Origin: Heterodontus francisci
Lineage: Eukaryota
Assembly: GCF_036365525.1 (NCBI RefSeq)
Contig: NC_090401.1
Location: forward strand, 31,207,036-31,271,035
Length of the DNA: 64,000 nucleotides
Direction: 5' to 3'
Part shown: positions 1 to 64,000 of the stretch, piece after piece
Layout of the letters: the number at the start of each line of letters is the position of its first letter
How positions within the stretch are numbered: the first letter of the stretch is position 1
The notes under the pieces: model-generated
Seen by the model: the letters and a program-made list of their open reading frames with translations, nothing else
The model's database searches: none
What the model was told of the DNA's origin: nothing
Made by a program: the position numbers and the translations under genes

Positions 1-121
1 CCCCCTCCATTAGCGACTGCAGCCACAGACATCATTTTTGCTCCCAAGGATCCAGCTGCTATTCCAGCACCAGTGAAGCCAGCTGCACCAACAACAACTG
101 GGGCAGCAACTACTGCAGCAG
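1..121 (-). CDS. IFI27L2: Gene A, ISG12-domain exon (IFI27-like, interferon alpha-inducible protein 27 family); truncated by the window edge
   Basis: Acceptor ttctatttttgcag precedes 121. Phase-1 translation [41 protein letters not shown] matches the ISG12 motif. The symbol is family-level only. Confidence 0.93.
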
Positions 122-1230
122 CTGCAAAAATAGAATAAAGTCAGTTGATAAGGGAACTAAAAATTTGCTTGGTGATACAGCACCCCGTTTAGGCTCTTGG
201 CTGTAGAGATCACAGCTCCAACAAATCCAAAAATGGCATGGGAAGAAATGGAGCAAAGGGGTTTGCCATGACCCTGGCAGCCTTTCAAAAAGAAAGGAGC
301 ATGACCTTCAGTTAGCAAGAGTATAAATTACACCATGATGTCTTTGTTTTAAAAGAGCACATCATCATGTCACATGTTTGCATTTTAAAGTTGCAAATTT
401 GAAAAAGAAAGGTGACTTTGCAATGAAATACTCAACCCTGATACTCAGAATGGACCATAAAAAACGTACAGCACAGGAGGCCATTCAGGCCATCATGCCT
501 GTGCTGCCTCTTTGAAAGAAAAGTCATGCTTAGTTCCACACCTCCACTTATTGTCCATAACCTGCAAGTTCCTCATCCTCAACTATCTGTCCATCTCCCT
601 TTTAAAACTATTTATGGAATTAGCTTCCACCACCTTTTCAGACAGAGCATTCCAGATTCCCACAACTCAGTGAAAAAAAAAATCTCTCCTCATCTTCCCA
701 CTAGATCTTTGGCCAATGATTTGAAATCAATGACATCTGGTTATTAACCCAATATTTTTTTCTACTTTATTTGCTTCTTTAACCACCTTATTAACTTGCC
801 CTGCCACCTTTATGAATTTGTGTATATGAACAACAAAGTCTCTCTGTTCATCTACACTCACTCAATCTAGGCTGGCAATTTAGTGCAGTGCTAAAGGACG
901 GATGAATTGTCAGAGATGCCATTTTTCCAAGGAGATGTAAAACCAAGCTGCCATCTGCTTATTCAGGTGGATGCAGCAAAAGATGCCATGGCACTTTTTG
1001 AAGAATAGCAGGAGTTCTTCTGGTGTTCTGGGCAACATTCCTCAATCAGTAAATACCACTGAAAATAGATCATCTAGTTATTTTTTCCATTTGCTGTTTG
1101 TTGGACCATCCTGTGCGCAAATTGGTTGCCACATTTCCTGACAGAGCAGCAGTGACTGCACATAATCAAGCAATTGTGAAGCAATATCGGGACATCCTGA
1201 GAAGGTGTATATCAATGCAATTTCTTTTAC

Positions 1231-1266
1231 CTGCTCCTCCTGCAACCCAGGCAACTGTCGACCAAT
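1231..1266 (-). CDS. Gene A, 36-nt coding micro-exon (D)WSTVAWVAGGA
   Basis: Flanked by tatttatag and gtaaaa. Symmetric phase 1. Equivalent to the pre-core exon of genes B (WIAGAAAIGA) and C (PYIAVGG). Confidence 0.8.
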
Positions 1267-2177
1267 CTATAAATACATGGGCAAAACAGAAATATTAGAC
1301 AAGTATTCAACGGTGAGACAAGCCACTCATTTGATAACTTTCTTGACTGCTAAGTCAGTAATGTAGGAAAGCAGTCAAGTTACAACCAGCATTTTATTAG
1401 TTTGCAGACTACTTGTGTAATTGTTTCCTCTCAGCATGAGCACTAATAATGTCAGGGGCACATTCATATACAATCCTACAGATCCCAAGCTCAAGGGTCC
1501 CTGCTAAATATGGGGGTCCCTCCAGGGTTAGCAAACTATGTCCAATAAGCATCTCCCTGTCCACAATCCCATTGGACAAGAAATCTCCTGGCCACGCCCA
1601 TGAGTCTCAGTGCTGGAGAGCTGCAGTCCAGTTTTCTCCTTTCAGGTAGGTTTTAATGAATGGGGATGAGGGGGGAGGGAGTTGTTCAGGGTTGCTGAAG
1701 GACCCTAAAGAGCCCTAAGAATTCTTAATTGGTCTCTGATTAAGCTATTTTTATATTACTTACTTCTAGGCTATTGGCACCAGTTCTCAGGCAGCTGAAG
1801 GCAACAGTGTAGCCTTGCCGGAGTTGCAAAGGCTGGTGATTGGGAGGACCTGGTTTTAAGAAAAATGCCTGCACTGGGTCATTTTCTATCAAGTTCGTGG
1901 ATGCAAAAATAACTGGGAGTGTCCATCTGACACTTTCCCAATGCAGTGAACAATACTGGTTTAGAAGGAAAAAAGTGGTTAAGTGTTGCATTCCCCCAGC
2001 CCTGCGATCTCAAACCTGACAGAACACACGAAAATGAAAAACCATTCAAGAAAAATAGTTTCTCTTAGCAACACAATTAATGGTAGTTTACAATCACTAT
2101 GGATTCTATGGACACACAGTATGGAAAAGAGGGAAGAGATATGAGGAAGAGGATGAGTAGAGGAGAATGGGGGTTAC

Positions 2178-2204
2178 CTATATCACATGAAGGTAGGCTT
2201 GAAC
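2178..2204 (-). CDS. Gene A, 27-nt coding micro-exon (G)SSLPSCDI
   Basis: Acceptor cttccctgttttgcag and donor gtaacc. Symmetric phase 1 with no stop codon. Confidence 0.65.
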   Translation of the reverse strand, partial: VQAYLHVI

Positions 2205-3190
2205 CTGCAAAACAGGGAAGATAACAGAATGAGAACATTTTATTTTATTTTTGTCTTTTAAAAATATATTTCTTCTATACACACAAAATCATCTCACGTA
2301 TCATTGCTCACAACGTCAGAGGATACCAACTTGCATTTATATATCATCTTATCAACCTCAAAATGACCAAAAGCATTTTATGATCAATGAATTACTTTGG
2401 AATTGCACGGGTATTTAGAGAAAAGTGTATAGAAAATGGAAAACGTTCAATATAATTTACATAGCTAGATGGACGTATCTCCACTATGCCCTTTGCATAT
2501 GCTCAAGAATAGTTAAATATTCAAACAAAATGTGCTTCAAAATAGTTTAGTACACCATCCCATATTTTTAATCACTATAAATCCCAACTGGGATATTTGG
2601 TGATTTCTTCTGGACTATCTGTGCCAGAGAAGTAATTGATGTTCGATGATTCTATGTTATTCCAGGTAACATGAAAAGTTTGATATCTCACTTTTCCCCT
2701 CCATCTTGATTCAATCATGCCTGACTGCTGTCTGCCCCTCAAACATTATGCTTAACACTGTTCCATCAAGAATCCTAAGCTTTTGAACTGTGCTCATAAT
2801 CTCAGTCAACTGGTAGAATTGCTAAATGTACTGTTTCTTTTTAAATGGTAAAGCAGCTTCAACTGTTCATTTCTTGACTTCAGCGGTTTCCTTCTAGTCA
2901 CTTGCCAATAATTTGTGAATTCTCCTTTTCACCAGCTGGGTCTTTCCTTCCAGCTTTAGTGTTCAGTCTTTGCGATCCAAAGTTTAAAGTTACCTACTCA
3001 GAGTTCACAGACTTATTTGCCCATTCTATACTTATCAATGTATTGAGACTTTATTGCTTACTTGTTTCCAATAAAAACTAACTTTTTTACAAAAAAGGGA
3101 GAAGATTCAGCAAGATTGTAGAGAAAGGCCAGGCATAAATTTGCAAGTATTTGAAATGAATCAACATTACCACATAAATCTACTTCTCAC

Positions 3191-3242
3191 CTGTGTTGAA
3201 AGAAGCAGACAAGATCAACGCAATATAGACCAGCTCTCGCAT
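3191..3242 (-). CDS. Gene A, first coding exon MRELVYIALILSASFNT (signal-peptide-like)
   Basis: ATG at 3242 in aaaATG context, hydrophobic stretch, phase-1 donor G|gtgag. An upstream acceptor gives exon 3191-3265. Confidence 0.75.
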
Positions 3243-3407
3243 TTTTCCAATATTTTCAAGGAAGACTGATACAAGTATTGTAGATTTCAGTAATAGCTGG
3301 AACACAATAGGACCTTCCTGCACAGATCAACACAAGAAGCAATTTCAATTAAAAAGGTTACGAGGGAAGTACTGACAGTGCTGTGTAATAATCTCATCTG
3401 GTAGCAG

Positions 3408-3469
3408 ATTTATAAATTACAGGTAGAGATGGTTCAAATTGTTATCGGAAAAGCTCGGTTTCATGTTTT
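3408..3469 (-). promoter_or_regulatory. Candidate proximal promoter of gene A (TATA plus ISRE-like half site)
   Basis: Minus-strand TATAAAT at 3414-3408 and GGTTTCATGTTTT at 3457-3469. Weak donor gtcagt at 3376. Confidence 0.35.
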
Positions 3470-3516
3470 GTCTACAGTAATCTTCAGTGAAATTATAATT
3501 CTTCACTCTTAAAATG

Positions 3517-4308
3517 TGTTACAACCAAGTGAGAAATGTGTCCAGGGGTCTGTTACTATCTTCATCTGGTCTTATTGCAACAGGGTTTAATTTTAAACAC
3601 GGTTTTGATCTCCCCTTTGTGAATCCGTGTTCACAACTTTCCAACTATAAGGCAAAGAAATGAGCACAAACAGGCTTTCTGTGGTTTAACGAAGAAAGAT
3701 GAAATTTATTAAACCTTAAACTTGAACTCTAATACAGTTAACACCTACGGATATACAAATACCCACGCAATACACATATGCAAATAGAGACAGAAAAGAG
3801 CAGAAGAAAAGATAAGTAGAACAGTTTGAGACAATATCTTGTTACAGTTTCTCGAGCTCGCTGTAGTCCTTGATTGAATATATGGTCTTGTGTTTCATTG
3901 GGGCCCAGTATTCTTCGTAAACCTTATTCACATAGGAGATTCTGAGTTTACGTATCTTCACAAGATTCAGTTCTGTGGGAAAAAGAGATTGAGGCAGGCA
4001 GACAGGAGAGGAAGTAATTCTTGCTTCAGTTCCAGAAGAGATCTTCACTTCATGAGCACAGAGCTTTGTCTTTTCAAAGTTTTGCGTTTCCAGTTTAAAG
4101 CTCCCCTGGTTGGCCAGCAGGTGGTCACGTGACCGATTGGTTTGACCAGGTCTCTTCCGTGCATTGGGGCAGGGACTGGTTCCTTTGTTTCAACACTGTC
4201 TGCTACTATGCAAATGTCCTTCCAGTCAGGGCTTGCAATTTTAAGTTATTGTTCAAGTGGTGAAATAATGTGTGCCTCAGTCTTGGCAGGTGGGGGGTTT
4301 GCCTGATA
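3517..4308 (-). mobile_element. Solo LTR
   Basis: Termini TGTTA and TGATA, with a 4-bp TSD aatg on both sides (3513-3516, 4309-4312). Both ends are reverse-complement homologues of the solo LTR at 52728-53629. Confidence 0.85.
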
Positions 4309-4439
4309 AATGATTGTAGATAAAAACTTTATTCTTAGTAGGTTACATCAGTGGCTAGTTCTAATAAACATGTAGTCATGTAGCTGCTGTCAGAGGTGGT
4401 GTTTCCTTATGCATTCCTGAGATATGGGAAATGCTGGAA

Positions 4440-5250
4440 AAGCTGAATTTTTAATACCCATCGCTAGTTGCCCCAAGATTCTTCTCCTTGAATCATTGCA
4501 GTCCTTTTGGTGAGTTTTTCCAAAATGGTGTAGGGAATTTCAGGATTTTGATCCAGCAACCATAAAGAAATGGTGGATGTACATCCAAGTCAAGATGGTA
4601 TTGACTTGGAGGGGGAAGGTGTTCCCATACTCTTGCTGCTCTTAACTTTGGTAAAAGTGCTGTTGAAGTAAGCTTGCAAGTTGATACAATGCAACCTTTA
4701 AATCATACATATTGCAGTCACAGGGTTCTGGTGATTAAAAGGGTGGATATTGAATTCAATGCCCAAGGACCGATCAAGCAGACCACTCTGTATTGGATAG
4801 GTTAAGCTTTGAGTGATAGTGCAGATGTATCCATCACAATTGACTTTGTAGTGAAGAAGCACTGGGGGGCCAGCAGGTGAGCCAATTATCAGTGTACCCA
4901 TCTTCTGTTCTATTCCTGCAGCCATGGCATTGGTATGGTGGGGCCAGTTAGGTTTCTGGACAATGTTGATAACATTAAATGTCTTACTGGAGATGGTCAT
5001 TACTTGGCACATAGTGGTGTGAATATTAGCCCGTCTGGATATTATCCAGGTCCTGTTGCAAGCTGGCATGACCTGCTCTTTGAGTTGTGAATGAAGCTTA
5101 AAATCGTACAATCGACAGCCCCATTCCTGACCTGATAAAGGGAAGTAGCTGAAGATGGTTGGGCTGAGGACACTTCACTGAGAAAGCCCTGGGGCTGCAA
5201 TGATTGGCCTCCAACAACATGAGCCTCTTTCTCAGTTTCAAATATAACCT
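4440..5250 (-). mobile_element. Degenerate CR1/L2-clade LINE 3' fragment
   Basis: Colinear similarity to the LINE remnant at 19320-20590. Boundaries are approximate. Confidence 0.6.
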
Positions 5251-5520
5251 CAGCACCACATTCCCACCTACCCCCGATAACCTTTCACCCCTTGCTCAAG
5301 AATCTATCCACCTCTACCTTAAAAATATTTAAGGACTCTGCTTTCATCGCCTTTTGAGGAAGAGAGTTCCAAAGACTCACAACCCTCAGAGGAAAGATTT
5401 CTCCTCATCTCTGTCTGAAATGGGCAACCACTTATTTTTAAGACAGTGACCCCTAGTTCTAGATTCTTCCACAAGAGGAAACATCCTTTCCACAACCACC
5501 CTGTCAAGACCCCTCAGGAG
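5250..5520 (-). mobile_element. CR1 LINE 3' fragment
   Basis: Reverse complement of the CR1 ORF2 end (FQTEMRRN-like), similar to 15350-15600. Confidence 0.7.
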
Positions 5521-6527
5521 TTTAACTGCACATCTGCTCCATGCCTGACATTGCTGTATCATTTATGTATAAACAATGGGGAGTACTATTAGCGTCACAT
5601 TTTGATAGCAAATTATGGCCTATTATGTTGCTGAGATTCTTTCTCATCTCCTTTTCTGTATATATCTCCTGGTGTGAATAGCTACCCGAAACCTACTTGC
5701 CGATTTTAATTTTATTCCTGTTTTACAAGATTCCTTTTTAACCACCCTGCCCAACTGCAGTCACTCCTTATCACCTGTCAGTATCTTGATCCATTACCAA
5801 TTCCAAACAAGTTTTTTTATTTCACTTACAGCTGGTCCCAATGGTGAACTATTTCCCCTGTTGTGCCCAATGCTCACCTCGGAGACTGAACACTTCATAA
5901 CCTGTGGCATTTACTAATCTTTACAAGCATTTCAATGGTCCCCAATTCTACTATCCTTTCCTTCATCTCCATGACTTGCAAACATTCATAGATACTCGAG
6001 CTAACTCCCCACTCAATGACAGGACCGATGCCACAATCCACAGCTCCCTATTCTTTCCTTTGTTCACTAGATTCTCAAATATATTTGAACAATTCATAAA
6101 AAGAAACCTCGTCCATTAACTAGTTTCAACCAATTTAATCTGTAGACGGTTTTCATCTTATTCTGAAACTTGTTACTATCCATCAACATATTTTGTTATC
6201 CGATTTAAGCCAATGTCTGACCTGCACAGTATCCGCAGAACATGAAATGAATGGGTTAACACTTCTGCAAAAAGTGCGGAGAGACTCATTTCAGGAAAGG
6301 GACAGTGGCTTGTCTCATAGCTGAAAAAGAAATGCACCTGGAAGAGTGTTACTGCACCAGCCATCAATATCACACAAGTAACAGAAATACAATGGTAATT
6401 TATGAATATATTGGTGTATATGTGCAATAATTTTAAATGCTTATTATAGAAAAGTAATATCGCTAAAAATGCAAACTGTAGAATAGCTACACTGCATCAA
6501 ATTTCTTTGAACTATCCTCTATATTAC

Positions 6528-6671
6528 CTGATATATGTTGGAGTTGCCTAAAACCAAACAGAACTTCACTCGGAACAACCTGACACACAGCGCATTGCAG
6601 AATATATAGCAAACTGAGAGGAGTCTCCTGGGTCCTAATGCTCAATAAGTTCAACATGTTCAATTTTCAAT
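6528..6671 (-). promoter_or_regulatory. Putative distal promoter and non-coding first exon of gene A
   Basis: TATA-like tatata at about 6603-6608, donor cag|gtaata at 6527. Segment 6611-6671 is 48/61 identical to 30800-30860, upstream of gene B. Confidence 0.6.
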
Positions 6672-6834
6672 CCACCTCGATCTATTTTTTTTGCAGCAAG
6701 AACAGTCTCCCCCAGTATTTTATAACTGTAGTTTAGAACAGAAAGCCGAGGGACGTCACCTTTTTTTTTCACTATTAATTTTTAACCAAGGCGCTGAAGA
6801 GTCTGTAGATTCAAGAAATGGAAACTCCATTATC

Positions 6835-6852
6835 AGTTTCGTTTCCTCGGAA
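6835..6852. promoter_or_regulatory. ISRE/IRF site overlapping a STAT-type palindrome
   Basis: AGTTTCGTTTCC (GGAAACGAAACT on the minus strand) overlaps TTCCTCGGAA, about 230 bp upstream of the TATA. Confidence 0.65.
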
Positions 6853-7585
6853 ATCCACATGATGTCACTGACAGCTCTTCAGCAGAAGCTTTTATAAATG
6901 CAACAACGTTTAGAGATTTAAAACTTTAGAAGGTGTATGTATGTTGGAGACAGTTTTTAATTTGCCGCACTGATCTGAAACTAAAGTTGTGGATCAATGA
7001 TGTCAATAGAAATGAAAACCAGGCAGTTTCAATAACACTGGCAGATCGGCAGTGTTAGATTTACACCCAAGTGGCAAATTGAGAATCAACCCCATTGTGT
7101 GTGAACGGGATGTTGGAAACCAGTTGTTCTGACAGCAAGGAGGCCGACAGCTCACTGGATTCAGGCTGGCCCAACGTTGGCCACTGGAGACCGCTGGGCC
7201 TGCAGCAAGTTAATCCCAGTAGATTGTCGCAATGGGGATGGAGGGCTGCCCAGTGGCAGTGGCCCGGAAATGGGTGCCGTTCCCTTCTGCCACATGGTTG
7301 GCAACCCCACTGCGGATCACGTGTGGCGGGCGACCATTTTACATAGTAGAGGCAGAGCCCCCCACCACCCCCCCTCCAAATCACATGGCGGGGCGGGATG
7401 CGAGCAGTCAGTTACACCATCAGATGACTCTGGAGCAGGTACTGTTGCCATATTTAAAGGCCTGCCAGCCCTGCATTCACACCTGTTTTGGAGTTGTTTG
7501 CAGCTTTCAGTGTGCTGCTGAAAATGGTGTTGGATTGACTCCTGGATGACCACCACCCCCCAAACTCCCGAGGAGGACACACAAG

Positions 7586-9331
7586 ATGGCTGAGCCAAGA
7601 CACAGGATGGACCCAGGGTTTAGTGGTGCCTCCCTGCAGATTCTCCTCCAGGCTGCACGGGAAAGGAGGGAGGTCCTCTTCCCCAGCGATGGCAAGAAGA
7701 GGTCCTCTCCCCTGACCAAGCAAGCCTGGACCGAAATCACAGAGGAGGTCAGCAGCTGTGGGGTCACCCAACACAACTGGGTGCAGTGCCGAAAGAGGGT
7801 CAATGACCTCCTGCGTTTGGCCAAGGTGTCTGCTCCATAACTCTCTATTACTGAGTGTAAGTGGCTATGCAGGAGGATGTGGGGCATGATGAGGGTGGCA
7901 CAACCACAGTGATGGCAGAGGGGGTAAGGCATCACTACATCCTGACAGATGCATGGCTGCATGTTGGCCACAGGCCACCTTCTTTCACAGCTCACCCCCC
8001 ATTAACTCCCCTGAGAGCGGATGGGAGCATGAGCTATATGTGATGCCCCAATAGGAGACAAGGGGCTGACACTAGCAGAACTGTCATGTTGATCACTCTG
8101 CGAATTCTTACTATCTCTCTCTTTCCACTTGCAGGACAAGAGGTCCCACAACAGGAGAGAGATGGCTCAGTCTGGCAGAGACCTTCCAGATCTACGGCCT
8201 CTCACCCCAGCCGAGGAAGAGGCCTTGGAATTGTTAGGGACCAAGGGCAGACACACCATATCAGATCGAGAGACTACAGTCTCTACACAAGAGAGTGAGG
8301 CTTGGCTTCCATCAACATACGGATCACTTCTGGAGACACACATCACTTATGGTGGACATGACGAGATCTGCATAGAATAATCCACATGTTTATGTTCTCT
8401 CAGGCAAGTCGGCGGTCGCAGGAGATTCAACCAGAAGGGGGACAGCCATCCACCTCTGAGGAGGAGGAGCACTCCGAGGATGAACTGTCCCATGACTTTC
8501 CTGCACCTTCCACCAGAGCAGAAACCAACACCTCAGTGGGTTTCTGCTTGGCTGTAGAATCAGGGTCACTAATTGGTGAGAGCACAGCATACGTACCTGA
8601 GCAGCTAGCTGAGGCTGAGACAACCGAGGACACTGATAGTCGGATCTGGCCAGGCCCATGCTGAGCCCCAGTCTGATGATGAGCCTATGGTATTGTCAGC
8701 ACAGGGCATACTTGAGTTCCAGAGAGAGTAAGGCAACATCTGGCGGCGATGCCAGAGGCTATGAGTGGACGATGGAGGAGTCCATCCGTGCTATGACTGC
8801 TGCCATGTCTCAGGCGTATGAGCACATGGCTTCTCCATCGAGAGGTTGGCGACCCTCATGGAGGGCCAGATCCTACAGATGCGTGCAGACTTTCACACCA
8901 CCGCGTTGGCCATGAACTTGATGCAGCAGGGGCAAGGCAAGAGAAGGACAAGGCGCCTGGAGTCTTCTCCATCTCCTGCTCCTTCTCTAGTGAGCAGGGA
9001 GGTTCAAGTTAACCTTGAAAGGGAGAAGGAGAGGCTGACATCCGCAGCTGGGGGCTCCCCTCAGGGCGCTCTGATTGTGGACACCGGCTCCTCAGCCCCT
9101 CTGCCAGTGAGACCAGCTCCAGCAGCCTTGAGGCGTGAGGAGGGTTCTGCACCAGTGCAGGAAACCTCCTGGCAGCAGGGGCCCTCCAGGCCTCAGGCAG
9201 CCAGAGGACAGCCACCAAAGTCATCACAGGCCATGGGGCAGCTTGATCAGCAGCCTGCCTCCAGCCCAGCAGCTAGCGCAGGGTTCACACCTCATTGGAG
9301 CACCCACAAACACGTTAATAAAACCACATAG
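7586..9331 (+). pseudogene. Harbinger Myb/SANT-like DNA-binding protein (spliced, frameshifted)
   Basis: LLQAARERREVLF...KQAWTEITEEV...WVQCRKRVNDL is a Myb/SANT signature. Donor near 7826, acceptor near 8134 (DKRSHNRREMAQSG...LTPAEE) and acceptor near 8403. Confidence 0.8.
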
Positions 9332-9556
9332 CTACACTTGAGGATTCATGTCTGTCAGAAATTTTACGTATTGATTAATTAAAAGTTCATTTGCTCAAAT
9401 CATTAATGATTATTATGTGAAAGCCATTTTCCATTAGGCCTTAATTGTGATCTGCTGACATTCCCCTTCCCCATTACTGAAATGCCTATTTAACTACAGT
9501 CCTCATTAACATATGTTCTCCCATGGGCACAATTGTGGTTTGCAGCTGGGCGCAAA

Positions 9557-10750
9557 TCAGGGAACACAAATGGAAAGGAGGTGACAGACTACGTGCATCG
9601 AGGTGAGTCTTTCTTGGTTTCTCTGTGACTGGGCATCAGGAATGCTGGAAGCGGCTGATTGTGAGGTTGTCTCTTGCCTCCTTGGCACACAGCTCAATCT
9701 GCCTGGCCTCTGGTGCAAGGGCTTCAACATCCAGCACTGCTTGCTCCTTTCCCTCCTTTGCATCTCATCATCATATATGGCCTCCCGCCTCTGCAGTGCC
9801 AGATTGTGCCGAGCACAGCAGACCACCATGATACGCGATACTCTCACTGGGACATACTGCAAGGCTCCACTGCATCGATCCAGGTACCAGAATCTCATCT
9901 TCAGCAGCCCAATGGCCTACTCAATGATCACTCAGGTGGAGCTATGGCAAGTGTTGTACCTCTCCTCTGCTGCAGTGCGGAGGCTGTTCAAAGGCATCAG
10001 TAGCCATGTCTTTGATGGGTAGCCCTTGTCACCGATAATCCATCCCTGAGGCAAGCGGTGTCCTGAAAAGCTGTGGCACCGGGACTGTAGACGTGTGTAA
10101 GCATCATGGCTGCTTCCCAGGAAGTGGGCACACACCAGCAGGAAATGCTTTCCTGTTGATTAAGGCAGCTGGATGGTCCGTGGGAACATTGATGCCCATA
10201 CGCGAGCCGTCTATCACAACTTACACCGACATAAATCCAGTGTTGGCCCCGAACCTGATGGCCCTCTTGTCCTGACTGTCAGTGTTGGTCTGGTAGTTCA
10301 TATAGTCACCGGCTCTCTTGAACAGGGCATTTGTCACCTCCTTGATTAAGCCAATGGGCTTCTGCCTGGGAGACCCCACACATGTTCCCGATGGAACCTG
10401 GAAAGATCCAGCTGCAGAAAGTTTTAGTGCCATAGTGATCATCAGGGCCATTGGCATAGGGTGACCCCCCCGCAAATCCCATAGATCACAACTCAACCTA
10501 CAGCTGTGCATTAGTCTGTGATGGACTCCCTGAAGAGCCGTAGTCTTCACTGAGAATACCGCACGGAAATTTGGAGGTGGCTGATTCGAGACTGGTACAC
10601 TCTCTTGTGCAGGTGGGCCCTTCTTGGCATGGCCAGCTTCTGATGCTCCCATCGAGGAGCTTCACGGGCAGGCACAGCTGACTCTTGGCCCTCCCTCCAT
10701 CCGAGGTGCTGTGTCATGCCATGGTGGTCCAAAATTGACAGGGTGTATGA
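9557..10750 (-). pseudogene. Harbinger (HARBI1-like) DDE transposase, frameshifted
   Basis: Motifs GSSHDAY, IIGDKGYP, ERYNTCHSST and RF..LD..GALQY..VCC..HNLA occur in broken frames. Confidence 0.85.
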
Positions 10751-12790
10751 GACTCATGCCAGGTAACCTGTGGGCCACCAGAGCACTGTTGATGCAGAGA
10801 CAACCCTGCCTTGGCAACTGAGCTTTTGACAATTCTCCTGGTGGACTCCGTGATAGTCCTCAGTACCCACCCTGCTGATAGTCGACCCTCTCATCAAGCA
10901 GCAAGGGCGACCAAACATCTCTCACAGCAGTTTGGTTACCCAATACAGCCCCCGCAAACCCAAGCCCAAGCGCATCCCTCTTGCAGAGCCCCCGAGACCC
11001 CAACTCCGCCCCCCTTGCTGAGCATACAGCAACATAGACTGACAATGTCCTCCGAACCCCCCTCTTTCCCGCTGCAGCATTGTTCATAGCTGCCTCCCTG
11101 TCATGGCACTGAGGCCTCTCGCATCGTTGTGGCCGGTGTTTTAACTGTCGTGAAACCGAAGCCGCCCGCTGTCCACTAAATCAAGAGCCAATCTTTAAAA
11201 TCGAGGTTAATTAGATGTAAATGCATTACAAACAACTGCTCAGCAATTTAAAATAGATTCCTGTCATATCAGGGCAGTAATGCTGCCTTGGTCCTTTCCT
11301 GCCGCTGGCAAAATCTGGGACCGTTGTCACAACACTGGATTTCCGGATGGATGGTTCTGATGCGATTCTCTGTTCCCCCATGCCACCACTCCCACTTTAA
11401 AGGGCCGCATTAAATTCTGCCCATGGTGACAGTCATTGCAGCTGTGTTGTGTTTCAATGATTCCATGTCAGTGCATTATTGCAAGCCGTGGCTTGAATGT
11501 ATGCCCCATTGGAATATAGTGATGTGAGGCAATGAGAGTTGCAAGCTTGCCTGAAGGTGTGGCACGGATGCATAGTGAAGGTGGAATAGGTCAGCTTGCA
11601 GCACCTTGTTACATGCAGTATTTTGCCATCAACTTGGTTCATGGTACTGTGGTTTTACCTTGAAGATTCCTTCAACTATTGAGCCTTCTCTATGTTATTC
11701 TGGGGTGTTTAAGATATTGTGCAGTGTTGAACCTGTCTGCCACCATCTCCATACCATACCCATACGTCAGCAGGGCACACATTCAAGACTAAAGGATAGG
11801 TTCCGGAGATGTGTTCAAAGTTGTGCTAACGTCTGCCTGTAAACCTAAGAATGCATTTTGATGACCTCAGCAAATGACATTTGATGGGGTGAAATTCGCC
11901 TTGGTCTAACAGTATGGATCTAGAACCTCTTTCTTGCCAAACATTTGGCTTAAACCAGCATCTCATTAGCACAAATTGCTCTCCCAGTCACTCTGACTTC
12001 CCCCGTAAGTATGAGAGAGAAGAAGAGAATTGATTGGAAAAGTTAACACAGGCACGGAGCCAATAGAATGGGTGTTTGAGGCATGCAAGTGCTGAAATGA
12101 TTAATCTACTCGCTTCCCAAGTCTTGACATTCCATCATTCAGTTATCTGCCCATTCTACATGAGATAAGGAGATAATAAAATGGAAGTTTTTTTTTAAAA
12201 GCTTGGATGTTAAAAAAAAAACTTACTGATTGGCAGTAACCCAAATATAATGTGAAGAGGATTCCAGTCTTTAGAAACAAGCAAAGGAACTTCTGTGTCT
12301 TAAAAAAATAAACACAAGTACAAATACATCTCAAACATGAAACCTCTTCAACTAGGATCTTAAAACAATCCATCGGTTTGAAAGAAGTTTACCTGGCCAT
12401 TAAAGCAACCATGAGATTTTCAAAATTGTACATAACAGGGTGTACTCCTGTAACACACAATTTAGTTAAAGGCAAAAAAAAAAGTCAGAAGTAAATGTAA
12501 AAGAAAAACTGATACAATTGCTCATTAATCCAGAATAGAGATAGTGAATGTTTCATGGCTAGAATTTTGGCTTGAAACGGGGTGTAGTTGACGATGATGG
12601 GAGATTAAAACCTACTGCCAGAGCTTAACTGCTGCATAATATCTTTCACACTGCTATATTCTGAAAGGCAAAACAGTCACAGAGAAAAGACATAATATTC
12701 AGAGCCTTTATTTATTTTCAGTCAGATTCTTCTTCATATACAGCATGTAAAGGAAAGATGTTCATTATTTTCAGTTGTCTTAAGGCACTT

Positions 12791-12876
12791 TTACTTTACG
12801 TAGCGTAGGATCGAACCTAGGAAAGCACCTGCAGTTCCCAACGCAATGTTGGCACCTGCAGAGAGTCCAGCGGCCC
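12791..12876 (-). CDS. IFI27L2: Gene B, terminal coding exon (G)AAGLSAGANIALGTAGAFLGSILRYVK*
   Basis: Acceptor tcttttctttaaag, typical IFI27 GAAGLS C-terminus, TAA at 12791 and AATAAA near 12710. Confidence 0.9.
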
Positions 12877-13284
12877 CTTTAAAGAAAAGAAAAATATAAA
12901 TGTGAATTAATTGCACACAATATGACATGTCAACAATTTGTTAATAATCAACAATTCTTATAATCCAGATCTAAACAGTATCCAGAGGAAAGATCAAAAC
13001 CCTATTATAACTGATTTTACCGTTAATTTCTTTATTTGTATTTACAATAAAGCCAACTCATTTATCATTAGCATGTTGTTGAGGTTAAAACATAATAGTA
13101 TTAACATTTATTGCAAAAGTGCCTTCTCGCTTCTATTAAAACTGTACTGATAAGTTTCCGAGACAATTGGGTAATATAAAAATTTATTCAGCACTATCAT
13201 AGATGCCCAGGAATTCAAATACTATCAGGGAGGCTTTAAACAAGAAAGATTGAGAAATGTTCATTACTTATCACTGAAGCTTAC

Positions 13285-13446
13285 CAGCAGACTGAAGGAC
13301 AGCCACCAGACTTCCAGCTGCTACACCTCCTCCATTGGCGACAGCTGCTGTAGACATCATACTTGATGCAATAGAACTGCCTGCTATTCCAGCGCTGGTA
13401 AATCCCACTGCTCCCAGAACCACTGGAGCAGCAACAATGGTTGTAA
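13285..13446 (-). CDS. IFI27L2: Gene B, 162-nt ISG12-domain exon (IFI27-like)
   Basis: (V)[53 protein letters not shown], bounded by ccttcag and gtaagc, phase 1-1. The symbol is family-level only. Confidence 0.95.
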
Positions 13447-14088
13447 CTGAAGGATGAAACATCCACATTTAAACACAACACATATACACACAGGAGCTTA
13501 ACAATATTGCCTAAAGCCTGATACATACAATTGTAGCATATCAGAATTCTTCCTGTCTGCAATGATGGTTTATTTCCTTTACAACATTTCAATCCAGTAT
13601 TTTGCAATATCAATTATATTTATAATAATCCAGATCCAAGATATGCTTCACAATTTTCCTCAAGATCCCCTATCTGGAATTTCCACAGGGGTGCTCCAGA
13701 TTATTTGCTGTAATTTTAGCAGAAAACCTACAGAAATGATACAAATGGCCACTTGTGCCTTTTCTTCAAGGTTTTTGCTTATATTCAAAAGTTATTGCAG
13801 ATAATCTGGAGAACTCCCATCAAAATTCTATCGCTCAACCTTGAACAGCACTGAAGCCGAATAGAGGTAGCAGAATTAAACAGCAGTTCAAGAATAACAG
13901 CTACCAACAAATGTATCTCATGATTCATTTTGTGATGCTTGGACTGAAAATTATAGAGGAACATCTATCAAATAGTAAAATATTGACTGCTTGCAGCAAT
14001 CTAATCATACTGTATGTAAAGGTAGTGCTGTAAGTTGTCACATTACGTGCACTGTGACTGAACTAATATTACTTATTAGAAATTAGTA

Positions 14089-15669
14089 TACGTAAGAAAG
14101 TTGTATAGGAGAAATTAATGGGGCTGAAGGTTGATAAGTCCCCAGGACCTGATATTCTATATCCCAGAGTGTTAAAAGAGGAAGCTATGGAAATAGTGGA
14201 TGCATTGGTGATCATCTTCCAAAATTCTATAGATTCTGGAGCAGTTCCTGCAGATTGGAAGGTTGCAAATGTCACCTGACTATTTAAGAAGGAAAGGAGA
14301 GAGAAAACAGGGAATAACAAACCTGTTAGCCTTACATTAGTCATTGGGAAAATGCTCGAATCCATTCTAAAGGATGTGATAAATGGACACTTGGATAATA
14401 ATGATCTGATTGGGAAATCATGTTTGATGAACCCGTTGGGATTTTTATTGAGGATGTTACGAACAGAATTGATAAAGGGGAGTCGGTGGATGTGGTATAC
14501 CTGGATTTTCAGAAGGCTTTTGATAAAGTCCCCCACAGGAGATTGGTTTGCAAAATTAAAGCACATGGGATAGGAGGTACTATACTGGCATTGATTAAGG
14601 ATTGGTTAACAGGCAGAAAGCAGAGAGTGGGAATAACTGGCTCATTCTCACGTTGGCAGGCTGTGACTAGTGGGATACGCGGGGATCAGTGTTTGAGCCC
14701 CAGCTCTGCACAATATCTAACATTGATTTGGATGTGGGAACCAAATGTAATATTTCCAAGTTCACGGATAACACAAAACTAGGTGGGAATGTGTGTTGTG
14801 AGGAAGATGCCAAGTAGCTTCAAGGGGATTTGGACAGACTTAATGAGTGGGCAAGAACATGGCAGATGGAATATAATGTGGAAAAATGTGAGGTTATCCA
14901 CTTGGGTAGGAGGAATAGATGTGCAGAGTATTTCTTAAATGCTAAGAGATTAGAAGGTGTAGACGTACAAAGGGACCTCGGTGTCCTTGTCAATAAGTCA
15001 CTGAAAGCTAACACGCAGGTGCAGCAAGCAATTAGGAAGGCTAATGGTATGTTAGCCTTTATCGCAAGAGGATTTGAGTACAGGAGTAGTAAAATCTTGC
15101 TTCAATTGTATAGAACATTGGTTAGACTGCACTTGGAGTACTGCGTGCAGTTTTGGTCCCCTTACCTTAGGAAGGGTATTATTGCCATAGAGGGAGTGCA
15201 ACACCAGACTTGTTCCCGGGATGGCAGGACTGTCCTATGAAGAGAGATTGGGGAAACTGGGCCTGTATTCTCTTGAGTTTCGAAGAATGAGAGTAATCTC
15301 ATTGAAACCTACAAAATACTTAAAGGGATAGACAGGGTAGATGCAGCTAAGATGTTTCCCCTGGTTGGGGAGTCTCGTACCAGGGGACACAATTTCAAAA
15401 TAAGGGGGAAGCTTAGGTCAGAGATGAGGAAAAATTTCTTTACTCAGAGGGTTGTGAATCTTTGGAATTCACAACCCCAGAGGGCTGTGAAAACTCAGTC
15501 ATTGAGTATGTTTAAAGCAGAGATTGACAAATTTGTAAATACAAATGACATAAGGGGATATGAGGATATTGTGGGAAAAAGGCATTAAAGTGGATGATCA
15601 GCCATGATCATACTGAATGGCGGGGCAGGCTCGATGGGCTGAATGGCCTACTCCTGCTCCTATGTTCCT
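14089..15669 (+). mobile_element. CR1 LINE, 5'-truncated RT remnant
   Basis: VDVVYLDFQKAFDKVPHRRL, WQMEYNVEKC and LEYCVQFWSP motifs, plus a CR1 3' tail ending ctcctatgttcct. Confidence 0.92.
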
Positions 15670-16596
15670 AAACTGTGATAGTCCCATTGTACACCATAAC
15701 TTCCTACCGTGTCCTTCCTTCTTTAGTTGATACAGCTGCTGAATTACTTGAAAATAATATATTACATCACTGTTGTCTACTTTAAACATATCAGGGGTGA
15801 TCTAAACCGGCCCACCCAGCAGAAACTAGGTGGGTGGGAGTTAAAATTGACCAGGTAACTTACCCAACAGAAATCCATCAGGGATTCACTGATTTGAATT
15901 TTAACCTGCTCTACTGAATAGGTGTCAAGAACACAAGTCCAAAGCCAGCTCAGGCCTTCTTTACATATGCGTGTCAGGTCCTGATGACATCAGGATCCAA
16001 CTGCAACTTTAACTGCTGTCATGAGCAGCGATACCGTTGTAGATTTTCTGCGATTTGAAGAAGGAGCTCCAGGCAGAAGAGGCCCATAGAAATAAAGCGT
16101 TTTTGCTTTTCTTGTGAGGCCTAGAGGTGCAGGAGTGCTTTTCCAGACACCGCAAGGAAATATTTTGGGCCTCAGTTGCCGCAGACTCCTACCAAAATTC
16201 TTTCCCCAAAACGAGACCCCTGGGAGACTGCCCTCGAAGTTGATCCTGTCTAGTTGTCTGTTGGGTGGTCTCTAAACCGCCAATCGAGCTATGGACTGCT
16301 AGTTTTCCAGTTTCCTTCTAAGAAATTGGGTTCTGGATCATGCTTTGGTGGTGTGAGGGTCGGGAGCTGGGGAATAGGAACAGAAGTAGCTGGCGAAAGG
16401 GATAAGAAATAAATGGCTATGGCTTCCACTACCCACCGCATCTGAAAATAAAAACATATGGGAGCAGAAGAACATAGAGAAACAAGCAAAAAAAGAAAAT
16501 CAAGTTCTGGCAAGAGATGGAGTAAAAAAGTAGAATGTGAGAGCGATAGAGAGTGAAATAGCAACACAAATATGACATGGATAGATGCAAGACTAT

Positions 16597-19035
16597 ATAG
16601 AGTCATAGAGTTATACAGCACAGAAACAGGCCCTTCAGTCCACCGTGTCTCTCCCGGCCATCAAGCACCTAACTATTCTAATCCCATTTTCCTGCACTTG
16701 GCCCGTAGCCTTGTATGCTATGGCGTTTCAAGTGCTCATCTAAATACTTCTTAAATGTTGTAAGGGTTCCTGCCTCTACCACCTCTTCAGGCAGTGCGTT
16801 CCAGATTCCAACCACCCTCTGGGTGAAAAGTTTTTCCTCAAATCCCCTCTAAACCACCTGCCCCTTACCCTAAATCAACACCCCCTGGTTATCGACCCCT
16901 CTGCTAACGGACAAAGTTTCTTCCTATCTAACCTATCAATGCCCCTCAATTTTATATACCTCAATCAGCTGCGCCCTCAGCCTTCTCTGCTCTAAGGAAA
17001 ACAACCCGAGCCTTTTCAGTCTCTCTTCATAGCTGAAATGCTCCAGCCCAGACAACATCCTGGTGAATCTCCTCTGCACCCTCTCCAGTGCAATCACATC
17101 CTTCCATAGTGTGGTGCCCAGAACTGTATACAGTACTTCAGCTGTGGCCTAACTAGTGTTTTATACAGATAACCTCCCTGCTCTTATATTCTATGCCTTA
17201 GCTAATAAAGGCAAGTATCCCATATGCCTTCCTAACCACCTTATCTACCTGTGTTGCTGCCTTCAGTGATATATGGACAAGTACACCCAGGTCCCTCTGA
17301 CCCTCTGTACTTCCTAGGATCCTACCATCCATTGTATATGCCCTTGCCTTGTTAGTCCTCCCAAAATGCATCACCTCACACTCCTCAGGATTAAATTCCA
17401 TTTACCACTGCTCCGCCCATCTATATCGTCCTGTAATCTAAGGCTTTCCTCCTCACTATTTACGACACCACCAATTTTCATGTCATCTGCGAACCTACTG
17501 AGAGGATTTGAAAATTTGTGTCAGAGCCCCTGCCATCTCCTCCCTTGCCTCACATAACAGCCTGGGATACATCTCATTTGGGCCTGGGGATTTATCCACT
17601 GTTAAGCCTGCTAAAACTGCAGAAAAGATTCACAAGGATGTTGCCTGGTTTGGAGGGCTTGAGTTATAAAGAGAAATTGGATAGGCTGTGTCTGTTTTCC
17701 CTGGAGCAAAGAAGGCTGAGAAGGGTCATGCTAGAGGTATATAAAATTATGAGAGGCATAAATAGGGTAGACAGCCAGAGTCTGTTTCCCATGGTAGGGG
17801 TGACTAAAACTAGAGGGCATAGATTTAAGGTGAAAGGGAGGAGGTTTAAAAGGGATCAAAGGGGTACATTTTTCACACAAAGAATAGTGGGTATTTGGAA
17901 TGAGCTGCCTGAGGAGGTGGAGGAGGCAAGAACAGTAGCAACATTTAAGAGGCATCTGGACAGGTACTTGAATGAGCAAGGCATAGAGGGATATGGAATT
18001 AATGCAGGCAGGTGGGATTAGTATAGATAGGCATTATGGTCGGCATGGACGTGGTGGGCCGAAGGGCCTGTTTCTATGCTGTACGACTCTATGACTTTCA
18101 ATGCTAATATGTTCAAGTATATCACAATCCCCCTCCCTGATCTCTGCACCTACATTGTCCTTCTCCATAATGAACACAGATGAAAAGTAATCATTTAAAG
18201 CCTCACCAATGTCCTCCGGCTCCGCACACAGATTGCCACTTTGGTCCCTAATGGGCTCTACGCTTTCCCTGATTATCCTCTTGCCCTGAATATAGTTATA
18301 AAACGCCTTGGGATTTTCCTTTATCTTGCTCGCCATTGGTTTTTTCATGTCCCCTCTTCGCTCTCCTAATTACTTTTTTTAAGTACCCCCCTACACTTTC
18401 TATACTCCTCTAAGACCTCCACTGTTTCTAGCACTCTGAATCTGCCATAAGCCTCCTTTTTTTCTTCCTTATCCAATCCTCTATATCCCTTGACATCCAG
18501 GGTTCCCTGGACTTGTTGGTCCTATCCTTCACCTTAATGGTTACATGTTGGCTCTGAACTCTCACTATTTCTTCTTTGAATGACTCCCACTGGTCTGATG
18601 TAGACTTTCCTACAAGTAGCTGCTCCCAGCCCACTTTGGCCAGTTTTATCATATTGAAATTGGCCTTCCCCCAATACAGTACCTTTATTACCAGTCCCTT
18701 TTTGTCCTTTTCCATAACTGCCTTAAATCTTAGCGTTACGGTCACTATCCCCGAAATGCTCCCCCACTGATACTTCTACCACTTGTCCGGCTTCATTCCC
18801 TAGGACTAGGTCCAGTACTGCCCCTTCTCTTGTAGGACTTTCTACGTGCTGGCTCAAAAAGTTCGCCCGTATGCATTTTAAAAATTCCACCCCCTTTTAG
18901 CCTTTTGCACTAAGACTATCCCAGTTGATATCGGGGAAGTTGAAATCCCCTATTATTACCCTATTATTTTTACACCTCTCAGAAATTTGCCCATATATCT
19001 GCTCCTCTATCTCTCCCTGGCTGTTTGGAGGACTG
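16597..19035 (-). mobile_element. CR1 LINE (internally deleted), interrupted by an opposite-strand CR1
   Basis: EN-domain GDFNFPDINW, IKENPKAFY and MEFNPEECEVMHFG motifs, with a ctctatgactctat tail near 16600. Confidence 0.88.
17617..18093 (+). mobile_element. CR1 3' fragment nested in the minus-strand CR1
   Basis: QKRFTRMLPGL...FFTQRIVGIWNELP with tail gactctatgact. The host element resumes at 18094. Confidence 0.85.
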
Positions 19036-19319
19036 TAATATAAAAAGAACTTGCATTTATATAACACCTTGCATGACCGCAGTACTTCCAAAAGTGGTTA
19101 ACAACAAATGAGGTACTTTTCTGAGATGCAGTCAGTGTCATAATGTAAAAAATGCAGCAGTTAATTTTCACACAGCAAGGTCCCACTAATATCAATGAGG
19201 TAATGACCAGACAATCTGTTTTAGTGATGCTAAAGGATAAATGTTGTCCAGGACACTGGGAGAACTGCCCTGTACTTCTTTTAATTGAACCATGGGATTT
19301 TATACATTTTTTGAAATTT

Positions 19320-20590
19320 ATTAATTCAAGGATGTGGACATGGCTGGAATGGCCAGCATTTATTGGCCATCCTTAACTGTTCCTGAGAAGGTGGTGGTGA
19401 GCTGTCCTCTTGAACCACTGCAGTCCATGTGCTGAAGGTACTCCCACAGTGCAATTAGACAGGAAGTTCCAAGATTTTGACCCAGTGACCATGAAGGAAA
19501 AGTGATACAGTTCCAAGTTAGGATGGTGTGTGATTTGGGAGGGGAACTTGGAGCTGTTGGTGTTCCCATGAGCCTGCTGCCCTTGCACTACAAGGTGGTA
19601 GAGGCTGGGTGTTTGGAAGGTGCTGTCTAAGGAGCCTTGGTGAGTTGCTGCAGTGCATCTTGTAGATGGTACACACGGCGACCAAGTTGTTCTGGTGGTG
19701 GAGGGAGTAAATGTTTAAGGTGGTGGATGGGGTACAGATCAAATGGGCTGCTTTGTCATAAACGTTGTTGAGCTGTATGAGTGTTGTTAGAGCTGCACTC
19801 ATCCAGGCAAGTGGAGAGTACTCCAACACACTCCTGACTTGTGCCTTTTAGATGGTGGACAGGCTTTGGGGAGTCACGAGGGGAGAGTTACTCACCACAG
19901 AATTTCCAGCCTCCGACCTGCTCTTGCAGTCACAGTATTTGTATGGCTGGTTCTGTTAAGTTCCTTGTCAATGATAACCACAGAATATTGATGGTAGGGG
20001 ATTCATTGATGGTAATAACATTGAATAACAAGGGGAGTTGGTTAGACTGTCTCTTGTTGGAAATGGTCATTGTTTGGCACTTGTGTGGCATGAAAGTTAC
20101 TTGCCAATTATCAGCACAAGTCTGGATGTTGTCCAGGTCTTGCTGCATTTGGTTATAATTTGCTTCAATATCTGAGAGATTGAGAATGCAATTAACATTA
20201 TGCAATCACTAACAAACATCCCGACTTCTGACCTTACAATGGAGTGAAGATCATTGATGGAGCAGCTGAAGACGGTTGGGCCTAAGCCACTACCCTGAGT
20301 GATGTCTGGAGGCTCAGATGATTTGTCTCGAACAGCCACAAACATCTTAATTTGTACTAGGTAACACTGAAGCCAGTGGAGATTTCTCTCTGAATTCCCA
20401 ATGATTTCAATTTTACTAGGGCTCCTTGATACTGCACTCGATCAAATGTTGCCCCGATGTCAAGGGCAGTCACTCTCATTTCATGTCTAAAATTCAGCTT
20501 TTTTGTCCGTATTTGAATCAAGGCTGTAATGAGTTCTGGAGCTGAGGGTCCTGGTGAAACCTCAATTCAGTATCAGTGAGCAGGTTATTG
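19320..20590 (-). mobile_element. CR1/L2-clade LINE RT remnant
   Basis: QGSGLGPTVFSCSINDL, MQQDLDNIQ..ADNWQVTF and LEYSPLAWMSAA motifs. Confidence 0.8.
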
Positions 20591-20928
20591 GTGATCAAAC
20601 TCGGTTTAACAGCTCATCTGAAAGATGACACCTCCGACAATTCCGCACTCCCTCAGTACTGCAAAGATGTATCAGCCGAGGTTATTTGCTCAAGTCTCTG
20701 GAGTGGAAATTGAACATACGACCTTCTGACTCCGAGTCGATATCCTCCGACTAACAATGAGCAATGCAATGGGAGATCTACTAATTTCTTTTGTAAATTT
20801 TTGAGAGCATTGTCACACTTTGTGTAATGTGCAATACTGCTGTTAGATCCACTTCAGTAGTCCCCTTCCTAGGATGTTTTTGTCTATTATTTAAAAATAT
20901 ATATATTTTGCAGTCAAATAGTGCTTAC

Positions 20929-20965
20929 CTGCACCTATAGCTGCAGCTCCAGCTATCCACAACAT
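20929..20965 (-). CDS. IFI27L2: Gene B, first coding exon MLWIAGAAAIGA
   Basis: Exon 20929-20986 with acceptor tttacag, atcATG and donor G|gtaagc in phase 1. Joins the other two exons to give 37+162+86 nt, or 94 aa plus stop. Confidence 0.85.
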
Positions 20966-21126
20966 GATAATCTGCTAATTTGCACACTGTAAACTTAAAA
21001 AAAGTCTTTCATTAGAGGGGAATAAATAAATAAATAATAAAAACCAGTAGATGTATTTGAATTTCCAAAAGGGAATTGATAAGGTGCCACATAAAAAGGT
21101 TATTACACAAGATAAGAGCTCATGAT

Positions 21127-21654
21127 GGGCTGGATTTTGTGGAGGAGGCGGGGCTTCCTGCCTCAGCCTTTTCATGTCCCACCCCGCCCCCCCCACCCTC
21201 TGTTGTTTTCCTGTCCGAGTGTCCCGCGCCAGCATCCCTGTCCCTTGGAGGATCCTGCCTCCAAGAGCTGCCGGCCAATCACTGGGAGCAGTGGCCACTG
21301 CCGGTATTGCAGAAGCCTGGGACCCAGGCCCAGCGCTGGAACCCCAGACCTCAGGTAAGAGAGGAGGGGTTGCTGAGGCCAGTCCGGAAGGCCGCAGCGA
21401 GTGGGGTTGCAGGGGGGGGGGGGGGGTGGGGGTGGGTGCGGTGGTGGTCATAAAGCCCAGGAGGAGTGGAGCCCTGGGAGGTGCATTGTTTTCCAGCCAG
21501 GGCCCTCCATGAACCACAGATTGCCCATAGAGGAGGGCCCCACCCCCAAGCCACAGGTAGGTTCCTCGTTTTACAAGGCAACACCCCCTGACCCCATTAA
21601 TAGGCCACTTAAGGGCCTAGTGACAGGCGGGTGGTGAACTATAAAATCCAGCCC
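21127..21654. mobile_element. GC-rich MITE (probable non-autonomous Harbinger)
   Basis: TIRs gggctggatttt and aaaatccagccc. Splits a CR1 fragment. The 3-bp flanks are gat and aat. Confidence 0.8.
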
Positions 21655-23564
21655 AATATTGGCACTAATATATTACACATGGACAGAGGATAGAGCATCG
21701 GTGTCCAAACTTTTTGCATGAGGGGCCACATTACAATTTTTGTCCTACGTAGGGGTGAACAAATTTCGGAAAGTTAAAGGCATTAGAAACGTATCTTACA
21801 AGAATAATGTCGCTTGATATTGTATTCCTTGAAAACAGCTACCTTCTTGTCACATCAGACACAATATGGCCCTCGTTGTCCAAGAGTGTTTGAATGCTCG
21901 ACATTCAGGATCAATTTTCCTTTCCTTGCTGTATTCATGAGCCGCCATCTTTCTTTCGATAAGTATTTTGGGTAAACACTGTTTGAGATAGATATCAGGG
22001 CTCCTGCTCTCGCTCCTGGTTGAAGGGGCTCCCGGTTAAATGGGCTCGGCTCTCTCTCTTGGTTAAATGGGCACTGCCAGCTTGTTGGGTTATCGCCTGG
22101 GGCCCTGGCAATTTCACTCTGCCAGACGGCAGGGGCGGGCAAAAAGGAGGTAGTGAGCGTCTTCAACCTTCCCTGGTGGCTAGAAACTTCAACAGCCTGG
22201 CGCTGCTCCACTCCTCTCCCCAGCTCTCTTCAGACTTTAACATGTCCAGCAAAGCATTGCGTGTCTGCCATTATTAGTCCATCAGCCACTACTTAGGCAC
22301 TGCAACTCCAATATTAGTTCAGATTGGCGAACCGAATAGAAACCTTTGGTGGGTCTGATAAAAGGAGGCAGCCTTCTGACAGCTGGGGGGTCCTCCTGAT
22401 CGGTCAACCTGAGCCCGATGGAGGGCCACCCCTGAAGCCCCAACTACCCCCATCGCCCAACACGCACCACCCCCACCCTCCACCCCTTGTCGCCTATCCG
22501 TCCTCCCTTGCCTCACCAGGGCCCGACCGATTGCCCCCGCAATCTTCAGCTGGGTTGCAGTGCCAACAGTGGCCATCGCTCCCACTGATTGGCCGGCAGC
22601 TCCATTAGGCAGCACTTCCTGCCTCAATGAGGTGGAAGTTTCGCCCAAGACCAATTAAAGGCCTGGGGACCTGAAAGTCCGGTCTGGATCCCATGCCTGG
22701 TGGAGGCGGGATCACCACCAACTCTTGGGTTGGCGGACGGCTTCCCCATGCCCACCATAAAATTCCAGCCAGCACCTCAAGACAGTTCAACACTCCACTG
22801 GAGTGTCAGCTTTGAGTTTTGTGCTTGGAGTGGAACTTCAACCCACAACCTTCTGACTCAGAGGAGAGAATGTTACCAACCAAATGCAGCCGACACCTAA
22901 TCCTAAATCCTAATATGACACAAGGTTGTAAGTTAGTAATTTTTTAAGATTAAAGTTGCTGGGACTGAGGAGCTGCCAGCCTGCTGATTGGTGATTGGCC
23001 AGCAGCTCCTGGAGGTGGGACTTCCTGCCTCAAAAGGGTGGAAGACCAAGCCAATGCCAATTAAGGGCATGAGCCACCCAAAAATCGTTGTGTGGTTTCC
23101 AGACCCGGCGGAGCTGGTCTCACACCCCTCTCCCCCCCCCCCACCTGCCGGAATTTTACATTGGGCTGGAAGCCCCGCCCACTGGCCATAATTTCAAGGG
23201 AGAGCCTACCTCCGCCGAGCCTGGAAGCCTCGTTATGATTTTACGTGGCCCAGGCCCTTAATTGGCCTTGGGCGGGACTTCTGTCCCTCTGAGGCAGTAA
23301 GTCCCTCCTCCAGAAGCTGCCAACCAATCAGCAAGCTGGCAGCTCTCAGTCCCAGTAGCGCCACCAAGAGAAGTGGCCACTGCTAGGATTACACCCAGCC
23401 AGAAGTGCGCGCCAAACCCAGATTGAAGGCAAGTGTGTGGGGCCTTGCCGGGGACATTTGTCTGGGCCCCAACGAGGCAAAGTGAGAGTCAGTTGTGGGG
23501 GTGGGGGTGGAAATGTAGTGCAGTGGGGGTGGTTTGTGCCATGGGGGGGGGGGGAATACAAGGG

Positions 23565-26500
23565 TGTTATATATTATATATTGTTATACTATCTGTAAAG
23601 TGTTAACAACTAGTTCCTAGCGAATTAGTTCCTATGTGTAAGTGTTCCAGTGGGTGGTCTCATTCACAGCTGCACTGTGGAGTCATGTTATATGTAACAC
23701 AACAATCAGGCTCTACAGCACACAGCATTGTGCTGAATTAAACAAGACTGACTCCAGCCTTTTCCAAGATCAAAGTGTGATACTTACCAACATCCGGGAA
23801 CCAGAAACAACATAAAGACGAAACATGGTGGCAGTGAGTGTCTGTGAGTAAAGCTAGAACATTTTTAAAAACATCAGATTGAGAAAAGTGACTCAAATTA
23901 GTACCAGAGAGAGAGAGAAAGAAAAACTGAGTGACACCTGTGAAAACTCTTTTAAAAAAAAACACAAAATGTCAGCCGGGACAGGAAAGAATGCACTGCT
24001 CCAGCCCATCATGAATTGGGAAGCTGATGGTATCGTAGAGGCATTGAGAAGTTAAAACAAAAGTGCAATTTGGCATTTGGTAGTTTCCTAAAAGGCACTA
24101 GTGCAGAGGGGAGGGTCAGCTATATCCTTCTGTGGGCTGGAGATAAAAGGATTACATTTAACAGCTAGGACCCAAGCAAAGAGGACAGAAGAAACCCAGA
24201 CAAAATTTTTGAAAGATTCAGCCAAATATCCAATCAAATCATTGGATATACCGATATGAATTTCAAGGCCTCAGACAAGAATTAGGTGAGCCTATTGACA
24301 ATTTTGTAGCAAGATTGAAAAATGCAGCCAGAAAATGTAAATTTAAGGACAGATGAAAGGCTGATAGATCAGCTCACTTGGGGTTCGGCACATCCTGAAG
24401 TACAGAAAGCTCTATTCGAACAGGTCAAGCTCACAATATCGCAGGCTGTAGACACTGCCAGAGCACATGAAGCCACAAGCAGACAGATGAAGACTCTGAC
24501 CTCCCAAACGGCTAGCCTTCAGTTAAGCCAAGAGACAGGCAGCAGGGTCGATGCAGTGAAACAACTGAAGAATGTACACCAAACAGAGAGAAAGACGTGC
24601 CGGAGCTGTGGACGACACATAGATAGAAGGAAATGTCCTGCATATGGATCAATCTGCACAGCTTGCAGAAAGACCAATCACTGGGAAAAGATGTGCAGAA
24701 CAAAGCAAGAAGGTGGTAGATGAGACATCAGAGCCAGAGTAATAGGGCAAAGGAATAGTGAAAAAAAACCCCAAAACATCCATACCCTGGAAGATGTCGA
24801 TGGGTTTGAGAACATGATAGACATAGGAACCACAGAATTGCACGAAATGTCTGGATATGACAGTTCCCAGAGAAAAGAAATTCACACAACCATTCAGATC
24901 AGGAAGAGGCTGAGAAATAAGCCCACAACCATAAATCTGAAGGTGAACATTGATACTGGAGCGCAGAGTAACATCATCCCACTCAGACTATACCAGCAGA
25001 TCTTTCCCGAAAATTTGGGAGAAAAATTGTTATCCAAGGGAAGTTGCTCTGAAACCAAACAACGTCATGCTAACAGCATACAGGGGAAATGAGATTCGAC
25101 AGCTAGGAACAACCCAAAATCAGAAGGATACACAAAGGAAAAGATGTTAACTATATGTTCTACGTCACAGAAACAGATGGTCCAGCTGTCCTGGGGTTGA
25201 GCAGTTGTGAAGAGCTGCAGATTATCTCAGTAAACCATGAGGTGAAGGAGGTGACATTGAGGGTTGAAGACAGTACACCTGTTGAAAACCGCCCTCTGAT
25301 CAGAAGCAAGGAAGATCTGCTACAAATGTACCCAGAGTGTTTTGATGAGCCGGTCGGATGCTTTGAAGATTTTGAGTATTACATCAGTATTGACCCAGCG
25401 ATGAAACCAGTGATTCATCCCTCACGTAAAGTACCAGTAGAACTAAAAGGAAAGCTCGAAAGAGAGCTCCAAGAAATGGAAGAAAAGAAGGTGACCGCCA
25501 GAGTCACAGAGCTTACAGATTGGGTAAATTCCATCATGATGAGAGAGAAGCCAAATGGATGGCTAAGAATTTGTCTAGATCCCAAAGATCCTAACCAAGC
25601 AATAAAGAGGGATCACTACCCTATTCCAACATTGGAGGAAACCACACCAGCACTGGCAGGAGAAAAGTTTTCAGCAAGCTTGATGCCAGAAATGGCTTCT
25701 GGAATGTGAAGCTAGATGCAGAATCTTCACTGTAGACAACATTCAACACACTCTTTGGACGGTACAAATTCCTGCGTCTACCCTTTGGCCTCAAAGTGAG
25801 CCAGGATGTGTTCCAACAGAAAGTAGACAAGCCATACAGGGGATGCAAAGGAGCAGTCGGCTTAGCTGATGATATTCAGATATATGGTGTACATGGAAAA
25901 GATCATGACAACTATCTACATGAAGCCATGGAGAGAATCAGGAAAGCTGGGATTAAGTTAAATGCAGACAAATGCATTGTGAAAGTGACAGAATACCAGT
26001 TTTTCAGAATGATGTACACACCTGACGGAGTTAAGCTGAGCCCTGAAAGAATCTCAGCCATCTCGTGGATGGAAGCCTCAAGAAAAAAAAAAAAAGAGTT
26101 GAGAAGTTTCCTTGGTTTCATACAATACATGAGCTCCTTTATTCCGCACACGTCGGAACACATAGCAAACCTGCGGGAGCTGATGAAAGATGTAACAGTG
26201 GTCAGAGTCACATGACAGGAGTTTCAACAAACTCAAAAAGGTAGTATGGAAGGAGACAATCGTAGTATGACAGAAACAAACCTGACACTCTATAAGTAGA
26301 TGCTTCCACAAAAGGATTGGGAGCAGCCCTGGTACAAGAGGAAAAGCCAATAGCATTTGCGTCCAAAGCTCTAACCTCAGCTGAGACAAGATATGCTCAC
26401 ATAGAAAGAGAGCTTTTGGCAGTCGTGTATGGATGAGAGAAGTTCCACACATATCTCTATGGGAGGAAGATCACAGTGGAGAGTGATCATCGTCCACTGG

Positions 26501-28374
26501 AGCAGATCTACAAGAAAAATCTATGTAAAGCACCAGCAAGACTGCAGAGGTTACTCTTGAGGCTTCAGAGTTATAATTTCAGTCTGAAATATCATCCAGG
26601 AAGAGAAATGGTGCTGGCAGACACCCTATCTCGTTTGTCACCACAAGAGAAACATGAGATAGAAGATCTAGGCATAAAGATTCATCACCTTGTGAACGTA
26701 ACACCACCGAAACTGAGTCAAATTAGAGAAAAAGACAAGGACTTACAGATGGTATCTCAGCAAGTGATCCAGGGATGGTCTGATAGGATACTGCACGCAC
26801 AGCCAGCAATACAACAGTACTGGTCTACCAGAGATGACATCTCACTAGAAGATGGTGTTCTGCTGGCCGGATCCAGAATAATCATAACTAAAACAATGCA
26901 GGAAGAACTTCTCCAGAAGATACATGAAGGCCATATGGGAATGGAGAAGTGTAAGCTCAGAGCCAAATCAGCTGTGTACTGGATAGGCATATACAAAAAT
27001 ATCAAAAATATGGTGTCTACATGCAATATATGCCAGAAGTACAGAAACTCACAACAGAAAGAGGAGATGATAGCTACCGAAGTACCACCCAGACCATGGC
27101 ATACTGTAGGAGTCGATTTATTCACACATGATCAAGACTGGTATCTCAGTCACAGACTACTACTCAAAATTCCCTTTTATCCAGAAGATGAAAGACTGGA
27201 GAGCCACAACAATAATCTCAGCAGTAGGAGTTCTGTTCGCTGAGCAAGGGATTCCTGAAAGGTTAATATATGACAATGGCACCCAATTTACATCCAGAGA
27301 ATTTAAGGAATTTGATGACCAGTATGGGTTCAACACCATCACCTCATCACCACACTACCCACGGGGACACGGATTTATAGAAAGACACGTCCAGATGGTC
27401 AAAAGAACACTTGTGAAATGCCAAGAGACGAAGGAAGACCCAAACCTGGCCTTATTGTCACTCCGATCCACACCTCTCAAGGCTGAGATGAAATCACCTG
27501 CAGAGCTGTTAAATGGAACAAAATATAAGACAACTCTGCCGAGCAAAATACATCCTTCAAGTGATCAGGAGGAAGTCAGACAACAACTCACTGTAGCACA
27601 GGTAAGAGGAGAGCAACACTTCAACAAGTACGCTAAATCCCTACCCGAGCTGTTGAAAGGGCAAACTGTACACGTACAGGATCCAATCATGAAAACCTGG
27701 AGCCCAGCAAAAGTTGTTAGTGAAGCTGAGACTCCAAGGTCATATATCATTGAAACCGAAACCAGTAACCAAATGCGAAGGAACAGAATCCATATTTGAC
27801 CTACACCTGAGCTGGAACAACAAAATAGACCATCAACAACACCGGAAACATCACTATCCGGTGAGACAATATTAACAACATCACCAGCAAGTGACACAAC
27901 ATCGCCTGTACAGCGTGCCAACTCACCACTGATGCCAAACCTACAAGTTGGAGGCACAACATCTGCAATACCGTGAATAATATTTTAAAAAATACATGCT
28001 ATAAAAGACTCTAAAACGGGGTTCAGATTATTTCCACAAGTCGGATGATAACCTTTGTTTATATTGACAGTTATATCGATATAGGGGCATTATGTTTTAA
28101 AGAAAGAGGAATGTTATATATGTATATACTGTTATACTATCTGTAAAGGGTTCGGAACTAATTAGCTAGGAACTAGTTGATATGTGTAAGTGTTCCAGTG
28201 GGGGGCCTCATTCATGGCTGCACTGGGGAATCATGTTATATGTAACACAAGAATCAGGCTCTACAGCGGAAGGCATGGTGGTGCAATAAACAAGACTGAC
28301 TCCAGCCTTTTCCAAGTTTTAAAGTGTGATTCTTTCCAACATTTGGGAACCAGAAACAACGTAAAGACGAAATA
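23565..28374 (+). mobile_element. Full-length decayed Gypsy (Ty3) LTR retrotransposon
   Basis: LTRs at 23565-23825 and 28112-28374, PBS-like tggtggcag, PPT aaagaaagaggaa. Gag zinc knuckle (CTACRKTNHWEKMC), protease IDTGA, RT (LRICLDP..LADD), RNase H, and integrase (HEGHMG..C..C, DNG) follow Gypsy order with stops and frameshifts. Inserted in a GC-rich MITE. Confidence 0.95.
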
Positions 28375-29324
28375 GCGGGGCACAAGGTTGTCCGATCAGG
28401 AGGACCCCTCCCACCCCCCCTGCGCAGCCTGCAAGAGGCTACCAGGCTTTACTGAGCAGCCACTTGAGGTCCCACTGCTTGTAATCTATGAGCGGCGGAG
28501 GGAGGAGGCCCTTAAATAGCAGTTAATTGGCCTGGGGCGGGCTGTTTCCCGCCAGCACTCGAAAAATGTGAGCGAGTAGGCAACGGAAACAGTAGCACAC
28601 CCGCACCCCCACTCAATTTTACACCCTCACCCCACAGCCTGCTCCTGTGGGGTGATGTAAAACTCCAGCCCCCAACATTTAGGCCTCCGCCACCACATAA
28701 AATTCTGACTTTGAATTTAATGGGTTATCGCTTCTGTTAAAATTGCGGAGAGGGGGGTTTCATCCTCTAGTATCTCCAGTAATGGTCTTGGAGCCTTTCT
28801 TTGCTTATAAATGTTGTTGTAGTTGCTTCCCCTCTGTACTTGGTCTTATTACTCTAGGGTTCCGCTGCTCCTTCCTCTCTGCACTGGACTTACCGCACAC
28901 CGTGGCCGCTCTGGACGATGAAGACAACAGGATAGAAGATCAGAGTATCACCGGCTGTACTTTGCAATGTTATCCGGTAGAGAAGGGTAGCCCAGGCGTC
29001 CAGGAAACTGGATGTCAATTTCAGCAAAATTCAGTGCTCAATGAAGAAAGCAAAGAGCAGGTATGGCTGGGAGAGGGCAGCGGGCCCAGGTAACATTAAA
29101 CTAGCTGTTAACTTGTAGTTAGGGCTAAAATGTACTGATTAAAGAGCCAGGAGAATTTAAACAGTTTAAGAGGGTAGATTGGGGGAGAGAGCACTAAGAA
29201 TGGGAGCAGATGGCCATGGATAGAGTTGCACAGCAAGGGAGCTTCCGAGGGAGCCATCTTCCAGGAGCCATCTTGATAAATTCCAGGAACCTAAGGGAAC
29301 TGATGAAATGTTTTATTATCTGCA

Positions 29325-29565
29325 TCCCCTTCTTCCCCCCCCCCCCCCCACTTCCCCTTCCCAGCTCCCCCCTCCCAGCTCAACCCCCCCGCACCCTCTC
29401 CCCCACCCACTCCCCCCCTCGCAATCCCTTCCCAGCTCCCCCCTCGCACCATCTTCCCCCTGCACCCCCTTCCCCTGCACCCCCCCACCCCTCTACAGCC
29501 CCCTTCCCAGCTCCCCCTCGCACCCCCTTCCCTCCACCCCTCCCCCTTGCACCCCCTCCTCCCAC
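29325..29565. repeat. C-rich low-complexity tract (G-quadruplex-prone on the minus strand)
   Basis: Degenerate cccagctcccccctc and cctgcacccccc units. Confidence 0.85.
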
Positions 29566-29579
29566 CGGCATCCACCTAT

Positions 29580-30018
29580 CCCTGAGCAGTGGCCGTAACA
29601 TCCCCACTGCCTTGTAGGCGTCTCGGGAGAGTCCAAGGCTAAGGGAGTAAACCCTAACAGAAAATCCGGAGCGGAACCCCGTAGGCAGTCATGTGTCACC
29701 TTTGGCACGTTTCCGGCAGTTCCTGCAGCCATACCGGTGCCAAACGTCATGCTCTGCACTCCTTTGGACCCCACCAGAAAGGCCGAGAGGGGGGAGTTTT
29801 TGACACTTGGGCAACTGACAACCTCCATACATTCGCCCAAGCATGCGCCATGGAGAGGTCACTCCATAGTCGCCTCACAGCGACCACAACACGGAAGGCA
29901 GCAGTTACGGGTTTTTTTTTGGCCTTTATAGCCACTCTAGGCACTGCTCCACAAACCACCTCCGGGTGCTTACCCATTGTCACCCGAGACAAGGAGGCCA
30001 AAGACGAAGAAGAAGAAG
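29580..30018 (+). mobile_element. Non-autonomous RTE derivative (non-coding head joined to the RTE 3' end)
   Basis: 29921-30018 matches the reverse complement of the RTE end at about 55523-55625 and finishes in a (GAA)n tail. The 5' boundary is approximate. Confidence 0.7.
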
Positions 30019-30346
30019 TTGCAGTAAACCTTGGGTGCGGCCTCATCGCTGAAAAGGAACACAGTCGGGCCCTCACTCCCTGGTCCCAGAGAGGACAGCG
30101 CCAGCCATCGCCTCCAACGTCGCACAAGTCACGACCCAATTAACAAAAATACAAATGGAAATACACTGGTGTTTTATAATAAACTGGTGTGTACTTACAC
30201 TATCATTTTCATAATAATCACTTTTTAAAAAATCAATCTGCCGAACTATTGAATCACTATATCAAATTTATCTTAAATATTTATATCTACCTTCAATTTT
30301 AAATATTAAATCTTATCTTACATATGAAATATACCTATTATAATTT

Positions 30347-30860
<514 letters not shown>

Positions 30861-30869
30861 GCAATTTCC

Positions 30870-31060
30870 AACAACAATGACAACGTGCATTTATGTAGCA
30901 CCTTTAATGGTGTTAAACTTCACAAGGTGCTCCATAGGAACATTACCAACCAAAATTTGACACCCAGCCACATAAGGAGATATTAGGACAGGTGGCAGGT
31001 GGGTTTTAAGGAGTGTTTTAAAGGAGGAAAGAGAGCCCGAGAGGCAGAGGTTTATGAAGG
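30870..31060 (-). mobile_element. L2/SINE 3'-tail fragment
   Basis: Reverse complement of the L2-type tail seen at 39420-39580 and 62750-62850. Confidence 0.65.
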
Positions 31061-31546
31061 CAATACCTGGCACAGACAGTTGTTTTGTTGCAAGAATCGG
31101 GATCCGAACTTCCACTCAGAGACAGACTGCCTACCAGGAAATTTTCCCAAGTGTCCCTCGAAACGCTGACAGCTGAATTTGCAGCACTCTAACTTTCTAA
31201 TGCCACTCTTTCCCAGGGCTCTGAGGAGTTTTCTGGCCTCCTCCTGTGCTTCTTGCTGCGTGCTCACTGATCTCCCAACCACTTCTTCCGGCTCTCTCCA
31301 GCCACTTGTCGTTTTCATTGGGGTTTGAGTGCTCAGTTTGCACCCGACTTTCACACACTTTGCAGTGGGGCCCTGCACTCTGCTGTTAAATACTGTTTTC
31401 AATTAAATGTATCAGGTAATAAAAAGGTGGAGAATGGAATGGGAAAAAAGAAGGCGTTTGACAAGGAAAGGTCCTGCTGTGCCTCTCGTTAAAAGGAACA
31501 AAGCAGCAGACTGCAGTGAGGAAGTGTTGACAATCAAGTTTCCTCT

Positions 31547-31627
31547 CTGAGACCAAATGCAGGGACCATTTACCCTGAGATACCAAATGCAGGGACCATT
31601 TGTACCATGAGATCAAATCCAGAGACA
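31547..31627. repeat. 30-bp tandem repeat, about 2.7 copies
   Basis: accaaatgcagggaccattt recurs at a 30-nt period. Confidence 0.8.
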
Positions 31628-33271
31628 CTGGCACTGTGAGACCTTTTAAGCAATTTTACCGACTCCCAGGCTGCATGTGATTTTAGTGACTTGGATGCGT
31701 CCATGTTTTGTGTATATGTTGAGTTTGAGAGGTTGCTGCTACTCTTCCATTATTTAAAGGGGCTGTTTCTCAAATTTTGGTGCATGCCAGTTCCATGCTC
31801 CTGATCTGTGGCCACCCAGTGTACAGAGGGCAGGTAAGTTGGAGGACCTCCTCATGGGTCTCCCTCTGGCCCTGGCCTAGGTGACCATTTATCGGTCCAG
31901 GTTGGACGTTGCCGCCGAGGGGTGGGGGGCGGTGACAGGGGGAGTTCACTCTGGCTGCCTGCCGCTCATCCTCCAACTGGCCCTGGCGAAGGAACATGCA
32001 TATGGTATGTGTGAGGCCTTTTGCAACCAGTTGACACTGCAAGGACTGGAGCACATAGTCAACACTAGGTATAAGGTTATTATTTAGTTTACAATTTTCC
32101 TTTCTTCTTATGTTTATATTCCTTATTAGTTGTGCAGCTTTAAGGGGGCCCTTTGATTTAGGGATGATGACAATGGGGGAACCCAATGTCCCATTTATTG
32201 TTTTTTTTAAAAAACGACCAAATCTAGGGATTGCTTACACTGTGACTATAAATGGAAATCTGAGTGCTTCATTCTGGTGAATGGTGATGTTGATTATATC
32301 AACTCCAGTAAAGGCGAAAGGGGCTAATTTGTAAAGATTTTGCTGTGGAAGCCGATGATGCTGATCATATGCTGTTGCCAGAAGCCCTTTTCAGGAAAGC
32401 TGATGACTAAATGTCACTAGCCCAACATCTTGATCCGCCTGTTTGTGTGTCGAATCCCAAAATCTAACATCCCTGCATCTTTTTCCAGGAGAAATGTCGA
32501 GAAATGTGAACGAAGGGAAGGAATCGAGCTTGAGCCAGAAAGAAGGTTCCTTGGGTGGACAATTCATGAAGCTGTTATCTGACTCATCTGCTTGAGGGAA
32601 AACAAAAAATGAAATGAGAAAGGATGTATCGAGTGACAATGGCATTGTCAATAATTATTTCCTTCCCTAATCACTAAGCCTAACAACCTAAGTGCGTAAC
32701 ACCTCAACCGCTAGCTCAATCCACAAACACCAATCCTAACCACTCACCCTTAATAACCACTAGCCCTGCACCATGCCCATGAGTAGTGCAATGCTGGGCA
32801 GTGCTGTCACTGATATCACTGATGATGCAGGTCGGCCATGTTGTCAATAGTCAGTCCGAGGCCAGGGGGAGGCAAGGGGGAGATGGTCATCCAGAGAACT
32901 TTTTAATAAAATAGCCCGAAGTGAGTTACTTTATTTGAACAGGAAAGATTCGAGACAAAAGCAGGCAGATTGCCTTGGGGAAGAAGGGCTCTTCTTTTCC
33001 CCTCTTCTTGCAGATTTCCTCCCTGCTGTTGAGTGCTCAGAAGTAATAGTTACATCGTATGTGCAGAAGCAAGCATCATGTGCTTGTATTTTATAGTTAA
33101 TAATCACCAGGACAGCCATTTGTGGTTGCAGAACAGATTAGTACAGGAAGTCAAATGGGACAGTTGCATTCTGATCAGAATAGTAGGTGACTCAGTCTCA
33201 GGCAAATTCTAACATTGTGCCCTTACTGTTAAGACTTACCCTTCTCATATTCCACACTTAATATTGCAGGG

Positions 33272-33512
33272 TAATAAAAACAGAAAGTGCTGGAAATACT
33301 CAGCAGGTCTGGCAGCGTCTATGGAGAGAGAAGCAGAGTTAACGTTTCAGGTCTGTGACCTTTCATCAGAACTGGCAAAAGTTAGAAATGTATTAGACTT
33401 TGAGCAAGTGAAAGGGCGGTGGGGGGAAGAATAAAAGGGAAGTTGTGTGATAGGGCAGAGGTCAGGAGAGATAACAACAGAGATGCCACAGAACAAAAGG
33501 CAAAGGGAGTGC
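33272..33512 (-). mobile_element. Penelope-like element terminal fragment
   Basis: Shares the aaaacagaaagtgctggaaatactcagcagg...gagttaacgtttcagg block with 50250-50386 and 60722-60858, and contains a hammerhead motif. Confidence 0.7.
33337..33373 (-). ncRNA. Minimal type I hammerhead ribozyme motif (Penelope-associated)
   Basis: AGTT-CTGATGA-A-AGGTC aca GACCT-GAAA-CG-TT-AACT contains the core boxes, stems I and II, and a palindromic ACGT helix III. Confidence 0.65.
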
Positions 33513-33819
33513 TCTTTACTACAACTATTAGGGTGAGCTGGAAGTTGAGAAGGGCATAAGGCAGGAACAAACCATTATTATCAATGCTATCAGCAATGCT
33601 GGATGCCACGGCCTCTGGTCAGCTGGCCCCATAATGTGGAGAACCAAGTCCTCGATAGGGCTCAGGAGATGCGGGGGTCCTTGTCACCCGTCAGTTCTGT
33701 TCTGCTCCCTCCTTTTGTATGCCACCTTATCTTGCATGAAAGAGGGAAGAATGACAGTGATTCTGTGTTTGGATGATGTACCTGACATAGCTGAATAGCT
33801 GAAGATATGTGAAGGTAGC

Positions 33820-36405
33820 TCTTTGGGAATAGAAATGCAATACTGTACCAATGTGCTTCCTGGCTTGCTGTAATCATGGGACCTCTACCATGTGGTACTC
33901 TGACTGGGGGCAGCCATTACAGCCAGTTTCATTAAAGAGTCAGTACACACCAGACTGGTGTCCTGTGAGCTCGTAACATGGTGTCAGAGTGGAGCTGAGA
34001 CTGAGTGATGAAAAGCAGTGGAGAAGCACAGCTATGGAACAAAGGCCACAGGACTGGTCACAACTGCTAAAAGCTGCTGAAAGCCACTGGAAGCCACAGA
34101 AAATGAATAAAGAAACAGCTGAAAGCACAGGGTAAGACAAGGCTGCAAATTTGCCTCTGCCTGCGCCAGTCGAAATGAAAGGTGATATGAAACAGAACTG
34201 GCAGTTTATCCACTCGCAATGGCAAAATTGCAACAATGCAACAGATTTAATTAACAAACCAGTGCAGCCGTGAGTAGCTACACTTTTATCACTGTTGGGG
34301 AGAGACTGTTACAAAGTGTATTCCATCCTAAATCTCTTTGAAGAACAAAAAAAAACAGACAGCCGAAATTTTGAAAGCCTTGAAGTCACACGTTGAACCC
34401 CAAGTGAACATAACCTATCAAAGGTATGTGTTCAATATTAGGGCCCAAGGTAAAAAAGAGTCCATTGATCAATATGTGACTGCATTAGAACAGCTTGCAG
34501 AATCCTGTGAATTTGCACAACTAAAAGATGATCTAATTAAAGACAAGATTGTATTAGGCATAAGAGATCTTGCAGTGAGTGCACATCTACTGAGAGAGGA
34601 GAAACTGACTCTCAGGAAAGCAATCGATGTGTGCAGAAGTGCTAAGGTTGTAAATCAGCAGCTAGAGCATATTCATGGCAGAACAGACTGGACCTTGCAT
34701 TATGCTGATAGATATTCCAGGCCGAAAGGGCAGAAAGATCATGGACAAAGGGCAGGATGCAAATACTCTGGAGGACATCATACACAGGAGAAGAAAGCAT
34801 GTCCAGTGTGGGGAAAGCAGTATTCTCACTGCAAGAAGCTGAATTAGTTTGCACACAAGTGTTTGGCCAGAAGGAAGCACAACAAGCAGGTAGAGATGGC
34901 CACTGGACAGATATCAGCTGAAGATTCTGACGAATCGCTATACACCATACAACAGGTTGGTTCAGGCAGGTCAATCAGTGATAAATGGTTTGTGACGGTT
35001 GGAACGATGACTGCAGAAGGAGACTATCAAGTCAACATAAAGTGCCAGATAGACACCGGTGCGTCATGCAACATCATGACCTTCACAGACCTGTGCAAAG
35101 TGGCTCAACATGGCGATCCAAAAATGAAGACTTCAAAAGTAAGGTTGAGACTATATGATGGCACCATATTCGTGCTAAGACAAGTTACTCTGAGAGCCCA
35201 TTGCAATGACAAGAACGTAGATCTGGAGTTCCAAATCAGAGATGGAAAACAAAGACCTCTCATCTCAGCAAAAGCAGGTCTAAAGCTTGGACTGATAACC
35301 CTCAACATGCAAAATGAGAAAACCCAGGAGATGGCCTTCAGGAGCGGGTGCCGGCGCTGGAATGAGAATGCCTTTGCCAATCGCAAGGTGACGCGAGTCA
35401 TAGAGCTGGCGAGGAAGGGGAAGATCTGGCAGTCATCTGCTCAGATGCCCAGGAAGATCTGGCAGTCATCTGCTCAGATGCCCAGGAAGATCTGGCAGTC
35501 GTCTGCTCAGATGCCCAGGAAGATCTGGCAGTCATCTGCTCAGATGCCCAGGAAGATCTGGCAGTCGTCTGCTCAGGCGCCCAAGGTGGAGGCTGTGGGG
35601 AAGGAGTGCTCAGATTCCGCAGCGCAGGCAGGTGAAATCAAGGTGAAATGGCAGAAAGCCAAATTTCATTTTGATAAAATTGGTGAACTGTTGCCAGAAT
35701 TGAACATTGGAGAGCCAGTCAGGGTACAAACCTTCAACGTGTTCAACAAGAGTCAGACCAAGTGGCAACTTGGGACCTGCATAGAGCTGTTGTCAGCTCA
35801 ATCGTATGCAGTGGCAGTGAAGGACCAGAGATACCGTCACAACCACCGGCACACACGCACAACTGGAGAAGCTGTTCCTTTACAGCAGGCAGCCAATTAG
35901 GAAGATGTGAACTCACCAACTGCACAGACCACAGAACAACCATCAGCCCCAGAGGTCCACAGCACCCCAACAATGGAAATGGAACAACGGTTACCGCGGT
36001 AACAAGTGACACTCGCCGGAGAAGGAAAATCAACCAGATGAGCAACCAAGGACAACGCGCACATGCACCATGAAGAGACTGGTATGATTTAATGACCATG
36101 TCTGCAATGCATGTGCAGAGACTGACAGGAAGGACGAACTACTGATGCATGAGAATATTTGTGTGCAAAGTGGGTAACTTGGGCAACTCACAGTGTCAAC
36201 GATAATGCATACAATTCTTTTTTCTTTTTTTGTATGAAAAGGGGGTTTTTGGGGATAGAAATGCAATACTGTACCAATGTGCCTCCTGGCTTGCCATAGT
36301 CATGGGACATCTACCATGTGGTACTCTGACTGTGGGCAGCCATTACAGTCAGTTTCATTAATGACTCAGTACACACCAGACTGGGTGTTCTGTGAGCTTG
36401 TAACA
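33820..36405 (+). mobile_element. Internally deleted Gypsy LTR retrotransposon
   Basis: LTRs at 33820-33978 and 36246-36405, PBS-like tggtgtcag, PPT gaaaaggggg, TSD gtagc/gtagt. Gag, protease IDTGASCN and the integrase C-tail remain. No RT, RNase H or integrase core. Confidence 0.9.
35418..35582 (+). repeat. 33-bp minisatellite, 5 copies (encodes RKIWQSSAQMP)
   Basis: aggaagatctggcagtc(a/g)tctgctcagatgccc repeated five times. Confidence 0.95.
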
Positions 36406-37150
36406 GTAGTGAAAGATGGGTGTGAGGCAGGCAGCATTGGTAGGTGTGTGAGTTGGAGTATCTGGTTGCTGGGCTTGAGTCCTGAGTGCCAGGGGCTACT
36501 GATGGGTGAGTGATGGGGGTGTAGTGCACTGAGCAGCATGAGAGGCTGGTGGAGCAATAGGTAAAAAAATGTCATGTGAAGATGCGTTCTCTGACGTTGA
36601 CCTGCATGAGGTCATTAAACTTATTGTGGCACTGCTGCCAGGTCCTCCATGCCAAATGCAGGGAATTGACCTCTCTGGCCACCTGCTCCCAATCCCTTCT
36701 GAGGATGATCCTTGACAGCCCCCTGCAGAACCATGGCTTTTCTCTTCTGCATCCGTGGCCCTGGATCCCTGTCTCTGTCCTGTTGCTCCGTTTTCTATGT
36801 TCAGAATTGCAGCAAGTGTTTTGAGCAGCAGGCTCCTGTAATTCAGCACAGCTTCCATTTAAGAGATACAGAAGGCTGGCTGCACCATATATAAGTACAT
36901 GCTGCATGGCCTCCTGCTGAGCACAGAGGCAGCTAACAGTATGCCAGGTGCTCGGCCCTTTGCCACAATCGGATAAAAGCGGTGGCAGCACAAAATTTGT
37001 GCACTGCTTACCTCCACCTCAATGGGCGCGAGAAGGTCGCCAATCCTGACCCCGCACACAAAAAAAATGGCATGGATGACTTTTTATCTCCCCACCCACT
37101 CTTCCAGGTTTCACATCCGAAACCCCACATCACCTTCATGGAACCAGCCC
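36406..37150 (-). mobile_element. Harbinger-derived remnant with a Myb/SANT fragment (continues left of the Gypsy, about 33530-33819)
   Basis: RDWEQVAREVNS...RTWQQCHNKFNDL motif. Colinear with 49120-50110. Confidence 0.7.
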
Positions 37151-37672
37151 CTATTAACACCCAGGCCTATGATTTGCTCCAAATGTCGAGGAATGTTCCA
37201 AGTCAAATATTGAGGAATAAAAAATGCAGTAAATTGAATTTAAATGTATATAAGTATCCATGTGGTTTACTTTCATCTATTTCTACTTTAATAATTTATG
37301 TTGTATGAGGCCCAAGCAAGGATATTGAATTAGGTTCACCATTGAAAATGAGTTTGATACCCCTGCTGCAGTTGCATTATTAATTTCCTTTTTGTTTCCT
37401 CAGAAATCCAGCTAACAGCAAGCCTCCAACTCTGTTGTAAAGTTTGGATTACATACACTAAAGATCAGTTTCCTTTCTAGTTCTAAGAGTGAGATTTCAG
37501 AGCTCTTACAAATTTATTAAGCAATATTTTTACAAGTACAATTGGGAGATATTATTGAACTTTAAAATGCATTGGGGTCAGTTTTTAATTTGCTGCACTA
37601 ATGTGGAACTGGAATTGTGAATCAATCACTTCAATAGAAATGAGCATCAGCCAGTTTCTACAATACACACCG

Positions 37673-38026
37673 TAAAGCCGGTTACCCGGCCGAACCCTAC
37701 GGGACCCGACGACATGTGTCGGGTTCGGGTGAGGTCAGGTCGCACTTCCGGGTCCGGCATTCGGGCTCGGGTCGGGTCGGGTCGGGTCGGGCTGGGTCAG
37801 ACATGCTCTGTCACCACCTCAGGTAAATGACTCCAATATTAATGTACCTTTTGGACTTGAAAGTTAGTTCTGTTACAGTTATTTTAAGTATGTTCAGATA
37901 AGCAACAAAGTGAAAAACGGAAGGTTGGTTAACTGATGGTCGGGTCGGGCTGGGTGGGGCTTGGGGTCGGATGTGGTTCTGTCGAGCTCAGGTCAGGTTT
38001 CATTTGCAGACCTGAGCTGGCCTTTA
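37673..38026. mobile_element. hAT-type MITE
   Basis: 8-bp TSD acacaccg/acacacca, termini taaag and cttta, and subterminal (gggtc)n arrays. Confidence 0.8.
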
Positions 38027-38490
38027 ACACACCAATCCTTAACATTAGATATACGTCAAGTGGCAAATTGAGTACCAACTCCATCCGATGGTGGTCAGGG
38101 GGCAGATCATGGTGGGGATGCTGACTATGTAGCTTGTTGGTCCTGGAGGAAGCACTCCTGCTGCTCCTGGACCACAAGCAGTGCTGTAAAGGCACTTGCC
38201 TTCCGAGGCCTGGGAAACACAGCCGCCTGTGGTTAAAAATAGAATTACTGTTAAATGAAGGCATGTAGCCTCATATTTTCAGCAAAAAGAAAAATCTTCT
38301 CAGTGAAGCTCCTTAAACTGTGTAGACAAATGGCAATGTTCTGACTATTTGTCCATGAGTGCCCCTTGAAATAGCATTGGAAAGATCAAGCAACAACTCA
38401 ATTTTAAAATTCTCATCCTTACTTTCAAGTTCCTCCTTGGCCTCACCCCTTACTATCTCTATAATCTCCATCAGCCCTACAACCCAGCTA

Positions 38491-39269
38491 GAGGCTGAAT
38501 TTTGCCAACACCTCGACGTCAGGGGTCATGGAGGGGGGGCCCATGAAATACCTGCGGGAGCGGCCCGCCATGACCCCCAACACCGAGAAGGCCCTGTCAC
38601 ATTTTACCAGCGGCGGTGAGGCCTTGGTGCGGCCCCCTCCATGCCAAGAGGCGGGGCCTTCATTTAAATATTAAAATTAATTAAGAAAAGATGCAAATCA
38701 ACTTACCTTGTCCCGGCAGCTGCCCAACGCTGATTATACGGCCGCCAGCGACAACCTCGCATGCCTTCGGAACTCCACTCCGAGGCGAGACACTGGTGGG
38801 GAGGGGGGTGGGGGGGAGCTGAAATTATCATGGCGGGGTGGGGGAGTGGGGAAAACCTTTTTCATTGGCTGTGGGGATGGTGGGAAGGGGTTGAAGGGCA
38901 AATGTGACAAGGTTGGGGGGGAAAGTTCGGGGTGGGGATAAAGTTAATATTTGTCATATTGGCCTATAAAAAACCATTGGGGGGTTGGGAAAGGGCCTCC
39001 AGCTTTTAATTATTTTTTAAAATAAATGAACAGTAGTTTTTCTTTAAAAATTCAAATTTTTGCTAAGGGCTTGAAGCGCTTAAAAATTGTCGCCGGCGCA
39101 TTGCTGGGGATGGAGCTGCCGCCCCCTCTGTGTTATCGGGGGCGGCCTTTCTGCCCCCTCCATTTAAATAAGTCGCTGCGCAAAATATCACGGGGACTTT
39201 TGTTTCTGAAGGCCGCTGACTTCAAAGCGCACCACCGTGATGTGCAGTGGACTAATAAAATTCAGTCCT
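38491..39269. mobile_element. GC-rich MITE inserted in an L2 3' fragment (about 38390-39580)
   Basis: Termini ggctgaatttt and aaaattcagtcc. Related to 45944-46773. Confidence 0.7.
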
Positions 39270-41621
39270 ACATCTCTGTCCTCCTCCAATTCTAACCTCT
39301 TGAGCATTCCTGATTTTAATCACTCCACCAATGATGGCCATGCCGTCAGCTGCCTAGGTCCTAAGCTCTGGAATTCCCTCCATCTCTCCACCTCTCTTCC
39401 TCTCTTTCCTCTTTTAAGACGCTCTTTAAAATCTACCTTTTTGACAAAGCTTTTGGTTATCTGGCCTTATATCTTCAGTGTGGCTCAGTGTCAAATATTG
39501 TTCCATAATGCTCCTGCACTGCACCTTGGGACGTTTACTATGTTAAAAGTACCATATAAATGCAAGTTGATGTTGTTGTTTACACCCTGGCCCAGCACTG
39601 AGTGTGCACCACAAGAAGTGAATGCAAATGGCATTGGGGTCCTATAAGCGTCATACAATAATTATTTCCATACTTTTATGAGGCGTCCTGTTTCAGGCAG
39701 GAGTTTGGTCACCTATGCCCAGCCAGAGATCAAATTGTGGCAGATGGAATGGCAGCGGTAACAGAGAGTAACTTGCATGCCTCCATTTTCCTTGCGTTAC
39801 CACCCTGTTCCCGCCAAACACCAGGAATGAAAATTGACTGTGTAACACCTCTTAAACCATGTAAGTGGTACAAATTGAAGAACAGCATCCAAGAACATGA
39901 TGTCAGGAGATGTACTTGAGATCTAGTGACATGTGAAAGAGCACTGTGTGGGTTGGATTGGCAGTTGTCAATGTGGCAGTTCTTGCTTCCATCATCTATC
40001 CCTAGATGCCATTTAGCTTTCACCAAAACAAATGGCAAATAAAACAAAATCTACAACACTTTCACAGCATTAAGAGAAAAGAAGAACTTTATTTCTGATA
40101 ACTTGGAATATTGTGGAATATTTTCCATAATCCATCTTTGCTTGCAGGTACAGTAAATGGCATTAGTGCTTTCAGAACTGTCATGACACATCAGTAACAG
40201 AAATAAAACATAACAAGTTTACTAAATTTCAACATTCACTTTGGTGACTAGCGAAGTATTTGTTCTCATGCACCCTATAAAGATTTGAGCTTTTTGACCC
40301 AGAACAAAATACCAGGTAACAGTATTTTTACAGTAAACAAATTCATAATAGAAGTCATGAAAGTATGTAAATCTAAACCTGAATTCATATGGTTAATATG
40401 GTCCTGATATTTACTGGGGTGGGGGTTCCAGGCAGAATCAACAGGACCCCTGTCAGGAAACCAGCCTGATTAACAGACTTAGATCCCTGTCAGATGGGGA
40501 AAGCTCCAGAAGAGGCATAGGCCAGGACCAGGTAAGCTTGTGCAACTGAGGTAGAGATCCTGAGGTGTGGGTGGGTGGATACAACGTGGTTTGCAGAATT
40601 GGGGGGTGGGGGGGGGGGGGTGATTTCGGGGGTTCTGAGACAGATTGGGGGCAGAGATGGAGGGTCGGGGTGTCAGTGATCATGCGGGGTTCCAATTGTA
40701 GTCAGGATTCAGTGACAGAGGCAGGGTAGTCGATGATTGTGAGGGAGGGTTCCAATTGGGGGAAGGGTCTAATCATGCAGGGAGGTTTGATCATGAATAG
40801 GGAAGCACGCTAGCTTGGGGGGCTGTGAGGAAGCACTCCTGCTCCTAGCCCAGAAGCAGTGCTGTAAATGTGCACCTAAACAGTGTTAAACCTGGAAGAA
40901 AGATAAAATCTGAGGCACACAGCCTCATTAAAATATTTAAATGAGGAACCTGACTCGTGGGAATGGGTTGGTTGCCTGCCCCCTGTACCGTCTCTGTTAA
41001 CAGCGGAGGTAGGCAGGTTCCCAGCGGGTTGCGTTGGGTTTGAGATTTTTAAAAATGTTTACGCCATATCCAACCCCAACCTAGCTGTTTTTTGGGGTTA
41101 AAATTCCCCTCTATAGTTGTCTTTATAATGTTCCACCTTTGAAATACAGAATATTGATTTTGCAGGTTGTATATGACAGGAAGTGCAGTCTGTTCCACTT
41201 ATTGAACCTACATTTTCTTAATCATTTTATTGTTTACTCACATTCAATTATTTATTTTTGAGCTTGGGCTGAAATTTACAGTCTGCACAGTACACAGGCA
41301 CATGTTTGACTAACTGTGTTACTGCTCACCAAGTAAAATCAGCAAAAACAAGTCACCTGCAATGTAATCCTAGAATACAGTTGACAAAAGTAAGAAATGA
41401 TGCAACTGAAAATGGTTGCTAACATTTCATTGTAATCTCTTGCTAAGCAAATACAATCTGTAAAATTGGAGAGCCATTGATCAGGAGAAGATCGCATACA
41501 TGCAGTTACAGTTATACTCTTACTTTCTTAGCTACATAAACTGTTTGAAATCTACAATTTATTTTAATTGTAATAAAATCATGTACACATAATGCAATGC
41601 CGCTTTCAGTGCTCAGTGACA

Positions 41622-41731
41622 TTAATCCTTTTTCGTTGATTTTTTATTTTTTCCACACACAAAGTATTGATGGAAATTATATCCACCCTTAGCTCCAAAC
41701 AAACCCCAAGAATAAATCCCAGCCTTTGCCG
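41622..41731 (-). CDS. IFI6: Gene C (IFI6-like), terminal coding exon (A)AKAGIYSWGLFGAKGGYNFHQYFVCGKNKKSTKKD*
   Basis: Strong acceptor tgtttctctcaacag in phase 1. GAxxGYxxHxY aligns ungapped with recalled human IFI6 GALMGYATHKYL. AATAAA at 41558-41563. Confidence 0.8.
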
Positions 41732-44358
41732 CTGTTGAGAGAAACACAGTCATTTAGTTGCTACTAGGATTTTCCTTAAAGAATTAATTAATAATTAGGA
41801 ACAATAATTAAAGGGGATGGTTATTATGCTGTGGCATTTTTTGTGTGCAATTGTATAAAGTAATTATGGGTCCCTGATAGATATTATAAGGGACTCGATC
41901 TAAAGAGAGGTTTAGTTGAAATATAAATTGTTCAAATTGTTACTATAATGCAGGGAATCACATGATATTATCGTAAGATGCAATCATTTTTTCACTGTTA
42001 TATAAAATATGCACTATGAAGTTTCATCCTGCTGATTTGTTTTCTTTCTGTTGCTGATGTGGTGAACATCAGAAATGTTGATGTCTCATTATGGTGCTAA
42101 CGCCCATTCTGAAGGGATTGGTGGTTATAATCTACTTATTTCAATCTTTAAGGAATGCTAATAAGCAGCCAGCCACTAAGAAATAATACAGTGAGTGTCT
42201 GAAATGTGCTCCATTGCACCTTATTTATAAAAGACCTCCCGAGTATCATTCATAATATATCAGGGGCAATGGAATTAGAAGGGGGAGTAGTGCTGGGCTC
42301 ACTGAAAGAATTTAGGAAGAAGTTTGTAAGACCTGTTTTCAGCCAGTAAAGTAAGTGATTTTTGATCAGTTTCTGGCAATTAAATAAAGAGTATTCTTCT
42401 TATAATATATGAAAAATGTTGTGTAAAATTAGACAGCCATTAGCAGCAGTGGCAGACTGTATGCACACAATTAAGCTCCTACTTTCTCACCATCTATACA
42501 ATGAGTTAACAAACTGTTTGAAATCGACAAGTTCTTTATGGGATGAAATTCCAGCACATGTAATGCAATGGGACCTTACGCAATTCCTGTCAACTTTTTC
42601 TGTTGGAAATTCCTATATCCATATTTATAATGGCTATGAAAATTTGTCATGCTGTAATTGCACCATTCCACCAGGTTACAGTGCCACCACCTGTGGGAGG
42701 GTATATTTATATTGTGTCAAGTTTTAATAGGTAGCTACCATTATAAATGTGGATGTAGTAACTCATAGCAGCAATATAAAAATAAGAATAGTATGTAAGT
42801 ATGTGTGTATGCTCTGGTCTAATTACTCCTTGCCTTTTAACCCAACTTCTCTTGAAGATTTCACTTGGTCTGTCTCCTTGTGCATAAGGTCACAAGAGAT
42901 TGAGTAGTTGCTGCTGTATAAATAAACTCGGTCCCCTCACATATTGCACTTATATAAATAAGTCAATCTTTGTATGTAATATTGGAGAGTAGTGCTTTAA
43001 TGGCTGATTTCTGAGTTCATACTAATTAAAATGAATGGGTGGAAAATCATGACTTCCTGATACGAGCAGACAGGAGCATGGCTCCCTGCCAATAGCACCA
43101 ACTCAGAAAAATATCCAGTGTCCATTTGTTTAGGCTGTTTTCTTTTAACGTAGTGAAATTTTGTTCGTTAATTCTCCTGAGAAGCACGTTGGGATGTTTT
43201 ACTACATTAATGAAAGGTATAAAACTAAAGAAGATTAAACCAACTTTCATTTCTAATTTACCAAATATCCCTGCAGCAGTACTCTATGTGCTCAATTTCC
43301 ATTCATTTATAGTCAATGGGTGGAAAATCTAGTGTGTTATCAAAAAATTCTGTTTGTAGAAACATAGCTAAATGAAAACTTTTATTCAGACTTTAAACTT
43401 CAAACTTAGACAATAGTACAGTCTTTCCAAAACTTGTCATAGTTTATATAGGAATCATTTTGTTTTCCTAGTTGTTATTGAGTTCTGAAATAAACTTAAG
43501 GCAGGATTTCTTTTCATTCATTATGGGATATGGATGTCGCTGACATGGCCAGCATTTATTTCCCATCCCTATTTGCCCTTGAGAAGATGGCATTCAGCCA
43601 CTTTCTTGAACCACTGATTAGCGGTTTGGTATAACTGAATGGCTTGCTAAGCCATTTAAGAGGGCAGTTAAGAGTCAACCTCATTCACTGTAGATCTGGA
43701 GTCACATAGAGGCCAGACCAGGTAAGGATGGCCGATTTCCTTCCCTAAAGGACCTAGTGAACCAAACAGGTTTTTACAACAATCTGGTAATTTTATGGTC
43801 ACCGTTTATTGATAATAGCCTTTCATTCCAGATTTATTTAATTAACTGAATTTAAATTCCATTGCTGAGATGTGAAAACTGCTGGAAAGCATTGATAGTC
43901 ACATTAGGGAATGTCTGTTTCCATTAGTTTTAGTTTTGTAAATGTCTTAGTATAAAGTTTCATAATTTCAGAGCTCTTAAATGCAAGCGCTGTGGTCATT
44001 TTAATTATCATATACTTTTGTCTGTAATGAGGAAAATGATTACACTTCCAGGAGCATTTTGTACTGTTAACTGGACTTAGCTGCAATGGTGGGATTTGAA
44101 CTGATATCTCTGGATCAATAATCCAGGCCTCTAAAATTACTAGTCCAGTAACATAACTACTATGTTACTAAATCTACAAAATATAAAAGACACTCATTTC
44201 TGTAGGAGTTCTCCCAATCTCCCAGCCACAGGAGTAATGTAATGTGATGCTGAGATGTGAAATGCAAACAGATCTGCAATGTGTAACACAATTGAGAATT
44301 GCTAGATTAACATAAAGAATGTATAATACTAATTAGGTAAAACAATTATATAACTTAC

Positions 44359-44520
44359 CAAGACTTTGAAACATTGAAACTACACTTCCTGAAGCCACCC
44401 CTCCACCGTTTATGAAGGCAGTGGTTTTCATCATTAAAGCTGCAATGGATTTTGCTGCTATCCCCTTTGTGGTAAATCCAAGAACTCCAAGCACTGCAGG
44501 ACCTCCTAAAATAGCTGCTC
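44359..44520 (-). CDS. IFI6: Gene C (IFI6-like), 162-nt ISG12-domain exon
   Basis: (G)AAILGGPAVLGVLGFTTKGIAAKSIAALMMKTTAFINGGGVASGSVVSMFQSL, bounded by atatag and gtaagt. Same length and phase as the gene B core exon. Confidence 0.93.
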
Positions 44521-44602
44521 CTATATCCAATAGAAAGGTGACATGGCATTCAATAAAATTGTGTTTAACCATTCCTCAACTATATGTAAGTTTTATGCAT
44601 GA

Positions 44603-45690
44603 TGTTATGGACAGGGGAGAGATGATAAAAATTTTCACCTCTCGACTGACCCTAGACAGCGTGATTTTTCAAAAAGTGTTTTATCTCCTGAGTGCTTTAA
44701 TTGTCAGCAACAGACAAATGAACAGGTTTTCTCGTAAGTTTTAAATAAAAGATAAATGTTTATTACTCAACACCCGAATATACGCAAATACACCCACTCT
44801 CACACTCATACAGATACACACACACTCAAGAAAAGATTGTGATTATAAAAGTAGCATGCGTTTAGGTCTTATGATTTCAAGAGTTCTCTGTTAGACTTGC
44901 TTTTCCCTGGGGTGAAGACTTGAAGGGCTGTAATCCTTTTTTGTCTACTGAAGAAAAACTCTAGAGGTTTAGGAGGACGGATTTGCAGTAGCAGATTTCT
45001 CTTGTTATACTCCAGTCAAGGTTCACTGGTGAAGCCCTGGTACAATTCCTCAGGTGGAGAGTTCAAGCCCAACTCGAGTCTCTGCCTACATGTGGTTTGT
45101 AGTTGATGGTTTTTTAGGCAGGGTTCTTTCTCTTTGTTGGCATAGATGTTTCTTTCCATTGTTTGCCCAGTGTTATTAAAACACTTAACAGAAACCTAGT
45201 TTCTGTCATGAGAGCAATGCATCTCTTTCCATTGTCCTCATAAATAGTTTCTGATGGTTAGGCCATTGTCAGACAATGGAGTTTGGGTACCAGTCATCTA
45301 CATACCATCTTGATAAAATAACGCTTTTCACACCCATTCTCGGCATTTCAGGTTTGGAGTTGAAAAGTCTGAAGCAGTATTGAGAACCCTGTTTTTTTTT
45401 AATTAGATGGGGAAATGCCACCGTTACCACAGGAAGGGTCATTTGTATTTTAATGATTTCTCAAAGATATGTCCAGAAAGGTCATTTGCATTTAATGACT
45501 TCACCAAGCCTTGTTCAGACATGAAAATTAGCTCAGGGTTCTTGCAGTTCCATGTGTATTGGCAGGAAAGAAAAGGTCACCTGGCCTCTCAACTCCATTT
45601 TGTATTATAGGTAAGTGTCCATTTCGGGTTTATGCTTGATAAGTTCATATTTATAGTTCATAAGTTCGTACTGCGTGAGCGTGACTATAG
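44603..45690 (-). mobile_element. Probable solo LTR
   Basis: Starts TGTTA and shares the tttatt plus CA-rich layout of the LTRs at 3517 and 59323. The right end and TSD are not resolved. Confidence 0.5.
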
Positions 45691-45719
45691 TTATCATAGA
45701 ATCTACTTGATTAGAGCTA

Positions 45720-48083
45720 AATAGAGGTGCCATAACATTTCTGGGTGTAGTCCATAGGCCACCAACTGGCAGGAAAGATGTAGAGGAACAAATTTGTAAG
45801 GAGATTATAAAGTGATGCAAGAAATATAATGTACTTATAATGGGGAACTTTAATTATCTTCACATAGACTGGGAAAGTAATAGTGTAAAATGGCAGCAAG
45901 GGGCAAGCATTTCTAGAGTGTTCAGGAGAATTTTCTAATGATTGGGCTGAATTTTACCAGCCCCCCGACGGCAAGGGGGGCTGAAAATACCTTTGGGAGA
46001 GGCCCGCCATGGGCCCCAATGCTGGGAAGGCCCCGTCCCATTTTACCGGCAGCGGTGAAACCTTGGGCCGGCACCCCCCCCCACCCCCACCACCCCCCCC
46101 CCACCGCCACCCCCGACCACTCGGCAAAAAACTTTGTTTACATATTTAACTCCACGCTAATAAATGAATAATTACTTACCTCATTGCGATGGCCGCCCTA
46201 CGCCGATATTCCGGTTGGCTGCCAGAGCTCCCGCGCCTTCGGATCTCAAAATGGAACACTGGTGGGGAGGGGGTGGTGTAAAGATTTCAGGGCGAGGGGG
46301 GGGGGGGTGGAAATGGCAAAAACGAACGTGATTGGTTGAGGAAATGATGGCAAGGGGTTGAAGGTTAAAATAAAGAAAGTTCGGGGGAAAGGTCGTGATC
46401 GAAAATTTACTTCCTTTCGGGGGGAGAGGGCAAATAGTAAACTGATTATTCATTGGAGGGGGTGGGAGAGGGGACTGGAAGTGTGAATAACTTTTTATTT
46501 TAAGTTTTTTACCAACCTGTCCCTTTAAACAGTAAAATGTAACAGAAGGGCGTGAAATGGTGCTGGTGCCTACGCGTTGGGACCAGACACTGTTGCCAGG
46601 GATGGAGCGTCCACACCCTTTACATCATCGGGGGAGGGCAGTCCGCCCCCTCCATGATAATGAGCCGCCATGCAAAATATTTCGGCAGCTCCACGGCTCA
46701 CGTCTCATGCATGCACCGCACCATCTTGGAAGCTCACTGCCAAGGTTGGCGGCGAGCTATAAATATTCAGCCCAGTATGTTTCCAGTCCAACGAGGAAGG
46801 AGACATTGCTGTATCTGGTTCTGGGGAATGAGGTGGGTCAAGTGAATCAACATTTGGGGCCAGTGATCATAGTATCATAAGGTTTAGGTTGGCTATGGAA
46901 AAAGACAAGGAGAAATCCAGGGTAAAAATAATTAATTGGGGGAGGGCGAACTTCAATGGGGTGAGAACGGCTCTAGTCCAGGTAAATTGGAATCAAAGAT
47001 TGGCAGGGAAAACTGTAATGGAACAATGGCTGCCTTTAAAGAGGAGATGGTTCGGGTACAGTCCAAGTATATTTCCGTAAGAGGGAAAAGTAGGACAAAC
47101 AAATCCAGAGCTCCCTGAGTGATTAAAGAGATAGAGAGTAAGATGAAGCAGAAAAAGGGTGCATTTCACAGATGTCTGGTGGGCAATACAACTGAGAACC
47201 AGGCTAAGTATAGGAGGGTCAGAGGGGAAGTGAAGAAACAAATAAGAGAAGCAAAGACAAAGTATAAGAAGAGACTGGTAGCTAACATTAAAGGGAATCC
47301 AAAAGTCTTCTATAGGCATATAAATAGTAAAACTGTGGTAAAAGGAGAAGTACAGCCGATTAGGGACCTAAAATGGAATTTACCCATGGAAGCAAGGGGC
47401 GTGGCTGAGGTACTAAATAAGTGCTTTGTAACTGTCTCTACTAAGAAAGCAGATGCTGCCCAAGTCATAGTGAAAGAGGAGGTAGTTGAGACACTGGATA
47501 GGCTAAAAAATTGATAAAGAAGATGTATTAGATAGGCTGGTTGTCATTAATGTTGATCAGTCACCAGGACCAGACGAGATACATCCAAGGATACTGAGGG
47601 AAGTAAGAGTGGAAATTGCAAAGGCACTGGCCATAATCTTCCAATCCTCCTTAGATACAGAATGGTTCCAGGGATGAGGAACTTCAGATTGGAGAAACTG
47701 GGGCTGCTCTCTTCAGAGAAGAGACAATTAAGCAGAGATTTGCTGAAGGTTTTCAAAATCATGAGGGTATGTACAGAGTTGAAAGGGAAAAACTGTTCCC
47801 ATTGGCAGAAGGGTCTAGAACCACAGGACACCGATTTAAGGTGATTGACAAAAGAAGCAACGGGCGACATGAGGAAAAACGTTTTTATGCAGTGTGTGGT
47901 TGGGATCTGGAATGCACTGCCTGAGAGTGTGGTGGAGGCAGATTCAATTGTGGCTTTCAAAAGAGAATTGGACAATTATCTGAAGAGAAAGAATTTGCAG
48001 GGCTACAGGAAAAAGGCAGAGGAGTGGAACTAGGTGAGTTGCTCATGCAGAGAACCGATGCAACCATTTTATCATTCTATGAT
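45720..48083 (+). mobile_element. CR1 LINE (internally deleted), split by a MITE
   Basis: IKGNPKVFYRHINSK and VVGIWNALPESVVEA motifs, with a (attctatg)n tail near 48075. Confidence 0.85.
45944..46773. mobile_element. GC-rich MITE (probable non-autonomous Harbinger)
   Basis: TIRs gggctgaatttta and taaatattcagccc, 3-bp flanks att and agt. The host CR1 is continuous across it. Confidence 0.8.
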
Positions 48084-48199
48084 TCTCAAGTTTCTGTCAA
48101 ATATTTTACCTAAACAGAAGACAACATTTTTGAAGCAGCAAGCACTAACTATTATTGTTATTATTAGTGGTGGATTAGCTAAATGATAACTGTACCAGA

Positions 48200-50110
48200 T
48201 GGAAATGCCCATATTTAAAACACAAGGAACGCGCAATTCAGTAGCGTAGCATAGCTCGAGGTGGTGCTAAAGAGGCCTAGCACCGCTTTCCAGGGACAGA
48301 CATGGCACCAGTGGTTTTAGGCACAACCTGTGCAATGAGGCATGCTCAAAACAGCGCCTGTATGGATGTCCTCAGTGTGCCTCAGAAGCAAATGAAGCAG
48401 CATTATCCTAACGTGACACAGTCTAACCAGCTGATGCGATGCCAGGATCCTAAATTTGGGGTGCACCATTTGTCCAGCAGTCACCTGCAAGTTGGGCCCT
48501 GCATTAGTGCTCCTTAAAGGGCCAGGCACCCAAATTGTAGGTAAGGTAATTTTTGGCATCTTTTTCCATTGCAAAATATCTGGAAGTACTCTGGAGTGTT
48601 TCTGGCAGGCTTTTGTGTTGTGTTCCTGGATTTGCTGGAGAGTGTTGCTGCATTCTCACAAGGTGGCCAGAGGAGTAGGCGACCTGTGCACACAAAGACT
48701 ACAACAGGTAGGGGGTCAGCAATGGCAGTGCTTCTGGGTCTGTAGCACAACAGGGATATTGAGCAGAGGTTGTGGATAGGGCAAATGCTGCGCCATCTCT
48801 GGCCTCTGGGAGCCAGACTCCTCCATGCTCCTTGACAGTGAAAGGAGGCGGTCTGGCAGGCCAGCCAATGCACCAGCATCTTGGAGTGATCGCCCATCAG
48901 CACTCTGCTGTATGCCACCCCACTGAGATCCTCGTCTGAGTGCTAAGCAGCAGTCCACTTGTGTCTGGATGACTTACCACATGCTCATCCCAAGTCTTTT
49001 AGCCTCCAAGGCCAGGCAGCAGTTCATGGGAAGCAGGGAAGATTGGTGGGAGGGAAGGGATGGGTTGTAACAACACCCACCATTAGCAGCTTGCTCATCA
49101 TGCCAGATAGCAGGATAAGGGTGTGCTGGAAGTTGAGAAGGGGCATAAGCCATCACCCTCAATGTACACAGCAATGCCAGATGCCACGGGCCCTCTCACA
49201 GCCAGTCCCCGTGATGTGGACAACTATCTCCTCTGTAGGGCTTGGGAGGAGTGGACTTCATTGTCTATCACCAGTTCTGCTCTGTTCCATTCTATTGTGT
49301 GTAACCTTGTCCTGCAAGGGAGAGGGCAGAATGTAGGTGATTATGTTGTGCTGTGTTTGGGTGATGTGCCTGCTGTAGCTGACTAGCTGGAGGTATGTGG
49401 AGGCAGTGAGAGGTGTGTGTGTGGCTGGCAGCATTGCGAAGTGTGTGAGGGTGAGCTGGAATATCTGCATGTTAGGCATGGGTCTTGAGTGGTAGGGAGT
49501 GCTGCTGGGTGAGTGATAGGGGTGTGGTGCATTGGTAGAATGAGAGGTTGGTGGTGTGGTGAGTAGGAGATGTCATGTGAAAATGCATTTGCTGATGTTG
49601 GCCCCCCATGTGAGGCTATTAGACTATTTTGGCACTGCTGTCAGGTCCTTGGGTCCAGCCACCTGCTCCCTCTCCCTTCTGAGGGCGGTCTGTGAGAGTA
49701 ACCTGGCCCCCTATGGGACCATGGTGTCTCTCCTCCTGCTCACCTGCAGCACTGATGCCTTCAGTGTCACATCTGTCGCCCTGGAACCCTCTGTCTGACC
49801 TGCTGTTCGCTTTGCCATCATTTGAATTGCAGCAATATTCTTCAGTGCAGCTTCCATTTAAGAGGGACAGCCTGCCTTTAAGAACAGCAGGCTGGCTGCA
49901 CCACATGTTTTGCGAACAATGCTGTTTGCACCCTCCTCGCTGAGTGCAGAGGCCGCCAGCAGCATTAAGATGAAGACAGTAGTGGGGGGAACCTGCTCAG
50001 CCAGACGCAACAATCACACAGATGAGGTGGGCGTTGCTCATCTTGATCTGAATGGGCACAGGCAGGTCACTAATCACGACTGCCGAGCCCCAAATATAGG
50101 ACACATGCAT
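48200..50110 (-). mobile_element. Harbinger-derived remnant (Myb side)
   Basis: Colinear similarity to 33530-33819 plus 36406-37150. Boundaries are approximate. Confidence 0.55.
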
Positions 50111-50249
50111 TTCCAAACATAATTTGAAATGAATAGTTCTGCTGTCTTGCCAAGATATGAATTTATAATAGAGATGAATTAAGCAAATTGCAGCTGTACA
50201 TTTCTGCCCACCACTGGCCTTATCCTACTTCCCAGGCAGCACATTGGGA

Positions 50250-50386
50250 TAATAAAAGCAAAATACTGCAGATGCTGGAAATCTGAAATAAAAACAGAAA
50301 GTGCTGGAAAAACTCAGCAGGTCTGGCAGCATCTGTGGAGAGAGAGGCAGAGTTAATGTTTCAGGTCAGTGACCTTTTATCAGAAC
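50250..50386 (-). mobile_element. Penelope-like terminal fragment (degenerate hammerhead)
   Basis: Copy of 33272-33373 with core substitutions. Confidence 0.65.
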
Positions 50387-51757
50387 ATTGGGATAGTAGC
50401 ACCTGACCTATTCTGCAAGCTACTTGTATTCACTAACTGTCTCATTGATAGCCAGTCCATCTGCTCCACAAACCTATGCACAAGCTTCTTAATGTCTGTG
50501 CCAACTAGAGGGTTAAAATATTACCCCAGTGCTCCGATTCAATGCTGTATCTTGTCCTCAGTTACATGGGGCAGTTATTGGGGCATCATAATTGAGCGCT
50601 CCAAACTGTGGAGGAAAGAATCATCTGGCGGGAGTGGGGGCGGGGCGCGGGATGGAGATGGCTTCGTTCCTGATTGATGCCACTGGAAAGTGCACACATG
50701 TGTAAGAGTCCAGAATCTGTCTCAGCTGTGGTGCTCAACAATATAGAATAAGATGCCAAGACCCACTGGACGAGTATAGGAAGAATGCTTCATTGGGTGA
50801 GGTATTGAAGGACAGGCAGCAGCTGTGAAACCTACCTCAGTAAGAACTACACCCTTCAGGAGGGAAAGGAAGAAAAGTCTGGGGAAAATCCTGGGGAATA
50901 ATTGAGAACTGCTGCATTACTGACAAATTTCACCTATTGGCAAACAGCTGTCTGGGCCAGTGTAAGACACTAATATTAGTATGGAATATGCATGTGTGCT
51001 TGTATTTGATTATCATTTTCCGTACAAGGAATGGACACATGCGCAAAAAATGTGAGCAACCATCCTCTCAATTGTAGTGAGCCACGTGGACTTGCATGGT
51101 ATCTACTACAACACCTGCACTAGTCAAGCCTGAAAATGAGCAAGCATGGATCCAATCAGTTTTTCACTTAAATTAGCCAGGGGTGGGAAAGGATGCCAGT
51201 TCAATCCTCGACTCCACAGAGCTCTTGACAACAGCCTTGCTCTGTACAGAAAGACTAACAAAGCCAAGCATTTCCCATAGGGAACAGAGCAAGAAAAAAT
51301 GAGTGGGAAGCCTATACCAAACCATTCTCATGTGGCTCTTGATGGTCAACTAAGAACATGATAGGCAGCTGTCTGAAACTAGGCTACTCATCCACTTGAG
51401 CATAGTGGGTGTATTCTCTGAGATAGGGTGACTGATGAAGTAAGAGGGTGTGTGCATACACAAAAAGATATGTACTCCTCCCTTAAAAAAAAAGCATACA
51501 TCAACCACAATTGTTCCTTTTTTACAGGCATTACAGATATGTCCATTAGAATTGCATATGAAGGAGTAAAGTACTGAAGTTGCATAGCATGATTTCTTGT
51601 CATTAGTTCATAACACACTGTAGCTGCAATATCTGTTCATTATTCTATCCAATCCCGTTGTTGGATGATTTATATATTCAAAGCATTCTCAATATGTTTT
51701 CTCAATATTATTGAGACAAAGCTGCTCTAAGTTGGGAATATTAACTGATGTTCATAC

Positions 51758-51826
51758 CTCCACCAACAGCAATGTATGGGAGTGCGTCCATTAATCCACA
51801 GGAGTCATCCTCATCTGAAAGATGAT
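51758..51826 (-). CDS. IFI6: Gene C (IFI6-like), 69-nt exon (D)HLSDEDDSCGLMDALPYIAVGG
   Basis: Acceptor ttcctcttcctcag and donor gtatga, phase 1-1. Resembles recalled IFI6 SGSGFWKALTFMAVGG. Confidence 0.85.
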
Positions 51827-52727
51827 CTGAGGAAGAGGAAAGATTAAAAAAAAGTATAAATGGCTATATTACCCTTAGTCCTCCATTCTCTTTCCTACCT
51901 CTCTTCTGTTGATGCTGACCCATGATTGAATATGATGGTAAATTCTTGTTGCTGTGGAAAGTCACCGTTGCGCAATTTCATGATATGCATTCCTGATGTG
52001 TGCCAGCAGCATAGAAGTACATAATTTGCCCTCTGATTCCATATGTTACCCAATTTGCTTAATCTTGTGCCTGAGCCCAGGCAGTGAGTGTCAGCAGAAA
52101 AGTTGATTATTGAGCCATCATAGCTGAGCCGAATCCTTTCCTACCCCTGTGCTACCAATAACAAGGGACCATAGATAGAAGGTTATCATTATCTACTATC
52201 TAAATGTAAGAGATTAAGAAGAGAGAGCAAGAGAAACTTAGTTGTACAGATCAATGAAGCTTGTGGAATTCAGTTCCAGGGTTCGTGGATTGTGACAGAA
52301 ACTGTGCCAATACTCAAAATTTGACTGGATGGGTGAATAAAGTAAAAGGGGTTAAAGGGATATGGGAACAGGTCAGGTAAATGTGATTAGTGCTATTTTC
52401 TTGCATAGAGGGTACATGCTAGCACATTTCTTATGGCAGCACTACTGGAATTGTGGGATTAAGGAATTACTTATGAACATACAAAAAAGATGGATAGAAG
52501 AAGGCTATCACCTCTGTTCCATTCAGCTGTGTTGCAATTAGGCAACATGACCCCCAGTGCTCCATACCCTCCAACAGGCATGGCATCCCCTGGGAGTGTC
52601 AAAAAGAAATAGATTTAAAAAAACCTTGGCCAATTCAGGGAAAATAAAATTCTGGGAAATTCCTTTCCAAGGGCAATCAAAAAGAAGCTTCAGGACATAA
52701 CAGTCACTTAAGTACAAGGTACATCAC

Positions 52728-53629
52728 GGTCATGCAGACCCCCACCTGCCAAGAATGAGGCATATTAATTTTGCCATATGGACATTAAATTTCAAATTGT
52801 TGCTGGGAAGAAAAGAAGGTCTATTCCAAGGGCTGCCAGACACTTGGCTGAAAGACATTTGCATACCAATGGGGACAAGAGAGGTTACTTCCCTTATCCA
52901 CTTATCCTAAAATGGACATTGATCACCAAGTATTGTGTGTAAGAAGAGACATCCCAGGGTCAGCTAAGACAAGAGAATCCACAAACACCAAAGTGGTCAA
53001 ACCAGCTAGTCACATGACTAACCTGCTGGGCAACCTGGGCTTTTCTGAATTGTACAAACAGCTTGAGAGAAAAAGAAAGACTGTTTGCTCCTGGACTGAG
53101 AAGACCTCTCCTGTCTGCTCCCATCTATTTCTCACGGAGCTCCAAACCCACCGAAGACACGTGAACCTTGAAAGAGAAAAGTCTCCCACATCAAACAAGG
53201 TTTAAGAAGAATACTGGACCCCAATGAAAAGCGAGACCTACCTACAATCAACGACTCTACAGCAAGCTCTAAGAACAGCAACCAAAACTATCTTCAGATA
53301 TTGCCTCAAACTTTTCCACTTTATTTCTTCTGCTTTTTTCTGTCTCTATCTGCCTGTGTGTATTGTGTATGCATACTAGTGTGGGTGCATCGCGTATCCG
53401 TAAGCATTAACCGAATTAGAGTCTAAGTTTAATAAAGTTCAACCTTTCTGCTTTAAACCTAAGAAAACCTGTTTGATTGGTTTCTTTGCCTTACAATTGG
53501 AAAGCAATGAACAAGGATTCACTAAGGGGGAGCAAAGAAAATGGTGTGTTTAAAATAAAACCCTGTCACGGTTAAGACCAGGTGAAGGCTGAGAGGGAAC
53601 CGTAGACCCCCTTTCACCTGGTTGTAACA
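52728..53629 (+). mobile_element. Solo LTR
   Basis: Ends in TGTAACA, with 4-bp TSD tcac on both sides and an internal AATAAA. Related to 3517-4308. Confidence 0.85.
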
Positions 53630-53842
53630 TCACCCAATATCAGATGCAAGTGTGACACAGAATTTGCATAGCAGCAATGTAACACCTGTGTTGTTTGACA
53701 TAGGAATTGTGAGGAAGCGTGATAGGCAGGCAGTGTGTCCAATCATAAACCTTTTATGATATTAATAGGCAGATAAATAAATGTCTCCATTGGTTAATTG
53801 TACTGTAATAATATATCATTTCATGGCAATATGTCTACTCAC

Positions 53843-53909
53843 CTGTGGTTGCAAATGTGCTTGAAAATAGCAGGTAGGTAATGAAGAAACTGAGTGTCCC
53901 ACAAAACAT
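53843..53909 (-). CDS. IFI6: Gene C (IFI6-like), first coding exon MFCGTLSFFITYLLFSSTFATT (signal-peptide-like)
   Basis: Exon 53843-53974, bounded by ttttacag and gtgagt. Resembles recalled IFI6 MRQKAVSLFLCYLLLFT. The total CDS is 67+69+162+110 nt, or 135 aa plus stop. Confidence 0.85.
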
Positions 53910-55522
53910 AACTGAAATCAGGTGACAGATTATCACAGCAAATATAGTTCCAGCTTCACAGAGCAAATTTCGATCTGTAAAACACAGTAAACTGCATTAT
54001 ATTTTTCCCATTGAAGTTTCTCCCTCCTCCCAAGTTAAATCACAGTTCCATAGTCTATTTTTCATGTGTTAGTCAAAATATTTGAAGTTGGAAGGCTATT
54101 GAACGTTAAGGGCCAAGGCAGCCTGCCCTGTGGTCCCGATGCACAAGGGTAGTTTTTTACCCCACACACTTGCCAGCAAGAGCCACGAGGTAGTGAGCAG
54201 GAGCTCTGGCTGATTGGCCCTCCTAGCCCATGGATACTGAGCCCAACTATAGAAATTGTCTGGACTGCGATCTGACAATTTGGGACAGTTCAAATCTGGG
54301 ACCTTCATAATTTGTGTGGCATTTAACCACTGAGCCATTAGGAAAACCTCCAGTTAGCATTTTAATGTGATGTATACGTAAATAGATTTTTTAATAAAAT
54401 ATTTCATCCACTTTTTCCTTTACTTTGTCAAGAGTTTTATCTTTCTGTTAACATGCATTCTGTGTAATACAAGATTTTCTCATATAACGTCACACCAATT
54501 GTCAGGGAGCAGATGGCATGGTACAAAATAAGTGTGCAATGAGATCAGTCAACAGCTACAAAAGGCTTTGTTAAGAAATAATGCTCTCTGAGAAAAGTTG
54601 CTGCAGTTCTGCATTTTTATGAGAGAAATTATATTACAAATGTGAATGGCTTACACACAAACAAAAATGATGTCCAGGAAAAGACCAGCTGATTCATCGA
54701 CACAGTATAACACATTAATCATGACACTCAATGGTCTCACCGACCAGCAGCCAATGCATCTCTGGCATTTGCCAGCACAGACTTGATGGGCTGTATGGCC
54801 TGCTTCTGTGCCGTAACAATTCTGTGATTCTGTTATATTGGTTCAGGTACCGTAGAGTCATCCATTGTAGCCACCTAAAACAGGCTAACCTGCGAATAAA
54901 GGCTCTTGTTTTAGAGCCCAAACCAGAAATCAGTGCACTCTGAATACCACATTTAAACTTTGGGCTACTGAAGTCCGCTACTTTCCCCAGCCACCACCTG
55001 CCCAATTGCCTCACCCTCCCAACCTTGGCTGGCAACCTAGCTGGTTGATCATAATCCCCACTGTGCCCGGTGAGCTGTCTTTAGGGTTCCAACTAGCACA
55101 TGTATGTCGCTGGTACTATCCAAATGGGGTTGGTGGACTAATTTGCCCTGGTCCTGTGTCGGCCTTATCAGGTGTGTGCATTCTGTGCAGCACTGGGATT
55201 GTGCCCAATTTCCGAATCACTGTATTGACTTGCTGCCCTTTTTGAATATTCCTACATTAGTCTCCCTCTAATGCTTGAGAACAATTCTTGACTCTAGTGA
55301 ATTATTAAATATGTTAGCAAGGGACTTATTTAGCATGGCTCCCATCACTTTAAGCATTCTTGGGTGAAGGCTGTTAGGACTAGCCACCCGATCTTATTTA
55401 AGGTCCCTTATTTTTCCTCAGTTTACATCTATATTCATATTGACATTTGTAACTTTCGTGTTAACTGAATATTGTATTAATGGCAACTGAGCACAGTCTA
55501 CAGGAGTGAAGACTGCTGGAAA

Positions 55523-57829
55523 GTCTTCTTCTCTTCTTTGGCCTCCTTGTCTCGGGAGACAATGGGTAAGCGCCTGGAGGTGGTCAGTGGTTTGTGGAGC
55601 AGCACCTGGAGTGGCTATAATGGCCAATACTAGAGTGACAGACTCTTCCAATGGTGCTGCAGAAAAAATTGGTTGTCGGGGATGTTACACAGTTGGCTCT
55701 CCCCTTGTGCTTCTGTCTTTTTTCCTGCCAACTGCTAAGTCTCTTCGACTCGGCATGCTTTAGCCCCACCTTTATGGCTGCCCGCCAGCTCGGGCGATCG
55801 CTGGCAACTGACTCCCACGACTTGTGATCAATGTTACAGGACTTCATGTCACATTTGCAGACGTCTTTAAAGCAGAGACATGGACGGCCGGTGGGTCTGA
55901 TACCAGTGGCGAGCTCGCTGTACAATGTGTCCTTGGGGATCCTGCCATCTTCCATGCAGCTCACATGGCCAAGCCATTTCAAGCGCCGCTGACTCAGTAG
56001 GGTGTATAAGCTGGGGGTGTTGGCCGCCTCGAGGACTTCTGTGTTGGAGATGCGGTCCTGCCACCTGATGCCAAGTATACTCCGGAGGCAGCGAAGATGG
56101 AATGAATTGAGACGTTGCTCTTGGCTGACATACGTTGTCCAGGCCTCGCTGCCATAGAGCAAGGTACTAAGGACACAGGCTTGATACACTCGGACTTTTG
56201 TGTTCCGTGTCAGTGCGCCATTTTCCCACACTCTCTTGGCCAGTCTGAACACAGCAGTGGAAGCCTTTCCCATGCGCTTGTTGATTTCTGCATCGAGAGA
56301 CGGGTTACTGGTGATAGTTGAGCCTAGGTAGGTGAGCTCTTGAACCACTTCCAGAGCGTGGTCGCCGATATTGATGGATGGAGCATTTCTGACGTCCTGT
56401 CCCATGATGTTCGTTTTCTTGAGGCTGATGGTTAGGCCAAATTCATTGCAGGCAGCCGCAAATCTGTCGATGAGACTCTGCAGACACTCTTCAGTGTGAG
56501 ATGTTGATGCAGCATCGTCAGCAAAGAGGAGTTCCCTGATGAGGACTTTCCTTACTTTGATCTTCGCTCTTAGGCGGGCAAGGTTGAACAACCTGCCACC
56601 TGATCTTGTGTGGAGGAAAATTCCTTCTTCTGAAGATTTGAACGCATGTGAGAGCAGCAGGGAGAAGAAAATCACAAACAGTGTCGGTGCGAGAACACAG
56701 CCCTGTTTCACGCCACTCAGGATAGGAAAGTGGTCTGATGAGGTGCCGCTATGCTGAATTGTGCCTTTCATATTGTCATGGAATGAGTAATGATACTTAG
56801 TAGCTTTGGTGGACATCCAATCTTTTTTAGTAGTCTGAAGAGACCACGTCTGCTGATGAGGTCAAAGGCTTTGGTGAGATCAATGAAAGCAACGTAGAGG
56901 GGCATCTGTTGTTCGTGGCATTTCTCCTGTAGCTGACGAAGGGAGAACAGCATGTCAATGGTCGATCTCTTTGCTCGAATGCCACACTGTGCCTCAGGGT
57001 AGACATGCTCGGCCAGCTTCTGGAGCCTGTTTAAAGTGACTCGAGCGAAGACTTTCCCCACTATGCTGAGCAGGGAGATTCCACGGTAGTTATTGCAGTC
57101 ACCGCGGTCACCTTCGTTTTTATAGAAGGTGATGATATTGGCATCGTGCATGTCCTGTGGTACTGCTCCCTTGTCCCAGCACAGGCAAAGCAGTTCATGA
57201 AGTGCTGAGAGTATGGCAGGCTTAGCACTCTTGATTATTTCAGGGGTAATGCCGTCCTTCCCAGGGGCTTTTCCGCTGGCTAGAGAATCAATGGCATCAC
57301 TGAGTTCCGATTTTGTTGGCTGTACGTCCAGCTCATCCATGACTGGCAGAGACTGGGCTGCAATGAGGGCGGTCTCAGTGACAACATTCTCCCTGGAGTA
57401 CAGTTCGAGGTAGTGCTCAACCCAGCGGTCCATTTGCTTGCGTTGGTCAGTGATTGTGTCCCCTGATTTAGATTTGAGGGGGGCGATCTTCTTGATGGTT
57501 GGCCCAAAAGCTCTCTTAATGCCATCATACATTCCTCTGATGTTTCCGATGTCTGAGGCCAGCTGAATATGACTGCATAGGTGTTGCCAGTAGTCATTTG
57601 CGCAGTGCCTGGCTGTCTTTTGTGCAGCGCTTCTGGCTGCTTTAAGTGGTACGGATGTTAACTCGCTGGGAGCTTTTTTGTAGTTCAGCAGTGCAGTGCG
57701 CTTAGCGGCTATGACAGGTTCCAGCTGTTCAAAATGAGGTTGAAACCAGTCTGCATTTCGCTTCACACGTTTGCCATAGGTGGTCATGGCTGACTCATAG
57801 ATGGCGTCTCTGATGTGGGCCCACATCAT
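55523..57829 (-). mobile_element. RTE-clade LINE, 5'-truncated, relatively young
   Basis: Two long ORFs (353 and 410 aa) separated by one frameshift. Motifs NYRGISLLS, FIDLTKAFD, GVKQGCVLAP, LLFADD and LLYGSEAW, with a GAA-type tail. Confidence 0.95.
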
Positions 57830-58197
57830 TTGAAAACTCTGCTATGTCCTAGATGTGAGTTCACCTGAATCTGTTCTGAGCAATCCTGTAATGGCTGTCC
57901 TTCATCAGTCATTTATTGCACCTAAAATAGCTAAGAACAATTTTATTATTGCTACCAGTTATCTGCTATCTACTTCTCCATTGACTTTCTCCTGCGGATC
58001 GCAGCTTTTGTTGCCCTTAGCTGAGCTTGATACCCATCTTTGTTCTTTTGAGAGTTATTTTCCTTTAGTCTGTAAAAGCATTTTTGCTTAAGTCTCAACC
58101 TCTATTCACACCTGGTTGGGGGCTGGGGGGCAGAAAATAATACTCATTAACTTTATGGACTAATGGAGCAAAAACTATGAAAATGTTGTGATACAAT

Positions 58198-58940
58198 GGC
58201 CAGAATTTTACGGCCCCCAAACGAGCGGGCCGGTGGCAGGGGTGGTGGTGGTCATAAAATTGAGTGGGAGGCTGGGGGCGGGGGGTGGGGGAGGGCCCTT
58301 CCCAACCCCGTCCAGCTCCACTGTAATTTTATGCGGGGCAGCAGCGGTGAGAAACGGTCTGTCCGCCCCAGGCCAATGAAGGTCCTTAAGTGCCAATTAA
58401 CTGGCATTTAAGGGCCACTGCCTGCCACCGCAGGTATTTTACCATTGGCTGGTGGGTGCCGGAGGCCTCAAAAAGCCCCCCTTGGGAGGCCAGGTGGCCT
58501 TCTTGCGGGCTGGTGGCGGGCCCTCCTGATCGGGCACCTTGTGCCCCATGCAGGGCCCCCCCCATGAAGCCCCAACCGCCCCCAAAGCACAACACTAGCC
58601 TGCCCTCATAACCGACCCCCCTTGCCTCACCGGGGCCTGACCGATTGTCCCCGGTGAGGCCGTAAAACCTGCCTTATTTCCGGGGCTGTCCTTCCTGTTG
58701 GTTCCGATGGCTGGGTGTAGTCCCAGCAGTGGCCACCACTCCCGGTGGCACTGCTGGGACTAAGAGCTGCTGGCCGGCAGCTCCATTAGGCCTCAAGGAG
58801 GTGGATGTCCTGCCCAAGACCAATTAAAGGCTTAGGGAGTGAAAAATCCCGATCTGGCTCCCTAGGCCTGGTGGAGGCGGGCTCACCACTGACTTTTCAG
58901 CTGGTGGACGGGGCCTCCCACCCAATGAAAAATTCTGCCA
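58198..58940. mobile_element. GC-rich MITE (probable non-autonomous Harbinger)
   Basis: Termini ggccagaatttt and aaaattctgcc. Internal similarity to 21127-21654, 22320-22770 and 23150-23564/28375-28672. Confidence 0.75.
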
Positions 58941-59322
58941 ACAACTTAGACTTATGTAGCATTCTTAATGTAGTGGAATGTATCCATGTGCATCACTGAG
59001 GGTTGGGTGGGCAAAGAGGACACCAATCAGAAGTTGCAGGAAGAAGGTTATAGGTGTTAACTGAAGGCGTGGTCAAAGAGTTAAGTTTTAAAGGTGGGCC
59101 CTACTGGCCTTTATTTCAAGAAAACAAACTAGGATTTGAATTTTGGTGAAAGCATATTCTTTTAGCTTGAATTAAAAAATACAACATTGAAATGCTGGCT
59201 GTCCCAAAGGCTCAGCTGAGAAAGACAGGGTTAACTGGCCCAAACATACCAGAAGGCTCAGTTTTGATTACTAGATTGTGTAGAGTTAGTTGTTCTCAGC
59301 CTCTCAGGTGCCAGAAGAATTA

Positions 59323-60242
59323 TGTTACAGCCAGCTGATAAGGGATGTGGGTGGTTCCCACTGTTCAACTCTCAGCTGACCACAGCAAGTGTTTTTCTTA
59401 CTAGGGTTTTAACCCCTTTTGTTTTATTTGTCAAATAAACAGACAGCAATAGTTTTTATTGTACGTTTAAAACAGAAGATTAACTGTTTATTGAGCAATA
59501 TTCATTCCCAAAATGGTTGCAACCATACCTGCGCACGCAGTTACTTGCACACATATACACAGGAAGCGATAGATAGAGAGGAAAAGAGATAGGGTTTTGA
59601 AGTGAGGTAGGGTTTGGGGGTTCAGGGTAAACCTGTTGAATCTTCTCAGAGGTCAATTTCTCTAATGTTGTAGGCCTGGGTTGTTTGTAGATTTCTCTGG
59701 TAGTTGAGACTTCAATCTGGAGATGGGAATCACTTTCAGTTCTCTGCTGCACAAGTTGAAGTGTAGAATTTACAACAGGGTACCTTCTTTGGCTTTTGCT
59801 GGATCTCTCAGCTCTTGGCTGGACAGGCTTTTGGGGATGTTGCTCTGATTCTCTCTCTCTCTCTTTCTCTCTCTCTCCAGAGAGCTACCTTTTAAGGTCA
59901 AAATGTTGTCTCTGTTGGGAGACACAGAGTCCCTGCCCTGTGATGACCAATAATGGCCCAGGATGTGGCTACTTTACCCCTTCTTTGTTTCAGAAGAACC
60001 CATTCAATTCAAAAATGTCTTTAGATGGATTCAGGATGAGTGGAATTGACACCTCTTAGCTTGGAATGTATCCTTTAGTCCTTATCAGAAAGTACGACAG
60101 TTTGAATATACAGGCCTGGTCATTTGACCTTTGGTGGCCATTTTTCAGCACACTGTCCATTTTTTAAAGGAAAAGTCAATTTTTTATAACTCTTCAGTTT
60201 GGATTCCGTATTTCAATCGCTGTACATCATGTGAACTTGACA
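59323..60242 (-). mobile_element. Solo LTR
   Basis: Termini TGTTA and TGACA, with 4-bp flanks atta and attg. Confidence 0.7.
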
Positions 60243-60721
60243 ATTGGCAAAGACATTTGATGCTAACTTACCAGGAAAGTCCTCTTTGAGATCCAGCAAC
60301 AACTGCTGGAAAATACACATGTAGATGGCTGGAGAGAACCAAGTTTTTTTTCATTCTTTCATAGGTTGTGGGTGACACTGGCTAGGCCAGCATTTGTTGC
60401 CCATCTCTAATTGCCCTTGACAACTGAGTGACTTGCTAGGCCCTTCCAATGGGCAATTAAGAGTCAACCACATTGTTGTGGGTCTGGAGTCACATCTAGG
60501 CCAGACCAGGTAAGGACAGTTGATTTCTTTCCCTAAAGGACATTAGTGATTTTTTTTAAATGACAATCAATGATAGCTTTATGGCACCAGTACTGAGACT
60601 AGCATTCAATTCCAGACTTTTTATTAATTAATTGTATTTATTGAATTTAAAATTCCACCAGCTGCCATGGTGGGATTTGAACCCATGTCCCCAGGGCATT
60701 AGCCCAAGCCTCTAGATTACT

Positions 60722-60858
60722 ATAAAAGCAAAATACTGCAGATGCTGGAGATCTGAAATAAAAACAAGAAACACTGGAAATACTCAGCAGGTTTGGCAGC
60801 ACCAGTGGAGAGAGAAGCAGAGTTAACATTTCAGGTCAGTGACCCTTCTTCAGAACTG
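60722..60858 (-). mobile_element. Penelope-like terminal fragment (variant hammerhead)
   Basis: Third copy of the block at 33272 and 50250. Confidence 0.65.
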
Positions 60859-61374
60859 AACCTTTTGCATCCATTCAAGATGGTTTAAGGTCTTATCAGA
60901 AAAATGGCACCTCCGACAGTGCAGAATTCCCTCTGAAGTACTGCACTGTAGAGTCAGCCTAGATTACTCATTGTGAAGACCTTGTTAGTTAGCATAATTT
61001 TTAAAAATAACATTTATTGAGACATGTCAAAGATACATCAAGCAAATTCAAACAGATGAGGAAGGTTCTGGATTCAGTGTCTGGTCTTACTGGGTTTAAT
61101 CCCTGGTTAGACTATCTCAGCTGAGGCATGGCAGGAGTACTACAATTTGCCTTAGTATTTCATAGTTAGGGAGGTCAAAAATAGGCAGGGTTCCAAATCC
61201 AGACTTCTATCCAGTGACTCCTCCCAGAAGTACACATACCTGGATGTCAGGGAACAGGTGCGGGGTGGGGAGCTGGAAATGGGGAAGACTGCCTCTGGGC
61301 AGAAAAACTATGAACTTGATGTGTACAGCAAATTTGAAGGTTTTGTTACAAATAGTACAAAGTGAAAATCTTAC

Positions 61375-61434
61375 CTTGGATAAGGGTAACATCGGGCTAG
61401 ATGTCCCCTTTGCTTAAATAGTGACATTCACTAT
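61375..61434 (-). other. Putative 60-nt 5'UTR exon of gene C
   Basis: Acceptor tttgttaactcag and consensus donor AAG|gtaaga. Confidence 0.45.
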
Positions 61435-61746
61435 CTGAGTTAACAAATGACAAACGTCCACGTAGTGGAACGCTGCTGATACTTGTCGGATCATACTCTA
61501 GCAAAGGCTTCAGTACACGAGAGAGAAAAGGGGAGAAAAATTGGCAGAGAAAAGAGGAAAAAGCAGAGATATTTAAGTAAGTATTAAAACACGTAGCGCC
61601 ACGACACAAACATCAGACACCCCTACCGACACTGATTGAAGTGAGAAAGTTAGAAGTAAATATAAAAATTGATCTGTGGCACTATGAATCACTGATTATT
61701 CATAGATTATCGCAAATCCTTCATCAAAAGTATTAGAATACCTTAC

Positions 61747-61908
61747 CGCAGTTTGTTGAAGATCTGTTTGGGATCCGAGTAAAGAAACAAACGAACAGTA
61801 AATGTTAAACTGGCAGCACTGTGGCTTTTTATAAACAGCAGACCTGGCCACATTCCAGGAGAGACACGCCAGTTTCTATTCTGGAGAACAAATTGCAGTT
61901 TCGATTTT
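61747..61908 (-). promoter_or_regulatory. Promoter and non-coding first exon of gene C (TATA plus two ISRE-like sites)
   Basis: TATAAAA at 61833-61827, AGTTTCTATTC at 61871-61881, AGTTTCGATTTT at 61897-61908, and donor G|gtaagg at 61746. Confidence 0.7.
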
Positions 61909-62189
61909 AGTGTTTGAGATAGCGAATCCAAAATTGAAATTCCGGCTATGCCAAAGGCTTTTTTTTCTGCTGAACTGAAAAATATGTTAAATTGTTGACA
62001 GTGATGCCCGGCAGATATTTGGAAACCATTGTGATGCAATAAAATCTTCTGCTTGTTTTCCAAATCAATCACCTTTTGTTTTGCTTCAGGGGAAATCCCT
62101 CCATTTAGATACTGTATGTCCCTGCAATTGTAGGAACAAAGAACTGTACAGGTATAGAAAGCTCCATTATTGCTCCCATCAGTATCTAA

Positions 62190-62850
62190 GCAATTGATCA
62201 AATTCTGAGGCTGAAACTGACTGTTTGCAACCTTGGTGTCACACTTGACCCCAAGATAAGCTTCCAACCATCACTAAGATCTCCAATTTCCACCTCCATA
62301 ACATCACCCAACTCTGTTCTTGCCTCAATTCATCTGCTGCTGAAACCCTCATCCATACCTTTATTACCTCCAGACTTCAGTGTTCCAACATACTCCTGGC
62401 AAGACTCACATTTACTACCCTCCATGAACTTGAGGTAATCTAAAGCTCTGCTGCCTGTCCTACCTGGCACCAAGTTCCGTTCAGCCATCACTGGCTCCCG
62501 GAGAAGCAATGCCTCGATTTTAAAATTGTCACCTTTGTTTTAAAATCACTTCTCGCCCCTCTCTATTTCTGTAATCTCTTCCAGCCCAACAACCCTCTGA
62601 GATATCTACACTCCTACAGTTCTGGCCCTTTCAGCATCCCCGATTTTAATTGTTCTACCATTGGTGGCAATCCTTTCAGCTGCCAGGACACTCAGCTTTG
62701 GAATTCCCTCCCTAAACCTCTCCATCTCTTTACTTCTCTTTCCTCATTAAGACACTTCTTAAAACCTGCATCTTTGACTAAGCTTTGGTTCATTTTTACT
62801 AATATCACCTTAAGTGTCTCGGTGTCAAGTTTTGATGATAATGCTGCTAT
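62190..62850 (+). mobile_element. L2-clade LINE 3' fragment
   Basis: Typical L2 end (aaccttggtgtc...gaaaccctcatccat...cactggctccc...tggaattccctccctaaacc). Confidence 0.75.
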
Positions 62851-63272
62851 ATTTAGGACATATTTACTAAATACTTGTGCTCAATAACATGAGAGATGTT
62901 GAGGTTGGGCAATAGGAATGTTCCATTTACTATCAGGCCAGGTATAACAGCCAAGTGCACAACAAAACTTTGCTTCCTAGGACTTGTCTGAGTGAGAAAA
63001 TATGGGCAGTTTATGCTACAGATTCAAGCCTATTAGAATCTCGTTTGAGGGTATCTAAATTCAGTTCATGTTGGACTCTGGCAGTCACAGCAGCGGTGAG
63101 ATTTCCTTCCCATCAGTCTTGATGGGATTCAAATCCAGGTCATGGGTGAAAGAGCAGGGGTTAACTCACTGTGGTACTTTAACTTTATTGTGCTATCAAC
63201 GTTTGCTCATTAATTTGTCCTCTGCAAATTGACTAATGGCAGCCTGGAGTGGCATGGAAGTTCAGGGTTGAA

Positions 63273-63605
63273 GTAGTGGCGCAATGGTTAGCACCACAGC
63301 CTCACAGCTCCAGCGACCCGGGTTCAATTCTGGGTACTGCCTGTGCGGAGTTTGCAAGTTCGCCCTGTGACTGTGAGGGTTTTCGCTGGGTGCTCTGGTT
63401 TCCTCCCATAGCCAAAGACTTGCAGGTTGAAAGGTAAATTGGCGATTATAAATTGCTCCTAGTATAGGTAGGTGGTAGGGGAATTGTGGGGATGTAGTTG
63501 GGATTAATGTAGGATTAGTATAAATGGGTGGTTGATGGTCAGCATAGACTCAGTGGGCTGACGGGCCTGTTTCAGTGCTATATCTCTAAATAAAAAAAAA
63601 TAAAA
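63273..63605 (+). mobile_element. HE1-type tRNA-derived V-SINE
   Basis: A box tggcgcaatggtt, B box ggttcaattct, V-domain (gagtttgca...ggtttcctccca...aaagac), and a CR1-like 3' end with an A-rich tail. Confidence 0.88.
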
Positions 63606-64000
63606 GTGACTCAAATAGTCTTTGACAGTAATGGCCTGCCCTGGATTTTGGCTGGAAATCAGCTCGCAGCAGGTGGTATAACTTTGTTCACAGCCTCCAT
63701 GGTGAATCTCAGCCCACACACATGCTGTTTCTCAGCTGAGTCAAGATATGTTCACCTTTGCCTAAATATGAAGGTTGGTAAAGTAATGGGCAGTTACAGT
63801 TCTCCTCTTGTGTAATTTAAAAATCTCAGGCGCCTCTATTATTCCTCAGCTTCCTCTAAATAGTATAAATTGAGAGGGATAGAAATAGGAATACCTGTTA
63901 ACCCAATTAGTAGATCTGTCGTATAAAATGGGTTAGCAAACATCATTGCCATTTACAATGTGAGAAAAAACCTCAGTTGAATTTGTAAGCAAGAATTTGT

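Follow-up and report, generated by a model that had tools for sequence, protein, structure and literature searches.

Gene C, found in a window of 64,000 nucleotides of Heterodontus francisci DNA (the whole stretch analysed, on contig NC_090401.1), is supported by sequence comparisons as an orthologue of IFI6, which in turn is among the leading interferon effectors that act on flaviviruses. Taken with its mechanism, the full best explanation of the locus, given a probability of roughly 0.75, is that three ancient lineages of the ISG12 family stand here in tandem: IFI6 (gene C), a form with a signal peptide (gene A) and a short form of IFI27 type (gene B). Tandem duplication would have produced them before the lines of sharks and bony vertebrates parted, and they would have kept their linkage. 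An orthologue in a shark would make IFI6 as old as the first jawed vertebrates and as the interferon system itself, and the arrangement suggests that IFI6 and IFI27-like genes began side by side and parted in mammals.

Organization of the three-gene locus

Three ISG12 core exons are detected by tblastn within the window, and the corresponding genes A, B and C all lie on the same strand (Table 1); the window contains no gene flanking the cluster. Gene B is complete with 94 amino acids, whereas gene A is cut by the left end of the window; the C-terminus of the gene A protein P0059 was dropped as repeat-derived. Genes B and C have in common phase-1 introns and a 162-nt core exon.

Gene C is a real gene. 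The four coding exons yielding 135 amino acids, as announced in the preliminary description (the first coding from 53909 to 53843), are borne out by introns with GT-AG ends and phases 1/1/1 and by a product letter-identical to P0001 (XP_067867012.1), named 'IFI6-like [Heterodontus francisci]' by NCBI. All four shark motifs quoted in that description are found in it, and its tail motif indeed stands at the same offset, 12 residues past QSL, in shark and human alike. One 341-nt contig of run X3, presumably an RNA run, matches 44419-44519 and 53843-53972 with zero mismatches; the 70 nt between both blocks correspond to base 44520 plus the 69-nt linker exon, so that three exons are joined, and the spliced contig extends about 38 nt past exon 2. 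The junction of the tail exon was not found among the listed run pieces, and the run contigs, being mostly repeats, are uninformative on expression level.

The protein belongs to the ISG12/FAM14 family (PF06140), scoring 64.8 bits for a Pfam cut-off of 29.1. Its AlphaFold model is of low confidence (pLDDT 59.9, pTM 0.38) and places a helix at residues 3-20, in the leader. The first ESM Atlas match is the IFI6 family (0.93), which may be the protein's own cluster.

Putative promoters precede all three genes. The pattern AANNGAAACTG, picked after the sites had been seen, has four matches in the 64 kb for 1.14 expected, and all four fall within the three putative promoters. The promoter block common to genes A and B was also sought 5' of gene C: the A versus C comparison scores 33, with a background reaching 31, and neither the B versus C comparison nor nhmmer reveals the block there.

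Table 1. Features of genes C, B and A in the window (positions counted from its first letter)
Feature	Position	Strand	Basis
Gene C distal ISRE/IRF-like site	61896..61906	-	pattern AANNGAAACTG
Gene C proximal ISRE/IRF-like site	61870..61880	-	pattern match
Gene C TATA-like box	61827..61833	-	sequence
Gene C putative non-coding first exon	61747..61805	-	GTAAG donor after 61747; 5' end estimated
Gene C exon 2: 5' UTR, ATG 53909, hydrophobic signal-peptide-like leader	53843..53974	-	exon model, spliced contig
Gene C exon 3: acidic linker, Cys32, ALPY motif	51758..51826	-	exon model, spliced contig
Gene C exon 4: ISG12 core (PF06140), 162 nt	44359..44520	-	Pfam E=1.6e-17
Gene C exon 5, coding part: IFI6-type tail, Cys125, basic end	41622..41731	-	exon model
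AATAAA 3' of gene C exon 5	41563-41558	-	sequence
Promoter block 5' of gene B	37572..37666	-	79% identity over 95 bp to gene A block; putative tie to gene B exons
Gene B ISRE-like site	37466..37476	-	pattern match
Gene B first coding exon, ATG 20965, short N-terminus without leader	20929..20986	-	predicted from sequence
Gene B ISG12 core exon, 162 nt	13285..13446	-	Pfam E=1.2e-21
Gene B tail exon, IFI27-type	12791..12876	-	sequence model
Promoter block 5' of gene A	6944..7038	-	common with gene B block
Gene A ISRE-like site	6834..6844	-	pattern match
Gene A signal-peptide-like leader exon	3191..3242	-	model equal to first 78 aa of P0059
Gene A 27-nt exon	2178..2204	-	same P0059-matching model
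Gene A 36-nt exon	1231..1266	-	same P0059-matching model
Gene A ISG12 core exon, cut by window end	1..121	-	Pfam E=4.1e-13

Relationship of gene C with IFI6

Among the matches listed by phmmer, the best non-shark ones for gene C are turtle IFI6 (E 2e-28) and lungfish IFI6-like (1.5e-23), followed by platypus, caecilian and pig IFI6; its nearest non-shark kin are the IFI6 of turtles, lungfish, amphibians, monotremes and marsupials. In the trees, gene C does not group with the IFI27-like genes. An IFI6-type clade including gene C and excluding IFI27-like genes gathers 30/30 rows with a support of 100/96, the amphibian rows standing outside sharks and amniotes, which is not the species order. With and without the leader, the clade holds 19/19 rows (100/98), and on the core alone 18 of the 19 (93/87).

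In a very improbable alternative, gene C arose within the shark lineage by duplication of A or B, and its grouping with IFI6 reflects convergence, long-branch attraction or composition. For this speak the shortness and biased composition of the proteins, the name 'IFI27-like 2A' given by NCBI to several gene C orthologues, and the 53-column core, on which none of the shark-only groupings is rejected (p-AU 0.077 for C+A+B, then 0.39 and 0.30). Against it, the shark-only clade of C, A and B, which the preliminary description had named as the outcome opposed to its proposal, was examined on three alignments; both the full alignment (p-AU 1e-59) and the one without the leader (1.3e-5) reject it, and a site-mixture model recovers the same IFI6-type clade. 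Moreover, gene C has its linker motif, its tail motif and its two cysteines in common with turtle, platypus, opossum, lungfish and axolotl IFI6 and with none of A, B and the other non-IFI6 targets.

Orthology is also favored by the reciprocal BLASTP that had been suggested. Within the fetched sets, human, pig, opossum and tortoise IFI6 (4/4) prefer gene C among the window's three genes, three IFI27-type queries prefer gene B (the labels of primate IFI27-type rows resting on resemblance), and gene C prefers human IFI6 (77.8 bits versus at most 67.4), each being thus the other's best match. The trees and searches together support the view that the split between IFI6 and IFI27-like genes is older than the divergence of sharks and bony vertebrates.

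The exon-by-exon match with human IFI6, on which the proposal was first built, holds in part when compared with shuffled sequences: the linker stands (p=0.001), the tail is borderline (p=0.37 with record P0248, 0.04-0.05 with P0242/P0245) and the leader fails (p=0.08-0.13). The core scores 127 with human IFI6 and 131-151 with non-IFI6 family members, human being no better. Gene C nevertheless carries the IFI6-specific linker and tail motifs. Its linker reaches p=0.001 with 7/7 bony-vertebrate IFI6 targets and 0/9 non-IFI6 targets, and its tail with 5/7 (turtle, platypus, opossum, lungfish, axolotl) and 0/9, respectively, the tail having no match at this level to human P0248 or pig IFI6. The case for orthology runs via non-placental IFI6 and not via the human protein. 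The leader, encoded by its own exon in gene C, was rejected as a proof of IFI6 identity, since that of gene A is signal-peptide-like too and the human match is near chance; hydrophobic leaders also occur in gar, bichir and lungfish paralogues.

Gene B alone leans to IFI27 proper and gene A may lean to the IFI6 side, both without strong support. Gene B falls in a 17-row group of teleost, sauropsid and mammal rows (90/52) and, on the core alone, with teleost isg12 (99/89). A tree uniting it with mammalian IFI27 falls 5.7 lnL units short of the best one (p-AU 0.067), and the IFI27-like genes of turtles and birds group in a clade separate from those of mammals. A shark-only pair of A and B was rejected (p-AU 0.007).

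Linkage and origin of the cluster

Human IFI27 is located at 14q32. Human IFI6 lies on chromosome 1 (PMC10687481). The tandem origin and ancestral linkage put forward in the preliminary description are plausible and unproven. Judged from equal contig size, which is a proxy for linkage only, both gene types, IFI6 and IFI27-like, lie on one contig in the chimaera Callorhinchus (22,439,983, with consecutive accessions, one protein being also on a second contig), in the white shark Carcharodon (115,848,844) and in two turtles with contigs of about 20 Mb (Pangshura 20,801,946; Trachemys 19,368,400), but not in lungfish, where IFI6-like and IFI27-like genes stand on separate contigs (1.26 Gb and 2.0 Gb). 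In Pangshura the accessions of both genes differ by 96, which makes it improbable that the genes are adjacent. The linkage is not special to sharks and is wider than had been claimed. Because it is kept in cartilaginous fishes and turtles (at chromosome level), the mammalian condition, with IFI27 in a cluster of its own, is probably derived.

It is unlikely, though less so than convergence of gene C, that gene C is IFI6 and that the ancestor of jawed vertebrates already had the IFI27 locus of mammals elsewhere, A and B being other old or local paralogues at the IFI6 locus; the cluster would then not be the birthplace of the IFI6/IFI27 split. Such a history would suit the unlinked lungfish genes, the eight tandem isg12 genes of zebrafish chromosome 13 described in 10.1101/693333 and PMC11899128, the zero teleost IFI6 among the matches listed (best 120 per list), the suboptimal tree uniting gene B with mammalian IFI27 and the separate turtle/bird clade. 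It is opposed by the turtle IFI27-like genes on the IFI6 contig and by the contig common to paralogues in Heterodontus, Carcharodon, Callorhinchus, Mobula, Pristis and Hypanus, that is, all cartilaginous-fish species with at least two listed paralogues and a stated contig among the best 120 matches per list. A search of the literature outside subscription journals and bioRxiv supplements listed no paper dealing with IFI6 in sharks or with linkage between IFI6 and IFI27.

Paired cysteines and known systems

Human IFI6 is located in the ER and blocks flavivirus replication organelles, according to reviews. From family knowledge, interferon signalling would induce gene C via the ISRE-like sites, the leader would ensure entry into the ER, and the Gly/Ala-rich core, in the membrane, would hinder the remodelling of membranes by viruses, as human IFI6 is reported to do; its antiviral role, induction and ER location are thus presumed. 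Two cysteines flank the membrane part, and a Cys32-Cys125 bond on the luminal side is most likely. Both are present in 23 of the 27 non-placental IFI6 rows and absent in two, row P0006 keeping the second alone, and both are absent in all 54 placental rows.

A less likely alternative is a cytosolic tail with an acylated Cys125 and a basic end for ER retrieval, hence no Cys-Cys bond. A cysteine beside a membrane helix with basic residues is a common acylation context, and di-lysine ends, which would work on the cytosolic side only, occur in 10/27 non-placental rows; both points count for it. However, both cysteines are lost jointly in placentals and in two salamander paralogues, and a canonical di-lysine end is missing from the shark protein (0/8 cartilaginous-fish rows). 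The paired cysteines offer a cheap topology test.

Tentatively, and with odds well below even, the locus may preserve the array of three ISG12 genes with which jawed vertebrates began, made up of IFI6, a sister form with a signal peptide (surviving in gar, bichir and lungfish) and a short IFI27. True IFI6 would then have been lost in ray-finned fishes and birds, and IFI27 would have moved away in mammals; ancestral IFI6 would have been an ER membrane hairpin held by a disulfide clamp that placentals lost. If true, this would fix IFI6 topology and provide a natural series on the replication-organelle block. Teleost isg12 genes, treated as IFI6/IFI27 co-orthologues in 10.1101/693333, and chicken 'IFI6' may be poor models for IFI6. 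The surprise is limited because databases already name the gene C, chimaera and turtle proteins IFI6 or IFI6-like; gene C is one more member of a known family, and what it says about evolution is of moderate interest.

Turtle, monotreme, marsupial and lungfish IFI6 (G1P3, 6-16) resemble gene C in the leader, the acidic linker with its Cys and ALPY motif, the core and the tail with His, Cys and basic end; they fall in the same clade, with 43-50% identity (alignment A8). Gene C differs in lacking the core Ser-Trp motif of amniote IFI6 rows and a di-lysine end, and in being directly in tandem with two paralogues. Human and placental IFI6 share the order of signal peptide, hydrophilic region and membrane regions (PMC10687481), about 40% identity and the reciprocal best match, but placental IFI6 lacks both cysteines, four residues of the core are missing from therian IFI6 and the human protein has an acidic tail. 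IFI27, IFI27L1, IFI27L2 and teleost isg12 have in common with gene C the ISG12 core (PF06140) and tandem clusters, whereas they lack the IFI6 linker and tail motifs, and gene B is closer to them than gene C; PDB 2LOQ matches gene C residues 42-105 (E=4e-9). Finally, chicken 'IFI6' (107 aa, chromosome 2) shares the name and the family domain (PMC10119460, PMC10687481). With three exons, 22-30% identity to mammalian IFI6 and a position outside the vertebrate group in the PMC9144789 tree, it is, judging from published descriptions, probably not the same gene as gene C.

Gene C and its neighbours in the window

A six-frame motif scan of the window identified three ISG12 cores (the PF06140 domain exon) and placed all four motifs quoted in the preliminary description on the minus strand. 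The four coding exons giving 135 aa that were claimed there for gene C, the predicted IFI6 gene, are borne out by the exon model (see the table) and by an identical NCBI protein, XP_067867012.1 'interferon alpha-inducible protein 6-like [Heterodontus francisci]', and the presence of gene C in the window is confirmed. A search with the core exon, which found this protein, also recovered orthologues from Heptranchias and Carcharodon (3 matches among 153 candidates). The core, linker and leader exons are spliced with 0 mismatches in one contig of X3, a sequencing run guessed to be RNA; no tail-exon junction was found among the pieces listed for that run.

Features of the window, in window positions
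Feature	Position	Strand	Remarks
Gene C coding exons	53909-53843, 51826-51758, 44520-44359, 41731-41622	-	GT-AG ends, phases 1/1/1, 135 aa
Gene C putative promoter	up to 61908, upper limit of original finding	-	two ISRE-like sites, TATA-like box
Gene C splice donor	after 61747	-	sequence
Gene B	20965-20929, 13446-13285, 12876-12791	-	short form, 94 aa
Shared block, genes A/B	6944-7038 and 37572-37666	-	95 bp, 79% identity
SEC61G-like retrocopy	30449-30645	-	intronless, frameshifted; AATAAA and A-run downstream
LTR-retrotransposon-like elements	23565-28372 and 33822-36405		terminal direct repeats 86% and 92% identical
LTR-like repeat matching P0059	53145-53249 and 3885-3932		matches residues 93-135

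The pattern AANNGAAACTG, picked post hoc with the sites already known, has 4 matches in the window against 1.14 expected (at least 4 in 3 of 100 shuffles), all located at the putative promoters of genes A, B and C. Both IFI27-like neighbours, A and B, carry a common promoter block some 100 bp upstream of the ISRE-like site, despite proteins from separate old lineages; it could be a conserved regulatory module, a product of gene conversion or a repeat. For a counterpart at gene C, the comparison of A with C scores 33 where the background reaches 31, and neither the comparison of B with C nor nhmmer gives a match.

Gene A is cut off at the end of the window. Over its first 78 aa it is identical to P0059, an NCBI protein encoded on the 65,096,992-bp contig that also carries the window genes. 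The C-terminus of this database model matches an LTR-like repeat and therefore probably reflects a misprediction or the exonisation of that repeat; P0059 orthologues have a normal tail. Between the putative promoter and first coding exon of gene B sits a SEC61G-like retrocopy (Pfam SecE/Sec61-gamma, E=3.5e-6), and the interiors of two LTR-retrotransposon-like elements look, by eye, like decayed gag/pol.

Orthology of gene C

Each exon of gene C had been claimed to match human IFI6. This stands for the linker (p=0.001) and fails for the leader (p=0.08-0.13), while the tail is borderline (p=0.37 against human record P0248, 0.04-0.05 against P0242 and P0245) and the core is not specific, scoring no higher against human IFI6 than against non-IFI6 proteins. 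Nor is the leader an IFI6 marker, since gene A carries a hydrophobic one on its own exon and comparable leaders are seen in paralogues from gar, bichir/reedfish, lungfish and canary and, according to PMC9144789, in a shrimp homologue.

Sequence comparison through intermediate species makes a strong case that gene C is IFI6. The linker reaches p=0.001 with 7/7 IFI6 targets and the tail with 5/7, each with 0/9 non-IFI6 targets. Outside the sharks, the best 150 of 431 phmmer matches are headed by turtle IFI6 (E 2e-28) and lungfish IFI6-like (1.5e-23), followed by an unnamed Logan protein, then platypus, newt, caecilian, pig and golden mole. The best 120 of 287 profile matches add orthologues from Mustelus, Scyliorhinus, Stegostoma, Pristiophorus and Callorhinchus, shark and chimaera sequences being interspersed with turtle and mammal IFI6, and include no named ray-finned fish, bird, lizard or crocodile row.

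Trees were built from 73 rows hand-picked out of some 390 retrieved proteins together with gene B, with multi-domain proteins trimmed to one domain, several unnamed non-IFI6 rows labelled by resemblance, and a single mussel domain as root. The 30 IFI6-type rows, 8 of them from cartilaginous fishes, are all set apart from the rest by a single branch with support of 100/96 (LG+C20+F+G4, 137 columns). After removal of 24 redundant, long or partial rows (49 remaining), the IFI6-type group of 19 is recovered at 100/98 both with all columns and without the leader, and 18 of the 19 group at 93/87 on the 53-column core alone. The refuting condition set in the preliminary description, grouping of C with A and B in a clade of sharks only, is rejected (p-AU 1e-59 in full, 1.3e-5 without the leader), as is a C+A pairing (p-AU 1e-4); the three tests of this kind run on the core columns do not reject (p-AU 0.077, 0.39, 0.30). 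Reciprocal BLASTP agrees with the trees, and the proposed orthology is supported: gene C is very probably an IFI6 orthologue (probability about 0.93).

The placements of its neighbours are leanings, neither of them firm: gene B would go with the short forms of teleosts, sauropsids and mammals (90/52), and gene A with gar, bichir and lungfish leader forms plus the IFI6 side (92/94). A and B as a shark pair were tried and rejected (p-AU 0.007).

NCBI and UniRef names for the gene C and chimaera proteins are already IFI6 or IFI6-like. Gene C orthologues are named 'IFI6-like' in Heterodontus and Mustelus and 'IFI27-like 2A' in five cartilaginous-fish species (P0002, P0003, P0179, P0187, P0193), so naming in the databases does not follow orthology. 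Salamanders have extra IFI6-type paralogues with adjacent accessions (P0279, P0289, P0010, P0013), to which NCBI gives the name IFI27-like; two have neither of the cysteines discussed below. Platypus has two near-identical IFI6 proteins, P0224 and P0263, one on a contig of 46.4 Mb and the other on a contig of 142.0 Mb.

Predicted protein and paired cysteines

Human IFI6 is ER-localised and BiP-assisted and blocks formation of flavivirus replication organelles (PMC8228428, PMC11559068); its signal peptide is followed by a hydrophilic region, then by membrane regions and a hydrophilic end (PMC10687481). The gene C protein has the identical order of parts, with helices at 3-20, 34-58, 71-82, 90-102 and 105-133 in a low-confidence model, and would by analogy act in the ER membrane as an effector induced by interferon.

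Two cysteines flank the membrane part, Cys32 preceding its first helix and Cys125 following its last. Of 27 non-placental IFI6-type rows, 23 have the pair; two salamander paralogues lack both, and two rows, one of them 5'-truncated, keep only the second. Both are absent in 54/54 placental rows, although independent loss events are few. This joint loss points to a luminal disulfide, and a Cys32-Cys125 bond on that side is given even odds. The tail may instead be cytosolic and acylated, which the di-lysine ends of 10 of the 27 rows would fit. The cysteine pair is a structural lead beyond the preliminary description and was not found in the literature searched.

Linkage and comparison with known work

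Equal contig size reported with each protein served as linkage proxy. IFI6-type and IFI27-like genes occur together on one contig in Callorhinchus (22,439,983 bp; consecutive accessions XP_042194834/5), Carcharodon (115,848,844 bp), Pangshura tecta (20,801,946 bp; accessions 96 apart) and Trachemys scripta (19,368,400 bp), the two turtles counting as one observation, of a shared contig rather than of adjacency. A contig of about 20 Mb is about 1% of a turtle genome. The two types lie on separate contigs in lungfish (1.26 and 2.0 Gb) and, uninformatively, on different short scaffolds in Emydura; IFI27 may already have occupied a separate old locus. Among bird IFI27-like rows with megabase-scale contigs, 5 of 7 are on 6.5-7.7-Mb contigs, a microchromosome size that is suggestive only. 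Linkage in holocephalans, elasmobranchs and turtles makes ancestral tandem linkage the simplest reading, and a likely one; separation in mammals would therefore be derived.

The literature search found no publication on shark IFI6 or on IFI6-IFI27 linkage, and the evolutionary reading of the locus was not found in print, though the protein is already labelled in databases. Passages of PMC11899128, PMC11545081 and PMC11835228 add nothing on orthology. Turtle and echidna IFI6, as well as the family, are already published (PMC9144789). What is called IFI6 in chicken (107 aa, chromosome 2, <30% identity to mammals; PMC10119460, PMC10687481) is probably another family member. According to 10.1101/693333, ISG12 is a young family in which IFI6 and IFI27 are jointly orthologous to the zebrafish cluster; the present trees place the IFI6/IFI27 split earlier.
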